DNA of 57,397 nucleotides from Actinomycetota bacterium (GTDB taxonomy: Bacteria; Actinomycetota; AC-67). Position numbers and translations under genes: made by a program. Location of the stretch: contig DATFGK010000110.1 of NCBI GenBank assembly GCA_035249485.1, positions 1 through 57,397 on the forward strand, written 5' to 3'. Shown here one piece after another: positions 1 through 57,397 of the stretch. How positions within the stretch are numbered: position 1 is the first letter of the stretch; every line of letters starts with the position of its first letter. Under the pieces are notes generated by a model. That model was not told the origin of the DNA, did not search any database, and worked only from the letters and a program-made list of their open reading frames with translations.

Positions 1-472
1 CGTAGACGTTCTGGTAGAGGACGCCCTTGCGATCGAAGCTGAAGCGGAAGAGCCCGGCGTGGATGCTCGTCCCGAGCCGCGAGCCCAGCGCTCCGAAGAT
101 CGCCCCACGCATACCGATCGCCGCCGGGATCAGGATGAACAGACCCGGCAGGGCCTCGAGCCGGTTCGCCATGAACCCGAGCGCGAGGCCCGTCGGCAGG
201 TTCCCGACGGCCGATACGGACAGCGCGATCATCCCCTGGCGAAGCGTGACGCGCTCGGCGCGCCAGTACGCGAAGACGTCGCGCACCGCCAGGACCGGCC
301 GCTTGACGACCACGACCGGGGCGAGGGCCGCCGTCCGCGCAGCGCGTGCCGGGACCTTCGCGACCTGAACCGAGACGCGCGAGATCTGGCGCGCGCGCTC
401 TACCCTGCGCTTGCGCCGCTCGGCCCGAAGCCGCTCGCGGTCCGGGGTCTGTGTCTTCGTCGGCCACCGCAC
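1..472 (-). CDS. MgtE/SLC41-type divalent-cation transporter, N-terminal part (gene runs off the left edge)
   Basis: Own reverse-strand translation (not in ORF track): GTG at 472..470, bounded by in-frame TGA at 478..476. It reads ...LRQGMIALSVSAVGNLPTGLALGFMANRLEALPGLFILIPAAIGMRGAIFGALGSRLGTSIHAGLF..., a hydrophobic PGL.ILIPA...G..G..SRL pattern typical of MgtE-domain membrane proteins. Confidence 0.5.
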   Translation of the reverse strand, partial: MRWPTKTQTPDRERLRAERRKRRVERARQISRVSVQVAKVPARAARTAALAPVVVVKRPVLAVRDVFAYWRAERVTLRQGMIALSVSAVGNLPTGLALGFMANRLEALPGLFILIPAAIGMRGAIFGALGSRLGTSIHAGLFRFSFDRKGVLYQNVY

Positions 473-559
473 TCGTCACCCCCTTCATGGCGAGCCTATG
501 GTACCCCCGGCGATCAGCCCGTCCTCCTGGTATCGGAGCGTGCGCTACCATGCGCGACC

Positions 560-1357
560 ATGCGGTTGGGGGGCGCGAAACGGCTGCTGGAGCGAACCTT
601 GGCTCGCCGTGGATACCGTTTCGTGCAGATCGAAACCGCGGATCAGCGCGCGATGCCGGCCGGCTTCGGCGAGGACATCCGGGACATCTTCGAGCGCGTC
701 CGCGACTACACGATGACCTCGCCCGAGCGTGTGGCCGCCCTTCACGACGCGGTGCGTTACGTCGTCGCCGCAGGGATCCCGGGCGCCGTCGTCGAGTGCG
801 GCGTCTTCCGGGGCGGAAGCATGATGGCGGTGGCGCACACCCTGCACGAGCTCGGCCGTGAGGACCGGGACCTTTATCTGTACGACACCTTCACCGGTCC
901 GCCGCCGCCGAGCGATCGCGATTTCGATCTGGTCCGCGGCATGTCCGTCGCGGAGAGCCACGCGCGCGCCGAGGCGCGGATCGCGGCCGGCGAGAAGATC
1001 CCAACGGCGCTTCAGCTGCTCCCGCTCGACGAGATCCGCCGGCTCATGCTCGAAACGGGGTACCCGGCCGAGCGGATCCACTTCGTCAAAGGTTTGGTCG
1101 AGGAGACGATCCCGGGGACGGCTCCCGACGAGATCGCGATCTTGCGACTCGATACCGATCACTACTCGTCCACGAAGCACGAGCTGATGCACCTATATCC
1201 GCGGGTCTCCGACGGCGGGGTGGTGATCATCGATGACTACGGCCGCTTCAAAGGCTCGCGGGACGCGACCGACGAGTTCCTGGCCGAGCAAGGCCTCTCG
1301 GTGCTCATGCATCGGATCGACGCGGCGAGCCGGATGATCATCGTCCGGCGGCGGTAA
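560..1357 (+). CDS. TylF/MycF-family (macrocin-type) sugar O-methyltransferase
   Basis: ATG at 560 inside ORF 59..1357. Contains ...VECGVFRGGSMM...LYLYDTF.G...ILRLDTDHYSSTKHELMHLYPRVSDGGVVIIDDY..., the characteristic TylF-family motifs. The upstream part of the ORF is Arg/Asp-rich noise overlapping the minus-strand transporter gene. Confidence 0.8.
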   Translation: MRLGGAKRLLERTLARRGYRFVQIETADQRAMPAGFGEDIRDIFERVRDYTMTSPERVAALHDAVRYVVAAGIPGAVVECGVFRGGSMMAVAHTLHELGREDRDLYLYDTFTGPPPPSDRDFDLVRGMSVAESHARAEARIAAGEKIPTALQLLPLDEIRRLMLETGYPAERIHFVKGLVEETIPGTAPDEIAILRLDTDHYSSTKHELMHLYPRVSDGGVVIIDDYGRFKGSRDATDEFLAEQGLSVLMHRIDAASRMIIVRRR

Positions 1358-1375
1358 CGCCGTCCGAGACGTTCG

Positions 1376-1813
1376 TCAGCTCGAGATCGTCTTCCGGCAC
1401 CACGCGTAGAGCGCGTCGTAAAGGAACAAGCCGCGCTCGAGGAGCCGAAGGTCGTCGTCTTCGACGTCCAGTCCGGCAGAGCCGAGCGCGGAGACCGTCG
1501 CGCCGAACGGATGCGTATGCTCCTCGCCCGCGATGTCGGCCGCGTGCACGATCCGCGCGAGCTCGTCGAGGGCCGGATCCGACCCCTGCATGCCGTGGTC
1601 CTCGATCAGCACCTCGAACGTGCAGAGGTCGCCGCGGTGCGTGTAGCGGGCACCGGGGGCGTCGAAGGAGACCGCGCCCTCGCGTTCGGCGAACGGAAGC
1701 ACGTCGTCGGCTGGAACGAAGTGGAATTCGGCCTCGGGGTCGATCGAGCGACGGATGAGCCACGGGCACGCGATCCGGTCGGTTTTCGGCCGGGCTCGCG
1801 TAACCCACTTCAT
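1376..1813 (-). CDS. ChrB C-terminal-domain (chromate-resistance-like) protein, stand-alone
   Basis: ATG at 1813. MKWVTRARPKTDRIACPWLIRRSIDPEAEFHFVP...SFDAPGARYTHRGDLCTFEVLIEDHG..DPALDELARIVHAAD matches my memory of the ChrB_C/Chrom_resist domain. Its start overlaps the upstream stop (ATGA). Confidence 0.6.
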   Translation of the reverse strand: MKWVTRARPKTDRIACPWLIRRSIDPEAEFHFVPADDVLPFAEREGAVSFDAPGARYTHRGDLCTFEVLIEDHGMQGSDPALDELARIVHAADIAGEEHTHPFGATVSALGSAGLDVEDDDLRLLERGLFLYDALYAWCRKTISS

Positions 1814-2040
1814 GGCTCGACGGGCTCGATCTCGGTCGCGTAGAGGTTGAACACCCGGCCGTCGTCGAGTTTGATCTCGAAGGCGCCCTTGTCGCCGGCG
1901 TAGCCCGGCGTCACCCACTGGATCGTCCCCTCCAGGCCGATGATGTCCTGTGGGATCGGCGTTCCCGGTTCCGGGTCGGGGCGGATCGCGACGACCTTGA
2001 CGCGATCGCCCTGGCCGAGCTGATCCTTCTTGCGTGCCAT
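1810..2040 (-). CDS. Small hypothetical protein (76 aa)
   Basis: ATG at 2040, with GC3-rich codons. Its stop overlaps the start of the ChrB_C gene (ATGA at 1810..1813). No family recognised. Confidence 0.5.
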   Translation of the reverse strand: MARKKDQLGQGDRVKVVAIRPDPEPGTPIPQDIIGLEGTIQWVTPGYAGDKGAFEIKLDDGRVFNLYATEIEPVEP

Positions 2041-2097
2041 AGCCCTGATATCCCCGCTACACGACGACCGAACCGTCGATCATCTGTCGAGACCCCT

Positions 2098-3240
2098 TCA
2101 ACGCGTCAGCGACCGGGCGATGACGAGCCGCTGGATCTGGTTCGTGCCTTCGTAGATCTGCGTGATCTTGGCGTCGCGCATCATCCGCTCGACGGGGAAG
2201 TCCTTGATATAGCCGTACCCGCCGAAGACCTGGACGGCGTCGGTGGTCACCGCCATCGCGGTGTCCGACGCGTACGCCTTCGCGATCGCGGCCCAGTACG
2301 AGACCCTGGGGTCCTGCGCGACGACGGCGGCCGCGGCCTTGTAGACGAGCAGTCGCGAGGCTTCGATCCTCATCGCCATATCCGCGAGCATGAACCCCAC
2401 GCCTTCGAACTCGGCGATCGCCCGGCCGAACGCCTTCCGCTCCTTCGCGTAGGCGGTCGCGTGCTCGAAGGCGCCCTGCGCGATGCCGAGCGCCTGAGCG
2501 CCGATCGTCGGGCGTGAGTAGTCGAGCGTGCGCATCGCATACGTGAAGCCGAGGTTCTCCTCGCCGACAAGGTCGTCAGGGCCGGCGCGATACCCGTCGA
2601 GGATCACCTCGCCGGTCGGCGATCCGCGGATGCCCATCTTCTTCTCCTCGCGCCCGAGCGAGAAGCCGGGCTCGTCGCGGCGGACGACGAACGCCGAGAT
2701 GTTCTTCCCGCGCGCGCCGTCGGGATCGGTGACGGCGAACATCAGATACGTGTCGGCCGTGCCCGCGTTTGTGATGAAACGCTTCGTTCCCGTTAGGACC
2801 CAGCCGCCGCCGTCGCGGACGGCGCGGGTGCGCATCGCCGCGGCGTCCGATCCCGAACCCGGCTCGGTGAGGCAGTACGCGATCTGGCGCTCGCCGCGGA
2901 TGATGCCGCCGAGGAGCTCCTTCCGTTGGGCATCGCTTCCGGCAAGCATCAAGGGGATCGCGCCGAGACGGTTGACGACGGGGATCTGGGAGACGGCGGC
3001 CGACCAGCGGCTGATCTCCTCGATGAGGAGGACGAACTCGACCGGTCCGCCGGAGCCGCCGACCTCCTCCGGGTACCCGACGCCCATCAGCTCGTTGTCG
3101 ACGAAGAGCCGGTGCATGTCCCACGGGTACTCGTCTTCTTCGTCGATCGCGGCCGCTCGAGGCGCAACCTTGTCGTCGACTATCCGCCGGACGGACGCGC
3201 GGAACAGCTCTTGCTCTTCGCTCAGTTGGAACGCGTCCAT
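2098..3240 (-). CDS. Acyl-CoA dehydrogenase (short/medium-chain type, 380 aa)
   Basis: Full-length ACAD pattern: ...[11 protein letters not shown]...[14 protein letters not shown]...[10 protein letters not shown]...[15 protein letters not shown]. Confidence 0.9.
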
Positions 3241-3270
3241 CCGGGCCAGGGTAGCGCAGCCGGTTTGACG

Positions 3271-3283
3271 CTGACGCCGTCAG
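3271..3283. promoter_or_regulatory. Perfect 6-1-6 palindrome CTGACG-C-CGTCAG in the ACAD/ccr divergent intergenic region (candidate operator)
   Basis: Read directly from 3271..3283. It lies immediately downstream of a TTGACG (-35-like) hexamer at 3265..3270. It is 31 nt from the ACAD ATG and 42 nt from the proposed ccr TTG. Confidence 0.3.
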
Positions 3284-3324
3284 GGGCAATAACTGGCCGC
3301 ACGCAACCGCGAGGAGGAATCCCC

Positions 3325-4566
3325 TTGCCCAAGGACATCTACGCCGTCGGTGAGCTCCCGCCGCTCGGAGAGGTGCCGGCGCGGATGTTCGCGCAGACCA
3401 TCCGGCCCGAGCGGTTCGGCGAGCCGGAGAAGGCCTTCCAGATCGAAGAGATCGACGTTCCCCAGCCCGGCCCTGGTGAAGTGCTCGTGCTCGTGATGGC
3501 GGCGGGGATCAACTACAACAACGTCTGGGCCGCGCGCGGCATCCCCGTCGACGTCACCAAGGTCCACGGCCGGTTCGGCGAGCCCACCGATCACCACATC
3601 GGCGGCTCCGACGCGTCCGGGATCGTGTACGCGACCGGCGACGGCGTGTCCCTGAAGGTCGGAGACCGGGTCGTCGTCCACTGCGGCCAGTGGGACGCCG
3701 ACGATCCGATGGTCTCCTCCGGCGAGGACCCCATGTTCGCGAGCTCGTTCCGCATCTGGGGCTACGAGTCGAACTGGGGCTCCTTCGCGCAGTTCACGAA
3801 GGTGCAGGCGCACCAGTGCATGCCGAAGGCTTCCCACCTTTCGTGGGAAGCGGCGGCCGCGCCGACGCTCGTCGGCGCGACGGCCTACCGGATGCTTACC
3901 GGCTGGCCGCCGCACGCGGTCAAGCCGGGCGACGCAGTACTGGTGTGGGGCGGCGCCGGCGGTCTGGGGACGATGGCGATCCAGATCGTGCGCGAGCTCG
4001 GCGGCAAGGCGGTCGCCGTCGTTTCCAGCGATGAGAAGGGCGAGTTCTGCAAGAAGCTCGGCGCCGTCGGATACATCAATCGCAAGAAGTTCGATCACTG
4101 GGGCATGCCGCCGCACTGGACGGACACGAAGGCCTATGCCACGTGGACCGAGGGAGCGAAGGGGTTCGGCAAGGCGTTCTGGGAGGCGCTCGGCGAGAAG
4201 CGCAGCCCGCGGATCGTGTTCGAGCATCCCGGCGAGGACACCGTGCCGACGTCGATCTTCGTCGCCGACACCGGCGGCATGGTCGTGATCTGCGCGGGAA
4301 CGACCGGATACAACGCCGTGGTCGACCTGCGGTACCACTGGATGCGGCAGAAGCGATTCCAGGGCTCGCACTTCGCGAACGACGATCAGTCGAACTCCTT
4401 CAACGACCTCGTCGTCGACGGCAAGATCGACCCGTGCCTCTCGCGGACGTTCACGTTCGAGGAGATCGGCACGGCGCACCAGCTCATGTTCGAGAACCGT
4501 CATCCGGAAGGGAACATGGCGGCGCTGGTCGGGGCGAAGGAGCCCGGCCAGACGGATCTGCCGTAG
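3325..4566 (+). CDS. ccr: Crotonyl-CoA carboxylase/reductase
   Basis: ...[20 protein letters not shown]...[10 protein letters not shown]...[27 protein letters not shown]...GAGGLG...[32 protein letters not shown]... are hallmark CCR motifs. Start proposed at TTG 3325, after GAGGAGGA at 3311..3318; start uncertain. Confidence 0.85.
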
Positions 4567-4620
4567 CGGTTACCCGCCCCGCCGAGCGGGGAAGAACGCC
4601 TCGACCCAGGAGGTGATCGA

Positions 4621-5154
4621 ATGAGCCGCTTCGCGCTGGGCTCGACGTTCCGGATCCGTGACCGGAAGTTCTACGGCCTGCGGGGGTTCGAGGGGAAGCC
4701 GCTGCATCCGCCGTTCACCGACATCCCGGTGGGGGCCTACGTGATCGCTCCGGTGCTCGACGTGATCGGCTTCATCGGACGCGACCGCTCGTGGGGCAGA
4801 GACCTGTTCATCGCGGCCGGCTACACGTTCCTCCTCGGGGCGATCTTCTCGCTGTTCGCCGTCCTGACCGGGTTCGTCGACTGGCTCAAGATGCGGCCGG
4901 GGTCCGAGGTGCGCCGGATCACGAACAGCCACTTCCTCGTCATGGTGGTCACCAGCGTGCTGGTCGGTACGGATCTGCTCCACCGAAGTGGGATGGATGA
5001 GGAGCTCGTGACGGCCGGGCTGATGATCCATAGTCTCGCGGTGCTCGTCGTCATGACGTTCGGCGCCGCGATCGGCGGTTCGCTGGTCTTCGACAAGGGC
5101 TATCGCGTCAGGATGCGGCAGGCGGCCGGCGACGAGCCGGGCGAACAGGCTTAG
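4621..5154 (+). CDS. DUF2231-like integral membrane protein
   Basis: 177 aa with about 4 hydrophobic segments. The N-terminal ...GKPLHPPFTDIPVGAYV... is typical of the DUF2231 family. Confidence 0.65.
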   Translation: MSRFALGSTFRIRDRKFYGLRGFEGKPLHPPFTDIPVGAYVIAPVLDVIGFIGRDRSWGRDLFIAAGYTFLLGAIFSLFAVLTGFVDWLKMRPGSEVRRITNSHFLVMVVTSVLVGTDLLHRSGMDEELVTAGLMIHSLAVLVVMTFGAAIGGSLVFDKGYRVRMRQAAGDEPGEQA

Positions 5155-6370
5155 CCTTCGCCGGGACGGGCTTGGGAGCCGTAGCCGGTTTCGGGGTTGC
5201 GGTCGTTGTCGGTGCCGGCTTTGGTGCGGGCTTCGCCGCGCGCGGAGCGAGGGGCTTCAGATGCGCTCCCGGCGGCCCGGCCGAGATCGGGCTCCCGATC
5301 CTCACGCGGGTGATGACGGTCTCGCGCGCGTGGAAGTAGCTCGCGACGAGCCCCGCCTCGGCTTCGATCGCGGCCATCGCGCGCGGGGACGGTTCGTCGA
5401 AGAAGCCGACGCGGATCTCGATCTTCCGGTCCGAGGCGACGTAGTCCCACAGCCCGGCAACCGTACCTTCGACGAGGATCACGCTCGTCGCGTTGCCGCC
5501 CTTGTCGTAGAGATACGGCTGGATCGACGGGTCGGCGAAGCGCGCGCGCGACGATCCGGCGTACCCCATCGTGTAGGCGTCCCAGGCGGGGAGGAGATTC
5601 ACCCGGTTGGCGACCGGCCGCGTCCCTTCGAAACCGCGCACGTCCTTCTCGAACATAAGGAGGCCGTCGCCCAGATCGGCGGGCTCGTGAGCCCCCACCG
5701 CGGCTTCGGCTTGCGACTGCGGTACTCCCGCCCACCACGCGAAATCCTCCACGGTCGCCGGCGCGAACGCTTTCAGGTAGTCGCCGGCGAGCCACGTGAG
5801 CGCCTCGGTCGGGTCCGCATCGGGAAGCTCGTGGCCGAGCCATACCCGCATCGCCGCGTACGTGAAGACGTTCGACTGCGCCGTCTTCGGCTTGACGCGG
5901 ATCAGCTTCCCCTCGGCGCAGAGCGCCTGCAGCACCGGTGAGAGCTTCTCCGGCGGATCCTTGATCGCCTCACGGATCTGATCGCCCGTCATCGGTCTGC
6001 CGGCGGCCAGCAGGATCTCGTGCTCGAGCCGCGCGTACTCGTCCTCGCTGAACCCCTCGCGCTTGAGGAGCCAGCGGAACGGCGCCGACGTGTCGGTCGC
6101 CCGGAACGCGAGGTGCGCGGTCTCGACGTGGAGCATCCAGACCGTGCGGCGCATCGCGGGGAGCCGGAGCGCGATGCGTGAGTCGACCGCGCCCTCGACC
6201 ATGCCTTGCATCAGCCGGGGCACGCGCGCGAGGAGCGACAGGGCTCCCTGCGGGTTGGAGCTGTAGACGCCGATGATCGAGCGGAGACAGTCGTCGATGC
6301 CCCGGCACGAGCGGTCGAGCCGCTGGCGTCGCCAAGACCACCAGCGGACCTGCTCGAGGTCGGCGCCCAC
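5108..6370 (-). CDS. Winged-helix DNA-binding protein of the YcaQ/AlkZ (DUF1006) crosslink-repair glycosylase family, with a Pro/Ala/Lys-rich basic tail
   Basis: 420 aa. ...WWSWRRQRL..., ...VEDFAWWAG..., ...NLLPAWDAYTMGY...ILVEGTVAGLWDY... match the YcaQ-family layout. The last ~56 aa are PAPKPAP/AKAKP low complexity. Confidence 0.65.
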   Translation of the reverse strand: MGADLEQVRWWSWRRQRLDRSCRGIDDCLRSIIGVYSSNPQGALSLLARVPRLMQGMVEGAVDSRIALRLPAMRRTVWMLHVETAHLAFRATDTSAPFRWLLKREGFSEDEYARLEHEILLAAGRPMTGDQIREAIKDPPEKLSPVLQALCAEGKLIRVKPKTAQSNVFTYAAMRVWLGHELPDADPTEALTWLAGDYLKAFAPATVEDFAWWAGVPQSQAEAAVGAHEPADLGDGLLMFEKDVRGFEGTRPVANRVNLLPAWDAYTMGYAGSSRARFADPSIQPYLYDKGGNATSVILVEGTVAGLWDYVASDRKIEIRVGFFDEPSPRAMAAIEAEAGLVASYFHARETVITRVRIGSPISAGPPGAHLKPLAPRAAKPAPKPAPTTTATPKPATAPKPVPAKAKPVRPARRRPPAAS

Positions 6371-6403
6371 CCGGCTCCCGCCGCCCCGCTCGTCCGGTGA
6401 GCG

Positions 6404-7582
6404 CTAGACCTTGATGATCAGCGCGTCGCCCTGGCCGCCGCCGCCGCACAAGGCGGCCGCGCCGGTCCCGCCCCCGCGGCGCTTGAGCTCGTTTGCCAGC
6501 GTCAGGACCAAACGTGCGCCGCTCATCCCGATCGGGTGTCCGAGCGCGACGGCACCGCCGTTCACGTTCACGCGGTCCTCAGAGATCCCGAGATCCTTCG
6601 CGGCCGCGAGCGACACGGCTGCGAACGCCTCGTTGAGCTCGTAGAGGTCCAGCGCGCCGGCGTCGAGGCCCGCCTTCTCGGCGGCGACCTTGATCGCGTT
6701 CGCCGGCTGGAGGTGGAGCGACGGGTCCGGGCCCGCCACCTGGCCGTGCGAAACGACCGTCGCGATCGGCTCGAGGCCCAACTCGTCCGCTTTCGCCTTG
6801 CTCATCACGACCATGGCTGCGCCGCCGTCGGAGATCTGCGAGGCGTTCCCGGCGGTGATCGTGCCGTCCTTCTGGAACGCCGGCGCGAGCTTCGCGAGCG
6901 ACTCGGCGGTCGTTCCGGGGCGGATCCCTTCGTCCTCTTCGATCAGGATCGGGTCGCCTTTGCGCTGCGGGATCTCGACCGAGACGATCTCGTCGCGGAG
7001 ACGGCCGGCCTTCGTCGCGTCGGCGGCGCGTTCGTGCGACCGCGCCGACCACTCGTCCTGCTCGGTCCTTCCGATGCCCATCTTCTTGTTGACGTCGTCA
7101 GAGGAGTCGCCCATGTGCTTCCGGTCGAACGCGCACCAGAGGCCGTCCCAGATCATCAGGTCGACGAGCTTCGCGTCGCCCATCCGCGCGCCCTGACGGC
7201 CCTTCGGCATCGCGTAGGGGGCGTTGGTCATCGACTCCATGCCGCCGGCGATCGCGATCTCGATCTCGCCGGCCCGGATGAGGATGTCGGCGAGGTGGAC
7301 GGCGTTCAAGCCCGACAGACAGACCTTGTTGATCGTTATGGCCGGAACGTCCATCGGGATGCCGCCCTTGTTCGCGGCCTGCCGGGCCGTGATCTGCCCC
7401 TGGCCTGCCTGGAGCACCTGCCCCATGATCACGTAATCGACCCGGTCGCCGTTCAGGCCGGCACGCTTCAGCGCCTCGGCGATGGCGAAGCCGCCCAGGT
7501 CCATGGCGGTGAAGTCGGCGAAGCCACCGAGGAACTTCCCGATCGGGGTCCGTGCGCCGGAGACGATGACGGTTTCGCTCAT
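6404..7582 (-). CDS. Acetyl-CoA C-acetyltransferase (thiolase II)
   Basis: 392 aa. ...VIVSGARTPIGKF...INKVCLSGLNA...GGMESMTNAPY...NEAFAAV...NGGAVALGHPIGMSGARL...ALCGGGGQGDALII. Confidence 0.95.
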   Translation of the reverse strand: MSETVIVSGARTPIGKFLGGFADFTAMDLGGFAIAEALKRAGLNGDRVDYVIMGQVLQAGQGQITARQAANKGGIPMDVPAITINKVCLSGLNAVHLADILIRAGEIEIAIAGGMESMTNAPYAMPKGRQGARMGDAKLVDLMIWDGLWCAFDRKHMGDSSDDVNKKMGIGRTEQDEWSARSHERAADATKAGRLRDEIVSVEIPQRKGDPILIEEDEGIRPGTTAESLAKLAPAFQKDGTITAGNASQISDGGAAMVVMSKAKADELGLEPIATVVSHGQVAGPDPSLHLQPANAIKVAAEKAGLDAGALDLYELNEAFAAVSLAAAKDLGISEDRVNVNGGAVALGHPIGMSGARLVLTLANELKRRGGGTGAAALCGGGGQGDALIIKV

Positions 7583-7709
7583 CAGGGGTCCTCCCGGATC
7601 GTTGGTCTTGCGCAGATTCTAGCGGCCCCGGCTCGGCCGCGGATACCCGGGTGCGGGCGCCCCGGGGGAGGAGTATGGTCGCTGGCAGAGCAGCGTTCGG
7701 GGGCAAGAG

Positions 7710-8207
7710 GTGAGTGCTCACCTCGAGGAGTCGCAGGAGATCCTGGGCAGGCTCCAACGCGCGCTCGCTCCTGAGAGCGAGCCACAAGCCATCGTGAACG
7801 CCATCGTCCCTGAGCTGCGGACCCTGTTCCCACTCTTCCGCATCACGATCCGACGCCTTGTGGACGATGTGATGCTCGAGATCACCGGTCTGTGGAACGC
7901 GGGCCCGACCTCGCTCGGCGTCGGCGCGAAGATGAGCGTGATGTCGAGCTCCTTCCCGGCGATCGCGTCGACGGGCAAGCCGGTCGTGCGCAGCCGGTTG
8001 GACCGCGCCGCGCAGCTCCTCGAGGGGATCGTCGGCGCCGAGGGTGTGGCGTCCTACGTCACGCTGCCGCTCCGTTCCGGCGACGTCGTCACCGGACTGC
8101 TGAGCCTCTCGAGCGCGATGCCGGGAGCCTTCACCGAGCAGGACGTTCCGTTCTTCGAGGAGGTTGCAGCGCTCATCGGATCCCGGCTCTCCTCGGCCGA
8201 GGGTTGA
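7710..8207 (+). CDS. Stand-alone GAF-domain-like protein
   Basis: GTG start, 165 aa. ...ASYVTLPLRSGDVVTGLLSLSSAMPGAFTEQDVPFFEEVAALIG... resembles the C-terminal half of a GAF fold. No output domain. Confidence 0.55.
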   Translation: MSAHLEESQEILGRLQRALAPESEPQAIVNAIVPELRTLFPLFRITIRRLVDDVMLEITGLWNAGPTSLGVGAKMSVMSSSFPAIASTGKPVVRSRLDRAAQLLEGIVGAEGVASYVTLPLRSGDVVTGLLSLSSAMPGAFTEQDVPFFEEVAALIGSRLSSAEG

Positions 8208-8237
8208 GGAGCGAAGCGAGCGGATACAATCCCGGGG

Positions 8238-8636
8238 ATGTTCGATCGGGTGGACCACGTCGGGATCGCCGTTCGCGATCTCGACGCCGCGATCGCCTTC
8301 TACGAGGCCGCGTTCGACGTCAAGCTCGCCCATCGCGAGACGGTCGAAGAACAGGGCGTCGAGGAAGCGATGTTCCGCGTCGGCGAGTCGTGGATCCAGC
8401 TGCTCTGCCCGCTGGGGCCGGACACCCCGGTCGGCAAGTACATCTCCAAGCGCGGCGAAGGCGTTCATCACGTCGGGTACGGCGTCGCCGATCTGAAGGC
8501 AACGCTCGAGCATCTGAAGAGCGAGGGCCTGCAGCTGATCGACGCGCAACCGCGTCGCGGATCGCGCGGCTCGATGGTGGCGTTCGTCCATCCGCGCAGC
8601 GTCGGGGGCGTTCTCGTCGAGCTCGTTCAGGAGTGA
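8238..8636 (+). CDS. mce: Methylmalonyl-CoA (ethylmalonyl-CoA) epimerase, VOC family
   Basis: 132 aa. FDRVDHVGIAVRDLDAAIAFYE...QLLCPLGPDTPVGKYISKRGEGVHHVGYGV.DL...VAFVHPRSVGGVLVELVQ. Confidence 0.85.
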   Translation: MFDRVDHVGIAVRDLDAAIAFYEAAFDVKLAHRETVEEQGVEEAMFRVGESWIQLLCPLGPDTPVGKYISKRGEGVHHVGYGVADLKATLEHLKSEGLQLIDAQPRRGSRGSMVAFVHPRSVGGVLVELVQE

Positions 8637-8646
8637 TGCCGGTCCC

Positions 8647-9657
8647 GTGAAAGCGCGACCGTCACCGCCCGACGTCTCGATCGTCATACCGGTCTACAAC
8701 GAGATGGAGAGCATCCCCGAGCTCGCGCGGCGGCTGCATGCGGTTCGCGAGACGCTCCCGCCGAGCGAGGTCATCCTCGTCGACGACGGGTCGACCGACG
8801 GGACGAGCCTCGCGCTCGATGTGCTCCATCGCGAAGATCCCTGGTTCCAGGTCGTTCGGTTCACGCGGAACTTCGGGCAGACACCGGCGATGGCCGCCGG
8901 GTTCGACCACGCGCGCGGCCGCGTGATCGTCACGCTCGACGCGGATCTCCAGAACGATCCCGCCGACATCCCGAAGCTCCTCGCGAAGCTCGACGAGGGC
9001 TACGACGTCGTCAGCGGGTGGCGCGTCGACCGCAAGGACCGCTATTGGAGCCGGCGCATCCCGAGCGCGATCGCGAACCGTCTGATCTCGCGGATCTCGA
9101 AGGTGCAGCTGCACGATTACGGCTGCACGCTCAAGGCCTACCGGCGCGACGTCGTCGAAGAGCTCGAGCTCTACGGTGACGCTCACCGCTTCCTGCCGGC
9201 TCTAGCCGCCGTGGTCGGGGACCGCGTCGCCGAGATCCCCGTCGCGCACCACCCGCGCGTCCACGGCCGGTCCAAGTACGGCATCTCGCGCGTGTCGAAG
9301 GTCTTCTTGGATCTGATGGCCCTGCCGTTCATGCTCCGATTCTTCAACCGGCCGATCCGGTTCTTCGGGGGGCTGGGGCTGTTGTTCGGGGCCGCAGGAA
9401 CCGCGTTGCTCGGCTATCTCGCGTACGAGCGGCTGGTCCTTGAGCGCGCGATCGGCAACCGGCCGTTGCTCTTCGCCGGAGCGCTGTTGCTCCTGATGGG
9501 TGTGCAGTTCATCTCCTTGGGGCTCATCGGCGAGCTCGTGATCCGCACCTATTACTCTGCCCGAGGCCGGCACGCGTACCACGTCAGGCGAGCGATGACG
9601 GGGTGCACGCCGGGACGACACACGTGCGGAGCAGAAGAGTCCATCACGCTCTCGTAG
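8647..9657 (+). CDS. GT2 polyprenyl-phosphate glycosyltransferase (GtrB/CsbB/ArnC-like, two C-terminal TM helices)
   Basis: VSIVIPVYNE...VDDGSTDGT...TLDADLQNDP..., then two hydrophobic helices (FFGGLGLLFGAAG..., LLFAGALLLLMGVQFISLGLIGE). Confidence 0.85.
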   Translation: MKARPSPPDVSIVIPVYNEMESIPELARRLHAVRETLPPSEVILVDDGSTDGTSLALDVLHREDPWFQVVRFTRNFGQTPAMAAGFDHARGRVIVTLDADLQNDPADIPKLLAKLDEGYDVVSGWRVDRKDRYWSRRIPSAIANRLISRISKVQLHDYGCTLKAYRRDVVEELELYGDAHRFLPALAAVVGDRVAEIPVAHHPRVHGRSKYGISRVSKVFLDLMALPFMLRFFNRPIRFFGGLGLLFGAAGTALLGYLAYERLVLERAIGNRPLLFAGALLLLMGVQFISLGLIGELVIRTYYSARGRHAYHVRRAMTGCTPGRHTCGAEESITLS

Positions 9658-9744
9658 GCGCCGAGCCGAATTAACCCGCGTTTCATCCGCACGAAACCCT
9701 CCCGAAATATCCGTCTGTCACGATGCTCGCGGGAGGTGAACGCG

Positions 9745-9858
9745 ATGGAGCTGATCGTTGGAGCGCTGCTCGAGGTGATGGACCCGGAGGAGGCGCGCGC
9801 CGGTTCCGAGCGCGAACGCCTCGACGAAGCGCTCGCCGCGCGCTGCGCGACGCTGTAA
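9745..9858 (+). CDS. Candidate small ORF (37 aa, acidic, helical)
   Basis: Found by hand, below the track cutoff. GGGAGG at 9731..9736 lies 8 nt before ATG 9745. It encodes MELIVGALLEVMDPEEARAGSERERLDEALAARCATL with TAA at 9856. About 33/37 codons end in G/C, like the real genes here. A strong hairpin follows. Confidence 0.3.
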   Translation: MELIVGALLEVMDPEEARAGSERERLDEALAARCATL

Positions 9859-9914
9859 GAACCGGAAGAACAGGGATGCGCCGGGGAGAACCCGGTTCGC
9901 TCGAGAGCCCGCCA

Positions 9915-9950
9915 GCCGGGGCGCCCGCCGACGACGTCGGGCGCCCCGGC
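9915..9950 (+). terminator. GC-rich hairpin (13-bp perfect stem), candidate intrinsic terminator
   Basis: GCCGGGGCGCCCG (9915..9927) pairs with CGGGCGCCCCGGC (9938..9950) and is followed by TCTTATCC. It lies downstream of the small ORF and upstream of the regulator gene. Confidence 0.45.
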
Positions 9951-10048
9951 TCTTATCCACACAAGCCGCCTCGTGATCGCGCGGAGATTTAATAGGCTCG
10001 AAACACGGGCGAAAACCGCCGGTAACGTTTCCGGCCTAGCCTTGAACC

Positions 10049-10363
10049 ATGACCAACCCCGCTGGGGTCGATCAAGGGATGATCGAGGTCGGCGCGCTCC
10101 GGGTGGATCTGGAGGGCTACAGGGCCGAGTTCGAGGGCCGTCCGCTCCCGCTGTCCCGGTCGCAGCTCGAGCTGCTGGCGATCCTGCTTTCCAACCGCCA
10201 GCGCGTCACCCCTCGAACGGAACTCTCGCAGGAGCTCGGGCTGGCCCGCGGACGCTCGGTCGACGTCCTGCTATCCGGACTTCGCCGCGCGATCGGACGG
10301 GACTTCGTGCGCAACGTGCGGAACCGCGGGTGGATCATCGAGCCGGGCGCGCTCGGGTCCTAA
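10049..10363 (+). CDS. Stand-alone OmpR/PhoB-type winged-helix DNA-binding domain protein (no receiver domain)
   Basis: 104 aa. ...LRVDLEGYRAEFEGRPLPLSRSQLELLAILLSNRQRVTPRTEL...RSVDVLLSGLRRAIG...VRNVRNRGWIIE follows the Trans_reg_C pattern. Confidence 0.7.
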   Translation: MTNPAGVDQGMIEVGALRVDLEGYRAEFEGRPLPLSRSQLELLAILLSNRQRVTPRTELSQELGLARGRSVDVLLSGLRRAIGRDFVRNVRNRGWIIEPGALGS

Positions 10364-10373
10364 CTGCCACCAG

Positions 10374-11102
10374 CTACCCCGACACTCGCCCCGTCAGCAG
10401 CAGCATGATCGACCAGCGCTTCAGCCCCGGGATGCGAGCGACGGTACGGTCGACCGCGTCCCAGCCGCGTTCCCACGATCGCGGCGCCGGCGGCGTGTAG
10501 AGGAGCCGGCGCAGGCGCACGTCCTCGAGTCCGGCGGCGCGCGCCCAGGCCTCGAGCGAGGCCGGCGAGATCTTGAATACGTTGCGTTCGGCCTTGTTCG
10601 ACGCCCCGACGAGCATCGTCGACGGGAACTTCCAGTTCGGCTCCATCGCGGCGACGCGCCCGCCCGGGCGCGTGACGCGCGCGAGCTCGGCGATCCCTCG
10701 GCCCGGCGAGGACAGGTGGTGGAGCGTGCCCGAGCAGAACGCCGAGTCGAATGTTCCGTCGCCGAACGGCAGATCGTGCGCATCGGCGATGCCGAGGGCG
10801 ACCCGGCCCCCATGGTCGGCCAGACGCTGCGACGCGATACCGAGCATCGGCTCCGACGCGTCGAGAGCGGTGACGCGTGCCGGCGTGTTCTCGAGCAGCC
10901 ACCGCGCGTGGAGCCCGGTGCCGGTGCCGACCTCGAGCACGTGACCCCCGCGCTCCGCGCCGATCGCATCGGCGATCGCGCGCACCTTGACGAGGTGGTT
11001 GCGGTTATCACGGTTGCCGAGCGACCAGATCGACCGGTCGAACTTCGCGGCCATCCGCTCGTAATGGAGGATCTGCTCGCGGACGTTGGAACGATCGCTC
11101 AT
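10374..11102 (-). CDS. Class I SAM-dependent methyltransferase
   Basis: ATG at 11102 inside ORF 10374..11690. Motif I HVLEVGTGTGL, then ...FDSAFCSGTLHHL...LARVTRPGGRV. Its start overlaps the stop of the upstream GT4 gene (ATGA). Confidence 0.85.
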   Translation of the reverse strand: MSDRSNVREQILHYERMAAKFDRSIWSLGNRDNRNHLVKVRAIADAIGAERGGHVLEVGTGTGLHARWLLENTPARVTALDASEPMLGIASQRLADHGGRVALGIADAHDLPFGDGTFDSAFCSGTLHHLSSPGRGIAELARVTRPGGRVAAMEPNWKFPSTMLVGASNKAERNVFKISPASLEAWARAAGLEDVRLRRLLYTPPAPRSWERGWDAVDRTVARIPGLKRWSIMLLLTGRVSG

Positions 11103-12232
11103 CGCGCCGCCGCCGCGTACACGTCGAGGTATTGCTCCGCCATGCGTCCGGGAGTGTACGCGGCCGCGGTCGCCCGAGCCTCGTCGGCGAGAGCCGCGCG
11201 GAGGCGATCGTCGCGCGCGATGCGCTCGAGCGCGGCAGCGGTCGCGGCGACGTCGCCCGGCGGAACGAGGAGCGCATTCCGGCCGTCGCGCAGGAAGTCG
11301 GTTTGACCGCCGAGGTCGCCGGCGATCACCGGCAGTCCGGCGTGCATCGCCTCGAGGTACACGAGCCCGAAGCCTTCGTGTGCCGAGACCAGCGCGAACG
11401 CGTCGGCGGACGCGAGCCGCAAGGCCTTGCCGGCCGCGTCGACGGGTCCGGCGAACGTCACGCGGCCCGGAGCCTCGGCTGCGGCGATCGTCTCGAGCCG
11501 CGCGCGCTCGGGCCCGTCCCCGACGATCTCGAGTCTGACTTGATTCCCGGCGCGGCCGGTAGCCGCGATCAGCGTCTTCATCCCTTTCCGTCCGACGAGA
11601 CGCGCGATCGTGAGGACGACGACATCGCCGGGCGCCCATCCCAGGGAAGAGCGATCCCGCGGCGGGATCGCCGGTGGCTCGACCGCGCAAGCGACGACGG
11701 AGATGTCGGATCGGCCGGTCAGGGTCTTCGCTCGTTGCGCGATATCGGATGAGATCGCCGTGACGGCGTCCGCGCTCCGCACCGCGCGGGTCACGACCGC
11801 GCGCAGCGGCCGGAACCGATCCGGCGAGAGCCGGCTCGGGTCGAAGACGTCGGCTCCGATGACGGACAGGACATGCGGCACGGATGCGCGACGAGCGATC
11901 GCGGCTCCCGCGGGGCCGGTCGGCACCGCGAAGAACGAATGGACGACGTCGAAGCCGGCACCGGCGACGAGCCGCCTCCCGGCCAGGCGCGCCGCCGGCA
12001 CGAACGACAGCAGCGATGCGGTCGAGGCGCGGGCCAGCTCCCGGCGCCCAACGACCGGGACCCGCACCACCTGGACACCGTCGTCGAAGGACTCGGCCGG
12101 CAGATCCGCGCCGCGACTGGTGAGCACGGTGACCGAGTGTCGCCGGGCGAGCTCGACTGCCAGCGTGCGCGTGAGAACGCCGCCGCCGCCGCCGAGCGGC
12201 GGGTACTCATAGTTGACCAGCAGTATCCGCAT
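11099..12232 (-). CDS. GT4-family glycosyltransferase
   Basis: ATG at 12232. MRILLVNYEYPPLGGGGGV...GRLVGRKG...VSAHEGFGLVYLEAMHAGLPVIA (the E..E region). Confidence 0.9.
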   Translation of the reverse strand: MRILLVNYEYPPLGGGGGVLTRTLAVELARRHSVTVLTSRGADLPAESFDDGVQVVRVPVVGRRELARASTASLLSFVPAARLAGRRLVAGAGFDVVHSFFAVPTGPAGAAIARRASVPHVLSVIGADVFDPSRLSPDRFRPLRAVVTRAVRSADAVTAISSDIAQRAKTLTGRSDISVVACAVEPPAIPPRDRSSLGWAPGDVVVLTIARLVGRKGMKTLIAATGRAGNQVRLEIVGDGPERARLETIAAAEAPGRVTFAGPVDAAGKALRLASADAFALVSAHEGFGLVYLEAMHAGLPVIAGDLGGQTDFLRDGRNALLVPPGDVAATAAALERIARDDRLRAALADEARATAAAYTPGRMAEQYLDVYAAAAR

Positions 12233-12302
12233 GCGCGATCGGGCCACCGGGGTGAGGTTGGGGATTGAGGGTAATGTAGCCGCCGGGACCCAACGGAGCG
12301 AG

Positions 12303-13358
12303 ATGGCGGACCTCACCCTCGAAGACGGCGACCGGCCGGCGCCGGTTCGAAAGCGCGGCGGCGCGATCAAGATCCTCATCCGGATCGTGGTCGGCGCCGG
12401 CGTGTTCGGCTTCCTCATCTGGCGTTCGGACGTCGGCGAACTGTGGGCCACGTTGCGGGAAGCCCGTGTCGCATACCTGTTGGCCGCTCTCGGCGCGATC
12501 TTCGCCGGCTTGTTCGTGAGCGCCTTCCGCTGGAAGGCGTATCTCGACGCGCTCGAGATACCGCTCTCCTATTCGACGTTGTTCCGGCTGTACTTCGTGG
12601 GCACGTTCTTCAACGCGTTCCTACCGACGGGCATCGGCGGGGACGCCTACAAGGCGGTGCGGCTCGGCCGGGGGAAGGAGAGCCTCGCTCCGGCGTTCGC
12701 CTCGGTGTTCCTCGACCGCTTCGCCGGCGTCGTGGGGATGGCGGCGATCGGAATCGTGTCGTCCTCCTACCTCCTCGCTTCCGGCGACGAGCGGCGGCGG
12801 GTCCCCTTGATCGCGCTGGCCGCTTCGATCGCGATCATGGGGACGGCGGCCACCCTGCTCCTCGGCGGCGAGCGCCTCCTCGGTCGCGGGCGCCTCATCA
12901 AGCGCGAGGGCATCGGCGGACGGATCCGCCGGGCGATGCAGCAGATCCACGCCGCCGGACGTCATCCCGACGCGGCGGCGCGCGGATACCTGTTCGGCGT
13001 GGTCTTCCAAGGACTGGTCTTCACCTATCACGTGATGATCGCGAAGGCGCTCGGCATCCAGGGCGTGCCGATCGCCGCCATCGCGTCCATCGTGGTGATC
13101 TCGTCCCTCGCCACGATGATCCCGCTGTCGATCAACGGCCTCGGGTTCCGTGAGGGCGCGTACATCTGGGCGCTCGGGCGCTACGGTGTGCCGCACGACA
13201 CGGCGCTTGCGTTCGCGCTCCTCGTGCTCGCCGCACTGCTCCTGGCGAGCATCGTCGGTGGCGTGATCTACGTGGCACTCGGCGGCGAGGTGCACGGACA
13301 AGGCTCGGGCCCGGCTACGCTAGAATCCGCGCCGTCCGGCTCGCCGGGTGGTGAATGA
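12303..13358 (+). CDS. UPF0104 / lysyl-PG-synthase-TM (MprF flippase-domain-like) membrane protein
   Basis: ATG at 12303. Polytopic, with ...FRLYFVGTFFNAFLPTGIGGDAYKAVRL... and ...MIPLSINGLGFREGAYIWAL..., typical of the flippase-like family. Confidence 0.8.
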   Translation: MADLTLEDGDRPAPVRKRGGAIKILIRIVVGAGVFGFLIWRSDVGELWATLREARVAYLLAALGAIFAGLFVSAFRWKAYLDALEIPLSYSTLFRLYFVGTFFNAFLPTGIGGDAYKAVRLGRGKESLAPAFASVFLDRFAGVVGMAAIGIVSSSYLLASGDERRRVPLIALAASIAIMGTAATLLLGGERLLGRGRLIKREGIGGRIRRAMQQIHAAGRHPDAAARGYLFGVVFQGLVFTYHVMIAKALGIQGVPIAAIASIVVISSLATMIPLSINGLGFREGAYIWALGRYGVPHDTALAFALLVLAALLLASIVGGVIYVALGGEVHGQGSGPATLESAPSGSPGGE

Positions 13359-13391
13359 GCCGGGCGCGCACACCCGACGCTGCGAGGTTCG

Positions 13392-15023
13392 ATGGCTCCC
13401 AAGAAGTCAGCGAAAGACACGAATGATGATGTCGCCGCGCCGGCCTCAGGCCCGGCCGTCGCTCCACAGATGAAGTCGGTCGAGGAGAAGCTCGCTGAGC
13501 TCTCCAAGCGCCGCGCCGAGGCTACCGGCCCACCATCGAAGGAAGCGGTCGACAAACAGCACGACCGCGGGAAGCTGACGGCGCGCGAGCGGATCGAGAT
13601 CCTCCTCGACCCCGGTTCGTTCGTCGAGCTCGACGCGATGGCGCGGCACCGTGCGCACGGGTTCGGCATCGAGCGCCAGCGCCCGTACGGGGACGGCGTC
13701 GTAACGGGCTGGGGCACGATCGACGGCCGCAAGGTGTTCGTCTTCGCGCAGGACTTCCTGGTGTTCGGTGGGTCGCTCGGCGAGGTCTTCAGCGAGAAGA
13801 TCTGCAAGATCATGGATCTCGCGCTCGAGACGGGTGCGCCCGTGATCGGCCTGAACGACTCCGGCGGCGCGCGCATCCAGGAGGGCGTCGTGTCGCTCGC
13901 GTCATACGGCTACATCTTCGAGCGCAACGTCCGCGCTTCGGGCGTCATCCCACAGGTGAGCGTGATCATGGGGCCGTGCGCCGGCGGCGCCGTCTACTCG
14001 CCGGCGATGACCGACTTCATCTTCATGACGAAGGAAACCTCTCACATGTTCATCACCGGCCCCGACGTGATCAAGACCGTCACCGGCGAGGAGGTCACGT
14101 TCGAGGAGCTCGGCGGCGCCATGACGCACGCGTCGCGCTCGGGCATCGCTCACTTCGTCGGTGAGGACGAACGTCACACGCTGCAGATGGTGCGATATCT
14201 AATGTCCTTCCTCCCTCAGAACAACCTCGAGGACGCCCCGTTCTTCCCGCCGACCGACGCCGCCGACCGCCGCGAGCAGGGACTCGTCGACATCATCCCC
14301 GACTCGTCCAACAAGCCGTACGACATGCGTCAGGTCATCAAGATGATCGTCGACGAAGGCGAGTGGCTCGAGGTGTTCCCGCACTACGCGGAGAACATCC
14401 TGACGGGGTACGCGCGGCTCAATGGTCACGTCGTCGGAATCGTAGCGAACCAACCGATGCACCTCGCCGGCTGCCTCGACGTCACGTCGTCCGAGAAAGG
14501 CGCGCGTTTCGTCAGGACCTGCGACGCGTTCAACATCCCGCTCGTGGTGTTCGTCGACGTTCCCGGTTTCCTGCCCGGCACGAACCAGGAGTGGGGCGGG
14601 ATCATCCGGCGCGGTGCGAAGCTGCTCTTCGCGTTCAGCGAGGCGACGGTTCCGAGGATCCAGGTCATCACGCGGAAGGCGTACGGCGGCGCGTACGTGG
14701 TCATGAACTCGAAGTCGATCCGCGCGGACATCGCGTTCGCCTGGCCGACGGCGGAGATCGCGGTCATGGGCCCGGAGGGCGCCGTCAACATCATCTTCCG
14801 CAAGGACCTCGAGAAGGCCGACGACAAGGTCGCCGCCCGTGCGGAGAAGATCGCCGAGTACACGGACCGGTTCGCAAACCCGTACATCGCGGCGGAACGC
14901 GGCTACGTCGACGACGTGATCGACCCGCGCGACACTCGCCCGCGGCTGATCTCGGCGCTCGAGATGCTGCTGACGAAGCGAGAGACGCTCCCGCCGCGGA
15001 AGCACGACAACATCCCGCTCTAG
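13392..15023 (+). CDS. pccB: Acyl-CoA (propionyl-CoA) carboxylase carboxyltransferase beta subunit
   Basis: 543 aa. ...[23 protein letters not shown]...[12 protein letters not shown]...[11 protein letters not shown]...[13 protein letters not shown]...[21 protein letters not shown]...[13 protein letters not shown]. Confidence 0.95.
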
Positions 15024-15033
15024 CGGGCGTCGT

Positions 15034-16452
15034 TCAGGGGCGAAGCGACGGGTCGAGCGACAGGACCGACAGCGCGTTCACCGCGCTCCCGATCCAAACC
15101 GTTCCGGTCTCGGGGATGTAGCGGGGATAGGTCGTCGTGCTGTCGTGGACCCGATCCGAGCCCGCGACCGGCGGGTTGTAGTACGCCACCTCTCTCGGGT
15201 GATACGGATCGCGGATGTCGAACACGCGTAGACCCGATCCGTACCAGCTGATGAACGCCAGGCTCGCGTCGGCCGGATCGTCGACCGACACATAGTGGGA
15301 CATGTACAGCAGCAGGTTGCTTCCGGCGTCGAGATCGGCCTGCGCTGCGAGGCAGCCGGGGAGCCGGTTCACGTCGAGCATGAGCTCCGATACTTCGACC
15401 GGGTGGCGCTCGTCGGTCACGTCGACGATGCGAGCGTTCCCGCCCGGACAGAAGCCCTCCTCCGCAGCGACGACGTAGGAGCGTCCGCCGATCCGGGTGA
15501 AGGTCTCGGTGTGCTGGCGTCCGCCGGTGAGCTCGCCGACCACGGTGATCACCGGATCGGCCGCGCGTGCCTGCACCGCGCTGGTGTCGAGGATCCGCAG
15601 CCCGCTGAGCAGGTGCGCCGGCTGGACGACCGGCGTGAAGGCGCCGACGACCGCGGACGGATGGCCGGCGAGCGACGCATAGAAGCCGACGTACGCGCGG
15701 GTGCCGTCGGCGTTGAAGTCCAGATCGTGGCAGGGGAACTCGTCGCCCCAACGCATGACGAGCTTCGGGTTCGCGAGCTCGGCGAGATCGACGATCGTCA
15801 GGCAGGGCCCCGTCGGCGAGACCGCCCCGTTCCCGATGTCGGTCGCGTAGTAGAAGGTCCCGTCGGGTGACAGCTGCCCCGAGTGGATGCCGGCGCCCTG
15901 GAATTCGGGCCCCTTGAACGGCTCGGACGGGAAGCCGAAATCGAAGTGCGAGACGAGCTGCGGCGAGCGGCAGTCGCCGGAGATGTCGTAGGTGGTGAGC
16001 ATGGTGCCGATCGGCACGACGAGGACCCCTCGCGACGCGCTCGCGTGGATCCCCTCGTGGATGCCGAGCACGCCGCCGCGCCCGTTCCACTCCGGCTCGT
16101 GGAGGACCGATACCAGCTGCAGCTCGGCCGGGTTCGCCAGGTCTACGACCGCGACGCCGTCGCCGGATCCGGTAGGGACGACGCGATAGGCGCAGTCGCC
16201 GTACCAGGTCATCTGGGTGTCGCCGCCGGACCCGAGGTCCGACGAGCCGATCAGGCCGAGGTTGCAGGAATACCCTTCGGCGGAGCGGCCGCTCAGCTGG
16301 TCGGCGAGCGGAACCTGACCCGACGGACCGGTCTCGGGCCGGTCGCCGGGACCGCATCCCGGCGCGGCAGCGTGCGTACCGGTACCCGCTGAGGCCCCCA
16401 GGAGCAACAAACAGAACGCCACGAGGATGGGCCGGCGCGGGGTTGCTCTCAT
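15034..16452 (-). CDS. Secreted LVIVD-repeat beta-propeller-like protein
   Basis: N-terminal signal peptide (MRATPRRPILVAFCLLLLGASAG). Recurring units: VAVVDLANPAELQLV, LTIVDLAELANPKLV, ARIVDVTDERHPVEV, LRVFDIRDPYHPREV. Confidence 0.7.
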   Translation of the reverse strand: MRATPRRPILVAFCLLLLGASAGTGTHAAAPGCGPGDRPETGPSGQVPLADQLSGRSAEGYSCNLGLIGSSDLGSGGDTQMTWYGDCAYRVVPTGSGDGVAVVDLANPAELQLVSVLHEPEWNGRGGVLGIHEGIHASASRGVLVVPIGTMLTTYDISGDCRSPQLVSHFDFGFPSEPFKGPEFQGAGIHSGQLSPDGTFYYATDIGNGAVSPTGPCLTIVDLAELANPKLVMRWGDEFPCHDLDFNADGTRAYVGFYASLAGHPSAVVGAFTPVVQPAHLLSGLRILDTSAVQARAADPVITVVGELTGGRQHTETFTRIGGRSYVVAAEEGFCPGGNARIVDVTDERHPVEVSELMLDVNRLPGCLAAQADLDAGSNLLLYMSHYVSVDDPADASLAFISWYGSGLRVFDIRDPYHPREVAYYNPPVAGSDRVHDSTTTYPRYIPETGTVWIGSAVNALSVLSLDPSLRP

Positions 16453-16522
16453 CTCGCCCGCGAGGTTCGCCTCGGAGGGGGTCGCATCCTTCCCGCCGCG
16501 GCCGGTGCGTTACCATCGGGCG

Positions 16523-16801
16523 ATGCCCGAGCCCCCCGAGATCCGGATCACCGGCGGCAGTCCGTCGGATGACGAGGAAGCCGCGATCCGCGAAGCCATC
16601 CTCCGTCTGTGGCGGCAGGAGCAGTCGGAAGCGCGCCGCGGCGGCGGCGGGTCGGCATGGGTCGTGGCCGCGCGCGCGGAAGGCTCCGGCTGGGGAGCCG
16701 CCGATGTGCGCGGGCTGACCGACGCGTGGCGGCTCGGAACGAGGATGCCGGGCTTCGGGCTGCTGAGCGTCCGGCGTACCGGCCGCGGCGACTCGAAGTG
16801 A
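16523..16801 (+). CDS. Possible acyl-CoA carboxylase epsilon subunit
   Basis: ATG at 16523. MPEPPEIRITGGSPSDDEEAAIREAILRL... resembles the N-terminal (I/V)R(V/I)..G.P..EE.AA. signature of actinobacterial AccE/PccE. Small and low complexity, so tentative. Confidence 0.4.
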   Translation: MPEPPEIRITGGSPSDDEEAAIREAILRLWRQEQSEARRGGGGSAWVVAARAEGSGWGAADVRGLTDAWRLGTRMPGFGLLSVRRTGRGDSK

Positions 16802-16818
16802 CCGACGAGAACCCCGGG

Positions 16819-18000
16819 ATGCCCCTCGAGGGGCTCAAAGTCATCGAGCTCGCGACGATCGTCGCCGGGCCATCGACCGGCAAGTACCTCGCCGACTTCG
16901 GCGCGGATGTGATCAAGGTCGAGCACCCGAAGACGGGCGACACCACGCGCGGCATGGGCTACAAGCACGAGGGCGTCGCGCTCTGGTGGAAGCTCGTCGG
17001 CCGGAACAAGCGGCCGGTGACGCTGAACCTCTCGCACCCGAAGGGCCAGGAGATCGCGCGCCGCCTGCTCGCGGACGCCGACGCGATGATCGAGAACTTC
17101 CGTCCCGGAACCCTCGAGCGCTGGGACCTGGCGCCGGACGCGCTCGCCGAGCTCAACCCACGGCTCATCGTGCTCCGCATCTCCGGCTTCGGCCAGACCG
17201 GTCCGTACGCCCGCAAGCCCGGCTTCGGAACGCTGGCCGAGTCGATCTCGGGCGTCGCGCACATCTCCGGGATGCCGGACGGCCCGCCGATGCTTCCCGC
17301 GATCGCGCTCGCCGACGAGGTCGCGGGGCTCGTCGGCGCGTACGCCGTGTTGATGGCACTCCACGAGCGCGATCGCTCGGGGAAGGGGCAAGTGATCGAC
17401 GCGTCGCTGTACGAATCGCTCTTCCAACTGACGGGGCCGCTGGCGATGGCCTACGACAAGCTCGGCGTCGTGATGGAGCGGATCGGGAACCGGATCGCGT
17501 ATTCGGCGCCGCGCAACGCGTACCGGACGGCCGACGGGCACTGGGTCGGCGTGAGCGGCACAGCGCAGACCGTCGCCGAGCGGATCTTCCGCGCGATCGG
17601 CCGCCCCGAGCTGATCACGGACCCGCGCTTCGCGACGAACAACGACCGCCTCGCGAACATCGACGAGCTCGACGCGGTGATCGGCGACTGGATCGGCGCT
17701 CACCCGCTCGACGAGGTCGTCGCGACGTTCGAAGCCGAGGGTGCGGCCGTCGCGCCCATCTACGACGCCCGGCAGATCTTCGACGACCCGCAGTACCAGG
17801 CGCGCGGTTCGATCGCGACGGTCGAGGACGACGAGCTCGGGACGCTCCGCATGCAGGACGTGACGCCGCGCCTCTCGCGCACCCCGGGCCGGATACGCCA
17901 CGCCGGTCTGCCGCTCGGGGCTGCGAACGGGGAGGTCTACGGGGCGCTCGGCATCTCGCCGGAGGAGCTCGCCGCGCTGAAGGCCGAACGCGTCATCTAA
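16819..18000 (+). CDS. Family III CoA-transferase (CaiB/BaiF type)
   Basis: ATG at 16819. PLEGLKVIELATIVAGPSTGKYLADFGADVIKVE.P..GD..R...NKR...L.L....G......L...AD..IENFRPG.... Confidence 0.9.
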   Translation: MPLEGLKVIELATIVAGPSTGKYLADFGADVIKVEHPKTGDTTRGMGYKHEGVALWWKLVGRNKRPVTLNLSHPKGQEIARRLLADADAMIENFRPGTLERWDLAPDALAELNPRLIVLRISGFGQTGPYARKPGFGTLAESISGVAHISGMPDGPPMLPAIALADEVAGLVGAYAVLMALHERDRSGKGQVIDASLYESLFQLTGPLAMAYDKLGVVMERIGNRIAYSAPRNAYRTADGHWVGVSGTAQTVAERIFRAIGRPELITDPRFATNNDRLANIDELDAVIGDWIGAHPLDEVVATFEAEGAAVAPIYDARQIFDDPQYQARGSIATVEDDELGTLRMQDVTPRLSRTPGRIRHAGLPLGAANGEVYGALGISPEELAALKAERVI

Positions 18001-18007
18001 GGACCAT

Positions 18008-18046
18008 GGGTGTGATTCGACTCGCATAACGAGAGGAATCACACCC
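18008..18046. terminator. Hairpin between convergent genes (11-bp outer stem + 4-bp inner stem), candidate bidirectional terminator
   Basis: GGGTGTGATTC (18008..18018) pairs with GAATCACACCC (18036..18046). Inner CTCG/CGAG stem with a CATAA loop. No U-tract. Confidence 0.4.
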
Positions 18047-18057
18047 GCCGGAGGGGG

Positions 18058-18339
18058 CTATCGCCGCCCGCGTGAGCGTTGCCAGCACGGCAGGTGCCAG
18101 TGCCGGCGGCCCTCCTCGGAGCCTTCGCGCCACGCGACAACATGCTTGGTCCCGACGCGGATCTCCTGATTGCAGCCGGGGCAGCGGTATTCCTTCGTCG
18201 CCGAGGCCGGTTGGATAAGGCGCACCTCCCATCCCTCCGGCGCGGCCGTCACGAGGTCCGGCGCGCGCAGCGGTTCCGGCTCCTCGTCGGAACCGGCTCG
18301 CGCCCGGCGCTTGCGCGGCGGGTAGTTCCGCCGCGGCAC
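18058..18339 (-). CDS. Small conserved-looking Cys/His protein (about 93 aa; CPGC...HWH..C)
   Basis: Proposed GTG at 18339, sharing 1 nt with the TAG of the upstream SDR gene. ...EYRCPGCNQEIRVGTKHVVAWREGSEEGRRHWHLPCW... looks like a zinc-ribbon-like small actinobacterial protein. Start uncertain. Confidence 0.5.
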   Translation of the reverse strand: MPRRNYPPRKRRARAGSDEEPEPLRAPDLVTAAPEGWEVRLIQPASATKEYRCPGCNQEIRVGTKHVVAWREGSEEGRRHWHLPCWQRSRGRR

Positions 18340-19109
18340 TAGATGGCGATCCCGCCGTCGATCTGGATGACGGTCCCCGTCGTGTACAGCGACGCGTCCG
18401 ATGCGAGGTAGATCGCAGCGCCGACGATGTCGCCCGTCTCGCCCCATCGCTGCCCGAGCGGCACGCCCTCGACCGTCTTCTTCGCCACCTCGGGATCGTC
18501 GCGCCACAGGTTCGTGTTGAGCGACGTCTTCACCCAGCCCGGGCAGATCGTGTTGATCCGCACGTTGGCGTGTCCCCACTCGACGGCCAGCGTCTTGCCG
18601 AGGTTGATCACGCCGGCCTTCGCGGCTCCGTAGAAGGAGAGCGTGGGCGACCCTTTGATGCCGGCGACCGACGACACGTTGATGACCGAGCCCGAGCCCC
18701 GCTCGACCATGTGCGCGCCGACCTTCTGGCAGAACAGGAACACGCTCTTGAGGTTCAACGCGATGCCCTTGTCCCAGCCTTCCTCGCGAGTCGTGAGCAG
18801 CGGCGCCATGAAGCGCGAACCGCCGGCGTTGTTCACGAGGATGTCGATGCCGCCGAGCCGGCCCAGAGCCGAGTCGACGCACCGCGTGACGTCGTCGGTC
18901 TTGGTCACGTCGCAGGTGATCGGCACACCCACGCGGCCCGTCGCCTCGATCTTCCCGGCGAGCTCCTCGAGCTCCGTCGTCGTCCGGGCCGTCACGGCCA
19001 CGTCGGCCCCGGCCTCGGCGAACGCGAGCGAAATCGCCGCGCCGATCCCACGCGACGCCCCGGTGACGAGCGCGCGCTTGCCTTCGAGCGAGAAGATCTC
19101 GGTGCCCAT
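18339..19109 (-). CDS. SDR-family oxidoreductase (FabG / acetoacetyl-CoA-reductase-like)
   Basis: 256 aa. ...KRALVTGASRGIG...NNAG...NVSSVAG...FYGAAKAG... Confidence 0.9.
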   Translation of the reverse strand: MGTEIFSLEGKRALVTGASRGIGAAISLAFAEAGADVAVTARTTTELEELAGKIEATGRVGVPITCDVTKTDDVTRCVDSALGRLGGIDILVNNAGGSRFMAPLLTTREEGWDKGIALNLKSVFLFCQKVGAHMVERGSGSVINVSSVAGIKGSPTLSFYGAAKAGVINLGKTLAVEWGHANVRINTICPGWVKTSLNTNLWRDDPEVAKKTVEGVPLGQRWGETGDIVGAAIYLASDASLYTTGTVIQIDGGIAI

Positions 19110-19117
19110 GGCTCCCC

Positions 19118-20887
19118 CTAGTAGGTGTAGAACCCGCGGCCCGCCTTGCGGCCGAGGTATCCCGCGTGCACGAGATGCTCGAGCAGCGGCGCCGGCGCAT
19201 AGCCCGGCTCGCGGAACTCGCCGTACAGCGAGTTGATGATCTGCAGCGAGACGTCGAGCCCCACGATGTCGAGCAAAGCGAACGGACCCATCGGGTGTCC
19301 GCAGCCCAGCTTCATCGCGTTGTCGATGTCTTCGGCGGCGGCGTAGCCGGACTCGAGCATGGTCACCGCGTCATTGAGGTACGGGAACAGCAGTGCGTTG
19401 ACGATGAACCCGGCTCGGTCGGGGCAGACGACGCAGTGCTTGCCCATCTTCGCCCCGGCCGCGAACACCGCGTCGGCAGTCTCGTCGCTCGTGCGAACGG
19501 TGCGGACGACCTCGACGAGCTTCATCACCTGCGCCGGGTTGAAGAAGTGCATCCCGACGACCTGCTCGGGGCGCTTCGTCGCCGCGGCGAGCGAGACCAC
19601 CGGCAGCGACGACGTGGTCGACGCGAGGATCGCGTGCGCCGGCGCGACCGCGTCGAGCTCCGCGAAGTGCTCGAGCTTGACGTCCAGTTCCTCGGCGATC
19701 GCCTCGATGATGAGATCGCAGTCGGAGAAGTTTTCCATCTCCGTCGTCGTCTCGAGCAACGCGCGCGTCGCGTCGAGCTTCTCCTGCGTCATCTTCCCTC
19801 GCTCGACCGCCTTGACGAGCGACTTTTCGACCTTGGCGGCCGACTCGCTGGCGCGCTGCTTCGAACGCGCGCGGAGCACGACCTTGTACCCGGCCTTGGC
19901 CGCCACTTCGGCGATGCCGTTGGCCATCGTGCCCGAGCCCAGGACACCGATCTTCTTGATGTGCGCGCCGGCGGTCTCGGGGACGTTCCGCCGGTGGTGG
20001 CCCGATTCCTTGAGTTGCGGGGACGCGGGCTCCTCGTACTCATAGACCCCGCGCCCGGCTTTCCGGCCGAGGAAACCGGCCGTGACGAGCTGCTTGATCA
20101 ACGGCGCCGGCGCGTACAGGGTTTCGCGGAACTGCCGGTACATCGCGTCGAGGATCTCGTAGGTCGAGTCGAGGCCGATCAGGTCGAGAAGTGCAAGCGG
20201 GCCCATCGGATGGCCGCACCCGAACTGCATCGCGGCGTCGATGTCCTCGCGCGTGGCGAACCCGGACTCGAGCATGCGGGCCGCGTTGTTGAGGTACGGG
20301 AAGAGGAGCAGGTTCGCGATGAAGCCGGCGCGGTCCTGGCACACGACGGGGCTCTTGCCGAGCGTCCCGGCCACCGACTTAGACGTCTCGAGCACCTCGG
20401 GATCGGTGACGACCGTCTTTACGAGCTCGACCAGACCCATGACGGGCGCCGGGTTGAAGAAGTGGAACCCGACGACGCGGCTCGGACGCCCGGTCTGGAC
20501 GGCCATCTCGATGACGGGCAGTGACGACGTGTTGGTTGCGAGGATCGCGTGCGCGGGAAGCATCGCGTCGAGATCTTTGAAGAGCTGCTGCTTGAGCTCG
20601 AGGATCTCCGGGATCGCCTCGATGACCAGATCCGATTCCTTCAAGCCCTCGAGGGTCGTCGAGCCCGAGATCCTGCCCAAGGCTGCGTCGCGATCCTCCG
20701 CAGGCAGCTTCCCCTTGTCGACCGCGCGGTCCATCGAATGACGGATCCGCGCGAGCCCCGCTTCGACGGCTTCGTCGTCGACCTCGCGGAACACGACCGT
20801 GTAGCCGGCGCGGGCGCAGACCTCGCTGATCCCGGAACCCATGGTCCCGCAACCGACGACGCCGATCGTTGCGATCTGTTCGCTCAT
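19118..20887 (-). CDS. Tandem-fused double 3-hydroxyacyl/3-hydroxybutyryl-CoA dehydrogenase (two complete Hbd units)
   Basis: ATG at 20887 with a GGAGGAGA SD. Unit 1: IGVVGCGTMGSGI...NTSSLP...GFHFFNPAPVM.LVE...GHPMGP. Unit 2: IGVLGSGTMANGI...TTSSLP...GMHFFNPAQVMKLVE...GHPMGP. Confidence 0.9.
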   Translation of the reverse strand: MSEQIATIGVVGCGTMGSGISEVCARAGYTVVFREVDDEAVEAGLARIRHSMDRAVDKGKLPAEDRDAALGRISGSTTLEGLKESDLVIEAIPEILELKQQLFKDLDAMLPAHAILATNTSSLPVIEMAVQTGRPSRVVGFHFFNPAPVMGLVELVKTVVTDPEVLETSKSVAGTLGKSPVVCQDRAGFIANLLLFPYLNNAARMLESGFATREDIDAAMQFGCGHPMGPLALLDLIGLDSTYEILDAMYRQFRETLYAPAPLIKQLVTAGFLGRKAGRGVYEYEEPASPQLKESGHHRRNVPETAGAHIKKIGVLGSGTMANGIAEVAAKAGYKVVLRARSKQRASESAAKVEKSLVKAVERGKMTQEKLDATRALLETTTEMENFSDCDLIIEAIAEELDVKLEHFAELDAVAPAHAILASTTSSLPVVSLAAATKRPEQVVGMHFFNPAQVMKLVEVVRTVRTSDETADAVFAAGAKMGKHCVVCPDRAGFIVNALLFPYLNDAVTMLESGYAAAEDIDNAMKLGCGHPMGPFALLDIVGLDVSLQIINSLYGEFREPGYAPAPLLEHLVHAGYLGRKAGRGFYTY

Positions 20888-20987
20888 CTCTCCTCCGGTC
20901 TCAAGGAAGCGTTCTACGAGGGGGCGCCTAGTTTCGCACCCGCCCGACGACGGCCTCAAACCGCACGTTCGCTACCATGGGAGCGCG

Positions 20988-22970
20988 ATGCCGGTGAATC
21001 ACCCGAAAGACGACCCCTGGCTGTTCCGCACCTACGCGGGTCACACGAGCGCGCGGGCGTCGAACGAGCTCTACAAGCGGAACCTCGCCAAGGGGCAGAC
21101 GGGCTTGTCGGTCGCGTTCGACCTTCCCACCCAGACCGGCTACGAGGCGGACCATCCGATGGCGGCCGGCGAGGTCGGCAAGGTCGGCGTCCCGATCGGT
21201 CACCTCGGCGACATGCGGGCCCTGCTCGACGGCATCCCGCTCGAGAAGATGAATACCTCGATGACGATCAACGCCACCGCGATGTGGCTGCTGGCGATGT
21301 ACGTCGCCGTCGCCGACGAGCAGGGAGCGCCGCGCGCCTCGCTCCAGGGCACGACGCAGAACGACATCCTCAAGGAGTACCTGTCGCGGGGGACCTACAT
21401 CTTCCCGCCGGGCCCGTCGATCCGGCTTATCACCGACATGATCACCTTCTGCGCCGACGAGGTGCCGAAGTGGAACCCCATCAATGTGTGCTCGTACCAC
21501 CTGCAGGAGGCCGGCGCGACCCCCGTTCAGGAGGTCGCGTTCACGCTCGCGAACGCGGTGGCCGTGCTCGACGCGGTGAAGGCGACGGGGCGCGTCCCCG
21601 AGGCGCAGTTCGCCGCGGTCGTGGGCCGGATCTCGTTCTTCTGCAACGCCGGGCTGCGTTTCATCGAGGAGACCTCGAAGATGCGCGCCTTCACCGAGCT
21701 GTGGGACCGGCTCACGCGCGAACGTTACGGCGTCGAAGATCCGAAGTTCCGGCGGTTCCGCTACGGCGTCCAGGTCAACTCGCTCGGGCTCGCCGCTTTG
21801 CAGCCGGAGAACAACGTGTACCGCATCATGCTCGAGGCGCTCGCCGTCACGCTCTCCAAGGACGCCCGGGCACGCGCGCTCCAGCTCCCGGCGTGGAACG
21901 AAGCGCTCGGCCTGCCGCGCCCATGGGATCAGCAGTGGTCGCTGCGGCTGCAGCAGATCCTCGCGCTCGAAACCGATCTCCTCGAGTACGAGGACATCTT
22001 CCGCGGGAGCGAGGTCGTCGAAGCGAAGACGAGGGAGATCGCGGCGGGTGCCTGGGAGGAGATGAACAAGGTACTCGGCATGGGCGGCGCCGTTGAGGCG
22101 ATCGACTATATGAAGTCGGAGCTCGTCGGGTCGCTCGCGACGCGCCAACGCGCCATCGAGGCAGGCGAGATCACCGTGGTGGGGGTGAACCGCTACACGG
22201 CGACCGAATCGTCGCCGCTCGACACCGAGGAAGCGCGGTTCGAGAAGCTCGACCCCGACGCGGAGAAGCGCCAGATCGCGAGCGTCGAGGAATACCGCGA
22301 CTCGCGCGACGACGGGGTTGCCGCGAAGGCGCTCGACGCGTTGCGTGCCGCGGCGCGCGGCGACGAGAACCTCGTCCCGGTTTCGATCGAGGCCGCACGG
22401 GCCGGCGCGACGACGGGGGAGTGGGCCGACGCCCTCCGCGAGGTGTTCGGAGAGTTCCGCGCGCCGACCGGCGTCGGGCAGGCCGTGCTTGCGGCCAACG
22501 CGCACGAGGCGCTGAAGCAGGTGCGCGCCAAGGTCGCCGGGGTGGCGGAACGGATCGGCGTGGGAAAGCTCCGCATGCTCGTCGGGAAGCCCGGCCTCGA
22601 CGGCCACTCGAACGGCGCCGAGCAGGTCGCCGTGCGGGCTCGAGACGCGGGGTTCGAGGTCGTCTACCAAGGGATCAGGTTGTCGCCCGAGGCGATCGCT
22701 CGGGCCGCGGCCGAGGAGGATGTGCACGTCGTCGGTCTGTCGATCCTCTCGGGCGGGCACGCGATGCTCGTCCCCGACGTCCTCGACCGGATGCGCGCGC
22801 ACGGCGTCGACCCGGCGAAGGTCCCGGTCGTGGTCGGCGGGATCATCCCCGAGTCCGACGCGGAGAAGCTCCGCGAGGCCGGTGTGGCAGCGGTCTATAC
22901 TCCCCGTGACTTCGACCTGACCCACCTGATGGGCGAAGTGGCCGAGGTCGTTGAACGAGCGAATGCCTGA
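20988..22970 (+). CDS. meaA: Coenzyme-B12-dependent acyl-CoA mutase, fused large + B12-binding domains; MeaA/ethylmalonyl-CoA-mutase-like
   Basis: ATG at 20988. ...DPWLFRTYAGHTSARASNELYKRNLAKGQTGLSVAFDLPTQTGY..DH....GEVGKVGVPI.HLGDMR.L.DGIPL..MNTSMTINATAMWLL... The C-terminal LDGHSNGAEQVAVRARDAGFEVVYQG is the DxHxxG B12 motif. Confidence 0.8.
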   Translation: MPVNHPKDDPWLFRTYAGHTSARASNELYKRNLAKGQTGLSVAFDLPTQTGYEADHPMAAGEVGKVGVPIGHLGDMRALLDGIPLEKMNTSMTINATAMWLLAMYVAVADEQGAPRASLQGTTQNDILKEYLSRGTYIFPPGPSIRLITDMITFCADEVPKWNPINVCSYHLQEAGATPVQEVAFTLANAVAVLDAVKATGRVPEAQFAAVVGRISFFCNAGLRFIEETSKMRAFTELWDRLTRERYGVEDPKFRRFRYGVQVNSLGLAALQPENNVYRIMLEALAVTLSKDARARALQLPAWNEALGLPRPWDQQWSLRLQQILALETDLLEYEDIFRGSEVVEAKTREIAAGAWEEMNKVLGMGGAVEAIDYMKSELVGSLATRQRAIEAGEITVVGVNRYTATESSPLDTEEARFEKLDPDAEKRQIASVEEYRDSRDDGVAAKALDALRAAARGDENLVPVSIEAARAGATTGEWADALREVFGEFRAPTGVGQAVLAANAHEALKQVRAKVAGVAERIGVGKLRMLVGKPGLDGHSNGAEQVAVRARDAGFEVVYQGIRLSPEAIARAAAEEDVHVVGLSILSGGHAMLVPDVLDRMRAHGVDPAKVPVVVGGIIPESDAEKLREAGVAAVYTPRDFDLTHLMGEVAEVVERANA

Positions 22971-23066
22971 TCGTCGGCCCATCCAGGGCTGGAGTGGGGC
23001 CTTGCCAACGTGGGGGATAATGGTACGGCCCAGCCACGCCGATCGGAACCGCTCGGAAGGAGTCTG

Positions 23067-23972
23067 ATGGATCAGGCGGGAGAGCTCGACGTCTCGGTCA
23101 TCCTGCCCGTGTACAACGAGAAAGGGCATCTGGCGGAAGAGGTGCGCCGCATCCGTGCGGCGCTCGACGCCTCGTCCTACTCCTACGAGATCATCGTCGT
23201 CGACGACGGCTCGACGGACGGGTCCGGAGAAGCGCTGGCTTCCATCGAGGGCATCCGCCTCATCCGGTTCTCTCATAACCGCGGCACCGGATCCGCGCGC
23301 AAAGCCGGGACGCGGGCCGCGCGCGGCCAGCTCGTCGTTTGGACGGACGTCGACATGACCTATCCCAACGACGAGATCCCCCGACTGGTGAAGGAGGCGG
23401 AGGGCTACGACCAGGTCGTCGGGGCGAGGACGTCCGAGCAAGGAACGGCGAAACTCGTGCGGATGCCTGCGAAGTGGTTCATCCGCAAGCTTGCGAGCTA
23501 TCTGGTGCGAACGCCGATCCCGGATCTGAACTCCGGCCTCAGGGTCTTCCGCCGCGATGTTGCTCTTCAGTACCTGCATCTGTTGCCCCGCGGGTTCTCC
23601 TGCGTGTCGACGATCACGTTGACGTTCCTGTCGAACGGGTACTCCGTTCGCTACATGCCGATCGACTACTTCCCGCGAGCCGGCCGCTCGAAGTTCCACT
23701 GGTGGTCCGATACGCGGGAATACCTCACGCAGGTCGTCCGCATGGTTCTGTCTTACGACCCGCTCCGTGTCTTCCTTCCGATAGGGCTGGTGCTGACGCT
23801 GACGGGTTTGGGGAAGTTCACGTACGACTGGGCGACCAAGGACTTCCGTATCACCACCAACACGCTGCTTCTGTTCTTCGCTGCCTTCCAGGTCTTTGCG
23901 ATCGGCCTGCTTGCGGATCTGGTCGTGCGCATCAACCGTCCGCAGAGCGAAGTCGATCCCGCTTCGCACTAG
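23067..23972 (+). CDS. GT2 polyprenyl-phosphate glycosyltransferase (GtrB-like, C-terminal TM helices)
   Basis: ATG at 23067 after GGAAGGAG. VSVILPVYNE...VVDDGSTDGS...TDVDMTYP. C-terminal helices LRVFLPIGLVLTLTGLG and LLLFFAAFQVFAIGLLADLV. Confidence 0.85.
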   Translation: MDQAGELDVSVILPVYNEKGHLAEEVRRIRAALDASSYSYEIIVVDDGSTDGSGEALASIEGIRLIRFSHNRGTGSARKAGTRAARGQLVVWTDVDMTYPNDEIPRLVKEAEGYDQVVGARTSEQGTAKLVRMPAKWFIRKLASYLVRTPIPDLNSGLRVFRRDVALQYLHLLPRGFSCVSTITLTFLSNGYSVRYMPIDYFPRAGRSKFHWWSDTREYLTQVVRMVLSYDPLRVFLPIGLVLTLTGLGKFTYDWATKDFRITTNTLLLFFAAFQVFAIGLLADLVVRINRPQSEVDPASH

Positions 23973-23982
23973 CGGGCGATCG

Positions 23983-25077
23983 ATGGTCTTCGTACTTTTC
24001 GGGACGTATGAGAGCGGCCGGCAACCGCGCATGGCCGTGCTCAGGGAAGGACTCGAAGCTCAGGGGATCAAGGCCGTGGAGTGCAACGAGCCGCTCGGCA
24101 TCGATACCGGCCGGCGGGTCGAGATGCTTCGCAAGCCCTGGCTTCTTGCGGGGCTCGCCGTGCGCGTCGTAGCCGGGTGGTTCAGGCTGTGGCGCCGTGC
24201 TCGACGCCTGCCACCGCCGTCTGCGGTCGTCGTCGGATACCTGGGCGCGCTCGACGTGCACCTCGCGAGGAGGATCTGGGCGCGTACGTCGATCGTGCTC
24301 GATCAGATGACGTCTTTGCGAGAGACGGCCGAGGATCGCGGCTCCTCGAACCGGACACTGATGAGAGTCCTCTCTGCGTGCGACCGCGCCGCGGTGCGCG
24401 CGGCGGATGTTGTCATGGTCGATACCGACGAGCACCGCGAGCTCCTCCCTGAAGAAGCCCGCTCGCGTGCGATCGTCGCGCCGATAGGCGCGGGTGGGGC
24501 GTGGTTCGAAGCGGCAAGCTCGCCCGAGGAGGAGTCGCTTCGCGTGGTCTTCTACGGTGCGTTCACGCCGCTGCAGGGAGGGCCCGTGATCGGGGAAGCC
24601 ATCGGAATGCTGCACGACAGCGGGGCGCCCTTACGCTTCACGATGATCGGTGACGGACAGGATCACGACCTGACCCGCCGGCTCGCGCGCGACGCCTCGG
24701 CCGTTCGCTGGATCCCCTGGGTGGAGGCGAGCGAGCTACCCCGACTCGTTGCAGCGCACGATGTCTGCCTCGGGATCTTCGGCACGTCACCGAAGGCGTT
24801 GCGAGTGGTCCCTCACAAGGTGGTCGAGGGAGCTGCTGCAGGCTGCGCGGTCGTCACATCGGACACGCCACCACAACGGAGAGCCTTCGGCGAAGCCGCT
24901 CTGTACGTCCGTCCTGGAGACGCGAAGGAGCTGGCGCGTGTCCTGGAGATGCTCGCGAACGATCGCGAGCAACTCCGGGCCATGCGCACGATCGTCCGTC
25001 GGCTGGCGAAGGAGAGGCTGTCGCCTGCAGCGGTTGCCGCGCCGGTTGCGGCCGCGTTCGGATCGCCGCGCGTATGA
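23983..25077 (+). CDS. GT1/GT4-type glycosyltransferase
   Basis: ATG at 23983. The C-terminal half ...VVFYGAF.PLQG......A...L......F.MIGDG...VPHKVVEGAAAGCAVVTSD... has the GT-B donor-binding pattern. Confidence 0.75.
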   Translation: MVFVLFGTYESGRQPRMAVLREGLEAQGIKAVECNEPLGIDTGRRVEMLRKPWLLAGLAVRVVAGWFRLWRRARRLPPPSAVVVGYLGALDVHLARRIWARTSIVLDQMTSLRETAEDRGSSNRTLMRVLSACDRAAVRAADVVMVDTDEHRELLPEEARSRAIVAPIGAGGAWFEAASSPEEESLRVVFYGAFTPLQGGPVIGEAIGMLHDSGAPLRFTMIGDGQDHDLTRRLARDASAVRWIPWVEASELPRLVAAHDVCLGIFGTSPKALRVVPHKVVEGAAAGCAVVTSDTPPQRRAFGEAALYVRPGDAKELARVLEMLANDREQLRAMRTIVRRLAKERLSPAAVAAPVAAAFGSPRV

Positions 25078-25811
25078 GTCTGCCACCGCTGACGTTCAAC
25101 GCCTGGCTCCGCTACCCCCTGATCAAGAGGTTCATCGCCGACGCCGTCCCGCCCCAGGCTTCGATCCTCGAGGTCGGTATGGGACAAGGCGCTCTCGGCG
25201 TTCGTCTCTCGCGGCGGTATCGCTACGTCGGCGTCGAGATGGATCCGGTCTCGCACAACCGCGCCGCCGCGCGGATGGCCCGCTTCGGCCAAGGCCACGC
25301 GCTCCTAGGTGAGGTCTCCGCCATCCCTGAAGGCTCTCGCTTCGACGTTGTGTGTGCCTTCGAAGTTCTGGAGCACATCGAAGACGACGCCGGAGCGCTC
25401 CGGCGGTGGGGGGAATTCATCGAACGGGGTGGTCTGCTCGTGTTGAGCGTTCCGGCCTTTCAAAGGCGCTTCGGACCTGCCGACCGCGCCGCGGGTCACT
25501 TCCGCCGCTACGAACCCAACAGCATCGCCGCCCTTCTGCGTTCAACCGGGTTCACCGACGTCGTCGTCCGGACATACGGCGTGCCGCTCGGATATGTGCT
25601 CGAGTGGGCCCGGAATGTCATCGCCTCGCGCCGCGAGCACTCCGCAAGCCTGGCAGAGTCGACGGCCCGGAGCGGCCGCCATCTCCAGCCCCCGGCGTCA
25701 GCCGGTTTCATAACCGCGTCGATCACCGCGCCGTTCCGTCTCATGCAGCGTCCCTTCCTGGGATCTGGGCGTGGAACCGGGCTTGTCGTCGCGGCTCGCC
25801 GTGATGCGTGA
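25074..25811 (+). CDS. Class I SAM-dependent methyltransferase
   Basis: ATGA overlap with the upstream stop. Motif I ILEVGMGQGAL, then FDVVCAFEVLEHIEDD...ERGGLLVLSVP. Confidence 0.85.
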   Translation: MSLPPLTFNAWLRYPLIKRFIADAVPPQASILEVGMGQGALGVRLSRRYRYVGVEMDPVSHNRAAARMARFGQGHALLGEVSAIPEGSRFDVVCAFEVLEHIEDDAGALRRWGEFIERGGLLVLSVPAFQRRFGPADRAAGHFRRYEPNSIAALLRSTGFTDVVVRTYGVPLGYVLEWARNVIASRREHSASLAESTARSGRHLQPPASAGFITASITAPFRLMQRPFLGSGRGTGLVVAARRDA

Positions 25812-25814
25812 CCG

Positions 25815-26699
25815 ATGCGGAATCGTGTCTGGCCGATCCTGCGCGCCGCTTTCGGGCTCGTCGGCGTAACCTTCCTGGCGCTCGTCTTGGTGCGAACGGT
25901 GCGGCGCCTCGGTGTCGACACGGTTCCGTCGTGGCCGTCCTTCGTTGCTGCGGGGGTGCTTTCGGCCGGCTCGATCATGATCGGCGCACGAGGCTGGGCG
26001 TCCTTGTTCGACGAGGGGTCATCCGACCTGCGGCGCGGTTTCTACGCGTCGCAGCTCGGAAAATACATCCCCGGCGGCATCTGGCAGTCCGTAGCACTCG
26101 TCGGTTCCGCATCCCGGTCCGGGGCGAGCCTGCGCCATTCCACCGTTCGCTTGCCGGTCTATATGGTGACCACGATCGTCGCAGGGGCCACGGTTGGCGC
26201 CGCTCTTTCCATCGTTGGTACGTCGGTTCCATCGGCCGCACGCTGGGGATCACTCGCAGGTTTGGCGACCTTACCCTTGCTCACCAGGCGCTGGATGATG
26301 ACCACGGTCCGGCTCTTCCGGCGCATCTCGAAGCAGCCGACCTCGGAAGAAGACCTGATCCCACCCCGCGGCGCCATCCAGCGTTCCTATCTATTCAACC
26401 TCGGTTCGGTACTTGCCGGTTCTATGGCATTCGCCGTTCTGCTTGGGTCGTTACATACGCGGGTGTCCAGCATCGAAGCCGTTACGGGATTCTGCTTGGC
26501 GTGGATCGCCGGCTTCGTGGCGGTGCCGGTCCCATCCGGGATCGGCGTGCGTGAAGCGATACTCATCGGCCTGTTCGAGTCCGGTATCGAGGGTCCAGTG
26601 GTAACGGCGGCGGTGGCTCAGCGGATCGTCGCTATCGTGGCCGAACTCATCGTCGTGTTGGCTGCGTCCGGCGCCGGGCGAGGCGCCCGTCGATCTTGA
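25815..26699 (+). CDS. UPF0104 / MprF-flippase-domain-like membrane protein (second copy)
   Basis: Polytopic. ...YASQLGKYIPGGIWQSVA... and ...VPVPSGIGVREA.L..L... are typical of the family. Confidence 0.75.
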   Translation: MRNRVWPILRAAFGLVGVTFLALVLVRTVRRLGVDTVPSWPSFVAAGVLSAGSIMIGARGWASLFDEGSSDLRRGFYASQLGKYIPGGIWQSVALVGSASRSGASLRHSTVRLPVYMVTTIVAGATVGAALSIVGTSVPSAARWGSLAGLATLPLLTRRWMMTTVRLFRRISKQPTSEEDLIPPRGAIQRSYLFNLGSVLAGSMAFAVLLGSLHTRVSSIEAVTGFCLAWIAGFVAVPVPSGIGVREAILIGLFESGIEGPVVTAAVAQRIVAIVAELIVVLAASGAGRGARRS

Positions 26700-29449
26700 G
26701 AACCGAGAAGACCCGCGGCCTCGGTCCGACGGTATGGATCGCCGTCGTGGCCGTCGTCACGATAGTCCTGACGATCGGTCCGGCGTTGTTCGGTCGGGGC
26801 GTCTTCTTCCCCGGAGACATCGTCAAGCAGGTCGCACCGTGGCAGGTCGACGCGCCGAACGACTTCCAGCCGCAGAACCGCTTGCTCACCGATCTGGTTG
26901 ACGGAGCGGCGCCGCAACGCACGGAGGTTCGCCGCGGGATCCTCGATGGCGACTACCCGCTCTGGAACCCGTACTCGGCCGGCGGGACCCCGCTCGGGAC
27001 GCAGCCGCAGAACGGGATGTTCTCGCCGCTCCATCTCCCGTACCTGATCTTCTCTCCGTCGTACGCGCCGGCGGTCGCCAAGGCGGTCGAGATGCTCGTG
27101 GCACTCCTCTTCACGTTCCTGTTCCTGCGCCGGGTCGGGCTGGGGCGGCCGGCCGCGCTGGTCGGCGGCGTGCTCTACATGAACTCGGCGTTCCTCGTGG
27201 TATGGAGCACCTTCCCGCATGCGGAGGTGGCTGCGCTCATCCCGGCGCTCTTCTGGGCGGCCGAACGTGTACTCGCGCGACGGTCGCTGATCTCTGCGTT
27301 CCCCGTGTCGGTCGTGATCGCTGTGATGCTGTTGCAAGGGTTCCCCTCGGTCGCCGCGTACGCGGGGATCGCCGTCGCGTGCTACGTCCTCATGCGTCTG
27401 GCTCTCGATCGCGGGTCGTCGATGCGGGAACGCATCAAGGTGCTGGCGCGACTCGGCGTCGCGCTCGTGCTCGGCGTCGCGCTCTCCGCGATCCAGCTGC
27501 TTCCGTTTGTCGCGACACTGGACGACTTCGATCGCACGTACCGGCTCCAGCGATCGACGAGCGTCTTGCCCGTCAGCTCCCTCGTCACCGTGGCGGTGCC
27601 GAAGGCGTTCGGCGCTCCGCGCGACCACATCGACTTCGCGCCGCGGAATCAGGTCGAGATGCAAACGTTCGCCGGAGTCACGGCCCTGGTTCTCATGATC
27701 GGCGGTTTCCTGCGGCGACCGCGGGAGGGCGTGCTTCCCGGGGTGAAGGGCTTCCTCTGGGCGGGCGTCGCCGTCCTCGTCGTCATGGTCTTCATGGGGG
27801 GTCCGCTCCTCAGTGTCTTCCAGACACTTCTCTCACCGCTCTTCGAGGAGAACGCGGTTGGGCGGATGCGATCGGTCCTCGGGTTCTTCGTCGCCTCGCT
27901 CGCGGCCGTCGGCTTCCAGTCGTTCGTCTCCTCCGATCGTCCGCGGCTGGAGATATGGCAACGGATCGTCCTGGGTGTGGGCGGCTTGGCCGCTTTGGGG
28001 GGAGCGGCAGTCGGTCTCCTGCGCATGTACGAGGTCGCCCGCAACAACGGTCACTCGTCCTACTTCCTCGATCAGCTGTGGATCCCGGGCATGGCGGCGG
28101 CAGCGGTCGTGATCGCGCTCGTGATCGGCGGTCGATGGCGGCCGGGCGGTCAGCACGTCGCCCATTGGGTCGTGCCCGTCGCGTTCGCGATCGAATCCGT
28201 GGCCTTCGCGTCCGCGTTCCTGCCGACCGTCGACCGGACCGACTTCTATCCGGTGACTCCGACGCACCGCTACCTCGCCGCCAACATCGGTCATGAGCGG
28301 ATGGCCGCCGGCGGCGGCACGATGTGGCCCGGGTCTCAGACCTTCTACCGGCTCCGGACCGTCGCCTCACACGCGTTCCATCCCACCGAATGGCGAGATC
28401 TGCTCGAGGAGGTCGGCGTCCGCGGGCCGGAGACGCAACCGCTGTTCGGGTACGGCCGAGAAACCGCATCGGCGCCGATCCTTGATCGGCTCGGAGCCGG
28501 CTTCTGGGTGTCCAGGCCCGAGGAGCTCCCGTTCGGAGAGCCCATCCGTATCTCCCCGGGCAGTGATCGCGTTGTGCTGCGCTCACGGGTGCCGGTTCGG
28601 ATCCCGACGTCGCTCGAAGGGATAAGGGCAGTTGTCGTCCGTCTGGACGAAGCGTTCTCCTCGGACGAGCAGGGCGCGTTCATGGATGCGGAGGTGCTCG
28701 CACGTGACGGGCGCGTGCTCGCGCGAGGCGAGCGACGGATCCGAGCCGGGCAGGGCCCGGCTCGGATCCACGTACCGGTCGCGGAATACCGCTCGTCCGA
28801 TGGACGCGGCCGGCCGGCGTCGATCCGTCTCACGCTCCGCTCGGACGACGACGACGCCGTCGTCCTGGGGACCGCGGGCGTGCCCGCCGTAACCGCCGTT
28901 GTCGCGGACGACGACGGGCTCCGCCTGACATTCGCGGACGGCGCCGTCGTCTACCGGCGGCTCAACGCGCTTCCACGCATCCATTGGGCGAGCAGGACCG
29001 CGGTCGTGCCGGATCCGGCGGAACGCATCCGCCGGCTCGGCGCGGGCGTCGATCCGCGGACCGTCCTCCTCTCGGCCGCCGGCCCGGAGGCGAGCGCGGA
29101 ACCGGCGCTCATCGAGATCCTCGCGGACGAGGGCGACGAGATCCGGGTGCGCGTCCGGGCCGAAGGTCGCGGCTACCTGGTCGTCGCGGATTCGATCAGC
29201 GAGGGATGGCACGCGACGGTCGACGGTGCTCGTGCCGCGATCGTGGACGCGGATCACGCCGTCGGCGCGATCGTCGTCCCCGAGGGCGACCACGTCGTTT
29301 CGCTGGTCTATCGACCCGCCGGTTGGCGCGTCGGATCCAAGGTCAGCGCCGCGAGCGCCCTCGTGCTGGCCGCGGGCGCCGTCGTTGCGTTTCGCAGGCG
29401 CCGGAGGGACGACGAGGCGATCGACCGGCCCTTGCTCGACACTCCTTGA
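26696..29449 (+). CDS. YfhO-family GT-C membrane glycosyltransferase (917 aa)
   Basis: TTG start overlapping the upstream stop (TTGA). About 13 hydrophobic segments in the N-terminal 500 aa. The C-terminal part, ...VADSISEGWHATVDGARAAIVDADHAVGAIVVPEGDHVVSLVYRP plus a final TM helix, matches the YfhO end pattern. Confidence 0.75.
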   Translation: MRTEKTRGLGPTVWIAVVAVVTIVLTIGPALFGRGVFFPGDIVKQVAPWQVDAPNDFQPQNRLLTDLVDGAAPQRTEVRRGILDGDYPLWNPYSAGGTPLGTQPQNGMFSPLHLPYLIFSPSYAPAVAKAVEMLVALLFTFLFLRRVGLGRPAALVGGVLYMNSAFLVVWSTFPHAEVAALIPALFWAAERVLARRSLISAFPVSVVIAVMLLQGFPSVAAYAGIAVACYVLMRLALDRGSSMRERIKVLARLGVALVLGVALSAIQLLPFVATLDDFDRTYRLQRSTSVLPVSSLVTVAVPKAFGAPRDHIDFAPRNQVEMQTFAGVTALVLMIGGFLRRPREGVLPGVKGFLWAGVAVLVVMVFMGGPLLSVFQTLLSPLFEENAVGRMRSVLGFFVASLAAVGFQSFVSSDRPRLEIWQRIVLGVGGLAALGGAAVGLLRMYEVARNNGHSSYFLDQLWIPGMAAAAVVIALVIGGRWRPGGQHVAHWVVPVAFAIESVAFASAFLPTVDRTDFYPVTPTHRYLAANIGHERMAAGGGTMWPGSQTFYRLRTVASHAFHPTEWRDLLEEVGVRGPETQPLFGYGRETASAPILDRLGAGFWVSRPEELPFGEPIRISPGSDRVVLRSRVPVRIPTSLEGIRAVVVRLDEAFSSDEQGAFMDAEVLARDGRVLARGERRIRAGQGPARIHVPVAEYRSSDGRGRPASIRLTLRSDDDDAVVLGTAGVPAVTAVVADDDGLRLTFADGAVVYRRLNALPRIHWASRTAVVPDPAERIRRLGAGVDPRTVLLSAAGPEASAEPALIEILADEGDEIRVRVRAEGRGYLVVADSISEGWHATVDGARAAIVDADHAVGAIVVPEGDHVVSLVYRPAGWRVGSKVSAASALVLAAGAVVAFRRRRRDDEAIDRPLLDTP

Positions 29450-29552
29450 GCGGCTCGACGAGCGCGTGCGCGACCGCTGCGGCGCCGAGGCCGGCCGCCC
29501 TTGCCCTGTTAGGATGCGCTCGACACAGGAGTACGGATTGACCCCCCCTGCC

Positions 29553-31190
29553 ATGGACCCTTCCACGTATCCTGCCGCGTCCGGAGACGCGATCGAGTCC
29601 ACCGCGCGGAAGCGCGGGCCGCTCCCGCTGCACCCATTCTTCGTCGGCGCGTTCCCGGTGCTGTTCCTGTACGCGCAGAACGTCAACGAGGTCGCGACCG
29701 GCGAGGTCTGGGTGCCCCTCGCCGCGGCCGTTGGGCTCGCGGCCGCGCTGTTGCTGATCGCGCGGCTCACGCTGCGTGATTGGCTTCGAGCCGCGTTGAT
29801 CACGTCGTTCCTCCTGCTGCTGTTCTTCTCGTACGGCCACGTCGCGGAGGTGCTCAGAGGGACCAGGATCGCGGGTGTGTTGATCGGCCGCGACCGCTAC
29901 CTGGTCCTCGGCTGGGCGATGCTCGGCCTGCTTGGAGTGATCCTGGCTGTGCGGGCCCGCAAGCGCGTGGCGGACCTGACGCGGATCCTGAACGTTACGA
30001 CCGCCGCCCTGTTGGCGGTATCTCTGGTGACGATCGGACAGGGGAAGTGGGGTTCCTCCGTGGCGCCGATCGAGCTCGGCGGCGATGTGACCCCCGCCGC
30101 GACGCCCGGCCGAACGCAGCGCGACGTGTACTTCATCGTGCTCGACCGTTACGCCGGCGAACGAACGCTGCGCGAGGCGTACGGGTTCGACAACGGTCCG
30201 TTCCTGCAGTCGCTCCGCGACAAGGGGTTCTTCATCGCCGACCAGAGCCGCGCGAACTACCCGAACACGGCGCACTCCCTCGCGGCGACGATGAACCTCG
30301 ACTATCTCCATCCGCTGAGCAACGACGTCCCCGATGCCGCGGAAGCGACCTGGGGTCCGGTCTACTCGCTCGTCCGCGAGAACAAGGTCGCGTCGTTCTT
30401 CAAGGTCGCCGGTTATCGCTACGTTCACGTGGGTTCGTGGTGGGAGCCGACGAGGAGCAGCGCGGCCGCCGACGTGGTCTATCAGTACGACCCGCTCTCC
30501 GAGTTCACACGCGTCCTTTACAGCACCACCCTCGTGTGGCCTCTGGCGAAAAGGCTCGGCATCGCATCGTCCCGACTCGACCCGCGAACCGTCGAGTGGA
30601 AGCGCGTCCCGTATCAGTTCTCGAAGCTCGCGGAGGCCCGGAGGTACGAAGGGCCCACGTTCGTGTTCGGACACCTCCTCGTGCCGCACGAGCCTTATCT
30701 CTTCAACCGCGACGGGACCTTCGTGTCGCGCGATCAGGAAGAGTCTCGTTCCACCGTCACGAACTACATCGAGCAGCTCCGTTACACGAACGACCGGATC
30801 GGCGAGCTGGTGTCGACGTTGCTGTCCGGTCCGCCGGAGACCCACCCGATCATCATCATCCAGGCGGACGAGGGCCCCCCCGGATTGCCCGTGGCGGACC
30901 CCGGACCTCCGCTCGGACCCGGGTGGCTCCACGGCACCCCTGACCAGCTCCGGCAGAAATTCAGGATCCTGAGCGCCTACTACTTCCCGGGCGTCTCGAA
31001 GACCGGCCTGTATCCGTCGATAAGCCCGGTCAACGACTTCCGGCTTCTGCTGAACACGTATTTCGGCACGAAGCTGCCGCTCCTGCCCGACGAGGCTTGG
31101 GTCTGGCAGGATGAGGAACACCTATATACGTTCCTGCCCATCTCGAGGTACCTCGAGGAGCCGACCCAGCGGGATCCGCCTGATGGATGA
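29553..31190 (+). CDS. Membrane-anchored LtaS/sulfatase-like (alkaline-phosphatase superfamily) protein, paralogue A
   Basis: N-terminal 5 TM segments, then DVYFIVLDRYAG...ANYPNTAHSLAA...FVFGHLLVPHEPY...IIIQADEGPP. Start at ATG 29553, with ATG 29514 as an alternative. Paralogous to 47723..49276. Confidence 0.75.
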   Translation: MDPSTYPAASGDAIESTARKRGPLPLHPFFVGAFPVLFLYAQNVNEVATGEVWVPLAAAVGLAAALLLIARLTLRDWLRAALITSFLLLLFFSYGHVAEVLRGTRIAGVLIGRDRYLVLGWAMLGLLGVILAVRARKRVADLTRILNVTTAALLAVSLVTIGQGKWGSSVAPIELGGDVTPAATPGRTQRDVYFIVLDRYAGERTLREAYGFDNGPFLQSLRDKGFFIADQSRANYPNTAHSLAATMNLDYLHPLSNDVPDAAEATWGPVYSLVRENKVASFFKVAGYRYVHVGSWWEPTRSSAAADVVYQYDPLSEFTRVLYSTTLVWPLAKRLGIASSRLDPRTVEWKRVPYQFSKLAEARRYEGPTFVFGHLLVPHEPYLFNRDGTFVSRDQEESRSTVTNYIEQLRYTNDRIGELVSTLLSGPPETHPIIIIQADEGPPGLPVADPGPPLGPGWLHGTPDQLRQKFRILSAYYFPGVSKTGLYPSISPVNDFRLLLNTYFGTKLPLLPDEAWVWQDEEHLYTFLPISRYLEEPTQRDPPDG

Positions 31191-32178
31191 GTTCCACGCT
31201 TCCTACGAGTACGACCTGGATCCGAACGACCCCAACAGCACCGCCGCCGCCGTCTACCGGTTCGCGCGAGCGGGCGGAAAGCGGGTCCTCGATCTGGGAT
31301 CCGGGCCCGCCATCGTCTCGTCCATGCTGAAGCGTGTCGACGGTCGAAACGTCGTGTGCATGGATAACGACCGCGATCGCCTGGCGGTCGCCGCCGGACG
31401 CGGCGTCGATCGGACGGTCTTGGCGGATCTCGACGGCGGATCGTGGGTCGAAGAGATCGCCGGCGAACGGTTCGACGTGATCATCCTCGCCGACGTGCTC
31501 GAGCATCTCGTCTTCCCGGGGAACGTCCTCGATCTGATCCGGGAGCGCCGGCTGCTCTCCGACGATGGCTTCGTCGTGGTGTCGTTCCCGAACGCGTCGC
31601 ACGAGGCGATCATCGCGGAGATCGTCGGAGGCTGGTTCACGTATCGCGAGTCGGGACTGCTGGATTCCACGCACCTCCGCTTCTTCACGCTCGAGAGCTT
31701 CACCAGACTCGCCGAGACGCACGGCTTCCAGATCGGCGCCCTCCACAGAACCGTCCTCGCTCTCGAGGACACGGAGGCGGCCGGGAAGGCCGGCGCGATC
31801 CCCGTTCCCGTCCGCCTCGAGATCGCGCGCGCGAACCCCGAGGCGAAGACATACCAGTACGTGACGCGGCTCGAGCCGTTCGGCCGTCGGGGCGTCGTGG
31901 AGGCCGCGGAGGAGAAGCGGGCGATGGAGCTCGAAGCGGAGCTGCGGGCCTCGCGCGAAGCGATCGAGCGGGAGCGAGAGGCACACGAGCGGGAACGGAA
32001 CGCCGCCGAACGTTCACGGGCGCGCGTGGAACGAGAGCTCGTCGACGTGAAGTCGGACCTCCGTCGTGAAACGGCGCGGCTCGAGCGGATCCGCGGCACG
32101 GCAACGTGGCGATCCCGAGGGTTCCTCGCGCGGATCGGGAGGCGGGTTCTCCGGCGAAACCGGCCCGGCCGCTCCTGA
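31183..32178 (+). CDS. Class I SAM-methyltransferase with C-terminal coiled coil and basic amphipathic tail
   Basis: ATG at 31183, with an 8-nt overlap upstream. Motif I VLDLGSGPA, then FDVIILADVLEHL. Residues ~240-305 are a Glu/Arg-rich heptad-like stretch (EEKRAMELEAELRASREAIEREREAHERERNAAERSRARVERELVDVKSDLRRETARLERI), followed by TATWRSRGFLARIGRRVLRR. Confidence 0.8.
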   Translation: MDEFHASYEYDLDPNDPNSTAAAVYRFARAGGKRVLDLGSGPAIVSSMLKRVDGRNVVCMDNDRDRLAVAAGRGVDRTVLADLDGGSWVEEIAGERFDVIILADVLEHLVFPGNVLDLIRERRLLSDDGFVVVSFPNASHEAIIAEIVGGWFTYRESGLLDSTHLRFFTLESFTRLAETHGFQIGALHRTVLALEDTEAAGKAGAIPVPVRLEIARANPEAKTYQYVTRLEPFGRRGVVEAAEEKRAMELEAELRASREAIEREREAHERERNAAERSRARVERELVDVKSDLRRETARLERIRGTATWRSRGFLARIGRRVLRRNRPGRS

Positions 32179-34892
32179 TGAGCGTGTCGGTCGTGCATCG
32201 CTCCGGCACCGGCGGCGACGCGGAGGTCCCGCTGATCGGCTCCCTCGTCGAGGCGGCGGGGGACGCGAAACGCGTTCTGGCGCTCGGACGGCTCGCCGTT
32301 GACTCCGCCGCGGTGCTCGCGGCCGAATACGGCGTGACCGCCGTCTCCGTCGAAGAGGATCCCGAGCCCGCCGAGGCGGTGCGAGCCGCGAGCGCCGGAA
32401 CCGTACGGGTGGCGGACATCGCGGGCGGCGACTGGGTCGGCTCCGTCGGCGACCCCTTCGATGTGGTCATCCTCGGCGACCTCCTCGAGCGATCGGCACA
32501 CCCCGGCCGGCTCCTGGACGTGATCCGTTCGGAGAAACTCCTGCGCGACGGTGGCGCCGTCGTGGTCGCCGTCACGAACGCCGGCTCGTGGGGCGGCGTC
32601 TCCGCGCTGCTCACGCCCGGCGGGCCGTCTGAGGGGATCCTCGCCGGCGACCGCATCCGGTTCTTCACGCGACGCAGCATCATCGATCTGCTGAACAGAC
32701 ACGGATTCGAGATGTCGGAGATGCATCGCCTCCAAGGCGGCTCCAAGGCGGCGGAGGGGCTGCCGCCCGCGTTGCTTCGGTTCATGGGCGACGCTTCCGA
32801 TCCCGAGGTGACGCACTTCGTCGTCCGTGCCGAGCCGGTCGGCAGCTCGCACGAGCTCATGCGCCTCACGCGCGAACTGGAACGGTCGGTGGACGAGCGC
32901 GGCCGCTTGCTCAATCAGATCGCCGCCGAGCGGCGGACATTCCTCGATCTCTCCGCCGCTGCCGGACGGCGCGAGGAACGGCTTCTGGAGGAGCTCCGGC
33001 GGGTCCACCGGGTGGCCGAGACTCGCGGGAACGCGCTGAAGAAGATCCAGCGATCGCGAGCATGGCGGATCGCGCGATCGTTCGGCGCCGTCGCGCGGGC
33101 GGCTCGCGACCCGTCCTGGGCGTGGAAGCGGCTGCGCGGGAAGAAGGCGGAGCCGCCCGCTCGGAGCGTCCGCAGATCGCGAACGGCGCGGAGGACGGCC
33201 GCTCGCGTGGAGCGAGCCGGCACCCTTCGCTCGGCGGCGGCGACCGCCGCGCCACGGCTCTCGATCGTGATCCCCGTCTACAACGGCTTCGAGGTGACGC
33301 GTCAGTGTCTCGAAAGCATCTTCGCGGCTTCGATAGGTGTGAGCTTCGAGGTGATCGTCGTCGACAACGCGTCGCGCGACGGCGTCTCGCCTTGGCTCGA
33401 GGATCAGCGAAAGCGGCGCCCCGCCATGTCGCTGATCGCGAACGACGTCAACCGCGGGTTCGGACCGGGCGTCAATCAAGGCGCGGGATCCGCGAGCGGT
33501 GACTACATCCTGATCTGCAACAGCGATGTCGTCATCCCGCCTGGAGCCTTGGAGCGGCTCGTCAGGGCTCTCGACGAGAACCCCGATGTCGGGATCGTCA
33601 GCCCCGTGACCAACTACGTCGGCGAGGGACCACAACTCGACCAGGATGCGAGCGACGTGACGCCCGATTCGGTGGCCGAGTTCGCACGGCGCGCCCTCGA
33701 GCGCGATGCGCAGCTCGAGTTCGCCCCCGACCGCCTCGTCTTCTTCTGCGTGATGATGCGGCGCAGTTTGTTCGAAGTCCTGGGCGGATTCCCCGAGGTC
33801 TATGGGGTGGGCAACTTCGAGGACGACGACCTCTGCGTTCGCACGCGGATGCTGGGGTACCGGCTCGCGATCGACAGGAGCGCGTTCGTCTTCCACCACG
33901 GGTCGGCCACGTGGGAGGCCGGTCGGATATCGCACAAGGATTGGATGGAACGGAACCGTCCGATCTACTACCAGCGGCTGGCCGACCTCTCCGTCACGCT
34001 GATCAGGCGGCCGCGGGTTCCGGTTCGGACCCCGCAGGTGTCCGTCGTCGTTCGCACCGTCGATCGCCCCAAGCTCCTCCGGCAGGCACTCACGAGCCTG
34101 GCGAACCAGACCTTCGCAGGCTTCGAGGTCGTCCTGATCAACGACAGCGGCCCAGATCTCGATGACCTGGTGGCCGAGTTCGAGCCGTACCTATCGATCA
34201 ACTACGTTCGTCATCCCGAGCCCCGGGGGCGCTCGGTCGCGCTCAACCGGGGGCTCGAGGAGGCGAAGGGCCGCTGGATCACCTACCTCGACGACGACGA
34301 CATCATCTACCCGATCCATCTCGACGTCCTGGCGCATTCGCTGGAGGAGACCGGCTTCCGCGTGGCGTACGCGGACGTGAACAAGGTCCTCTGTCTGGTC
34401 GCGCCGGATCGGTATGCCGTCGTCGCGCGCGAGCCGTTCGGGTTCTTCGAGTTCGATCCCGACCAGCTGCTGCTCGCGAACCGGCTCCCGATCCAATCCG
34501 TCGTCCACGCAGCCGAGTGCATCCCGTCGGTCGGAGCGTTCGATGAGTCGCTCGACGTGCTCGAGGATTGGGACTTCATGATCCGCCTGTCGAGGCGCTT
34601 CCCCTTCTTCCACGCCCGGCGATTCACCTCCGAGTACCGGTTCTGGGTGTCGACGGCGACGGAGAACTCGATCGTGGCGAAGCGCGACGACGCGCTCGAG
34701 ACGCACCGTCTCATCTACGACCGGTACCCCGTGTCGGACGAATCGCTGGTCAAGCGCCGTCTCGAACGCCTGGAGAACGCCCGGGATCAGATCGACAAGA
34801 TCCGCGTGATCCGCGGGTCCGCCAGATCGGAATCGGAGAAGGCCTTCGACATCGCCCGACTGGTTTGCGGCTTCCGACTGGATGACCGTTGA
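32178..34892 (+). CDS. Multidomain protein: degenerate methyltransferase-like domain + coiled coil + two GT2 domains (904 aa)
   Basis: ATG at 32178 (TGATG overlap). Its N-terminus is collinear with the preceding MT, but motif I reads VLALGRLAV. Coil at residues ~225-290, then SRAWRIARSFG. GT2 #1: LSIVIPVYNG...VVDNASRDG...NFEDDDL. GT2 #2: VSVVVRTVDR...LINDSG...YLDDDDI...EDWDF. Confidence 0.8.
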   Translation: MSVSVVHRSGTGGDAEVPLIGSLVEAAGDAKRVLALGRLAVDSAAVLAAEYGVTAVSVEEDPEPAEAVRAASAGTVRVADIAGGDWVGSVGDPFDVVILGDLLERSAHPGRLLDVIRSEKLLRDGGAVVVAVTNAGSWGGVSALLTPGGPSEGILAGDRIRFFTRRSIIDLLNRHGFEMSEMHRLQGGSKAAEGLPPALLRFMGDASDPEVTHFVVRAEPVGSSHELMRLTRELERSVDERGRLLNQIAAERRTFLDLSAAAGRREERLLEELRRVHRVAETRGNALKKIQRSRAWRIARSFGAVARAARDPSWAWKRLRGKKAEPPARSVRRSRTARRTAARVERAGTLRSAAATAAPRLSIVIPVYNGFEVTRQCLESIFAASIGVSFEVIVVDNASRDGVSPWLEDQRKRRPAMSLIANDVNRGFGPGVNQGAGSASGDYILICNSDVVIPPGALERLVRALDENPDVGIVSPVTNYVGEGPQLDQDASDVTPDSVAEFARRALERDAQLEFAPDRLVFFCVMMRRSLFEVLGGFPEVYGVGNFEDDDLCVRTRMLGYRLAIDRSAFVFHHGSATWEAGRISHKDWMERNRPIYYQRLADLSVTLIRRPRVPVRTPQVSVVVRTVDRPKLLRQALTSLANQTFAGFEVVLINDSGPDLDDLVAEFEPYLSINYVRHPEPRGRSVALNRGLEEAKGRWITYLDDDDIIYPIHLDVLAHSLEETGFRVAYADVNKVLCLVAPDRYAVVAREPFGFFEFDPDQLLLANRLPIQSVVHAAECIPSVGAFDESLDVLEDWDFMIRLSRRFPFFHARRFTSEYRFWVSTATENSIVAKRDDALETHRLIYDRYPVSDESLVKRRLERLENARDQIDKIRVIRGSARSESEKAFDIARLVCGFRLDDR

Positions 34893-35419
34893 GTTCAGCG
34901 GGAGTCGCCCCACAGGAGGGCGTCGAGGTCCGGAAACCCTCCGAGTCCAATGTCGTCCTCTCTCAAGCGATGAGCATCACGGACGCCAACCTGTCGGGGA
35001 ATGTCCATGGTGGCGTCATCATGAAGCTGTGCGATACGGCTGCCGGGCTCTCGGCGGTGAAGCACTCCAAAGGGCGCGTCGTCACGGTCGCCATGGACGA
35101 GATGGTTTTCATCGAGCCCGTCTACCTCTCGGACGTCGTCACGCTGCGCGCGCAGGTGAACGACGTCGGCCGGACCTCGATGGAGATCGGCGTCCGTGTC
35201 GAGGCCGAAAACACGCTGTCCGGGGAGCGGCGGCACGTCTCAACCGCATATCTCGTGTTCGTGGCGCTCGACAAGGACGGCAACCCGAAGGCGGTTCCCC
35301 GGCTCGAGCCGGAGACGCTCGACGAGCAGCGGCGGATGGCGGAGGCGAAGATCCGCCGTGAACATCGCCTCGCCCGTAAAGAGGCGATCCTCAAGCGCAG
35401 GGCCGAACAGGGCGAATAG
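34889..35419 (+). CDS. Hotdog-fold acyl-CoA thioesterase (YciA/BFIT-like)
   Basis: TTG start overlapping the upstream stop (TTGA). ...MSITDANLSGNVHGGVIMKLCDTAAG...VTVAMDEMVFIEPVYLSDVVTL.A.VN.VGRTSMEIGV.V. Confidence 0.8.
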   Translation: MSSAGVAPQEGVEVRKPSESNVVLSQAMSITDANLSGNVHGGVIMKLCDTAAGLSAVKHSKGRVVTVAMDEMVFIEPVYLSDVVTLRAQVNDVGRTSMEIGVRVEAENTLSGERRHVSTAYLVFVALDKDGNPKAVPRLEPETLDEQRRMAEAKIRREHRLARKEAILKRRAEQGE

Positions 35420-35461
35420 CGCGCTCTCGCGCCGCCGCGATCGTGCGTTAGGATTCGGTCC

Positions 35462-36160
35462 GTGCCGGTCTCGAAGCTGACCATCGCCGTGCCCGTCTAC
35501 AACGAGCGCGCGCGCGTCGCACGGGCGCTCAAGGAGCTCCAGTCGACGCCGTTCCCGGTCGAGACGGAGGTCATCGTCGTCGACGACGGTTCCTCGGACG
35601 GAACCTGGGAAGAGCTCGGCCAGATGATGATGCCGGAGAACGTTCGGCTGATCAGGCACCCCGAGAACCGTGGGAAGGGGGCTGCGCTCCGTACGGCGCT
35701 CGAGGCGGCTTCGGGCGATGTGTTCGTTCCGTTCGATGCCGACCTCGAGTACGACCCGGCCGACCTCGCCAAGTGCATCCAGCCGCTGATCCGGGACGAC
35801 GCCGATGTCGTTTACGGGACGAGGAACTTCGGCTCGCACACGGCGTTCTCGTACTGGTACGTGCTCGGGAATAGATTCCTGAACACCTGGGCCAACGTGC
35901 TCTTCAACTGCTACATCTCCGATCTCGAGACCTGTTACAAGATGGTCCGCACCCCGATCCTGCGGTCGCTGGACCTTCGTTCCGACGGCTTCGACATCGA
36001 GGCCGAGGTAACGGCCAAGCTGTTGCGGGCAGACCATCGTCCCTACGAGGTTCCGATCAGCTACAAGGCGCGCACGCGCGCCCAAGGCAAGAAGATCGCG
36101 TGGCAGGACGGCGTGATCGCGCTGTGGGTGATCGCGAAGATCCGCCTCGGTCGCGGGTAG
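35462..36160 (+). CDS. Soluble GT2 glycosyltransferase (232 aa; polyprenyl-phosphate-sugar-synthase-like catalytic domain)
   Basis: GTG start. LTIAVPVYNE...VVDDGSSDGT...NRGKGAALR...FDADLEYDP...DLETCYKM. Confidence 0.85.
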   Translation: MPVSKLTIAVPVYNERARVARALKELQSTPFPVETEVIVVDDGSSDGTWEELGQMMMPENVRLIRHPENRGKGAALRTALEAASGDVFVPFDADLEYDPADLAKCIQPLIRDDADVVYGTRNFGSHTAFSYWYVLGNRFLNTWANVLFNCYISDLETCYKMVRTPILRSLDLRSDGFDIEAEVTAKLLRADHRPYEVPISYKARTRAQGKKIAWQDGVIALWVIAKIRLGRG

Positions 36161-36258
36161 CGTACTGCCCAATCGGGCAGAGCAGGCACTCCGGGAATGG
36201 GTAGAATCGATCGGCTCGTTCGCATCACACCCGTTCCGGAGGCGAGGTTGACCCGCGC

Positions 36259-37623
36259 GTGAAACAAGCAGAACGTCCAACCGTCGAGTTCCGCAGCTAC
36301 CGCGAGAAGCCGCGTCGCAAGCGCAAGGTTCTCAAGTGGCTGCTGATCGCGACGCTGAGCCTCGCCGCACTCGTCGGCGGGACCGCTGCGTACTTGTGGG
36401 ACTACGTCAACGACAAGTTCCGCGAGACCCACCAGGACCTCAAGGTCGATCCGCTTCCGGCCGGGCAAGCACAGAACATCCTCGTCCTCGGCTCGGATCG
36501 GCGGGATGTCGTCGACAAGGCGCAGCAGGACGAACGGGCCTTCCGGGGTGGGAGCGGTCGTCGCGCCGACACCATCCTCGTTGTGCACGTTCCGGCCGAC
36601 CACGCCTCGGCGACGATCCTTTCCTTCCCGCGCGATCTCCGCGTGAGGATCCCCGGCCGCAGCGGTTTCTCCAAGATCAACGCCGCTTACAACGGCGGCA
36701 CCGTCGACGGGAAGAAGCTCAACGGGCCCGACCTGATGATGGAGACGATCCGCCGCCATACGGGTCTCAAGATCCATCACTACGTCGAGATCAACTTCGC
36801 GTCGTTCCAGAAGATCGTCGACGCGGTCGGCGGCGTGAGGCTGTGCGTCGACCGGCCCTACGACGACAAGGAGTCCGGACTGATCGTCGAGAAGGCCGGC
36901 TGCCAGGTCTACGGTGGGAAGCTCGCGCTCTCGTACGTCCGGATGCGCAAGCAGGACCCGCGCGGCGACTTCGGACGGATCGAGCGGCAGCAGCAATTCA
37001 TGCGCGTGCTGATGTCGAAGGTGACGAGCATCGGCGTCCTCGCGGACCCTCTCGCGATCAGGAAGCTCGCCGACGCGGTTGCCGCTGGTGTCATCACCGA
37101 TGAGGAGCTCGATCTCGGCGAGGTTCAGGGGATCGCGAACAAGCTCGCCGACTACAAGCAGTCGAACGTCGACTTCCGCGTCGTGCCGTCGTTCCCCGAC
37201 TACATCGGCGGGGTCTCGTACGTGATCCAACGTGAGGCGCAGGCGAGGGCGCTCTACAAGGCGCTCCGCGAGGACACCGAGCTGCCGCCGTTCGGGAAGA
37301 CCGGCGCCTCGATCCCCAAGCCCGAGGACGTCACGATCCAGGTCCTCAACGGCACCGGGGTTGCAGGCCTGGCCGGCGAGGTGCGTGACGAGCTCGAGAG
37401 GCTCGGCTTCGACGTGACCGAGATCGGCAACGCCGATCGGCGAGACTACGCGGAGACCGTGATCCTCTACCGGTTCGGGGCCGAGGCCAAAGCGGCGCTG
37501 GTGAACGAGCTCCCGGACTTCACCGGCCCGAAGCCCAAGCAGGGTTCGGCCAAGCAGAAGGTCGACATCATCATCATCCTCGGCGCCGACGCGGCCCCCA
37601 CGCCCAGCCCCAGCCCGAGCTAG
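36259..37623 (+). CDS. LCP-family (LytR-CpsA-Psr) glycopolymer-peptidoglycan ligase with LytR_C domain
   Basis: GTG start after GGAGGCGAGG. N-terminal TM helix. ...NILVLGSDRR...RADTILVVHV.......ILSFPRDL.V.IPG....KIN.AY..GG...HYVEINFASF..IVDAVGGV... C-terminal VTIQVLNGTGVAGLAG. Confidence 0.9.
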   Translation: MKQAERPTVEFRSYREKPRRKRKVLKWLLIATLSLAALVGGTAAYLWDYVNDKFRETHQDLKVDPLPAGQAQNILVLGSDRRDVVDKAQQDERAFRGGSGRRADTILVVHVPADHASATILSFPRDLRVRIPGRSGFSKINAAYNGGTVDGKKLNGPDLMMETIRRHTGLKIHHYVEINFASFQKIVDAVGGVRLCVDRPYDDKESGLIVEKAGCQVYGGKLALSYVRMRKQDPRGDFGRIERQQQFMRVLMSKVTSIGVLADPLAIRKLADAVAAGVITDEELDLGEVQGIANKLADYKQSNVDFRVVPSFPDYIGGVSYVIQREAQARALYKALREDTELPPFGKTGASIPKPEDVTIQVLNGTGVAGLAGEVRDELERLGFDVTEIGNADRRDYAETVILYRFGAEAKAALVNELPDFTGPKPKQGSAKQKVDIIIILGADAAPTPSPSPS

Positions 37624-37652
37624 CGGCCTCGACCCGGTACTCTTTCGCCTCG

Positions 37653-38714
37653 ATGAAAGCGCTGATCCCATCCGGCGGCGCCGGTACCCGTTTGCGGCCG
37701 ATCACGCACACCTCGGCAAAGCAACTTGTCCCGATCGCGAACAAGCCGATCCTCTTCTACGGGCTCGAGGCGCTCGCGGCCGCCGGGATCCGCGAGGTGG
37801 GCCTCGTCGTCGGCGACACGGCGCCCGAGATCGAGACGGCGGTCGGCGACGGCTCCGCGTGGGGACTCGAGTGCACCTACATCCCCCAGGAGGCGCCCCT
37901 CGGGCTCGCGCACACCGTGCTCATCTCCCGGGAGTTCCTCGGCGAGGACGACTTCGTGATGTACCTCGGCGACAACGTGCTCAAGGGCGGGATCACAAAT
38001 CTCGTAACCGCTTTCGAGGAGCGCCGCTGCGCCGCGCAGATCCTGCTCGCGCACGTGCTCGACCCGCAGCGCTTCGGTGTCGCCGAGCTCGACGGCGAGC
38101 GCATCGTCCGGCTGATCGAGAAGCCGCCGGACCCGCCCTCCGACCTGGCGCTCGTCGGCGTCTACCTGTTCACGCCGCTGATCCACGAAGCGGTTCGCGC
38201 GATCCAGCCGTCCGGGCGCGGCGAGCTCGAGATCACCGACGCGATCCAGTGGCTGATCGACAACGGCCACGAGGTCCGGCCGCATCTCGTCGAGGGCTGG
38301 TGGAAGGACACCGGGAAGCTCAACGACCTGCTCGATGCGAACCGCCTGATCATGGAGGATCTCAAGCCCGAGCGGGACGGCACCGCCGATGAGAAGTCCA
38401 CCCTCGTGGGCAACGTGGTGCTCCAGGAGGGTTCGGTCGTCGAGAACTCTTCGATCCGTGGTCCGGCGGTGATCGGGCGCGACACGCGCGTGGTCGACTC
38501 GTTCATCGGGCCGTACACGGCGATCGGCGACGGCTGCACGATCGAGGACTCGGAGATCGAGCACTCGGTGATCATGGAGGGCTGCACCGTTCGCGGGATG
38601 CACCGCCTCGAGGATTCGCTGCTCGGGAAAGAGGTCACGGTCGAGCGCTCGGACGACAAGCCGAAGGCCTACCGCCTGATGGTCGGGGATCACGGCCGCG
38701 TCGGGGTGATCTAG
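37653..38714 (+). CDS. rmlA: Glucose-1-phosphate thymidylyltransferase (long, ~355-aa form)
   Basis: MKALIPSGGAGTRLRPITHTSAKQLVPIANKPIL.Y.LE......I.EVG.VVG...; a left-handed beta-helix-like C-terminus. Confidence 0.9.
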   Translation: MKALIPSGGAGTRLRPITHTSAKQLVPIANKPILFYGLEALAAAGIREVGLVVGDTAPEIETAVGDGSAWGLECTYIPQEAPLGLAHTVLISREFLGEDDFVMYLGDNVLKGGITNLVTAFEERRCAAQILLAHVLDPQRFGVAELDGERIVRLIEKPPDPPSDLALVGVYLFTPLIHEAVRAIQPSGRGELEITDAIQWLIDNGHEVRPHLVEGWWKDTGKLNDLLDANRLIMEDLKPERDGTADEKSTLVGNVVLQEGSVVENSSIRGPAVIGRDTRVVDSFIGPYTAIGDGCTIEDSEIEHSVIMEGCTVRGMHRLEDSLLGKEVTVERSDDKPKAYRLMVGDHGRVGVI

Positions 38715-39680
38715 TTGCGTCTGCTGGTCACCGGCGGCGCCGGGTTCATCGGCTCCAACTACGTCCGCTGGGTCCTTCGCGAGCGGACCGACGTCGAGCT
38801 CACCAACTACGACCTGCTCACGTACGCCGGCAACCTCGAGAACCTCCGCGATATCGAGGAGGGCAACCGGTATCGCTTCGTGAAGGGCGACATCTGCGAC
38901 TCGGCGTTGCTCGACGAGGTGCTGCCGGGCCACGACGCGATCGTGAACTTCGCCGCCGAGTCGCACGTCGACCGTTCGATCGATTGGGCAGCCGAGTTCG
39001 TGCGGACGAACATGCTCGGGACGAACGCGCTCCTCGAGGCCGCCCGGCGTCACGGCACGCCGCGCTACCTCCAGGTATCGACCGACGAGACCTACGGCTC
39101 GATCGACGTGGGCTCGTTCCAAGAGGAGGATCGGCTCGATCCGTCGAGCCCGTACTCGGCGTCGAAGGCCGGCGGCGACATGCTCGTCCGCGCGTACCAC
39201 CGGACCTACGGCCTGCCGGTGCTGATCACCCGCGGATCGAACACCTACGGGCCGTACCAGTATCCCGAGAAGGTCATCCCGCTGTTCGTGACCAACCTGC
39301 TCGAGGACAAGCCGGTGCCGCTGTACGGCGACGGGCTCAACGTGCGGGACTGGATCCACGTCGAGGACCACGCCGCCGGGATCCACGCGGTGCTCGAGAA
39401 CGGAGAGTTCGGCCAGATCTACAACGTGGCCGGTGGCAACGAGCTCACCAACATCGAACTAACGAAGCGGATCTGCGATCTGCTCGGCAAGCCGCACTCG
39501 CTCATCACCCCGGTGACGGACCGGCCGGGCCACGACCGCCGGTACTCGGTCGACACGACCCGGGCGCGTGCGCTCGGCTGGGAGCCTCGATGGGACCTGG
39601 ACGACGGGCTCATCGCCACCGTCGAGTGGTATCGCGAGAACCGCTGGTGGTGGGAACCGATCCGCGCCCGCCAGGGGTGA
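38715..39680 (+). CDS. rmlB: dTDP-glucose 4,6-dehydratase
   Basis: TTG start directly after the rmlA stop. LLVTGGAGFIGSNYVR...LTYAGNLENL...FVKGDI.D...NFAAESHVDRSI....F..TN..GT..LLEA....QVSTDE.YG...PSSPYSASKA..D. Confidence 0.95.
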   Translation: MRLLVTGGAGFIGSNYVRWVLRERTDVELTNYDLLTYAGNLENLRDIEEGNRYRFVKGDICDSALLDEVLPGHDAIVNFAAESHVDRSIDWAAEFVRTNMLGTNALLEAARRHGTPRYLQVSTDETYGSIDVGSFQEEDRLDPSSPYSASKAGGDMLVRAYHRTYGLPVLITRGSNTYGPYQYPEKVIPLFVTNLLEDKPVPLYGDGLNVRDWIHVEDHAAGIHAVLENGEFGQIYNVAGGNELTNIELTKRICDLLGKPHSLITPVTDRPGHDRRYSVDTTRARALGWEPRWDLDDGLIATVEWYRENRWWWEPIRARQG

Positions 39681-39684
39681 ACGC

Positions 39685-40542
39685 GTGCGTGTGTTGATCA
39701 CCGGGGGCGCCGGACAGCTCGGCCGCGACCTCGCCGGCGTGCTGGGCGCGGACGCGATCCCGCTTTCGCATCAAGAGCTGGACGTCGCGGACGCGCACGC
39801 CGTGGCCGCCGCCGTCGCAGCGCACCGGCCGGATGCGATCGTGAACTGTGCCGCCTGGACAGACGTGGACGGCTGCGAGGGCGACCCCGTGCACGCGATG
39901 CTCCTCAACGCCGAGGGGCCGCGCAACATCGCCCGCGCGGCCGGCGACGCGCTCGTCGTCCAGATCTCGACCGACTACGTGTTCGACGGGCGCTCCGATC
40001 GCGCGTACATCGAGTCCGACCCGGTGAACCCGGTGTCCGAGTACGGCCGCTCGAAGCTGGAAGGGGAGCGGGCGGTTGCGGCCGAAGGCCGGCGTTGGGC
40101 TGTCGTGCGCACGGCGTGGCTGTACGGCACGGGCACGAAGAACTTCGTCGCGGCGATCCTGCGCGCGTCTCGGACGCGGGAGCGTCTACAGGTCGTCGAC
40201 GACCAGATCGGCTCGCCGACGTCGACGCCCGATCTGGCGAACGCTCTTGTGATCCTGTTGGAGCTCGGCGTCACCGGCTTGCTGCACGGGGTCAACGCGG
40301 GGATCTGCTCGCGGTGGGAGTTCGCACGCGCCGCCTTCGAGATCGCCGGGCTCGACCCCGAGCGCGTCGAGCCGGTGCCGACCTCGGCCATGCCGCGCCC
40401 CGCCATCCGCCCGGCGTACGCGCCGATGGAGGGGCCGGCGTGGCGTACCGCCGGATTGCCCGACCTGCGTCACTGGCGCGAGGCGCTCGCCGAGGTCGTG
40501 CCCGGCGTGCTCGCGTCCCTCGACGCGGAACCGGCCGCATGA
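39685..40542 (+). CDS. rmlD: dTDP-4-dehydrorhamnose reductase
   Basis: GTG at 39685 (alternatives 39691 and 39694). VLITGGAGQLG.DL......LDV.D......PD.IVNCAAWT.VD.CE...A...NA.GP.N.A......V.ISTDYVFDG......E.D...P...YGRSKL.GE. Confidence 0.85.
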   Translation: MRVLITGGAGQLGRDLAGVLGADAIPLSHQELDVADAHAVAAAVAAHRPDAIVNCAAWTDVDGCEGDPVHAMLLNAEGPRNIARAAGDALVVQISTDYVFDGRSDRAYIESDPVNPVSEYGRSKLEGERAVAAEGRRWAVVRTAWLYGTGTKNFVAAILRASRTRERLQVVDDQIGSPTSTPDLANALVILLELGVTGLLHGVNAGICSRWEFARAAFEIAGLDPERVEPVPTSAMPRPAIRPAYAPMEGPAWRTAGLPDLRHWREALAEVVPGVLASLDAEPAA

Positions 40543-41537
40543 AGGCGCTCATCCTCGCCGGCGGCGAAGGGACGCGCTTGCGGCCGCTCACGTACACGAC
40601 GCCCAAGTCCCTGCTTCCGATCTGCAACCGTCCGTTCCTCGAGCATCAGCTGCGGCTGATGGGTTCCCATGGGATCACCGACGCGATGCTGCTGACCGGG
40701 TATCTCGCGGACGCTTTCGATCCGTTCGTGAAGCGGATGTCGAGGGAGGGGATCCAGCTCGAGGTCGTGCGCGAGGCGCAGCCGCTGGGCACGGCCGGCG
40801 CGGTCCGCAACGTGCTCGACCGGATGGACGGCACCACGATCGTGTTCAACGGCGACGTGCTGACCGACCTCGATCTCTCCGCTCTGCTCGGCGCCCACCG
40901 GGCGAACCGAGCGGTCGCGACGCTCACGCTGACGCCGGTCGACGACGCGAGCGCGTACGGGCTGGTGCCACTGGACGAGGCCGGCCGGGTTATGGGGTTC
41001 ATAGAGAAACCGCCGCCCGAGGTCGCGGAGAAAGGCGGGCTCATCAACGCCGGGACGTACGTGCTCGAACCGTCGGTGTTCGACGGGGTGCCCGCCGGCG
41101 AGATGTGGTCGTTCGAGCGACAGGTCTTCCCGTCGCTCGTCGAGCGCGGTGAACCGGTCTTCGGGTTCCCCTCCGAGGCGTACTGGCTCGACATCGGGAC
41201 ACCCGAGCGGTACCTCCAAGCGCACTGGGATGTCCTCGCCGGGCGTTCGCGCACGACCGAGCCGCTGGGTCGCAGGTCGGGTGACGTGTTGCTCGCCGAT
41301 GGCGCGAGCGCACCCGACGGGATCACAGGACCGGCCGTGCTGGGACCCGGCGCTCGCGTGGAGAAGGGCGCCGTGGTCGAGCGCGTCGTGCTGCTCGAGG
41401 GCGCCGTCGTACGGACCGGTGCCGTACTGCGGGACGCCGTCGTCGGGCCGGGCGGCCGCGCGGCGGGGCATAACGACTCGCGTGCGGCGATCATCGTGCC
41501 TGGTCAGGAGGGTTCCTCCCTCTCAAACGGCGGCTGA
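40539..41537 (+). CDS. NDP-sugar pyrophosphorylase (mannose-1-phosphate guanylyltransferase/ManB-like)
   Basis: ATGA overlap with the rmlD stop. MKALILAGGEGTRLRPLTYTTPKSLLPICNRPFLEH......G......LTGY...GTAGAV...NGDVLTDLD...INAGTYVLEP. Confidence 0.8.
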   Translation: MKALILAGGEGTRLRPLTYTTPKSLLPICNRPFLEHQLRLMGSHGITDAMLLTGYLADAFDPFVKRMSREGIQLEVVREAQPLGTAGAVRNVLDRMDGTTIVFNGDVLTDLDLSALLGAHRANRAVATLTLTPVDDASAYGLVPLDEAGRVMGFIEKPPPEVAEKGGLINAGTYVLEPSVFDGVPAGEMWSFERQVFPSLVERGEPVFGFPSEAYWLDIGTPERYLQAHWDVLAGRSRTTEPLGRRSGDVLLADGASAPDGITGPAVLGPGARVEKGAVVERVVLLEGAVVRTGAVLRDAVVGPGGRAAGHNDSRAAIIVPGQEGSSLSNGG

Positions 41538-41580
41538 GGGCGCCGATAAGATAAGGGTCCGTTCGGCTCGGAGCGCTCCC

Positions 41581-43242
41581 TTGCCCAAGGTCGTCATCAC
41601 GCTCCCCGCGTATCGCGCGGAAGCAACCCTCGCCAAGACGGTGGCCGATATCCCGGCCGGCGTAGCGGATCAGCTCATCCTCGTCGACGACGCGAGCGGC
41701 GATCAGACCGTCGAGCGTGCCCGCGAGCTCGGGATCGAGGTCCACGTTCACGAGGTCAACCGCGGCTACGGCGGGAACCAGAAGACCTGCTACACGGAGG
41801 CGCTGCGCGCCGGCGCGGACGTCGTCGTGCTGCTCCACCCCGACTACCAGTACGACCCCAAGGCCGTGCCGCTGCTGATCGCGCCTATCCTGGCCGGCGA
41901 CGCCGATATGACCTTCGGCTCGCGGTTCGCCGGGCTCGGCGATCCGATTGGCGGCGGGATGCCGCTGTACCGGTACCTCGGCAACCGCTTCACGACCACG
42001 GTCGAGAACCTCTTGCTCGGCGCGCGCTTCACGGACATGCACTCGGGTCTGCGCGCGTATACGCGGAAGTGTCTGCTGTCGATGCCGTTCAGGAAGTACT
42101 CGGACGACTTCATGTTCGACTCGCAGTTCCTGATCGACGCGGTGACCTCCGGCCAGCGTGTCGTCGAGGTCCCGATCCCGACGCGGTACACGAAGGAATC
42201 GTCGTCGATCTCGGTCTCACGCTCGATCAAGTACGTCACCGGAAGCGTCGGCTACTCCTCGAAGCGCTTCGTCGAGCGCGGCCGCCGCGGCGACCGGTAC
42301 CCGGTGTCCGCGCGGAAGCGCCGCAAACGGAAGCTCGGCGACGGGCCGCCGGTCGAGCGACCGTGCGCGCTGTGCGGAGACACGAAGCAAGTCCTGGTCT
42401 ACCGGGCGAACGCGACGGGCGACGTGCCGGTGAGCGAGTTCGCATGCACGACCAACGCGCTGTCGAGCCACGACGACATCATCCAGTGCCGCCGGTGCGG
42501 GATGGTCTCCGCCGTCCCGACGATCGGTCACGACGACATAGTCGAAGGCTACAAGCGTGTCGTCGACGACCAGTACCTCGTCGAGGAGGCCGGACGCCGC
42601 GAGCTCTTCACCTGGATCACTGAAGCGATGGGCGCGTACGTCGTTCGCGGCCGGCGGCTGCTCGAGGTCGGATCCAACATGGGCCTCTTCCTCGACGTCG
42701 CCGGAGCGCATGGGTGGCAGGCTCGCGGGATCGAGCCCTCGAAGTGGGCGGTCGAGCAAGGCGTCGAGCGGTTCGGCGTCGATCTGCGCCAGGGCACGAT
42801 CGAGGACCTCCAGATCGAGCCGGGAAGCGCCGACGCCGTCGCGATGTTCGACGTGCTCGAGCACGTGACCGACCCGCTCGGCGCTCTCAAGACGCTCCGC
42901 GACGTCATCGACGAGGAAGGCGTACTGACGCTCTCGACGGTGAACGTCGCCGGGCTGCACGCGCGCCTGCGCGGACGGACGTGGCCGTGGTTCATCCGGT
43001 CGCACCTGCACTATTTCTCGCCGCAGACGCTGGGGGAGATGCTCGAGCGCGCCGGCTTCAGGATGGTGCAATGGGAGGTCGCGCCCCGTTCGTTCAAGCT
43101 CTCGTATGTGGCCGGTCGTCTGCAGGAGTCCAACGCCGCTGCGGCTCGGGCGGTCCGCGGCGTGGCGTCCGTAGCCGACCCGCGCATCCCGTTCGGCTGG
43201 CTCGGGGATATCGTGGTCGTTGTCGCGCGCCCCGAGAAGTGA
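41581..43242 (+). CDS. Fusion protein: GT2 glycosyltransferase + CxxC..CxxC zinc-ribbon + class I SAM-methyltransferase
   Basis: TTG at 41581, 7 nt after GGAG. GT2: VVITLPAYRAE...LVDDASGDQT...LLHPDYQYDP. Linker CALCGD...IQCRRCG. MT: LLEVGSNMGLFL...ADAVAMFDVLEHV.DP... Confidence 0.8.
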   Translation: MPKVVITLPAYRAEATLAKTVADIPAGVADQLILVDDASGDQTVERARELGIEVHVHEVNRGYGGNQKTCYTEALRAGADVVVLLHPDYQYDPKAVPLLIAPILAGDADMTFGSRFAGLGDPIGGGMPLYRYLGNRFTTTVENLLLGARFTDMHSGLRAYTRKCLLSMPFRKYSDDFMFDSQFLIDAVTSGQRVVEVPIPTRYTKESSSISVSRSIKYVTGSVGYSSKRFVERGRRGDRYPVSARKRRKRKLGDGPPVERPCALCGDTKQVLVYRANATGDVPVSEFACTTNALSSHDDIIQCRRCGMVSAVPTIGHDDIVEGYKRVVDDQYLVEEAGRRELFTWITEAMGAYVVRGRRLLEVGSNMGLFLDVAGAHGWQARGIEPSKWAVEQGVERFGVDLRQGTIEDLQIEPGSADAVAMFDVLEHVTDPLGALKTLRDVIDEEGVLTLSTVNVAGLHARLRGRTWPWFIRSHLHYFSPQTLGEMLERAGFRMVQWEVAPRSFKLSYVAGRLQESNAAAARAVRGVASVADPRIPFGWLGDIVVVVARPEK

Positions 43243-43294
43243 GCGGCTCCACCCGCGCGTTGAGCGGCGACGATCGGCGGGATACGTTGTGCCG

Positions 43295-44251
43295 ATGACC
43301 GCGAACCCGCCGCGCGTGTACACGATCGTCCTCAATTACATGCGGAGCGACGACACGATTCGGTGCGTGTCGTCGCTGCGCGATAGCACGTACCGGGATC
43401 AGTTCCTCGTCGTCGTCGACAACGGATCCGGGCGGGAAGCGAGACGTGAGCTTGCCGAAGGGCTCGGCAGCGTGCCGCTGATCGAGTCGGGCGAGAACCT
43501 CGGGTTCGCCGGCGGCAACAACCTCGGCATCGTCCACGGGCTCGATCGCGGCGCCGATTACGTCTGGATCCTGAACCCCGACACGGTCGTCGAGGCCGGC
43601 ACGCTCGAACGGCTCGTTCGAACGATGTCACGATTCCCCGAAGCCGGGATCGTCGGAAGCCGGATCCTCCGGGGCGACGACGGCGCCACGGTTCTCTTCA
43701 ATGGAGGACGGATCGACTGGAGCCGTGGAGGCAAGCCGGTCCTCCCGGGCATGGGCAAGCCCGAGGCGGCGATGCCCCCCGCCAAGGTGACGACGATCGA
43801 CTACGCGACGGGCGCGAGCATGCTCGTGCGGCGCAGGCTTTTCGAGGAGATCGGGCTCCTGCCGGAGCGATACTTCCTCTACTTCGAGGAGACGGACTTC
43901 AACACCCGCGCGATCCGTGCTGGTTGGAAGGTCCTCCTCGAGCCGCGGTCCCGGGTGCTGCACTTCCGGCGCTCGTGGGCCAACGTGCCTTCCCCGTACT
44001 ACGTCTTCTACTTCGTGCGGAACAGGATCCTGTTCGGACGCACGTTCTCGACGGCGCCGACCGACGTCATGGTCGACGACCTGCACGACGCCATCACGAG
44101 CTGGCGGACGAAGATCGCGCGGAGGGGGCCCGACCTCGCCGCCGCCTTCGAGCGCGTCGTCGCCGATGCCCTGGCCGACGGGACGGCGATGCGCGACGGC
44201 CCGCGACCCGAGTACAACGCGCTCCGCTGGGAAGAGCTCTCCGATGTCTGA
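43295..44251 (+). CDS. GT2 glycosyltransferase (rhamnosyltransferase/WbbL-like architecture)
   Basis: ATG at 43295. VYTIVLNYMRSDDTIRCV.SL......VVVDNGS...N.GFAGGNN.G......DYVWILNPD...ASMLVRR.LFEEIG.L.E.YFLYFEE.DF. Confidence 0.85.
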   Translation: MTANPPRVYTIVLNYMRSDDTIRCVSSLRDSTYRDQFLVVVDNGSGREARRELAEGLGSVPLIESGENLGFAGGNNLGIVHGLDRGADYVWILNPDTVVEAGTLERLVRTMSRFPEAGIVGSRILRGDDGATVLFNGGRIDWSRGGKPVLPGMGKPEAAMPPAKVTTIDYATGASMLVRRRLFEEIGLLPERYFLYFEETDFNTRAIRAGWKVLLEPRSRVLHFRRSWANVPSPYYVFYFVRNRILFGRTFSTAPTDVMVDDLHDAITSWRTKIARRGPDLAAAFERVVADALADGTAMRDGPRPEYNALRWEELSDV

Positions 44252-46673
44252 GGCGCCGAGACTTCCGGCGGGGGAGAGCGACGAGGTTCGGCGTCTCCGC
44301 GATGAGATCGCGGCGCTGTCCGAGGCGCTCGAGGAACAGCGTTCCGGGGCCGAGCGGACGGAAGAGCTCCTCAAGGCACAGCTCCAGCGCGCTCGGGATG
44401 AAGCCGCGAACCACCACCGCCGCCTCGCGCGGATCTACGACACGAAGACGTGGAAGCTGGGGTGGCTGGCCTACGGTTTGCTCCAAGCCCTGCGGAGGCC
44501 GCGATGGGCCATCGCCCGCCTGCGGAGAGGGAGCCTCCGTCAAGCGCTGACCGCCGGGACGCCGGCGGATCGCGCGGCTCGGATGCCTCGCGCCGTCGGC
44601 CGGTACGAGCTGACCGAGGCGCAAGATCTCCTCGCCGGGTATCGACGCGCGGTGCGGAAGAAGCGGTTCGGCTCCACGGGTCGTCGCGTTGCGATGGCCG
44701 TGCACACGGCCGATCTGTCGGAGGGCAGGGGGGACGTCTACGTGGCCGTCGGTCTCGGCCGCTTCCTCGAGCGGATCGGATACGACGTCGTCTACCTCCC
44801 CCGCCACCGCTGGTACGAGCCGCCGGATGGCACCGATCTGTACGTCGCCCTCCTCGACGACCTCGATCTTGCCCTGGTGCCGCAGCGGCAGGGCATGCTC
44901 CGCTTGGCGTGGATCCGCAACCGGACCGACGACTGGGTCGCCTCGCAGTCGCTTCCGCTGTACGACGCGGTCCTTTGCTCATCGGAACGATCCCTCGCGG
45001 AGGTGTCGCGGGTGTATCCGGGCCCGGCCGGGATCCTTCGGATCGGCGTCGACGCAGAGCTCTTCTCACCCGCGTCACCGGCCGGCGAGCGCAGCGGGGT
45101 GGTGACGACGGTCAACCTGTGGGGCGGCGAGCGTCAGCTGTTCCGTGCGCTTCGATCCTGCACGCTGGACTTCCCGCTGGCGATCTTCGGGCAGGAACGC
45201 GGCTTGAACGAGGATCTGATGACGTGTTGGCACGGACCGGCGAGCTTTTTCGCGCTCGGCTCCCTCTACCGGCAGGCCGCGCTCGTCCTCGACGATCACA
45301 ACCCAACCACGCAGCCCTACGGGAACCTGAACTCCCGCGTCTACGAGGCGCTGGCGTCGGGCGCGCTCGTGATCAGCAACGCCGCGCTCGGCCTGGCTGA
45401 GGTTGGACTCGACGCGCTGCCCACATACACAACCCCCGAGGAGCTCGACGAGTTGATCCACCGGCTCCTCTCCGATCGCGCGGCTACCGTCGCGCTGACG
45501 GAGCGACTTCAGGAGGTGGTCCTTCGCGATCACACCTTCGAGCGACGCGCGCAGGACTTCGACGCCTTCGTGCGCGATCTCGAGCGGCGTCCGGAGGTCG
45601 GGGAGCGCGTCGTCGTCGTCAACTATCCGCTGTCGCCGGGGAACCCCTACCAGCAGATGCTGTACGCCGCGGGCGGGAAGAACGCGGTGACGTCCCTGTC
45701 GATCACCGACCTCGCCACGCTCCTCGAGTCGCGGCTTCCCGAACTCGGCCCTCGGTTGGTCTTCCATCTGCACTGGACGGCGCCGATCGTGGGTCCGGGC
45801 TTGACGGCGGGGGACGCGCGCGACCTGGGGCGGTCGTTCCTGCGCACGGTCGACGGTCTCAAGGAACGCGGCGTGCGGTTCGTATGGACGATCCACAACG
45901 TGCTCTCGCACGAGAGCCGGTTCCCGGACGAAGAGGCGACCCTGTGCCAGGGACTGGCCGACCGGGCAGATCTCATACACGTCATGTGCGAACGCACGGC
46001 CGAGCTCGTGTCGGCGTACTACACCTTGCCGCCCGATCGGGTGCGCGTCGTCCCGCATCCGAACTATGTGGATGTCTATCCGAACCTCGTCGATCAGCCG
46101 CGCGCCCGCGCCGAGCTCGGCCTCCGCCCCGAGCACACGGTTCTCTGCTTCCTTGGCGGCATCCGCCCGTACAAGGGACTCGACCGGCTGCTCGATGCGT
46201 TCGATCGCCTGGCGCGGGTCAAGCCGGAGGCCCGCCTCATCGTCGGCGGGCCGCCGGGCCGGTTCGAAGAGATCGAGGATCTCGCCGAGCGCTGCGAGAG
46301 CGATCCGCGGATCATCGCGAACTTCAACCGCATCCCGGACGTGGACATCCAGTTGTACCTGAACGCCGCCGACGTCGTCGTCATGCCCCACCGCGCCGTC
46401 CTGAACTCGGGATCGGTGATGCTCGCGTACTCCTTCGCGCGGCCGGTGGTGGCGCCCGCCCTCGGGTGTGTCGCCGAGCTCCTGACTCCCGACGTCTCGC
46501 TCACGTTCGACCTCGAGGACACGGAAGGGTTGTTCGAGACCCTGATGCAGTCGGACGCGCTCAAAGACGAACGCTTCCGGGAGGCCGCGTACAAGAAGGC
46601 GCTCGCGTATCCCGCGCTCGAGCTGTCGGACGAGTTCTGCCGGCTGATCCGCCAACTCGCGCGCGGCTCGTAG
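44244..46673 (+). CDS. N-terminal coiled coil + two GT-B (GT1/GT4-like) glycosyltransferase domains (809 aa)
   Basis: ATG at 44244, with an 8-nt overlap upstream. Residues ~12-63: EVRRLRDEIAALSEALEEQRSGAERTEELLKAQLQRARDEAANHHRRL, then TKTWKLGWLAYGLLQALRRPRWAIARL. Domain 1 ends ...NSRVYEALASGALVISN. Domain 2: ...FHLHW...FLGGIRPYKG.D.L...LNSGSVMLAYSFARPVVAP. Confidence 0.8.
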   Translation: MSEAPRLPAGESDEVRRLRDEIAALSEALEEQRSGAERTEELLKAQLQRARDEAANHHRRLARIYDTKTWKLGWLAYGLLQALRRPRWAIARLRRGSLRQALTAGTPADRAARMPRAVGRYELTEAQDLLAGYRRAVRKKRFGSTGRRVAMAVHTADLSEGRGDVYVAVGLGRFLERIGYDVVYLPRHRWYEPPDGTDLYVALLDDLDLALVPQRQGMLRLAWIRNRTDDWVASQSLPLYDAVLCSSERSLAEVSRVYPGPAGILRIGVDAELFSPASPAGERSGVVTTVNLWGGERQLFRALRSCTLDFPLAIFGQERGLNEDLMTCWHGPASFFALGSLYRQAALVLDDHNPTTQPYGNLNSRVYEALASGALVISNAALGLAEVGLDALPTYTTPEELDELIHRLLSDRAATVALTERLQEVVLRDHTFERRAQDFDAFVRDLERRPEVGERVVVVNYPLSPGNPYQQMLYAAGGKNAVTSLSITDLATLLESRLPELGPRLVFHLHWTAPIVGPGLTAGDARDLGRSFLRTVDGLKERGVRFVWTIHNVLSHESRFPDEEATLCQGLADRADLIHVMCERTAELVSAYYTLPPDRVRVVPHPNYVDVYPNLVDQPRARAELGLRPEHTVLCFLGGIRPYKGLDRLLDAFDRLARVKPEARLIVGGPPGRFEEIEDLAERCESDPRIIANFNRIPDVDIQLYLNAADVVVMPHRAVLNSGSVMLAYSFARPVVAPALGCVAELLTPDVSLTFDLEDTEGLFETLMQSDALKDERFREAAYKKALAYPALELSDEFCRLIRQLARGS

Positions 46674-46691
46674 GCCGCCGTGGCGCCGGCC

Positions 46692-47699
46692 CTACCGGCG
46701 CTGTAACCAGAGGCTCCCGCCGGGGTTCTCGAGGCACAGGGGCATCTCGCGCCGGAACCACTCCTCGTGGAGGGCAACGACGTACGACGAGAAGAGCCGG
46801 ATCGCGAAGGCGTCGTTGAACATGAGGAAGGCGCGGACGAGGTAATCCTCGTTCCATGCTCTGCCTTGTTCCACCCACGCCTCGGGGTACTCGAACGGGT
46901 AGAAGACGCCGTGGATCTGCGCCCAGACGCCGGAGCGCAGACGCGGGAGCACCTCGAAGAAGAGATGATTGACGTCGCTCCCCGTCTTCGAGACGTGGCT
47001 CGAATCGACGAGGAGGATGTCTCCCGCGTCGAGCTCGGCGAACGGCTCGAGGCCGACGTCCTGAACCTCGGACGTGATGAATCGATGCGCGTCGAAATCC
47101 GATCGCCTCAGCAGGGCGCCCAGCTCGTTCGGATCCGGATGGACGAACGTGCAGGAGATGGCTCCTTCGAAGAAGCGGTCGTTGATATCGAGGAGTGCGC
47201 ACGACGAGTAGCCGGCTCCGACCGAGACGACCCGCTTCGGCGCGAGATGCCGGACGAGGAGCGAGAGGAAGATCGCGTCCGAGTAGCTGAAGAAGTCGTT
47301 GCCATAGTGGTAGCGGAGACCGGCTTGCAGCTCGTGTGCGAAAGGGAGCTCGCCGTAGCGGCCTTTGAGCTCTTCGAGCAGCCCCAGCTGTCCCGCGTCG
47401 TCGAGATCGATGCCGGGCAGGGCCCGGGTCGAGCGGTCGAAGATACGATCCGCCCGGGAGCGTATCGCGTCGAGCGACGGGATCGGCGAGGACGCGTGAC
47501 CCGGAGGAGCCCACGACGCCCGCAGCCGCTCGCTCGTGAGCCGCCCGACCTCCTCACGCAATGCGTTCAGCTCGGTGTGGACCGTGCGGCCCTGACGGCG
47601 GAGACGCTGGAGCTCTTGGTACGTCCTCGATCCGGGGATCCGCGCGCCGATCCGGCGCAGCTTGCGGCTGAGCCTTGCGACGGTCGGATCGGCACGCAT
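46692..47699 (-). CDS. Class I SAM-methyltransferase (Methyltransf_24-like) with short N-terminal basic helix + coil
   Basis: 335 aa. N-terminal ARLSRKLRRIGARIPG..TYQELQRLRRQGRTVHTELNALREEVGRLTSERL. Core: VVSVGAGYSS...ILLVDSSHVSKTGSDVNHLFFEVLPRL.SGV...HGVFYPFEYP..W...GRAWNEDYL. Confidence 0.75.
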   Translation of the reverse strand: MRADPTVARLSRKLRRIGARIPGSRTYQELQRLRRQGRTVHTELNALREEVGRLTSERLRASWAPPGHASSPIPSLDAIRSRADRIFDRSTRALPGIDLDDAGQLGLLEELKGRYGELPFAHELQAGLRYHYGNDFFSYSDAIFLSLLVRHLAPKRVVSVGAGYSSCALLDINDRFFEGAISCTFVHPDPNELGALLRRSDFDAHRFITSEVQDVGLEPFAELDAGDILLVDSSHVSKTGSDVNHLFFEVLPRLRSGVWAQIHGVFYPFEYPEAWVEQGRAWNEDYLVRAFLMFNDAFAIRLFSSYVVALHEEWFRREMPLCLENPGGSLWLQRR

Positions 47700-47722
47700 C
47701 CTGCTCGCGACCTCCCCGGAGA

Positions 47723-49276
47723 TCAGCTCGCGACCTGGTCGGTCACGCGGACGAAACGATACAGGTGTTGGCGGTCCTCCCAGACGTAGCTCTCGTCCGG
47801 CAAGAGCGGCAGAGAAGATCCGAAGTACAGCGACAGCAGCTTCCGGAAGATGTTGACGGGCGTCATGCCGGAGGGGAGCTCCGGTTCGCGAACCCCCGGG
47901 AGATGGAGCGCCATGAGGATCCCGAACTTCTGGCGGAGCTGGGGCGTGGTCTTCGTGACCCAGGATTCAGGGTCGGGGTTCGGATTGCTCGGGTCCACGC
48001 CGGGAGGCGGGCCTTCGTCGGACGACAGCACGATGATCGGGTCGGATCCGTCCGGTCCCGACAAGAGTCGGTCGACGGACCGCGTCATCATCTCGTTTGC
48101 GAACATCAGCTGTTCGAGGTAATTGCGGTGCCACGATCGCGAGCCAACCTGCTCCTCCGTGAGGAACGTGCCGGCGCGATCGAACACGTAGGGCTCGTGC
48201 GGAAGGAGGATATGAGCGAAGACGAAAGTTGGTTTGCCGTCGTTCCCGGCGCGCACGAGCTGCTCGAACTGGAACTGCACGCGGCCCCATTCGACCCGTC
48301 GAGGATCGAGCTTCTCCCCGCCGCCCAAGCCGCGCGAGAGCGGACCGATCGGCGTGGTGTCGAGCAGCGTTCTCGAGAACTCGGACAGCGGATCGAACGT
48401 GACGTTCTCGTCGGCGAGCGGGTTGTTGCGCGTCGGCTCCCAGCGCGATCCGATGTGCACGTATCGATACCCCTGCGCCTTCAGGAAGCGACCGACGTCG
48501 TGCCTGCCGAGGAGCGAATAGACGGGACGCCAGTCGCTCGAGGTGGAACCCGCGATCCGCGTCAGATCCTCGAGATAGCGCATGTTCAGGGCCGCGGCGA
48601 GCGAGTGTGCGGTGTTTGGGTAGTTGGCCCGGGCGTCTCTCGCCACCACGAATCCACGAGATTCGAGCGAGTCCAGGAACGGGTCGTTGTCGAAGGAGAA
48701 GAAGGTCTTCAGGGCTTCCTCCCCACCGTAGCGGTCGAAGATCACGTAGTAGATGTCGGGCTTCGGGCCGGCTCGGTTCTCGGGCGTGGGGAGCGGGGAT
48801 GAGCCGGCGACCGGATCGATCGACGACGGCTGCTTGACGGCGTCAACGGCGATGGGGACGGAGGCCACGAGGACCATGGCGGCGGCGACGATGTTGAGGA
48901 CCCTGGTCGCGTCGGCAAGCGGCCGGCGGATGCGAAGCAGCAGGAAGGCTCCTGCGACGGCGAGGAGGCCCCACGCCGCGAGCACGTAGCGATCACGTCC
49001 GACCGAGACGCCGGCCACTTCCCACTCCGCTACCGCGTCCGCCACGTATCCGTACGAGAAGAAGAGCAGGATCCAGAGCGACACAGGCAGCGCGGCCCGC
49101 TGGAGGTCCTTGACCGTCACGACCGTGAGTACAAGGAGGGTCAGCGCGCCGCCGACCACCACGCCGAGCGGAACCAGCAGTTGCCCGAGTGCAACCTCGT
49201 CGAGGTTCTGCTGGAAGAGATTCAGGACGGGAAACGCTGCAAAGAGGACGGGATGCAGTGGCCGCGGACGGCTCAC
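47723..49276 (-). CDS. Membrane-anchored LtaS/sulfatase-like protein, paralogue B
   Basis: GTG start overlapping the upstream stop (GTGA). Collinear with 29553..31190: LHPVLFAAFPVL.L...N..EVA...LLFFSYG...GRDRY...DIYYVIFDRYGG...ANYPNTAHSLAA...FVFAHILLPHEPY...SSDEGPP...LRQKFGIL. Confidence 0.8.
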   Translation of the reverse strand: MSRPRPLHPVLFAAFPVLNLFQQNLDEVALGQLLVPLGVVVGGALTLLVLTVVTVKDLQRAALPVSLWILLFFSYGYVADAVAEWEVAGVSVGRDRYVLAAWGLLAVAGAFLLLRIRRPLADATRVLNIVAAAMVLVASVPIAVDAVKQPSSIDPVAGSSPLPTPENRAGPKPDIYYVIFDRYGGEEALKTFFSFDNDPFLDSLESRGFVVARDARANYPNTAHSLAAALNMRYLEDLTRIAGSTSSDWRPVYSLLGRHDVGRFLKAQGYRYVHIGSRWEPTRNNPLADENVTFDPLSEFSRTLLDTTPIGPLSRGLGGGEKLDPRRVEWGRVQFQFEQLVRAGNDGKPTFVFAHILLPHEPYVFDRAGTFLTEEQVGSRSWHRNYLEQLMFANEMMTRSVDRLLSGPDGSDPIIVLSSDEGPPPGVDPSNPNPDPESWVTKTTPQLRQKFGILMALHLPGVREPELPSGMTPVNIFRKLLSLYFGSSLPLLPDESYVWEDRQHLYRFVRVTDQVAS

Positions 49277-50661
49277 GCCCGTCTCCGCATGAGATACAAG
49301 CTTCGCTCGGAGGAGACGATCGGTTCCCGGCGCTCGATGTTGAAACGCTTCGAGAACGCGGCCTCGAAGCCATCCGCCGTGTAGTGGGGGAAGATGTCGT
49401 CGCGCGCCCGGAGCAGGACGATCGCTTTCGGATCGCTCTTCGGGACGAACTCGATGATGAGCTTGTCCGTGAGGTCGGCGAAGAAGTCCGCGACCCGCTC
49501 GAGTGGGACGTTGTTACCGATCGCGAGGTGATGCACGAGCGCGAGTGCGAGCGCGAGGTCGGCGGGGCCGCGGTCCGCGAGGGAGTCCCGCTCGGTGTTC
49601 TCCCACCCGATCCGCGGGCTGGGGTTCGTCAGATCCATCACGAGGGGGAGCAAATTTGCGTCGCCGTCGCGCACGACCGCGTCGCGATACGCGGCTTCGA
49701 CGCACCCCGGGTCGATGTCGAAGCAGACCGTCGGGATCCCTTGGGCCGTGGCGATCCGGGCGAACGCGCCGACGTTGCCGCCGAGGTCCCAAACGGAGGA
49801 GGGCGCGGTTTCCTCGACGAGCTTGGAGACCAGCCGGCGCTTGTGATCCGTCGCCTCGGCCGTGTAGTGGTCGGCTTCCGCGTAATAGTCGGTCCACACG
49901 GTCTTCGGGGGTTGCCAGTCCAGCGCGCGGACGGCGGAGTCGAGGCTCGCGATGATCCCCTGCAGCCCGCGCGTGCTGAGCTTCCGCCCCTTCGCGCTCG
50001 CCCGAGGGTCCTCACCCGCGTGACGCTTCTGACTCTTCGCGTGCGCGTGGATGTGGAGCAACAAGGAAGCGCGTAGCTTGCTCCGGCGGGGGAGCAGTTC
50101 CCGCGCGAGATCGAGGGGGACCCCGTCGAGGTGCACGCGCGAGAGCTGAAGCAAGCGCACGTCCCGATAGGCCGCCAGCGCGAGCGGCGCGAGGAAGTGC
50201 TGACAGAACTGCCGGTAGGCCACCCAGGGTTCGCCGTCGCGAAGGGTCTCGAACGACAGCGTGTCGATGAGAACCGGCTTCCCGCGCAGCCACTGGATGT
50301 TGTAAGCGCTCGCGTCGCGGAGCGACATCCCGTGCTCGATCGCGGTGCGCTGGATCTGCAGCGTCGCTCGCGCCGCGTCCTTCAACTGGCCGAAGCTCCA
50401 CTCGTACGGGTACGAGATGAACGGCACGGGCTCGGGTCGGATGACCTTGTAGGCGTCGGAGGTCGCGGCGAGTGCAAGATCGACTTCCTGATGTGGAACC
50501 ATCAGGCCGTTGCCGACGAGGGCGTCGTAGAGGCCCGAAGAGGCCAGGTGATCCCAGTGCTGCCTGTGGACTTCGTTGATCTGGCGAAGAAGATCGCCGT
50601 CTCTGCGGAAGACGAATCCGCTGGGGTCTCGGAAGGAGCCCCCGAGACGCTCGAGCGGCAT
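49273..50661 (-). CDS. Two-domain protein: N-terminal protein-kinase-like (tentative) domain + C-terminal class I SAM-methyltransferase
   Basis: 462 aa. N-terminal ...YKVIRPEPVPFISYPYEWSF...SLRDASAYNIQWLRGKPVLIDTLSF (Asp116, Asn121 at +5, Asp133 at +17). C-terminal motif I VWDLGGNVGAFA...CFDIDP...LALALVHHL. Confidence 0.75.
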   Translation of the reverse strand: MPLERLGGSFRDPSGFVFRRDGDLLRQINEVHRQHWDHLASSGLYDALVGNGLMVPHQEVDLALAATSDAYKVIRPEPVPFISYPYEWSFGQLKDAARATLQIQRTAIEHGMSLRDASAYNIQWLRGKPVLIDTLSFETLRDGEPWVAYRQFCQHFLAPLALAAYRDVRLLQLSRVHLDGVPLDLARELLPRRSKLRASLLLHIHAHAKSQKRHAGEDPRASAKGRKLSTRGLQGIIASLDSAVRALDWQPPKTVWTDYYAEADHYTAEATDHKRRLVSKLVEETAPSSVWDLGGNVGAFARIATAQGIPTVCFDIDPGCVEAAYRDAVVRDGDANLLPLVMDLTNPSPRIGWENTERDSLADRGPADLALALALVHHLAIGNNVPLERVADFFADLTDKLIIEFVPKSDPKAIVLLRARDDIFPHYTADGFEAAFSKRFNIERREPIVSSERSLYLMRRRA

Positions 50662-50876
50662 CAGCCCTTGTTGCGTGAGAAGCGGCGGCTCAACGCCGCC
50701 CTGATCCGCCGCCAGAACACGCCCACGGCCATGAACGCGCCGACGAACGCGCCCACGACGAGCTGGAGGATGTAACTGCCGGAACCCGCGTCGATGTACG
50801 CCGTTCCACCTTCGATACCCAAGACGATGATGAGCAACATGGGAAGAGCCATAACGCCGCGTGAGCGACCCTTCAT
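50661..50876 (-). CDS. Small membrane protein (71 aa, two hydrophobic helices)
   Basis: ATG at 50876, 5 nt after a perfect AGGAGG (plus-strand CCTCCT at 50883..50888). MKGRSRGVMALPMLLIIVLGIEGG...YILQLVVGAFVGAFMAVGVFW. Its stop shares 1 nt with the next start (TGATG). Confidence 0.5.
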   Translation of the reverse strand: MKGRSRGVMALPMLLIIVLGIEGGTAYIDAGSGSYILQLVVGAFVGAFMAVGVFWRRIRAALSRRFSRNKG

Positions 50877-50966
50877 GCGTACCTCCTGTTGGATCCGCCG
50901 GAAACGCCGCACCCCCGCGGCGGTCTGCGAAATCGTACCACCGGGGACCTCGAAGGGCTCAGAGCG

Positions 50967-52274
50967 TCAGGGAAGGACCACGTTCGGTGACGTAATCCCC
51001 CGGCGACCGAGCGCGTTGCGGGTGTCGACGATCAGGCGGGCCGAACGTGCGAGGAGACCGTAGTCGAGGGCGTCGTGGTCGCACAGGATGAGGATCAGAT
51101 CAGCGGCGGAGATGACCTCGTCGGTGGGCGGCAACGCCGTCATGATCCCGCCGTCGAGCGGGAGCTCTGGGATCAACGGGTCGATGTAGTGCACGTCGGC
51201 GCCCCACGAGCGGAGGTGGCGGATGCATTCCAGCGCTGGAGACTCGCGATGATCGCGAACGTTCGGTTTGTACGAGACGCCGACGACGAGGATGCGAGCG
51301 TCCCGGAGCGCGACGCCGCGACTGTTGAGCGCCTGGATCAGGTGCGATACGACCACCTGCGGCATACGGGCGTTCACCCACTCCGCCAGCTCGATGAAAC
51401 GCGTCCCTTCCCCCGTCAGCCTGGCGGCCCACTGGAGATAGAAGGGGTCGAGCGGGATGCAATGCCCTCCGACCCCTGGACCGGGATAGAAAGGCATGTA
51501 ACCGAACGGCTTGGTCGCCGCGGCGTCGATGACCTCCCAGATGTTGACGCCGATCGCGCGGGCCACCGACGCGAGCTCGTTGGCGAGTGCGATGTTGACC
51601 CACCGGAACGTGTTCTCGACGAGCTTGGCCATCTCGGCGGTTCGTGCGTCGGTCAGGGGATGGACGGTCTCGACGAAGCGGCGGTAGATGTGGGCCGTCG
51701 CCTCGGTGCTTGTGGCCGAGGCTCCTCCGACGATCCGCGGGATGTTCGCGGTGCGGAAGGACGCGTTCCCCGGGTCGATCCGCTCGGGCGAATACGCGAG
51801 CAGGAAGTCCTCGTCGATCCGTAATCCGCTCTCGGACAGGATCGGGAGGACAACGTCCTGCGTCGTCCCCGGGTACGTCGTCGACTCGAGGATCACTGCC
51901 TGTCCCGGGCGAAGGATGCTTCCGACCGTGCGGGCTGCTTGCTGGATGTACGACATGTCGGGCTGCTTGCCGACGGCGAGCGGCGTCGGCACGCAGATGA
52001 AGAGCACATCGCGCTCCTTGAGGTCCTCCGCGACGGCCGTGAAGCGCGCCTTATGGGCGATCTCGACGAGATCGGCATCGCTCACGTCGTCGATGTGCGA
52101 TCGTCCCGCGTCGAGCCGCGCGACGACATCGGGATCGACGTCGTACCCGGTCACGTCGATCCCGACCCGTGCCATCGTGGCCACGAGCGGGAGCCCGACG
52201 TAGCCCAGGCCGATAACGGCCGCGTCCCATGACTCGGCCTCGATGCGTTCGAGGATCTCGGAGACGGCGCTCAT
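50967..52274 (-). CDS. Nucleotide-sugar 6-dehydrogenase (UDP-ManNAc / UDP-GlcNAc dehydrogenase type; WecC-like given the wecB neighbour)
   Basis: ATG at 52274. AVIGLGYVGLPL...FICVPTPL...ESTTYPGTT...YSPERIDPGN...NIALANEL...PGPGVGGHCIPLDP. Confidence 0.85.
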   Translation of the reverse strand: MSAVSEILERIEAESWDAAVIGLGYVGLPLVATMARVGIDVTGYDVDPDVVARLDAGRSHIDDVSDADLVEIAHKARFTAVAEDLKERDVLFICVPTPLAVGKQPDMSYIQQAARTVGSILRPGQAVILESTTYPGTTQDVVLPILSESGLRIDEDFLLAYSPERIDPGNASFRTANIPRIVGGASATSTEATAHIYRRFVETVHPLTDARTAEMAKLVENTFRWVNIALANELASVARAIGVNIWEVIDAAATKPFGYMPFYPGPGVGGHCIPLDPFYLQWAARLTGEGTRFIELAEWVNARMPQVVVSHLIQALNSRGVALRDARILVVGVSYKPNVRDHRESPALECIRHLRSWGADVHYIDPLIPELPLDGGIMTALPPTDEVISAADLILILCDHDALDYGLLARSARLIVDTRNALGRRGITSPNVVLP

Positions 52275-52300
52275 CGCAAACCCGAGGGGCCCAACTGTAT

Positions 52301-52381
52301 AGCCCGTGGGCTCGGACGTCGCGCACCACTCTGCTGTGGGCGCCGGGGGAAGGGCGGCGGTAAAGTGTCGTCCCACGGGCT
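52301..52381. promoter_or_regulatory. 10-bp inverted repeat pair in the divergent intergenic region
   Basis: AGCCCGTGGG (52301..52310) and its exact reverse complement CCCACGGGCT (52372..52381), 61 nt apart, between the dehydrogenase (-) and wecB (+) starts. Confidence 0.25.
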
Positions 52382-52450
52382 TCGCCGAACTCGTGGCATG
52401 CTTATCACCTGGCATCGCGGCCCGTTCCCGTTCGGAAGGCAGCCCGACCG

Positions 52451-53566
52451 ATGAGGGTCTTTCACGTCGCCGGAGCGCGTCCCAACTTCATGAAGGTCGC
52501 GCCCGTCGTTCGTGCGCTCGAGCAGCGCGGCGTTCACGTCGAACTCGTGCACACGGGTCAGCATTACGATCGCGACATGTCGTCGGCGTTCTTCGTCGAT
52601 CTGGGAATGCGAGAGCCGGATGTGCATCTCGAGGTCGGGTCGGCGTCTCACGCCGTCCAAACCGCTCGCGTGATGGAGCGACTGGAGCCGGTGCTCCTCG
52701 ATCGGAATCCCGATCTCGTCGTCGTCGTCGGGGACGTCAACTCCACGCTCGCCGCCGCGCTCGTCTGTGCGAAGCTCGATGTGCCCGTCGCACACGTCGA
52801 AGCGGGCTTGCGGAGCTTCGATCGGACGATGCCCGAGGAGATCAACCGCGTCCTCACCGATCAGGTCTCCGAGCTTCTGTTCACGACGTCGCCTGAGGCG
52901 GAGGCGAACCTGCTCCGCGAAGGGATCGCCGGCTCTCGGATCCATTTCGTCGGGAACCCGATGATCGACTCGCTGGAGCTGCATCTCGAACGCGCCCGGC
53001 GCTCGGACGTCCTCGACCGGCTGGGGATCGACGAGCACGGCTACGGCCTCGTCACACTGCACCGGCCGTCCAACGTCGACGATCCCGCCGTGCTCGAAGG
53101 TCTGCTCGAGGCATTCGCCGATCTGTCGCGCCGGATCCCGATCGTCTTTCCGGCTCATCCACGAACGACGAAGATGATCGAGCGGTTCGGCCTCGAACAT
53201 CTAACGAAGCCCGCGGACGACGCGGTCCGGGGGGTCGCCATCACCGAGCCGCTCGGCTACCTGGACTTCCTGCGTTTGATCGCCGGGGCGCGTTTCGTCC
53301 TCACCGACTCCGGCGGGATCCAAGAGGAGACGACGATCCTCGGCGTTCCCTGCCTCACGCTGCGCTCGAACACGGAGCGGCCGATCACGATCGAGATGGG
53401 GACCAACAAGCTCGTCGGCTCGAACCCAGCCAGGATCAAAGAGGAAGCGGACGCGATCCTGAGCCGTCCGAGCGCCGCGACGCAGGCGAGACCGCCGCTG
53501 TGGGACGGGAAATCGGGGGAACGGATCGCGGACGTGATCGTCGCCTGGGGCGGGCGGCCTGAGTAG
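52451..53566 (+). CDS. wecB: UDP-N-acetylglucosamine 2-epimerase (non-hydrolysing)
   Basis: MRVFHVAGARPNFMKVAPV..AL......L.HTGQHYD..MS..FF.DLG...PD..L.VGS.SHA.QTA......E......PD.V.V.GD.NST...AL.A.KL..PVAHVEAGLRSFD..MPEEINR...D. Confidence 0.95.
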   Translation: MRVFHVAGARPNFMKVAPVVRALEQRGVHVELVHTGQHYDRDMSSAFFVDLGMREPDVHLEVGSASHAVQTARVMERLEPVLLDRNPDLVVVVGDVNSTLAAALVCAKLDVPVAHVEAGLRSFDRTMPEEINRVLTDQVSELLFTTSPEAEANLLREGIAGSRIHFVGNPMIDSLELHLERARRSDVLDRLGIDEHGYGLVTLHRPSNVDDPAVLEGLLEAFADLSRRIPIVFPAHPRTTKMIERFGLEHLTKPADDAVRGVAITEPLGYLDFLRLIAGARFVLTDSGGIQEETTILGVPCLTLRSNTERPITIEMGTNKLVGSNPARIKEEADAILSRPSAATQARPPLWDGKSGERIADVIVAWGGRPE

Positions 53567-53573
53567 CACGACC

Positions 53574-54788
53574 GTGCGCGTTTGCATGCTCGTGCGGAAC
53601 CTCTTCGTACGAGATGCGCGCGTGCTCAGGGAGGCAAGGTCCCTGGTGCAGGCGGGCCACGACGTGACGGTGATCGCCCTCGGAACGAGTGCGATGCCGC
53701 GACGCGAGGAACGCGACGGCATCCGGGTGATCCGTGTTCCCGCCGGTCGCCTCGCCGGTCCCACGATCCTCGGCGCGGGGAGCGGCGGCGGTGACGCTGC
53801 ACCACGGAAGGCGCGATCGCGCCCGCCGATACTCGTCTGGCTGCGGGACCGGTTGCTCGGGGCGCGGATGGCGCGTGCCGCCGCGTCGATCTCTGCGGAC
53901 GTCTTCCACGCTCACGACCTCAACACGCTCGAACCCGCGCGCCGGGCCGCACGGCGGCGCGGTGCCGCGCTCGTGTTCGACGCCCACGAGCTCTACACCG
54001 AGCTGCCCGGGCTCGGCGACGGCGAACGCCGGCGGTGGGAGCGTTTGGAACGTGCCCTGATCCGAGAAGCCGACGCGGTGATCGTTCCGTCTCCATCGCG
54101 AGGTGACGTCCTCGTGGAGCGTTACGGGATACCAACACCGGTCGTCGTGATGAACTGCCCCGACCGGTCGCCGCCGCCTGATCCCGCCGCCGGCCCGCTG
54201 GCGCCGCTGCGGCGCGGCGGCGAACGGCTGCTGGTCTATGCGGGTGGGTTCATCGAAGGGCGCGGACTCGAGAACCTGATCCGCGCTGTTCCGTTGGTCG
54301 ACGCGACGCGGCTCGTCATGATCGGGTGGGGCCCGGTCGAGCCCGTGCTGCGCGAGATCGCACGGAACGACGGGGTCGCGGAGCGGGTGACGTTCCTCGC
54401 TCCCGTCGACCCGGACGAGGTCGTCCCGACGATCGCCGGCGCGGACGTCGGCCTCGCTCCGTATCTACCGATCGGCTTGAACAACGAACTGGCGGCCCCC
54501 AACAAGCTGTTCGAATACCTGCACGCGGGCCTCGCGGTTGCCGCCAGCGACGTTCCCGACGTCCGTCGCGTCGTCGAGGGCCTCGCCGTCGGCGAGCTCT
54601 TCGACGCGAGCGACCCGTCGTCCGTTGCGGCGGCCGTCCGGCGGCTGATCGCCGACGACCGGACTCTCGCGGCATGCCGGGAGCGAGCGAGGGCGGCTGC
54701 GGATCGATACACGTGGGAGGCACAGGCGGCGGTACTGTTGCGGACCTACGAAGAGCTCGCCGCGACGGTTCGAACCAAGGTGCCATGA
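53574..54788 (+). CDS. GT4-family glycosyltransferase
   Basis: GTG start. MRVCMLVRNLF.RDARVLREA.SL..AGHDVTVIA... HAHDLNTL..A... C-terminal ...PNKLFEYLHAGLAVAASD. Confidence 0.85.
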   Translation: MRVCMLVRNLFVRDARVLREARSLVQAGHDVTVIALGTSAMPRREERDGIRVIRVPAGRLAGPTILGAGSGGGDAAPRKARSRPPILVWLRDRLLGARMARAAASISADVFHAHDLNTLEPARRAARRRGAALVFDAHELYTELPGLGDGERRRWERLERALIREADAVIVPSPSRGDVLVERYGIPTPVVVMNCPDRSPPPDPAAGPLAPLRRGGERLLVYAGGFIEGRGLENLIRAVPLVDATRLVMIGWGPVEPVLREIARNDGVAERVTFLAPVDPDEVVPTIAGADVGLAPYLPIGLNNELAAPNKLFEYLHAGLAVAASDVPDVRRVVEGLAVGELFDASDPSSVAAAVRRLIADDRTLAACRERARAAADRYTWEAQAAVLLRTYEELAATVRTKVP

Positions 54789-56398
54789 CCATCACGGGAC
54801 GGCCCGACGCGCAGGAAACGGATGTGAACGCCGGCGCGGGCCCGAACCGAAGGTTCCTCGCCGGCGTCTATGGGCTCTATCTGCGCCGGATGGGCGCCTT
54901 CGCGATCATCGTCGGGTCGGGGGTGCGCATCCAGCAGTTCCTTTTCCGACGGTCGCTGTGGCTCGACGAAGCGGCGCTTGCGGTCAGCATCGTCGGCCGC
55001 TCATACGAAGACCTGCTGGACCCCCTCGCGTTCGGCCAGATCGCCCCCGCCGGGTTCCTCTGGATCGAGCGCTTCATGGTCGGCCTCGTTGGCGACAACG
55101 AGTACGGCCTCCGGCTGTTCCCACTCTTGAGCGGGATCGCCTCGCTGGTGCTCTTCCACCGGCTCTCACGCCGCGTGCTTTCGCCTGCCGTTGCCCCTCT
55201 CGCGACGATCCTGTTCGCGATCACGTCGACGGCGGTGTACTACTCGGGTGAGGTCAAGCCGTATTCGAGTGACGTTCTCGCGACGCTCGCGGTCCTGAAC
55301 CTCGGCGAGGCGATGCTCCGTCCCGGGCCGATCCCTCGCCGGACGGCGCTCGCTTTCGGGGGGCTCGGTGCGATCCTCATCTGGATCTCGTATCCGGTCG
55401 TCTTCGTGATGGCGGGGGTCGGAATAACGGTCGCTCTCTACCATCTCCTCGCGAAGCAGTGGACCAACGTTGCGCTCCTCGCCGCGGCCGGTGTTTCGTG
55501 GGGGGCGAGCTTGCTGGGCACCTGGGCGCTCGCTCAGCGTTACATCCAGTCGAACCCTGCGACGGTCGAGTACTGGGCCGTGGGGTTCCCGCCCGACGGC
55601 GCCTCGCTCCGTGGCTTCCTGTCGTGGCTCGGCACCCGTGCCGAGGAGGTGATGGTTGCCCCGGTGGGCCTGTCCCTCGTCGGGCTCGGGTTGATCCTGT
55701 GCGCTCTCGGTGCGGCGGCGCTGGTGGCGCGGAAGCGCGTGTTACACCTTCTCCTCGTTGCTTCGGCGTTCCCGTTCACGATCGCCGGCTCGATCGTGGG
55801 CGTGTATCCCATCCATCGCCGGCTGTTGATGTTCGTCGTTCCGCTCGTCGTGTTACTGCTCGCAGCGTCGGCGGATTGGCCGCTTCGAGGCCGGCTCCGG
55901 TTCCTAACCGTCGCGTTCATCGTGCCGCTGATCGTCGTCTCGACGGTCCCCGCCGAGCGCTTCTGGCGGCTTTCACAGGAACCGGTCACGAACGAGGAAG
56001 CCCGCGTGATATTCGAAGAGGTCGCGCGCGGATGGAGGGCAGGGGACGCGCTCTACATCCACCCGGCTGCGGAGGCCGCGTACCGTTACTACGCGCCGCG
56101 CGTACCCGTTCGGGCATCGGGGATGATCGCTGCAAGCGCGGACCGGTGCCGTCTTGACGCGGCGCTGGCGCCGCTGCGGGAAGCCCGACGGGTTTGGTTC
56201 GTGTTCTCCCATCCCAGCCGGGTGCGCGAATGGATGATCATCCGCTCGTTCATGGGGATCGTCGGCCGGCCGGCTGGGGCGACCTTCGCTCACGGCGCGG
56301 AGGTGTACCTCTACGAGATGGGCTCACCTGCCGACCCGTCGGGCCGTGAGGTCATCCGCAACCGCTCGATCCGCTGCGCCGAGATCCGTCCCGTGTGA
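54785..56398 (+). CDS. GT-C-fold membrane glycosyltransferase (PMT_2/ArnT/GT39-like)
   Basis: ATGA overlap upstream. About 10-11 hydrophobic segments. The first-loop motif RSLWLDEAALAVS is a DE motif as in ArnT/PMT-type GT-C enzymes. The C-terminal ~150 aa form a soluble domain. Confidence 0.65.
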   Translation: MTITGRPDAQETDVNAGAGPNRRFLAGVYGLYLRRMGAFAIIVGSGVRIQQFLFRRSLWLDEAALAVSIVGRSYEDLLDPLAFGQIAPAGFLWIERFMVGLVGDNEYGLRLFPLLSGIASLVLFHRLSRRVLSPAVAPLATILFAITSTAVYYSGEVKPYSSDVLATLAVLNLGEAMLRPGPIPRRTALAFGGLGAILIWISYPVVFVMAGVGITVALYHLLAKQWTNVALLAAAGVSWGASLLGTWALAQRYIQSNPATVEYWAVGFPPDGASLRGFLSWLGTRAEEVMVAPVGLSLVGLGLILCALGAAALVARKRVLHLLLVASAFPFTIAGSIVGVYPIHRRLLMFVVPLVVLLLAASADWPLRGRLRFLTVAFIVPLIVVSTVPAERFWRLSQEPVTNEEARVIFEEVARGWRAGDALYIHPAAEAAYRYYAPRVPVRASGMIAASADRCRLDAALAPLREARRVWFVFSHPSRVREWMIIRSFMGIVGRPAGATFAHGAEVYLYEMGSPADPSGREVIRNRSIRCAEIRPV

Positions 56399-56418
56399 AG
56401 CCGCGGGCGACGAGATCC

Positions 56419-57396
56419 TCAGCCGCTCCAGCGGCCTGCGACGGGGAATGCGGAGCCGGCGCCGAACTCGAAGTCGACATCGATCGCTCCGTCCAGGCCG
56501 TTGCTCAGCATCCATCGTTCCCCGTCGACGAGGGCGGGCGTGTCCTTGCCGTCGCCGTCCCAGTCCCCTGCGAGGGGGGTTGCGGAGCCGTCTCCGAACG
56601 TGAGGACGATCTCGGCGATGCCGTCGAAGTCGTTGTTCAGGTACCAGGTTGAGCCGCGCACGACGCCCGGCGTATCGACGCCGTCGCCGTCCCAGTCGCC
56701 GACGACCGGCACGTCGGTGGCGTTCCCCATGGCGAACGTCTTCGTCGCGAGCGGTCCGAACTCGTCGTTGAGGTACCAGATGTTGCCGCGCACCACGCCG
56801 GGTGAGTCGATCCCGTCGCCGTCCCAGTCGCCGACGACGGGACGGTCTCCCGTGTTTCCGTACCCGAACGAGTGCTCGGCGGTGCTGTCGAAACCGTTGT
56901 TGAGGTGCCAGGTGTTCGTGCGGAAGACGCCGGGCGAGTCCCAGCCGTCCCCGTCCCAGTCTCCCGCGAGAGGGATATCCGTCGGATTCCCGAAGGTGAT
57001 ATCCGCGTCGGCGCTACTGTCGAAGCCGGTGTTGAAGCTCCACGTCGCGTCGTCCACCCGTGCCGGGGTCGAATGCGCGGGACCCCGCCAGTTGCCGACG
57101 ACGGGCACGTCACTCGGGTTGCCGTACGCGAAGACGATGTCGGCCAGGCCGTCCTCCCCGTTGTTGAGGTACCAGGTGACACCGCGACGCACGCCGGCAG
57201 TTTCGGTTCCGTCGCCGTCCCAGTCGCCCACGACGTGCTGGTCGGTGGCGTTGCCGTAGAGGAAGCTCGTCTCGGCGATGCCGTCGTATCCCTCGTTCAG
57301 GTACCACCGATTGGCACGGACGAGTCCGGGGGTGTCCTTCCCGTCGCCGTCCCAGTCGCCGGCGATGGGGATGTCGGTCGAGCTGCCGAAGGCGAA
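56419..57396 (-). CDS. FG-GAP/integrin-alpha-like repeat protein (GDWDGDG calcium-loop repeats), C-terminal part; gene continues beyond the right edge
   Basis: The reading frame is open from the window edge to TGA at 56419..56421. It contains 7 units of G(D/N)W(D/R)GDG.(D/E)(T/S)PG(V/L).R...W.LNN.FDG.A...F.(F/Y)G...D.P.. Confidence 0.75.
   Translation of the reverse strand, partial: FAFGSSTDIPIAGDWDGDGKDTPGLVRANRWYLNEGYDGIAETSFLYGNATDQHVVGDWDGDGTETAGVRRGVTWYLNNGEDGLADIVFAYGNPSDVPVVGNWRGPAHSTPARVDDATWSFNTGFDSSADADITFGNPTDIPLAGDWDGDGWDSPGVFRTNTWHLNNGFDSTAEHSFGYGNTGDRPVVGDWDGDGIDSPGVVRGNIWYLNDEFGPLATKTFAMGNATDVPVVGDWDGDGVDTPGVVRGSTWYLNNDFDGIAEIVLTFGDGSATPLAGDWDGDGKDTPALVDGERWMLSNGLDGAIDVDFEFGAGSAFPVAGRWSG
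56440..57396 (-). repeat. Tandem in-frame 132-nt (44-codon) repeat array, at least 7 units
   Basis: The plus-strand pentamer CCAGT inside GTCCCAGTC recurs at 56560, 56692, 56824, 56956, 57088, 57220 and 57352. The spacing is exactly 132 nt each time. Confidence 0.85.
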
Positions 57397-57397
57397 C

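Follow-up and report, generated by a model that had tools for sequence, protein, structure and literature searches.

Fusions of a methyltransferase (MT), a stalk and glycosyltransferase (GT) modules, as well as split pairs of an MT-stalk protein and a polymerase, are a known design, represented by WbdD/WbdA, WbbB, Klebsiella O7 ORF6 and Geobacillus WsaE. In the WbdD/WbdA systems of E. coli O8 and O9a and Klebsiella O5 and O3, the polymerase WbdA is a multi-GT-module protein and the cap is a methyl (O8) or phospho-methyl (O9a) group; WbdD is a separate terminator, whose long helical stalk bears the catalytic domain at its distal end and an amphipathic, membrane-binding helix at its proximal one (PMC11231755, PMC3482155). 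WbbB, from Klebsiella O12 and Raoultella terrigena, combines a terminator module, a coiled-coil ruler and two polymerase GT modules in one protein (PMC11231755); its terminator is a beta-Kdo glycosyltransferase rather than an MT, and is active in cis. In Klebsiella pneumoniae O7 ORF6, an MT at the N-terminus is followed by a central coiled coil and, at the C-terminus, by two GT2 modules that assemble a rhamnose-containing repeat; the GT modules are present in some orthologues and absent from others (PMC11231755). The O7 protein terminates its own product and, besides an active MT, contains a novel kinase and a CBM. A Gram-positive representative is WsaE, from the S-layer glycan system of Geobacillus stearothermophilus NRS 2004/3a, in which an N-terminal MT is joined to two rhamnosyltransferase modules; the 2-O-methyl cap that it adds is proposed to end chain growth, and export proceeds through Wzm/Wzt (PMC2943079).

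The locus analyzed here lies in a 57-kb stretch of DNA from an uncultured member of the Actinomycetota, referred to throughout as the window. A previous sequence-only reading had proposed that two of its genes form a polymerase-terminator pair of this class, adding that no such system seemed to have been described in an LCP-dependent, Gram-positive-type context. The latter statement is contradicted by WsaE (PMC2943079) and by homologous systems, which are common in Actinomycetota and occur in Cellulomonas, Oerskovia, Actinotalea, Nocardioides and Micromonospora genomes.

The gene pair

The two genes and their domains are as follows.

31183-32178, forward strand: gene 1, 331 aa; apparently active MT followed by a helical stalk and a basic Trp-containing tail; candidate chain terminator acting in trans
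31183-31878, forward strand: gene 1 class I MT domain, aa 1-232; motif I VLDLGSGPA intact; family motifs LEH, PNxxH, FxY and LLDxTHxRFFT
31894-32097, forward strand: gene 1 stalk, aa 238-305; single predicted AF2 helix of 68 residues, about 10 nm
32101-32157, forward strand: gene 1 C-terminal basic amphipathic Trp helix, aa 307-325, TATWRSRGFLARIGRRVLR; AF2 helix 307-325; predicted membrane-proximal anchor
32178-34892, forward strand: gene 2, 904 aa; candidate polymerase, built of a pseudo-MT, a coiled-coil stalk, a Trp helix, a linker rich in Arg and two GT2 modules
32178-32837, forward strand: gene 2 pseudo-MT domain, aa 1-220; fold kept; motif I VLALGRLAV
32844-33053, forward strand: gene 2 coiled-coil stalk, aa 223-292 (70 residues); single AF2 helix 223-292, mostly at pLDDT >90
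33054-33134, forward strand: gene 2 Trp helices, aa 293-319, SRAWRIARSFGAVARAARDPSWAWKRL; AF2 helices 294-310 and 312-319
33135-33251, forward strand: gene 2 Arg-rich low-confidence linker, aa 320-358, read directly from the sequence; pLDDT <50 from residue 322 (model of aa 1-340)
33252-33977, forward strand: gene 2 GT2 module A, aa ~359-600; Pfam stretch 362-534; PDB 6yv7 and 2z86 domain 2
34026-34667, forward strand: gene 2 GT2 module B, aa ~617-830; DDDD motif; PDB 9jma (PglI), E 1.3e-20 over 621-813, and 2z86 domain 1

The 1-nt overlap reported for the two genes is borne out by their TGATG junction, where the gene 1 stop (32176-32178) meets the gene 2 ATG at 32178, and the same products of 331 and 904 aa are predicted by an independent gene caller (ENA contig). 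Upstream, the start of gene 1 overlaps the stop of a sulfatase-domain gene by 8 nt, ATGGATGA.

The assignment of gene 1 as a class I MT with an intact glycine motif stands, with matches to Pfam Methyltransf_23 (E 1.9e-15) and PDB 3cc8 (E 4.8e-20), an AF2 model at pLDDT 93, and retention of 39 of the 41 family-conserved columns, which is the family median. Residues 31-222 of gene 2 are collinear with gene 1 (33% identity over 204 residues, E 4e-24, BLASTP), as had been read for its first 220 residues or so, and the AF2 model of this N-terminal domain adopts a class I MT fold (pLDDT 87), with 3cc8 as best Foldseek match. Its sequence nonetheless gives good support to the previous call of a pseudo-MT. 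Besides the altered motif I, 16 of the 41 conserved columns are lost and 25 retained, placing gene 2 among the lowest 3 of 148 homologues; the losses include H105, S131, P133, H137, the FxY residues, D156, T158, H159, Q213 and the N-terminal Tyr. No relative of the pseudo-MT above 37% identity appears among the 150 best matches in 1.84 billion representatives, and no orthologue of it was found in the databases searched. The two complete GT2 domains attributed to gene 2 correspond to two Glycos_transf_2 stretches (Pfam, E 3.5e-50), both of which align to the two GT2 domains of chondroitin polymerase (2z86/2z87); module A carries an N-S-D variant of the DxD motif that is common to homologues.

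A coiled coil had been claimed in each protein, and only the gene 2 half of this claim can be upheld. The gene 2 stalk shows very strong hydrophobic heptad periodicity (z = 11.7, best period 3.50). In gene 1, where the helix 238-305 is a confident AF2 prediction, a coiled coil is uncertain because the full-length stalk has no significant 3.5 periodicity (z ~0, against z = 3 at period 3.65), is 55% charged, and rises above shuffles in a crude heptad score only over its C-terminal 44 residues; among 37 family stalks it ranks highest in charge and lowest in heptad character, and it may instead form a charged single helix. The basic amphipathic Trp helices, on the other hand, are real in both proteins (hydrophobic moments 0.47 and 0.52, net charges +7 and +4, for genes 1 and 2 respectively), and their motif, (S/T)x(S/T/A)W(R/K)xG, is family-wide and conserved in homologues.

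Stalk lengths and homologous loci

Measured from the QY/HF residues to the Trp, the stalks of genes 1 and 2 span 84 and 83 residues in a family where stalks range from 53 to 210. Conservation of the gene pair was a point raised by the sequence-only reading. None of the 80 related genome loci holds a tandem MT pair, and the arrangement is therefore rare; a second, independent tandem pseudo-MT/MT pair (4-nt overlap, 43% identical) is found in an unrelated contig, with stalks of 113 and 113 residues. This double match in length provides circumstantial evidence in favour of docking between MT and pseudo-MT, although equal lengths could merely be inherited from duplication. The stalk regions of genes 1 and 2 share no detectable sequence similarity (E 0.35), each being closer to the stalk of a third protein of the cluster, ORF C (E 7e-10 and 6e-11, respectively). 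A classical hetero-coiled coil between them is not indicated, because the highly charged gene 1 stalk is devoid of a clear heptad seam.

Proteins related to gene 1 resemble terminator modules and occur either in fusion with polymerases, as the N-terminal module of large glycosyltransferases, or separately, as stand-alone MT-stalk-tail proteins. Wzm/Wzt are present in 29 of the 85 related loci scanned, and 20 of these 29 Wzt proteins bear a C-terminal extension of 114-198 residues, the size of a cap-binding CBM; loci with such tails include those of Cellulomonas, Oerskovia and Actinotalea. The locus of the closest GT2-GT2 homologue contains rmlBAD, an MT-coil-SSRTWRL protein and Wzm/Wzt with a Laminin_G_3 match. 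Architecture and genomic association thus lend support to the proposed membership of the pair in the stalk class of polymerases and terminators.

ORF C and the surrounding cluster

Two further genes of the cluster bear on the interpretation of the pair.

43220-44251, forward strand: GT2 gene (Pfam); located ahead of the stalk polymerase in almost every actinobacterial relative
44244-46673, forward strand: ORF C, 809 aa; third stalk protein, with coil at aa 12-65, YDTKTWKLG and two GT4-like modules

ORF C is a WbdA-like GT4x2 polymerase without the N-terminal MT that its closest orthologue carries, and is 53% identical to residues 237-1051 of homologue P0044 and 56-71% identical to its counterpart in genome L003. 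Its ATG at 44244 overlaps the stop of the GT2 gene, ATGTCTGA, and the position of this gene upstream of MT-stalk-GT4x2 is conserved in L003-L015. The window also encodes RmlD-, RmlB- and NTP-transferase-like proteins, with an LCP gene just downstream, and additional MT genes at 25074-25811, 41149-43242, 46692-47699 and 49273-50661; at least three other MTs of the cluster could perform capping or other methylation. No Wzm/Wzt ABC transporter was detected in the window (tblastn E >1). Both ORF C and the missing transporter had been overlooked in the sequence-only reading.

Comparison with described systems

The domain order of gene 2 (MT-coil-GT2-GT2) is exactly that of O7 ORF6, but its MT is degenerate, there is neither kinase nor CBM, and a separate live paralogue lies upstream. 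Gene 1 is laid out like WbdD, and the GT4x2 of ORF C resembles WbdA. Nonetheless, the MT of the gene 1 family belongs to a different, 3cc8-like subfamily, and the 60 top-ranking PDB matches listed with the family profile as query, none weaker than E 1.2e-06, do not include WbdD. As opposed to WbdD/WbdA, moreover, the locus has no kinase, the gene 2 polymerase bears its own stalk and dead MT, the host is of Gram-positive type with an LCP ligase in place of WaaL, and the transporter is missing from the window. WsaE, compared here by its published description, has an active MT with no paralogous stand-alone MT described, and its product is transferred to the S-layer protein, whereas here an LCP enzyme would direct it to peptidoglycan.

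Alternative explanations

As a partner of gene 1, ORF C is as plausible as gene 2, and serving one does not exclude serving the other. A stricter proposal, which we consider unlikely, assigns gene 1 to ORF C instead of gene 2, as a terminator that became detached: the module would have been duplicated or split off and ORF C would have lost its MT, the dead MT of gene 2 would be an unrelated relic, and the gene 2 polymer would either lack a cap or receive one from a different enzyme. The best genome match to gene 1 (58% identity over the MT domain), in L003, is indeed an MT fused to the ORF C orthologue (70-71%), next to genes 85% and 72% identical to those at 41149 and 43220 in the window. The ORF C start coincides exactly with the MT/stalk boundary, the stalk and tail of gene 1 resemble those of ORF C and not those of gene 2, and split pairs of MT-stalk and GT4x2 genes exist in Nocardioides. 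Against this, gene 1 lies 12 kb from ORF C while being translationally coupled to gene 2, whose stalk it matches in length, the predicted coil of ORF C being about 54 residues; and gene 1 may not be a direct orthologue of the L003 MT, because the flanking orthologues reach 70-85% identity.

That gene 1 is a decorating O-methyltransferase of internal residues, with stalks and Trp helices merely oligomerising the enzymes and holding them at the membrane and length being set otherwise, appears distinctly doubtful. The abundance of methyltransferases in the cluster suggests a heavily methylated glycan, and the window lacks a Wzt with a cap-reading module, both of which would fit decoration. The MT-stalk family, however, travels with Wzm/Wzt bearing CBM-sized tails, an extended coil is described as characteristic of terminators (PMC11231755), and stalk length is conserved within pairs and variable between lineages, as predicted for a ruler. 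Finally, the intact fold of the gene 2 N-terminal domain and its retained acidic positions (D80, D95, D101 and E104) do little to rescue the very remote case of an active MT with an unusual SAM site, and hence of two working MTs performing, for instance, two different methylations, against the replacement of the motif I Asp and both small/Gly loop positions by Ala, Arg and Leu, the loss of another 11 polar or aromatic positions that are nearly invariant, those of the LEH, PNxxH and LLDxTH motifs among them, and its low rank in conserved columns.

A proposed stalk polymerase and its terminator

The reading we favour, at a probability of roughly 0.5, is that genes 1 and 2 constitute a stalk, or molecular ruler, polymerase-terminator pair for a rhamnose-containing, LCP-attached cell-wall polysaccharide. 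The new element is the pair of live and dead MT paralogues with matched stalks, since the MT-stalk-GT architecture itself is already known. In METTL3-METTL14 and DNMT3A-DNMT3L, a dead paralogue with a kept fold is the structural partner of a live MT; those are unrelated MT families acting on nucleic acids, and genes 1 and 2 are candidates for a similar arrangement.

Domain content, degeneration of the gene 2 MT, helices, matched lengths and the association of the family with polymerases and Wzm/Wzt are observations, whereas methyl capping, length control and physical pairing of the two proteins are inferred. Gene 2 would act as the polymerase, with one GT2 module per linkage, kept at the membrane by the basic Trp helix beside these modules, while its coiled coil would project outward, tipped by an MT-fold domain presumably unable to bind SAM or catalyse. 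Gene 1, the live paralogue, with its intact MT on an equally long helix ending in the same Trp helix, would deliver an O-methyl cap in trans. With stalks of equal length, its active site would sit at the height of the dead domain, some 10 nm away from the polymerase, so that capping and growth arrest would be limited to chains grown to that distance. The dead domain and stalk of gene 2 may have been retained as a scaffold, either holding the live terminator in place or recruiting it, and gene 1 may also serve ORF C, the second stalk polymerase of the cluster, whose own MT has been lost.

Gene organisation and host

The argument turns on two adjacent genes:

31183-32178 (+): gene 1, a 331-aa methyltransferase (MT) followed by a long helix, or stalk, and a Trp-containing tail
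32178-34892 (+): gene 2, a 904-aa protein with an MT-like domain, a stalk, a Trp helix, an Arg-rich linker and two GT2 modules, A and B

They share one base at a TGATG junction, an overlap already described in the sequence-only reading and confirmed here; gene calling done independently on the public ENA contig reproduces both the 331-aa and the 904-aa products. The ATG of gene 1 in turn overlaps the stop of an upstream sulfatase-domain gene by 8 nt, and with these 1-nt and 8-nt overlaps both genes thus lie within a chain of coupled ORFs. A GTG start for gene 2 at 32106 (928 aa) gives a 73-nt overlap with gene 1 and was rejected; the ATG at 32178 is preferred, and is also the choice of the independent call. 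The G+C content of the window is 66-71%, and the nearest genome matches to gene 1, at no more than 47% identity, come from Actinomycetota and Acidimicrobiia MAGs; hence, the host is an uncultured actinobacterium outside the species representatives.

An intact methyltransferase and its degenerate paralogue

Gene 1 looks like a working MT. It matches Pfam Methyltransf_23 (E 1.9e-15), its closest solved relative is 3cc8 (family profile E 1.5e-62), and it presents the Gly-rich motif I (VLDLGSGPA) and the conserved pocket residues of its family. Of 41 columns with a conservation of 80% or more across 148 relatives, it retains 39, the family median. The first 222 residues of gene 2 are, as had been noted, collinear with gene 1 and constitute a paralogue of it (33% identity over 204 residues, E 4e-24), modelled as a class I MT fold (pLDDT 87) with 3cc8 as the top Foldseek match. 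Its motif I reads VLALGRLAV, not the Gly-rich form, and only 25/41 conserved columns are kept, placing gene 2 among the lowest three of the 148 relatives. Nearly all of the 16 positions lost are polar or aromatic, and the losses include the H of LEH, the S, P and H of SxPNxxH, FxY, the D, T and H of LLDxTH, the Q of YQF and an N-terminal Tyr. The proposal of a non-catalytic pseudo-MT has held up on these counts: the domain is a class I MT by descent but probably not by activity, and the pseudoenzyme reading is well founded.

Searches for orthologues of the pseudo-MT, wanted in order to measure selection, turned up none; an exhaustive search with the first 340 residues of gene 2 returned 1663 relatives with top matches at 30-37% identity, and none of the best 150 exceeded 41%. 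WbdD chains were absent from the PDB matches of a single-sequence search and from the 60 best family-profile PDB matches listed (all E <=1.2e-06; 587 chains at E up to 1), so that these searches showed nothing beyond a common class I fold to connect the family with the MT domain of WbdD.

Stalks, Trp helices and glycosyltransferase modules

In the AlphaFold models, the MT fold of gene 1 is followed by one long helix of 68 residues (238-305) and a short helix (307-325), and that of gene 2 by one long helix (223-292) and short helices (294-319). A coiled coil had been suggested for each gene. This stands for gene 2, where the 3.5-residue hydrophobic repeat is exceptionally clean (z = 11.7 against shuffles, best period 3.50), and is uncertain for gene 1, whose stalk has no significant heptad periodicity (z ~0 at 3.5) and, with 55% charged residues, ranks highest in charge and lowest in heptad character among 37 stalks of the family; it may form a charged single helix instead. 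A crude 28-residue heptad score flagged gene 1 and not gene 2; it was treated as weak, and we relied instead on the periodicity test, whose outcome was the reverse and more clear-cut. Distally, gene 1 bears an intact MT on a helix without significant heptad periodicity, and gene 2 a degenerate module on a heptad coil. The motif Trp lies 84 residues past the end of the MT fold in gene 1 and 83 in gene 2, in a family whose stalks range from 53 to 210, and no similarity between the two stalks is detectable by sequence comparison.

Both stalks are followed by basic amphipathic Trp helices (hydrophobic moment 0.47-0.52, net charge +7 and +4), which bear a motif common to the whole family, (S/T)x(S/T/A)W(R/K)xG. 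Such features fit a membrane-proximal anchor, and in both genes the amphipathic helix that begins where the stalk ends proximally is predicted to associate with the membrane.

The two complete GT2 domains originally recognized in gene 2 are corroborated by two Pfam GT2 stretches (E 3.5e-50). Chondroitin polymerase, with its two domains, aligns to both of them, and PglI in addition to module B. The Asp-containing metal/donor motif expected of a GT-A fold GT2 is found in both, as DDDD in module B and as N-S-D in module A, where it is conserved in homologues as N-(S/N)-D.

A third stalk protein in the cluster

The sequence-only reading overlooked a further stalk protein:

44244-46673 (+): ORF C, 809 aa, with a coil, a YDTKTWKLG motif and two GT4-like modules

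The start ATG and the stop of the GT2 gene upstream of it overlap (ATGTCTGA). The closest orthologue, in the related locus L003, is 70-71% identical and is accompanied by neighbouring genes that are 85% and 72% identical to those of the window. The L003 protein begins with an intact MT that ranks first among the genome matches to gene 1 (58% identity), and ORF C starts exactly at the MT/stalk boundary. Both stalk polymerases of the cluster thus lack a functional distal domain, leaving gene 1 as the single live stalk MT. Each polymerase is predicted to have one GT module per linkage, with two GT2 modules in gene 2 and two GT4-like modules in ORF C.

The surrounding genes make up a wall-glycopolymer cluster, with the following content:

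Transferases and ligase: GT2, GT4 and further MT genes; small GT2s resembling polyprenyl-phosphate-sugar synthases; an LCP ligase
Membrane proteins: two UPF0104/MprF-TM-like, a YfhO-type GT-C, two of sulfatase/LtaS type
Nucleotide-sugar genes: RmlD-like, RmlB-like, two NTP transferases, a UDP-GlcNAc 2-epimerase, a UDP-sugar dehydrogenase

Several of its members merit separate mention. The 697-aa product of 41149-43242 (+) fuses an AglJ/PpgS-like, polyprenyl-phosphate-sugar-synthase-like GT2 to a C-terminal Methyltransf_23 domain, is 85% identical to an L003 protein and might make a methylated lipid-linked sugar donor. Components resembling three-part extracytoplasmic glycosylation systems occur at 25815-29449, 35462-36160, 12213-13358 and 54326-56398; they include a small DPM1-like GT2 (35462), a YfhO-type GT-C with a weak PgfM2 match (26696), a PMT_2-type GT-C (54326) and two UPF0104/LPG_synthase_TM-like membrane proteins that could be flippases, one of which, the ORF at 25815, has no Pfam match but a GKYIPGGIW motif. 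Membrane proteins with sulfatase/LtaS-type domains are encoded at 29538-31190 (+), translationally coupled to gene 1, and at 47723-49276 (-); by analogy with streptococcal GacH, they could decorate the polysaccharide with glycerol-phosphate or a related substituent. A 4HBT-family thioesterase gene (34970-35419, +) lies between the polymerase and the next GT2, an odd companion inside a glycan operon. The stretch 36259-40542 (+) encodes the LCP ligase, then a GDP-mannose-pyrophosphorylase-like NTP transferase with an LbH tail, an RmlB-like dehydratase and RmlD, a set that we take to resemble the conserved mycobacterial Lcp1-ManB-WbbL-RmlD neighbourhood.

Relation to known systems and to the wider family

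The design of the family appears to be that of the published polymerase-terminator strategy, for which the coiled coil has been termed a marker (PMC11231755). In WbdD/WbdA the terminator is a separate protein built on a coiled coil and ending in an amphipathic helix at the C-terminus; gene 1 has a comparable layout on a helical stalk. WbbB and Klebsiella O7 ORF6 are single proteins, the latter with the same MT-coil-GT2-GT2 order as gene 2 (PMC11231755). The Gram-positive WsaE joins an MT to two rhamnosyltransferase modules and adds a 2-O-methyl cap (PMC2943079), and the earlier suggestion that a Gram-positive precedent was lacking was therefore too strong. In the streptococcal rhamnopolysaccharide literature (PMC11754754) we found nothing on termination. 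Since these systems share the design, the architecture of gene 2 and the layout of gene 1 are both of known kinds; what had been observed in the sequence was essentially right, and its interpretation partly so, the class itself being already known.

The best gene-1-like relatives come either as stand-alone MT-stalk-motif proteins of 310-400 aa or as the N-terminal module of proteins of ~1050-1130 aa, the remainder of which consists of two GT4-like modules. Related genomes also contain MT-stalk-GT2(-GT2) fusions and, in Nocardioides, split adjacent genes (MT-stalk, 398 aa; GT4x2, 716 aa). The closest relative of the GT2-GT2 part of gene 2 (45% identity) has this locus:

rmlB, rmlA and rmlD; an MT-coil-SSRTWRL protein; the GT2-GT2 protein; Wzm; Wzt with a Laminin_G_3 match

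Wzm/Wzt genes were found in 29 of the 85 related loci scanned, those of Cellulomonas, Oerskovia and Actinotalea among them, and in 20 of these 29 Wzt extends 114-198 residues beyond its ATPase domain, a size that matches the module reading capped chain ends. A Wzm/Wzt transporter, usually with a cap-binding module on Wzt, is expected in loci of the class of WbdD/WbdA, WbbB, O7 ORF6 and WsaE; none was found in the 57-kb window by tblastn with the Wzt of the related locus L083 and with Wzm (E above 1). No coding frame of the window contains a Walker A match and no ABC ATPase was detectable in it. A first ABC screen, based on Walker A and LSGGQ patterns, proved too strict, missing the Pfam-confirmed Wzt of L083, and was replaced by tblastn. 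Given the transporters of the 29 related loci, that of the window may be located outside the 57 kb.

Live/dead pairs

What is unusual is that a live candidate terminator, standing alone, goes together with a polymerase in which a dead copy has been kept on a separate stalk. The family contains further degenerate MT-stalk modules: P0183, fused to GT4x2, and the stand-alone P0101 and P0085. P0085 (motif I VLLFANAAH) lies on an unrelated metagenome contig, L086 (8001-10063), in tandem with an intact MT-stalk paralogue (4-nt overlap, 43% identity) and ahead of GT4 genes; the two stalks are of exactly 113 residues each, and both proteins have a coil and an RT(K/R)L(F/V)RW tail. P0085 and its neighbour make up another live/dead pair in tandem, independent of the first and likewise with stalks of matched length; such a pair, seen twice here, is what is new relative to the known class. 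The arrangement is rare: none of 80 related genome loci holds a tandem MT pair, and the L086 case surfaced when the contexts of degenerate family members were checked, not in that scan. P0101, a stand-alone degenerate MT-stalk-motif protein with VLDLGGRLDAV (L085, 6403-7422), stands among GT4/GT2 fusion genes on a 10-kb contig in which no intact MT was found; here, the stalk may have been kept as a scaffold although MT activity is gone altogether.

Proposed mechanism

To the reading that we consider best overall we assign a probability of roughly one half. Gene 2 would be the polymerising enzyme, gene 1 would cap its chains in trans, and the dead domain of gene 2, with its stalk of equal length, would act as scaffold and ruler. 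Its main rival, to which the L003 orthologue of ORF C lends weight, is that gene 1 serves ORF C, either instead of gene 2 or besides it; the coupling of genes 1 and 2 and their equal stalks point to gene 2. Internal, non-terminal methylation by gene 1 is a lesser alternative, and so is some remaining MT activity in the first domain of gene 2, whose fold is preserved but whose motif I is altered and many of whose conserved columns are lost.

A broader and more tentative proposal, which we think doubtful as a whole, is that stalk-borne terminators may be hetero-oligomers of live and dead MT paralogues. The dead 'cap' domain that a polymerase bears on its own ruler would dock a live paralogue acting in trans on an equal stalk; one terminator would thus serve both gene 2 and ORF C within one Gram-positive wall-polysaccharide cluster, and the scheme would have arisen at least twice, in the window and in L086. 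Four observations count against any strong claim: a coiled coil is not clearly indicated for the gene 1 stalk, the window lacks the transporter, the tandem arrangement is rare and the gene 2 pseudo-MT yielded no orthologues for a selection test.

Implications

The practical value of the locus is modest, as it concerns an uncultured organism and a mechanism that we infer. Chain-length control by stalk rulers has so far been worked out almost only in Gram-negative O-antigens, and the window locus, together with its many actinobacterial relatives, suggests that Gram-positive Actinomycetota assemble wall polysaccharides by the same logic, with homologous systems available in culturable relatives such as Cellulomonas, Oerskovia, Nocardioides and Micromonospora. 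Live and dead paralogues on matched stalks would extend the known designs by a pseudoenzyme scaffold, and would constitute a natural experiment on whether the distal domain plays a structural part besides catalysis.

Follow-up and report, generated by a model that had tools for sequence, protein, structure and literature searches.

A NoeA/Lani_1194-family protein with kinase-like and methyltransferase domains in an actinobacterial cell-wall glycopolymer cluster

Results

An ORF in contig DATFGK010000110.1 of an Actinomycetota bacterium (57,397 nucleotides; hereafter, the window) encodes a member of the already described NoeA/Lani_1194 kinase-methyltransferase family, and lies in the middle of a widespread, horizontally mobile cassette that consists of genes for a small membrane protein, the NoeA-like protein and a NoeB-like enzyme (Table 1). 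The family assignment follows from the existence of a full-length rhizobial homologue: the annotated 'nodulation protein NoeA' of Ensifer canadensis aligns with 35% identity over 456 aa (BLASTP, E 5e-80), and by tblastn, 57 symbiotic plasmids of Sinorhizobium carry a match (35% identity, 99% coverage). A homologue with 56% identity lies on plasmid pSINAC01 of Singulisphaera acidiphila DSM 18658, beside a gene annotated as 'LTA synthase family'. The family was described in 2022 by Krysinska et al., with Lani_1194 from Legionella anisa, as a fusion of a kinase and a methyltransferase whose domains share an extensive interface; the replacement of the lysine by arginine and the two conserved neighbours reported there are the same as those found here, and neither activity nor substrate had been demonstrated for any member (PMC9758233). 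At E<=1e-3, the family comprises 6222 protein clusters from archaea and many bacterial phyla. The branch that includes the ORF (52-74% identity; Actinomycetota, Chloroflexota, Acidobacteriota, archaea and others) is better conserved than the link to NoeA. The ORF is thus another member of a known family and adds no new kind of system.

Table 1 Features of the NoeA-like locus (positions in the window)
Feature	Coordinates	Strand	Evidence
NoeA/Lani_1194-family protein, 462 aa, kinase-like domain and class I SAM methyltransferase	49273..50661	-	ORF; model; NoeA homology
Protein-kinase-like domain, residues 1-250	49912..50661	-	Foldseek best 50 PDB matches; strand/helix order
R26, probable counterpart of the beta3 Lys (PKA K72)	50584..50586	-	invariant; kept in NoeA
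D116-A-S-A-Y-N121, catalytic-loop equivalent	50299..50316	-	D116 and N121 invariant
D133 (IDTLSF), DFG-Asp equivalent	50263..50265	-	invariant; position after strands
Class I SAM methyltransferase domain, residues ~251-462	49276..49911	-	Foldseek
Motif I VWDLGGNVG of the methyltransferase domain	49768..49794	-	
Small membrane protein, 71 aa, ATG at 50876	50661..50876	-	signal-like segment, YIDAGSGSY motif, TM helix, basic tail
NoeB-like polytopic membrane enzyme, alkaline-phosphatase/sulfatase superfamily, 517 aa	47723..49276	-	PF00884 E 8.7e-7, above threshold
Methyltransf_24 protein, N-terminal basic/coiled segment, fourth operon gene	46692..47699	-	PF13578 E 1e-6
Second NoeB-like paralogue, adjoining the YfhO-like gene	29226..31190	+	PF00884; 47% identity over 515 aa, E 5e-154, to 47723..49276

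A kinase-like fold joined to a class I methyltransferase

The original prediction described a class I methyltransferase fused to an N-terminal kinase-like fold with an Asp/Asn/Asp triad. The ORF exists as specified, and the strings quoted from it, namely, SLRDASAYNIQWLRGKPVLIDTLSF, which holds D116, N121 and D133, VWDLGGNVGAFA, CFDIDP and LVHHL, are all correct, as are the residue numbers; the architecture itself is borne out by structural models and Foldseek searches. Sequence searches of the N-terminal half against Pfam, NCBIfam and PDB (phmmer/hmmsearch) produced no match even at E 10, so a structural model was needed to assign the fold. The AlphaFold2 model of the full-length protein has a pLDDT of 96.9 and a pTM of 0.95. 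Because the Foldseek search with this model was dominated by the methyltransferase domain, residues 1-250 were modelled separately, from locus-derived fragments (pLDDT 90.6). The best 50 of the 208 PDB matches of this domain (Foldseek, E<=1e-3) are all protein-kinase folds, including PAK1, CMGC kinases, Myt1, TYK2, AceK and PknG, with E values from 2e-5 to 3e-4 and TM-scores of only ~0.4. In the models, the order of strands and helices corresponds to an N-lobe, hinge and C-lobe. When hhalign was used to compare a profile of the domain with three Ser/Thr kinases that the same genome encodes, the catalytic loop was the sole stretch aligned, GMSLRDASAYNIQ against GIVHRDVKPANIM, and the match was not significant (E 0.44). 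A small-molecule kinase of the APH/choline-kinase type was considered and rejected: Pfam PF01636 matches 10 places in the genome, the NoeA-like ORF not being one of these, and the best 50 Foldseek PDB matches of the kinase-like domain include no APH or ChoK structure.

The catalytic residues named in the original prediction are strongly conserved. D116, N121 and D133 are invariant in an alignment of N-domains from many phyla (60 of 60), a range that covers archaea and more than 10 bacterial phyla; they are conserved in at least 90% of 113 representatives with 40-61% identity and are retained in NoeA at 35% identity (BLASTP alignment). Given this conservation across phyla, representatives and NoeA, the D-x4-N-x11-D pattern is far beyond chance. 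In the AlphaFold2 model, D133 comes after strands 122-125 and 128-131, as the DFG motif comes after beta7 and beta8. The proposal of K72 as the beta3 lysine did not survive: this position is occupied by H, L, S or R among homologues and belongs to the wrong strand, the one (70-76) that leads straight into the hinge. The likely counterpart, judging from the strand order in the model, is R26, which is located on strand 23-29, is invariant in both alignments and is kept in NoeA; the role equivalent to PKA K72 was assigned to R38 of Lani_1194, and neither the ion-pair (alphaC) Glu nor a canonical Gly-rich loop was identified (PMC9758233). The N-terminal SFRDPSG motif has a pLDDT of 90-97 in the model that includes the methyltransferase domain vs 58-68 in the one without it, which suggests that the motif serves the methyltransferase or the interface.

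The full-length model matches class I methyltransferases with Foldseek E values of 1e-8 to 1e-6 and a probability of 1.0, in agreement with the assignment originally made for the C-terminal half; Pfam Methyltransf_23 is recognized below threshold (residues 275-380, E 4e-4). Across the 113 representatives, K274, D292, H378, E404 and R453 are invariant in this part of the protein.

The three-gene cassette

Both neighbours that are conserved in the family are present on the same strand, the small membrane protein upstream and the alkaline-phosphatase-fold enzyme downstream. An AGGAGG sequence precedes the start of the small protein gene by 5 nt, the stop codon of this gene overlaps the start of the NoeA-like gene (TGATG), and the NoeB-like gene overlaps the NoeA-like ORF by GTGA; these junctions suggest translational coupling of the cassette genes. 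The small protein gene is found upstream of the NoeA-like gene in 67 of 75 loci, and a NoeB-like gene directly downstream in 38 of 74, so that about half of the loci have no adjacent copy. The motif Y-I/L-D-P-G-S/T-G-S of the small protein is nearly invariant, with Pro replaced by Ala in the present lineage; it directly follows an A-x-A signal-peptidase-like site, and in the Chloroflexota versions, is located at the very N-terminus. The cytoplasmic tail contains no Ser, Thr or Tyr conserved among the versions compared, so a conserved phospho-acceptor in the tail was rejected, and the small protein appears to be a poor kinase substrate.

The NoeB-like protein is 44-49% identical to the products of genes located downstream of NoeA homologues, and a PDB profile search with it returned spurious matches only, with no significant match to a solved structure. 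It shares with the GacH/LtaS/EptA-type phosphotransferases an N-terminal polytopic membrane domain followed by a sulfatase-fold domain that faces outward (PF00884). GacH, reported to decorate streptococcal rhamnose polysaccharides with glycerol phosphate (bioRxiv 10.1101/337519), is, like the NoeB-like gene, placed in a rhamnose-polysaccharide cluster; unlike GacH and LtaS, the NoeB-like gene is coupled to NoeA and the small protein.

The operon proposed to join the NoeA-like ORF with an LtaS/sulfatase-like gene and another methyltransferase holds as far as gene arrangement is concerned, with the overlaps described above and a 23-nt gap between the NoeB-like and Methyltransf_24 genes. However, the latter gene is no conserved partner: it was found at none of 85 related loci and is missing in 73%-identical relatives, where a 64-69-aa coil-only ORF takes its place. 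It was therefore rejected as a functional partner and assigned to the outside of the conserved cassette.

Comparison with the rhizobial noeA operon

The cassette affects legume host range in rhizobia. In Ensifer canadensis, the annotated gene order nodL, 71-aa ORF, noeA, noeB reproduces the arrangement in the window, and the 71-aa ORF is homologous to the small membrane protein (E 4e-9). The resemblance of this nodL-orf71-noeA-noeB host-range operon to the locus in the window extends to the domain order, which is the same in Sinorhizobium/Ensifer NoeA, Lani_1194 and the NoeA-like ORF, to the Arg-for-Lys replacement and the retained D/N/D residues, and to the small membrane protein upstream and the alkaline-phosphatase-fold membrane enzyme downstream. 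The two are nevertheless distant, NoeA being merely 35% identical and rhizobial NoeB showing only weak similarity to the NoeB-like protein (E 7e-6). In contrast to the rhizobial operon, the locus in the window lacks nodL and a nod box, is located inside a cell-wall glycopolymer cluster, and is accompanied by a further methyltransferase gene as well as the second NoeB-like paralogue.

Glycopolymer cluster context

In the present actinobacterial lineage, a syntenic cluster for a rhamnose-containing cell-wall glycopolymer surrounds the cassette; it includes genes for GT2s, an LCP ligase, RmlA/B/D, GT-B enzymes and a GT-C, along with wecB and wecC-like genes and a YfhO-like gene. The synteny is kept in the 73%-identical relatives. 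In the genome, which is incomplete, two NoeB-like paralogues and one NoeA were found. No ABC-transporter gene, Wzm/Wzt included, occurs in the ORFs scanned between 15 and 56 kb of the window. In most other genomes, the cassette lies among unrelated genes and glycan genes are usually absent, so the glycopolymer link may be lineage-specific. The chances that an envelope glycopolymer is the target in the present organism appear evenly balanced.

Comparison with WbdD

The original prediction likened the protein to WbdD in reversed domain order. WbdD of E. coli O9a (PDB 4AZS/4AZT), in which a methyltransferase (1-210) is followed by a kinase (211-459) and a coiled coil, phosphorylates and then methylates, and so sets a precedent for the proposed chemistry (PMC3482155). 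The two proteins do share their domain classes, each joining a kinase fold to a class I methyltransferase within a single chain, but in opposite order; both are tied to glycan biosynthesis, and a sequential phosphorylate-then-methylate logic is plausible for both. A specific kinship with WbdD, however, is not borne out. WbdD (4azt) is the nominal top Foldseek match of the full model, at E 1.6e-8, level with DnrK and ChlM; the sequence comparison gives E 0.14, with similarity confined to the generic methyltransferase fold, and WbdD is absent from the best 50 Foldseek matches of the kinase-like domain. In the model, the NoeA-like protein ends at the methyltransferase, without the coiled-coil ruler; its kinase subtype, with Arg in place of Lys, differs from that of WbdD, and where WbdD works with WbdA and an ABC transporter, the NoeA-like protein has the small membrane protein and the NoeB-like enzyme as partners. 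Thus, the NoeA-like ORF is not a relative of WbdD.

Discussion

The explanation that fits best, and that we consider somewhat probable, is that the NoeA-like protein acts in the cytoplasm as a bifunctional NoeA/Lani_1194-family enzyme and belongs to an envelope-modifying three-gene cassette. Its atypical protein-kinase-like domain is packed tightly against the class I SAM methyltransferase. The small membrane protein, with the Y-I/L-D-P/A-G-S/T-G-S motif outside and the basic tail in the cytoplasm, would keep the enzyme on the cytoplasmic side of the membrane, where it might phosphorylate (with ATP) and methylate (with SAM) a single envelope precursor at the membrane, either a glycan linked to a lipid or a lipid head group; the NoeB-like enzymes, with their outward catalytic domain, would then add or transfer a phospho-group on the outer face. 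By analogy with WbdD, phosphorylation followed by methylation of an envelope substrate is the best, if unproven, working model, and the two domains might then act on the same atom. Kinase activity is probable; a methyl-phosphate product appears rather doubtful, the idea of a cap being an analogy.

This activity could be denied altogether if the kinase-like domain were a pseudokinase-type module for binding a substrate or nucleotide, or catalysed a different nucleotide-dependent transfer (AMPylation, for example), in which case the protein would in essence be a methyltransferase equipped with a recognition domain. The absence of an identified alphaC Glu and canonical Gly-rich loop (PMC9758233), the arginine in place of the beta3 lysine, the low TM-scores to kinases and the dependence of the SFRDPSG motif on the methyltransferase domain are all compatible with such a module. 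The invariance of D116, N121 and D133 from archaea to more than 10 bacterial phyla is, in contrast, the pattern expected of an active metal-nucleotide site. Pseudokinases usually miss at least one of the catalytic Asp, the Asn and the metal-binding Asp, and we regard this alternative as unlikely. Far less credible, and very improbable in our assessment, is a true WbdD-type chain terminator with the domain order merely reversed, which would set chain length by placing a methyl phosphate cap at the non-reducing end of the polymer. The shared enzyme classes, the location in a glycopolymer cluster and the nominal top rank of 4azt would fit, but that match reflects the generic methyltransferase fold, and the sequence E value, the missing WbdD among the kinase-domain matches, the lack of a coiled-coil ruler and of Wzm/Wzt among the ORFs scanned all speak against it, as does the NoeA family, which usually occurs without glycan genes and with partners that WbdD lacks.

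Two further alternatives, both quite unlikely, concern the substrate. The small membrane protein might itself be the substrate or product, with the NoeB-like enzyme placing a phospho-form on the outward Y-L-D-P-G-S/T-G-S motif, in the way that PptA places one on pilin, and NoeA modifying the protein or its carrier inside. The small protein is indeed the most tightly linked partner, and its motif is nearly invariant and lies immediately after the signal-peptidase-like site or at the very N-terminus, but a role as tether or subunit accounts for the same linkage, many loci have no NoeB, and the motif has lost its Pro in the present lineage. Alternatively, NoeA might make a dedicated donor lipid with a phosphorylated and methylated head group in the inner leaflet, from which the NoeB-like enzyme transfers the head group to surface glycans. 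Enzymes of the LtaS/EptA/GacH type use lipid head groups as donors, and both the translational coupling and the presence of two NoeB-like paralogues alongside one NoeA would suit this scheme; however, the known membrane transferases of the alkaline-phosphatase superfamily take bulk phospholipids, the cassette includes no flippase, and half of the NoeA loci lack NoeB.

Within the preferred reading, that of an envelope-modifying cassette, the trio of peptide, NoeA and NoeB might form a self-contained machine that installs an uncatalogued envelope phospho-form, such as methyl-phosphate or a methylated phospho-alcohol. NoeA would make or prime the group inside, leaving its transfer on the outer side to the NoeB-like enzymes, and the acceptor here would be the surrounding rhamnose-containing wall polymer. 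We consider this extension speculative and, on balance, unlikely. The present analysis independently confirms the published active-site assignment of the NoeA/Lani_1194 family, and the syntenic rhamnose-glycopolymer cluster with its two NoeB-like paralogues makes a wall polysaccharide a candidate acceptor; if the trio indeed operates in this manner, this would be the first concrete acceptor for a family that is present in thousands of genomes.

Kinase-like fold and methyltransferase domain of the fusion protein

The ORF encoding the 462-aa fusion protein is a genuine gene according to the ORF call and codon-position GC (GC3 of 0.87, as befits a true gene in this window of 68% GC), and all sequence strings and residue numbers quoted for it in the original prediction are correct when checked on this ORF. 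The sole Pfam match is to Methyltransf_23 (residues 275-380, E 4e-4, sub-threshold), with no match to APH; the NCBIfam search produced no meaningful match, and residues 1-249 match no Pfam family with the cutoff relaxed to E 10 and retrieve nothing in PDB sequence searches.

The full-length AlphaFold2 model, built on a 113-sequence alignment, consists of two very confidently predicted domains (pLDDT 96.9, pTM 0.95). Foldseek searches with the whole model return only class I methyltransferases, over ~214 columns, with WbdD (4azt) nominally on top (E 1.6e-8), level with DnrK, ChlM, and many more. A separate model of residues 1-250 (alignment of 60 locus-derived fragments; pLDDT 90.6) yields a kinase fold: the best 50 of 208 PDB matches at E<=1e-3 all have the protein-kinase fold, including PAK1, a CMGC kinase, Myt1, TYK2, AceK, PknG, ROCK1, and CK2 (E 2e-5 to 3e-4, probability 1.0, TM ~0.4). 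The order of the secondary structure elements in the predicted model fits the kinase plan, which makes the previously proposed hinge plausible. In a profile-profile comparison of the N-domain against three Ser/Thr kinases encoded in the same genome, a single stretch could be aligned, GMSLRDASAYNIQ with GIVHRDVKPANIM, which is consistent with the catalytic-loop mapping but not significant (E 0.44).

Among 113 diverse representatives, conservation reaches at least 90% at D116, N121, and D133, and all three are invariant in 60 N-domains from genome loci, as are S9-F-R-D-P-x-G15, R26, E87-W88, W146, Y149, and others. The predicted fusion of a kinase-like domain with a methyltransferase is confirmed, except for K72, which had been proposed as the beta3 Lys: close homologues have H, L, S, or R at this position and NoeA has R, and in the model K72 lies in the last N-lobe strand, not in beta3. 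The SFRDPSG segment is confidently modeled only in the full-length protein (pLDDT 90-97 vs 58-68 in the N-domain model), suggesting that this segment packs against the methyltransferase domain; it may contribute to the contact between the two domains or to the methyltransferase site instead of acting as a classical Gly-rich loop.

Features of the window, of related loci, and of the fusion protein model
Feature	Position	Strand	Remark
Acyl-CoA metabolism block	15034-23000		just upstream of glycan cluster
YfhO-like gene	26696-29449		
Second NoeB-like sulfatase-family membrane protein	29226..31190	+	47% identity over 515 aa to 47723-49276, E 5e-154
Methyltransf_24 gene	46692..47699	-	
NoeB-like gene	47723..49276	-	
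NoeA-like gene	49273..50661	-	462 aa
SFRDPSG segment	50617-50637	-	residues 9-15
Small membrane protein gene	50661..50876	-	71 aa
Small ORF of a 73%-identical relative	L098:11999-12208		in Methyltransf_24 slot
Small ORF of a 73%-identical relative	L099:12001-12195		in Methyltransf_24 slot
Homologue in same-family genome	G008:C61:1838-3196		in-frame TGA
Strands	residues 15-20 and 23-29		latter with R26
Helix	residues 30-42		
Strands	residues 57-60 and 70-76		
Hinge	PFISYPYEW		after strand 70-76
Helix	residues 90-109		
Strand	residues 112-114		
Loop	D116...N121		
Strands	residues 122-125 and 128-131		followed by D133

A member of the NoeA/Lani_1194 family

The protein family is very large: a word-index search gave at least 8000 matches, and when 50%-identity representatives were searched exhaustively, 6222 clusters reached E<=1e-3, of which 1872 reached E<=1e-30. 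Scanning species-representative genomes identified relatives with 52-61% identity in Actinomycetota, Chloroflexota, Acidobacteriota, Planctomycetota, Omnitrophota, Chlamydiota, Pseudomonadota, and Clostridia, as well as in one CPR bacterium and two archaeal MAGs, annotated at the source just as 'SAM-dependent methyltransferase' or 'PrmA'. The gene is present in 3 of 3 genomes of the genus, 4 of the 16 others in the family, and 1 of 12 from other families of the phylum; the source genome (59% complete) carries only one. Such patchy distribution is typical of accessory surface-decoration modules. One homologue, from a same-family genome, contains a single in-frame TGA and could be a pseudogene or reflect a sequencing error.

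A tblastn search of plasmids matched 57 Sinorhizobium symbiotic plasmids (35% identity, 99% coverage, E 6e-60). The match in Ensifer canadensis pT173b is annotated 'nodulation protein NoeA' and lies in the gene order nodL, 71-aa hypothetical, noeA, noeB ('sulfatase-like hydrolase/transferase'). The two proteins align over the full length (BLASTP, 35% identity, E 5e-80) and share every methyltransferase motif as well as SFRDPSG, R26, YPYEWSF, D116, N121, and D133; homology extends to the small proteins encoded upstream (E 4e-9), and the sulfatase-like proteins are only weakly similar (E 7e-6). The Lani_1194/NoeA family has been described as a kinase-like domain that shares an extensive interface with a class I methyltransferase, where R38 stands at the position of PKA K72, the equivalents of D166, N171, and D184 are retained, and the ion-pair Glu was not found; the methyltransferase domain is present in 94% of ~2000 homologues, of 816 neighbourhoods, 65% and 38% contain the two conserved neighbours, and the arrangement was contrasted with that of WbdD (PMC9758233). 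Our results, obtained independently, agree with this description on all points, and the protein analyzed here is a member of this already described family.

Gene coupling and glycopolymer context

Translational coupling links the three cassette genes: the small gene has AGGAGG 5 nt before its ATG at 50876, TGATG forms the overlap of this gene with the NoeA-like gene, and GTGA that of the latter with the NoeB-like gene. Among 83 non-redundant related loci, 67 of the 75 that could be evaluated have the small gene directly upstream, tying the enzyme tightly to a small bitopic membrane protein; the link to the outward-facing alkaline-phosphatase-superfamily enzyme is frequent, with a NoeB-like gene directly downstream in 38 of 74 loci and both neighbours in 33 of 67. 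Some loci lacking a NoeB-like match have a divergent PF00884 protein, a Capsule_synth protein, or GT2 in its place. Common to the small proteins are Y-I/L-D-P-G-S/T-G-S, a TM helix, and a juxtamembrane (V/I)K(V/I)(F/Y)W(K/R)(K/R)(I/L); in loci L001-L085, two builds occur, with the motif placed after a signal-like segment ending in A-x-A or, in Chloroflexota, directly after the initiator Met, and in this actinobacterial lineage, relatives included, Pro is replaced by Ala (YIDAGSGSY). The Methyltransf_24 gene, next downstream after a 23-nt gap, was found in none of the related loci examined. In the 73%-identical relatives, its slot is occupied by a 64-69-aa ORF that consists of a basic helix and a coiled segment, nothing else, and by eye resembles the N-terminus of the Methyltransf_24 protein, suggesting fusion or truncation in one lineage.

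In other genomes, the cassette is surrounded by unrelated genes; in the window and its 73%-identical relatives, it lies within the same syntenic cluster of a wecC-like dehydrogenase, wecB, GT4, convergent double GT-B, GT2, GT2-methyltransferase, and rml genes. The window further encodes an LCP ligase, a YfhO-like protein directly followed by the second NoeB-like gene, and a PMT_2-type GT-C. The actual start of this second gene is probably further downstream because the listed ORF aligns with its paralogue only from residue 132 onward; the cluster therefore comprises two NoeB-like enzymes and one NoeA. The acyl-CoA metabolism block (CoA-transferase III, short-chain dehydrogenase, double 3-hydroxyacyl-CoA dehydrogenase, methylmalonyl-CoA mutase) has no bearing on the cassette.

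Possible function

The protein is a tight two-domain unit, cytoplasmic because it has no signal peptide; its kinase-like fold keeps the invariant D/N/D triad intact along with an invariant Arg, and its class I methyltransferase domain has motif I intact. The small protein would tether it at the membrane, where, by analogy with WbdD, a single envelope precursor could be phosphorylated and methylated, and the NoeB-like enzymes would work on the outside. WbdD itself transfers phosphate to the terminal mannose and next methylates that phosphate (PMC3482155). As chemistry, the WbdD analogy drawn in the original prediction is reasonable; as kinship, it is wrong. Alternatively, the kinase-like domain might be a pseudokinase or perform other nucleotide chemistry. 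The small protein itself might be the substrate; its tail is variable, with no conserved Ser, Thr, or Tyr across the small proteins compared.

Further alternatives are a true WbdD-like chain terminator and an enzyme that makes a dedicated donor lipid. Under the proposed phosphorylation and methylation of an envelope precursor, we infer that the target in this lineage is likely the rhamnose polymer of the cluster. The main contribution of this locus is the conserved glycopolymer context that it provides for the NoeA/Lani_1194 cassette.
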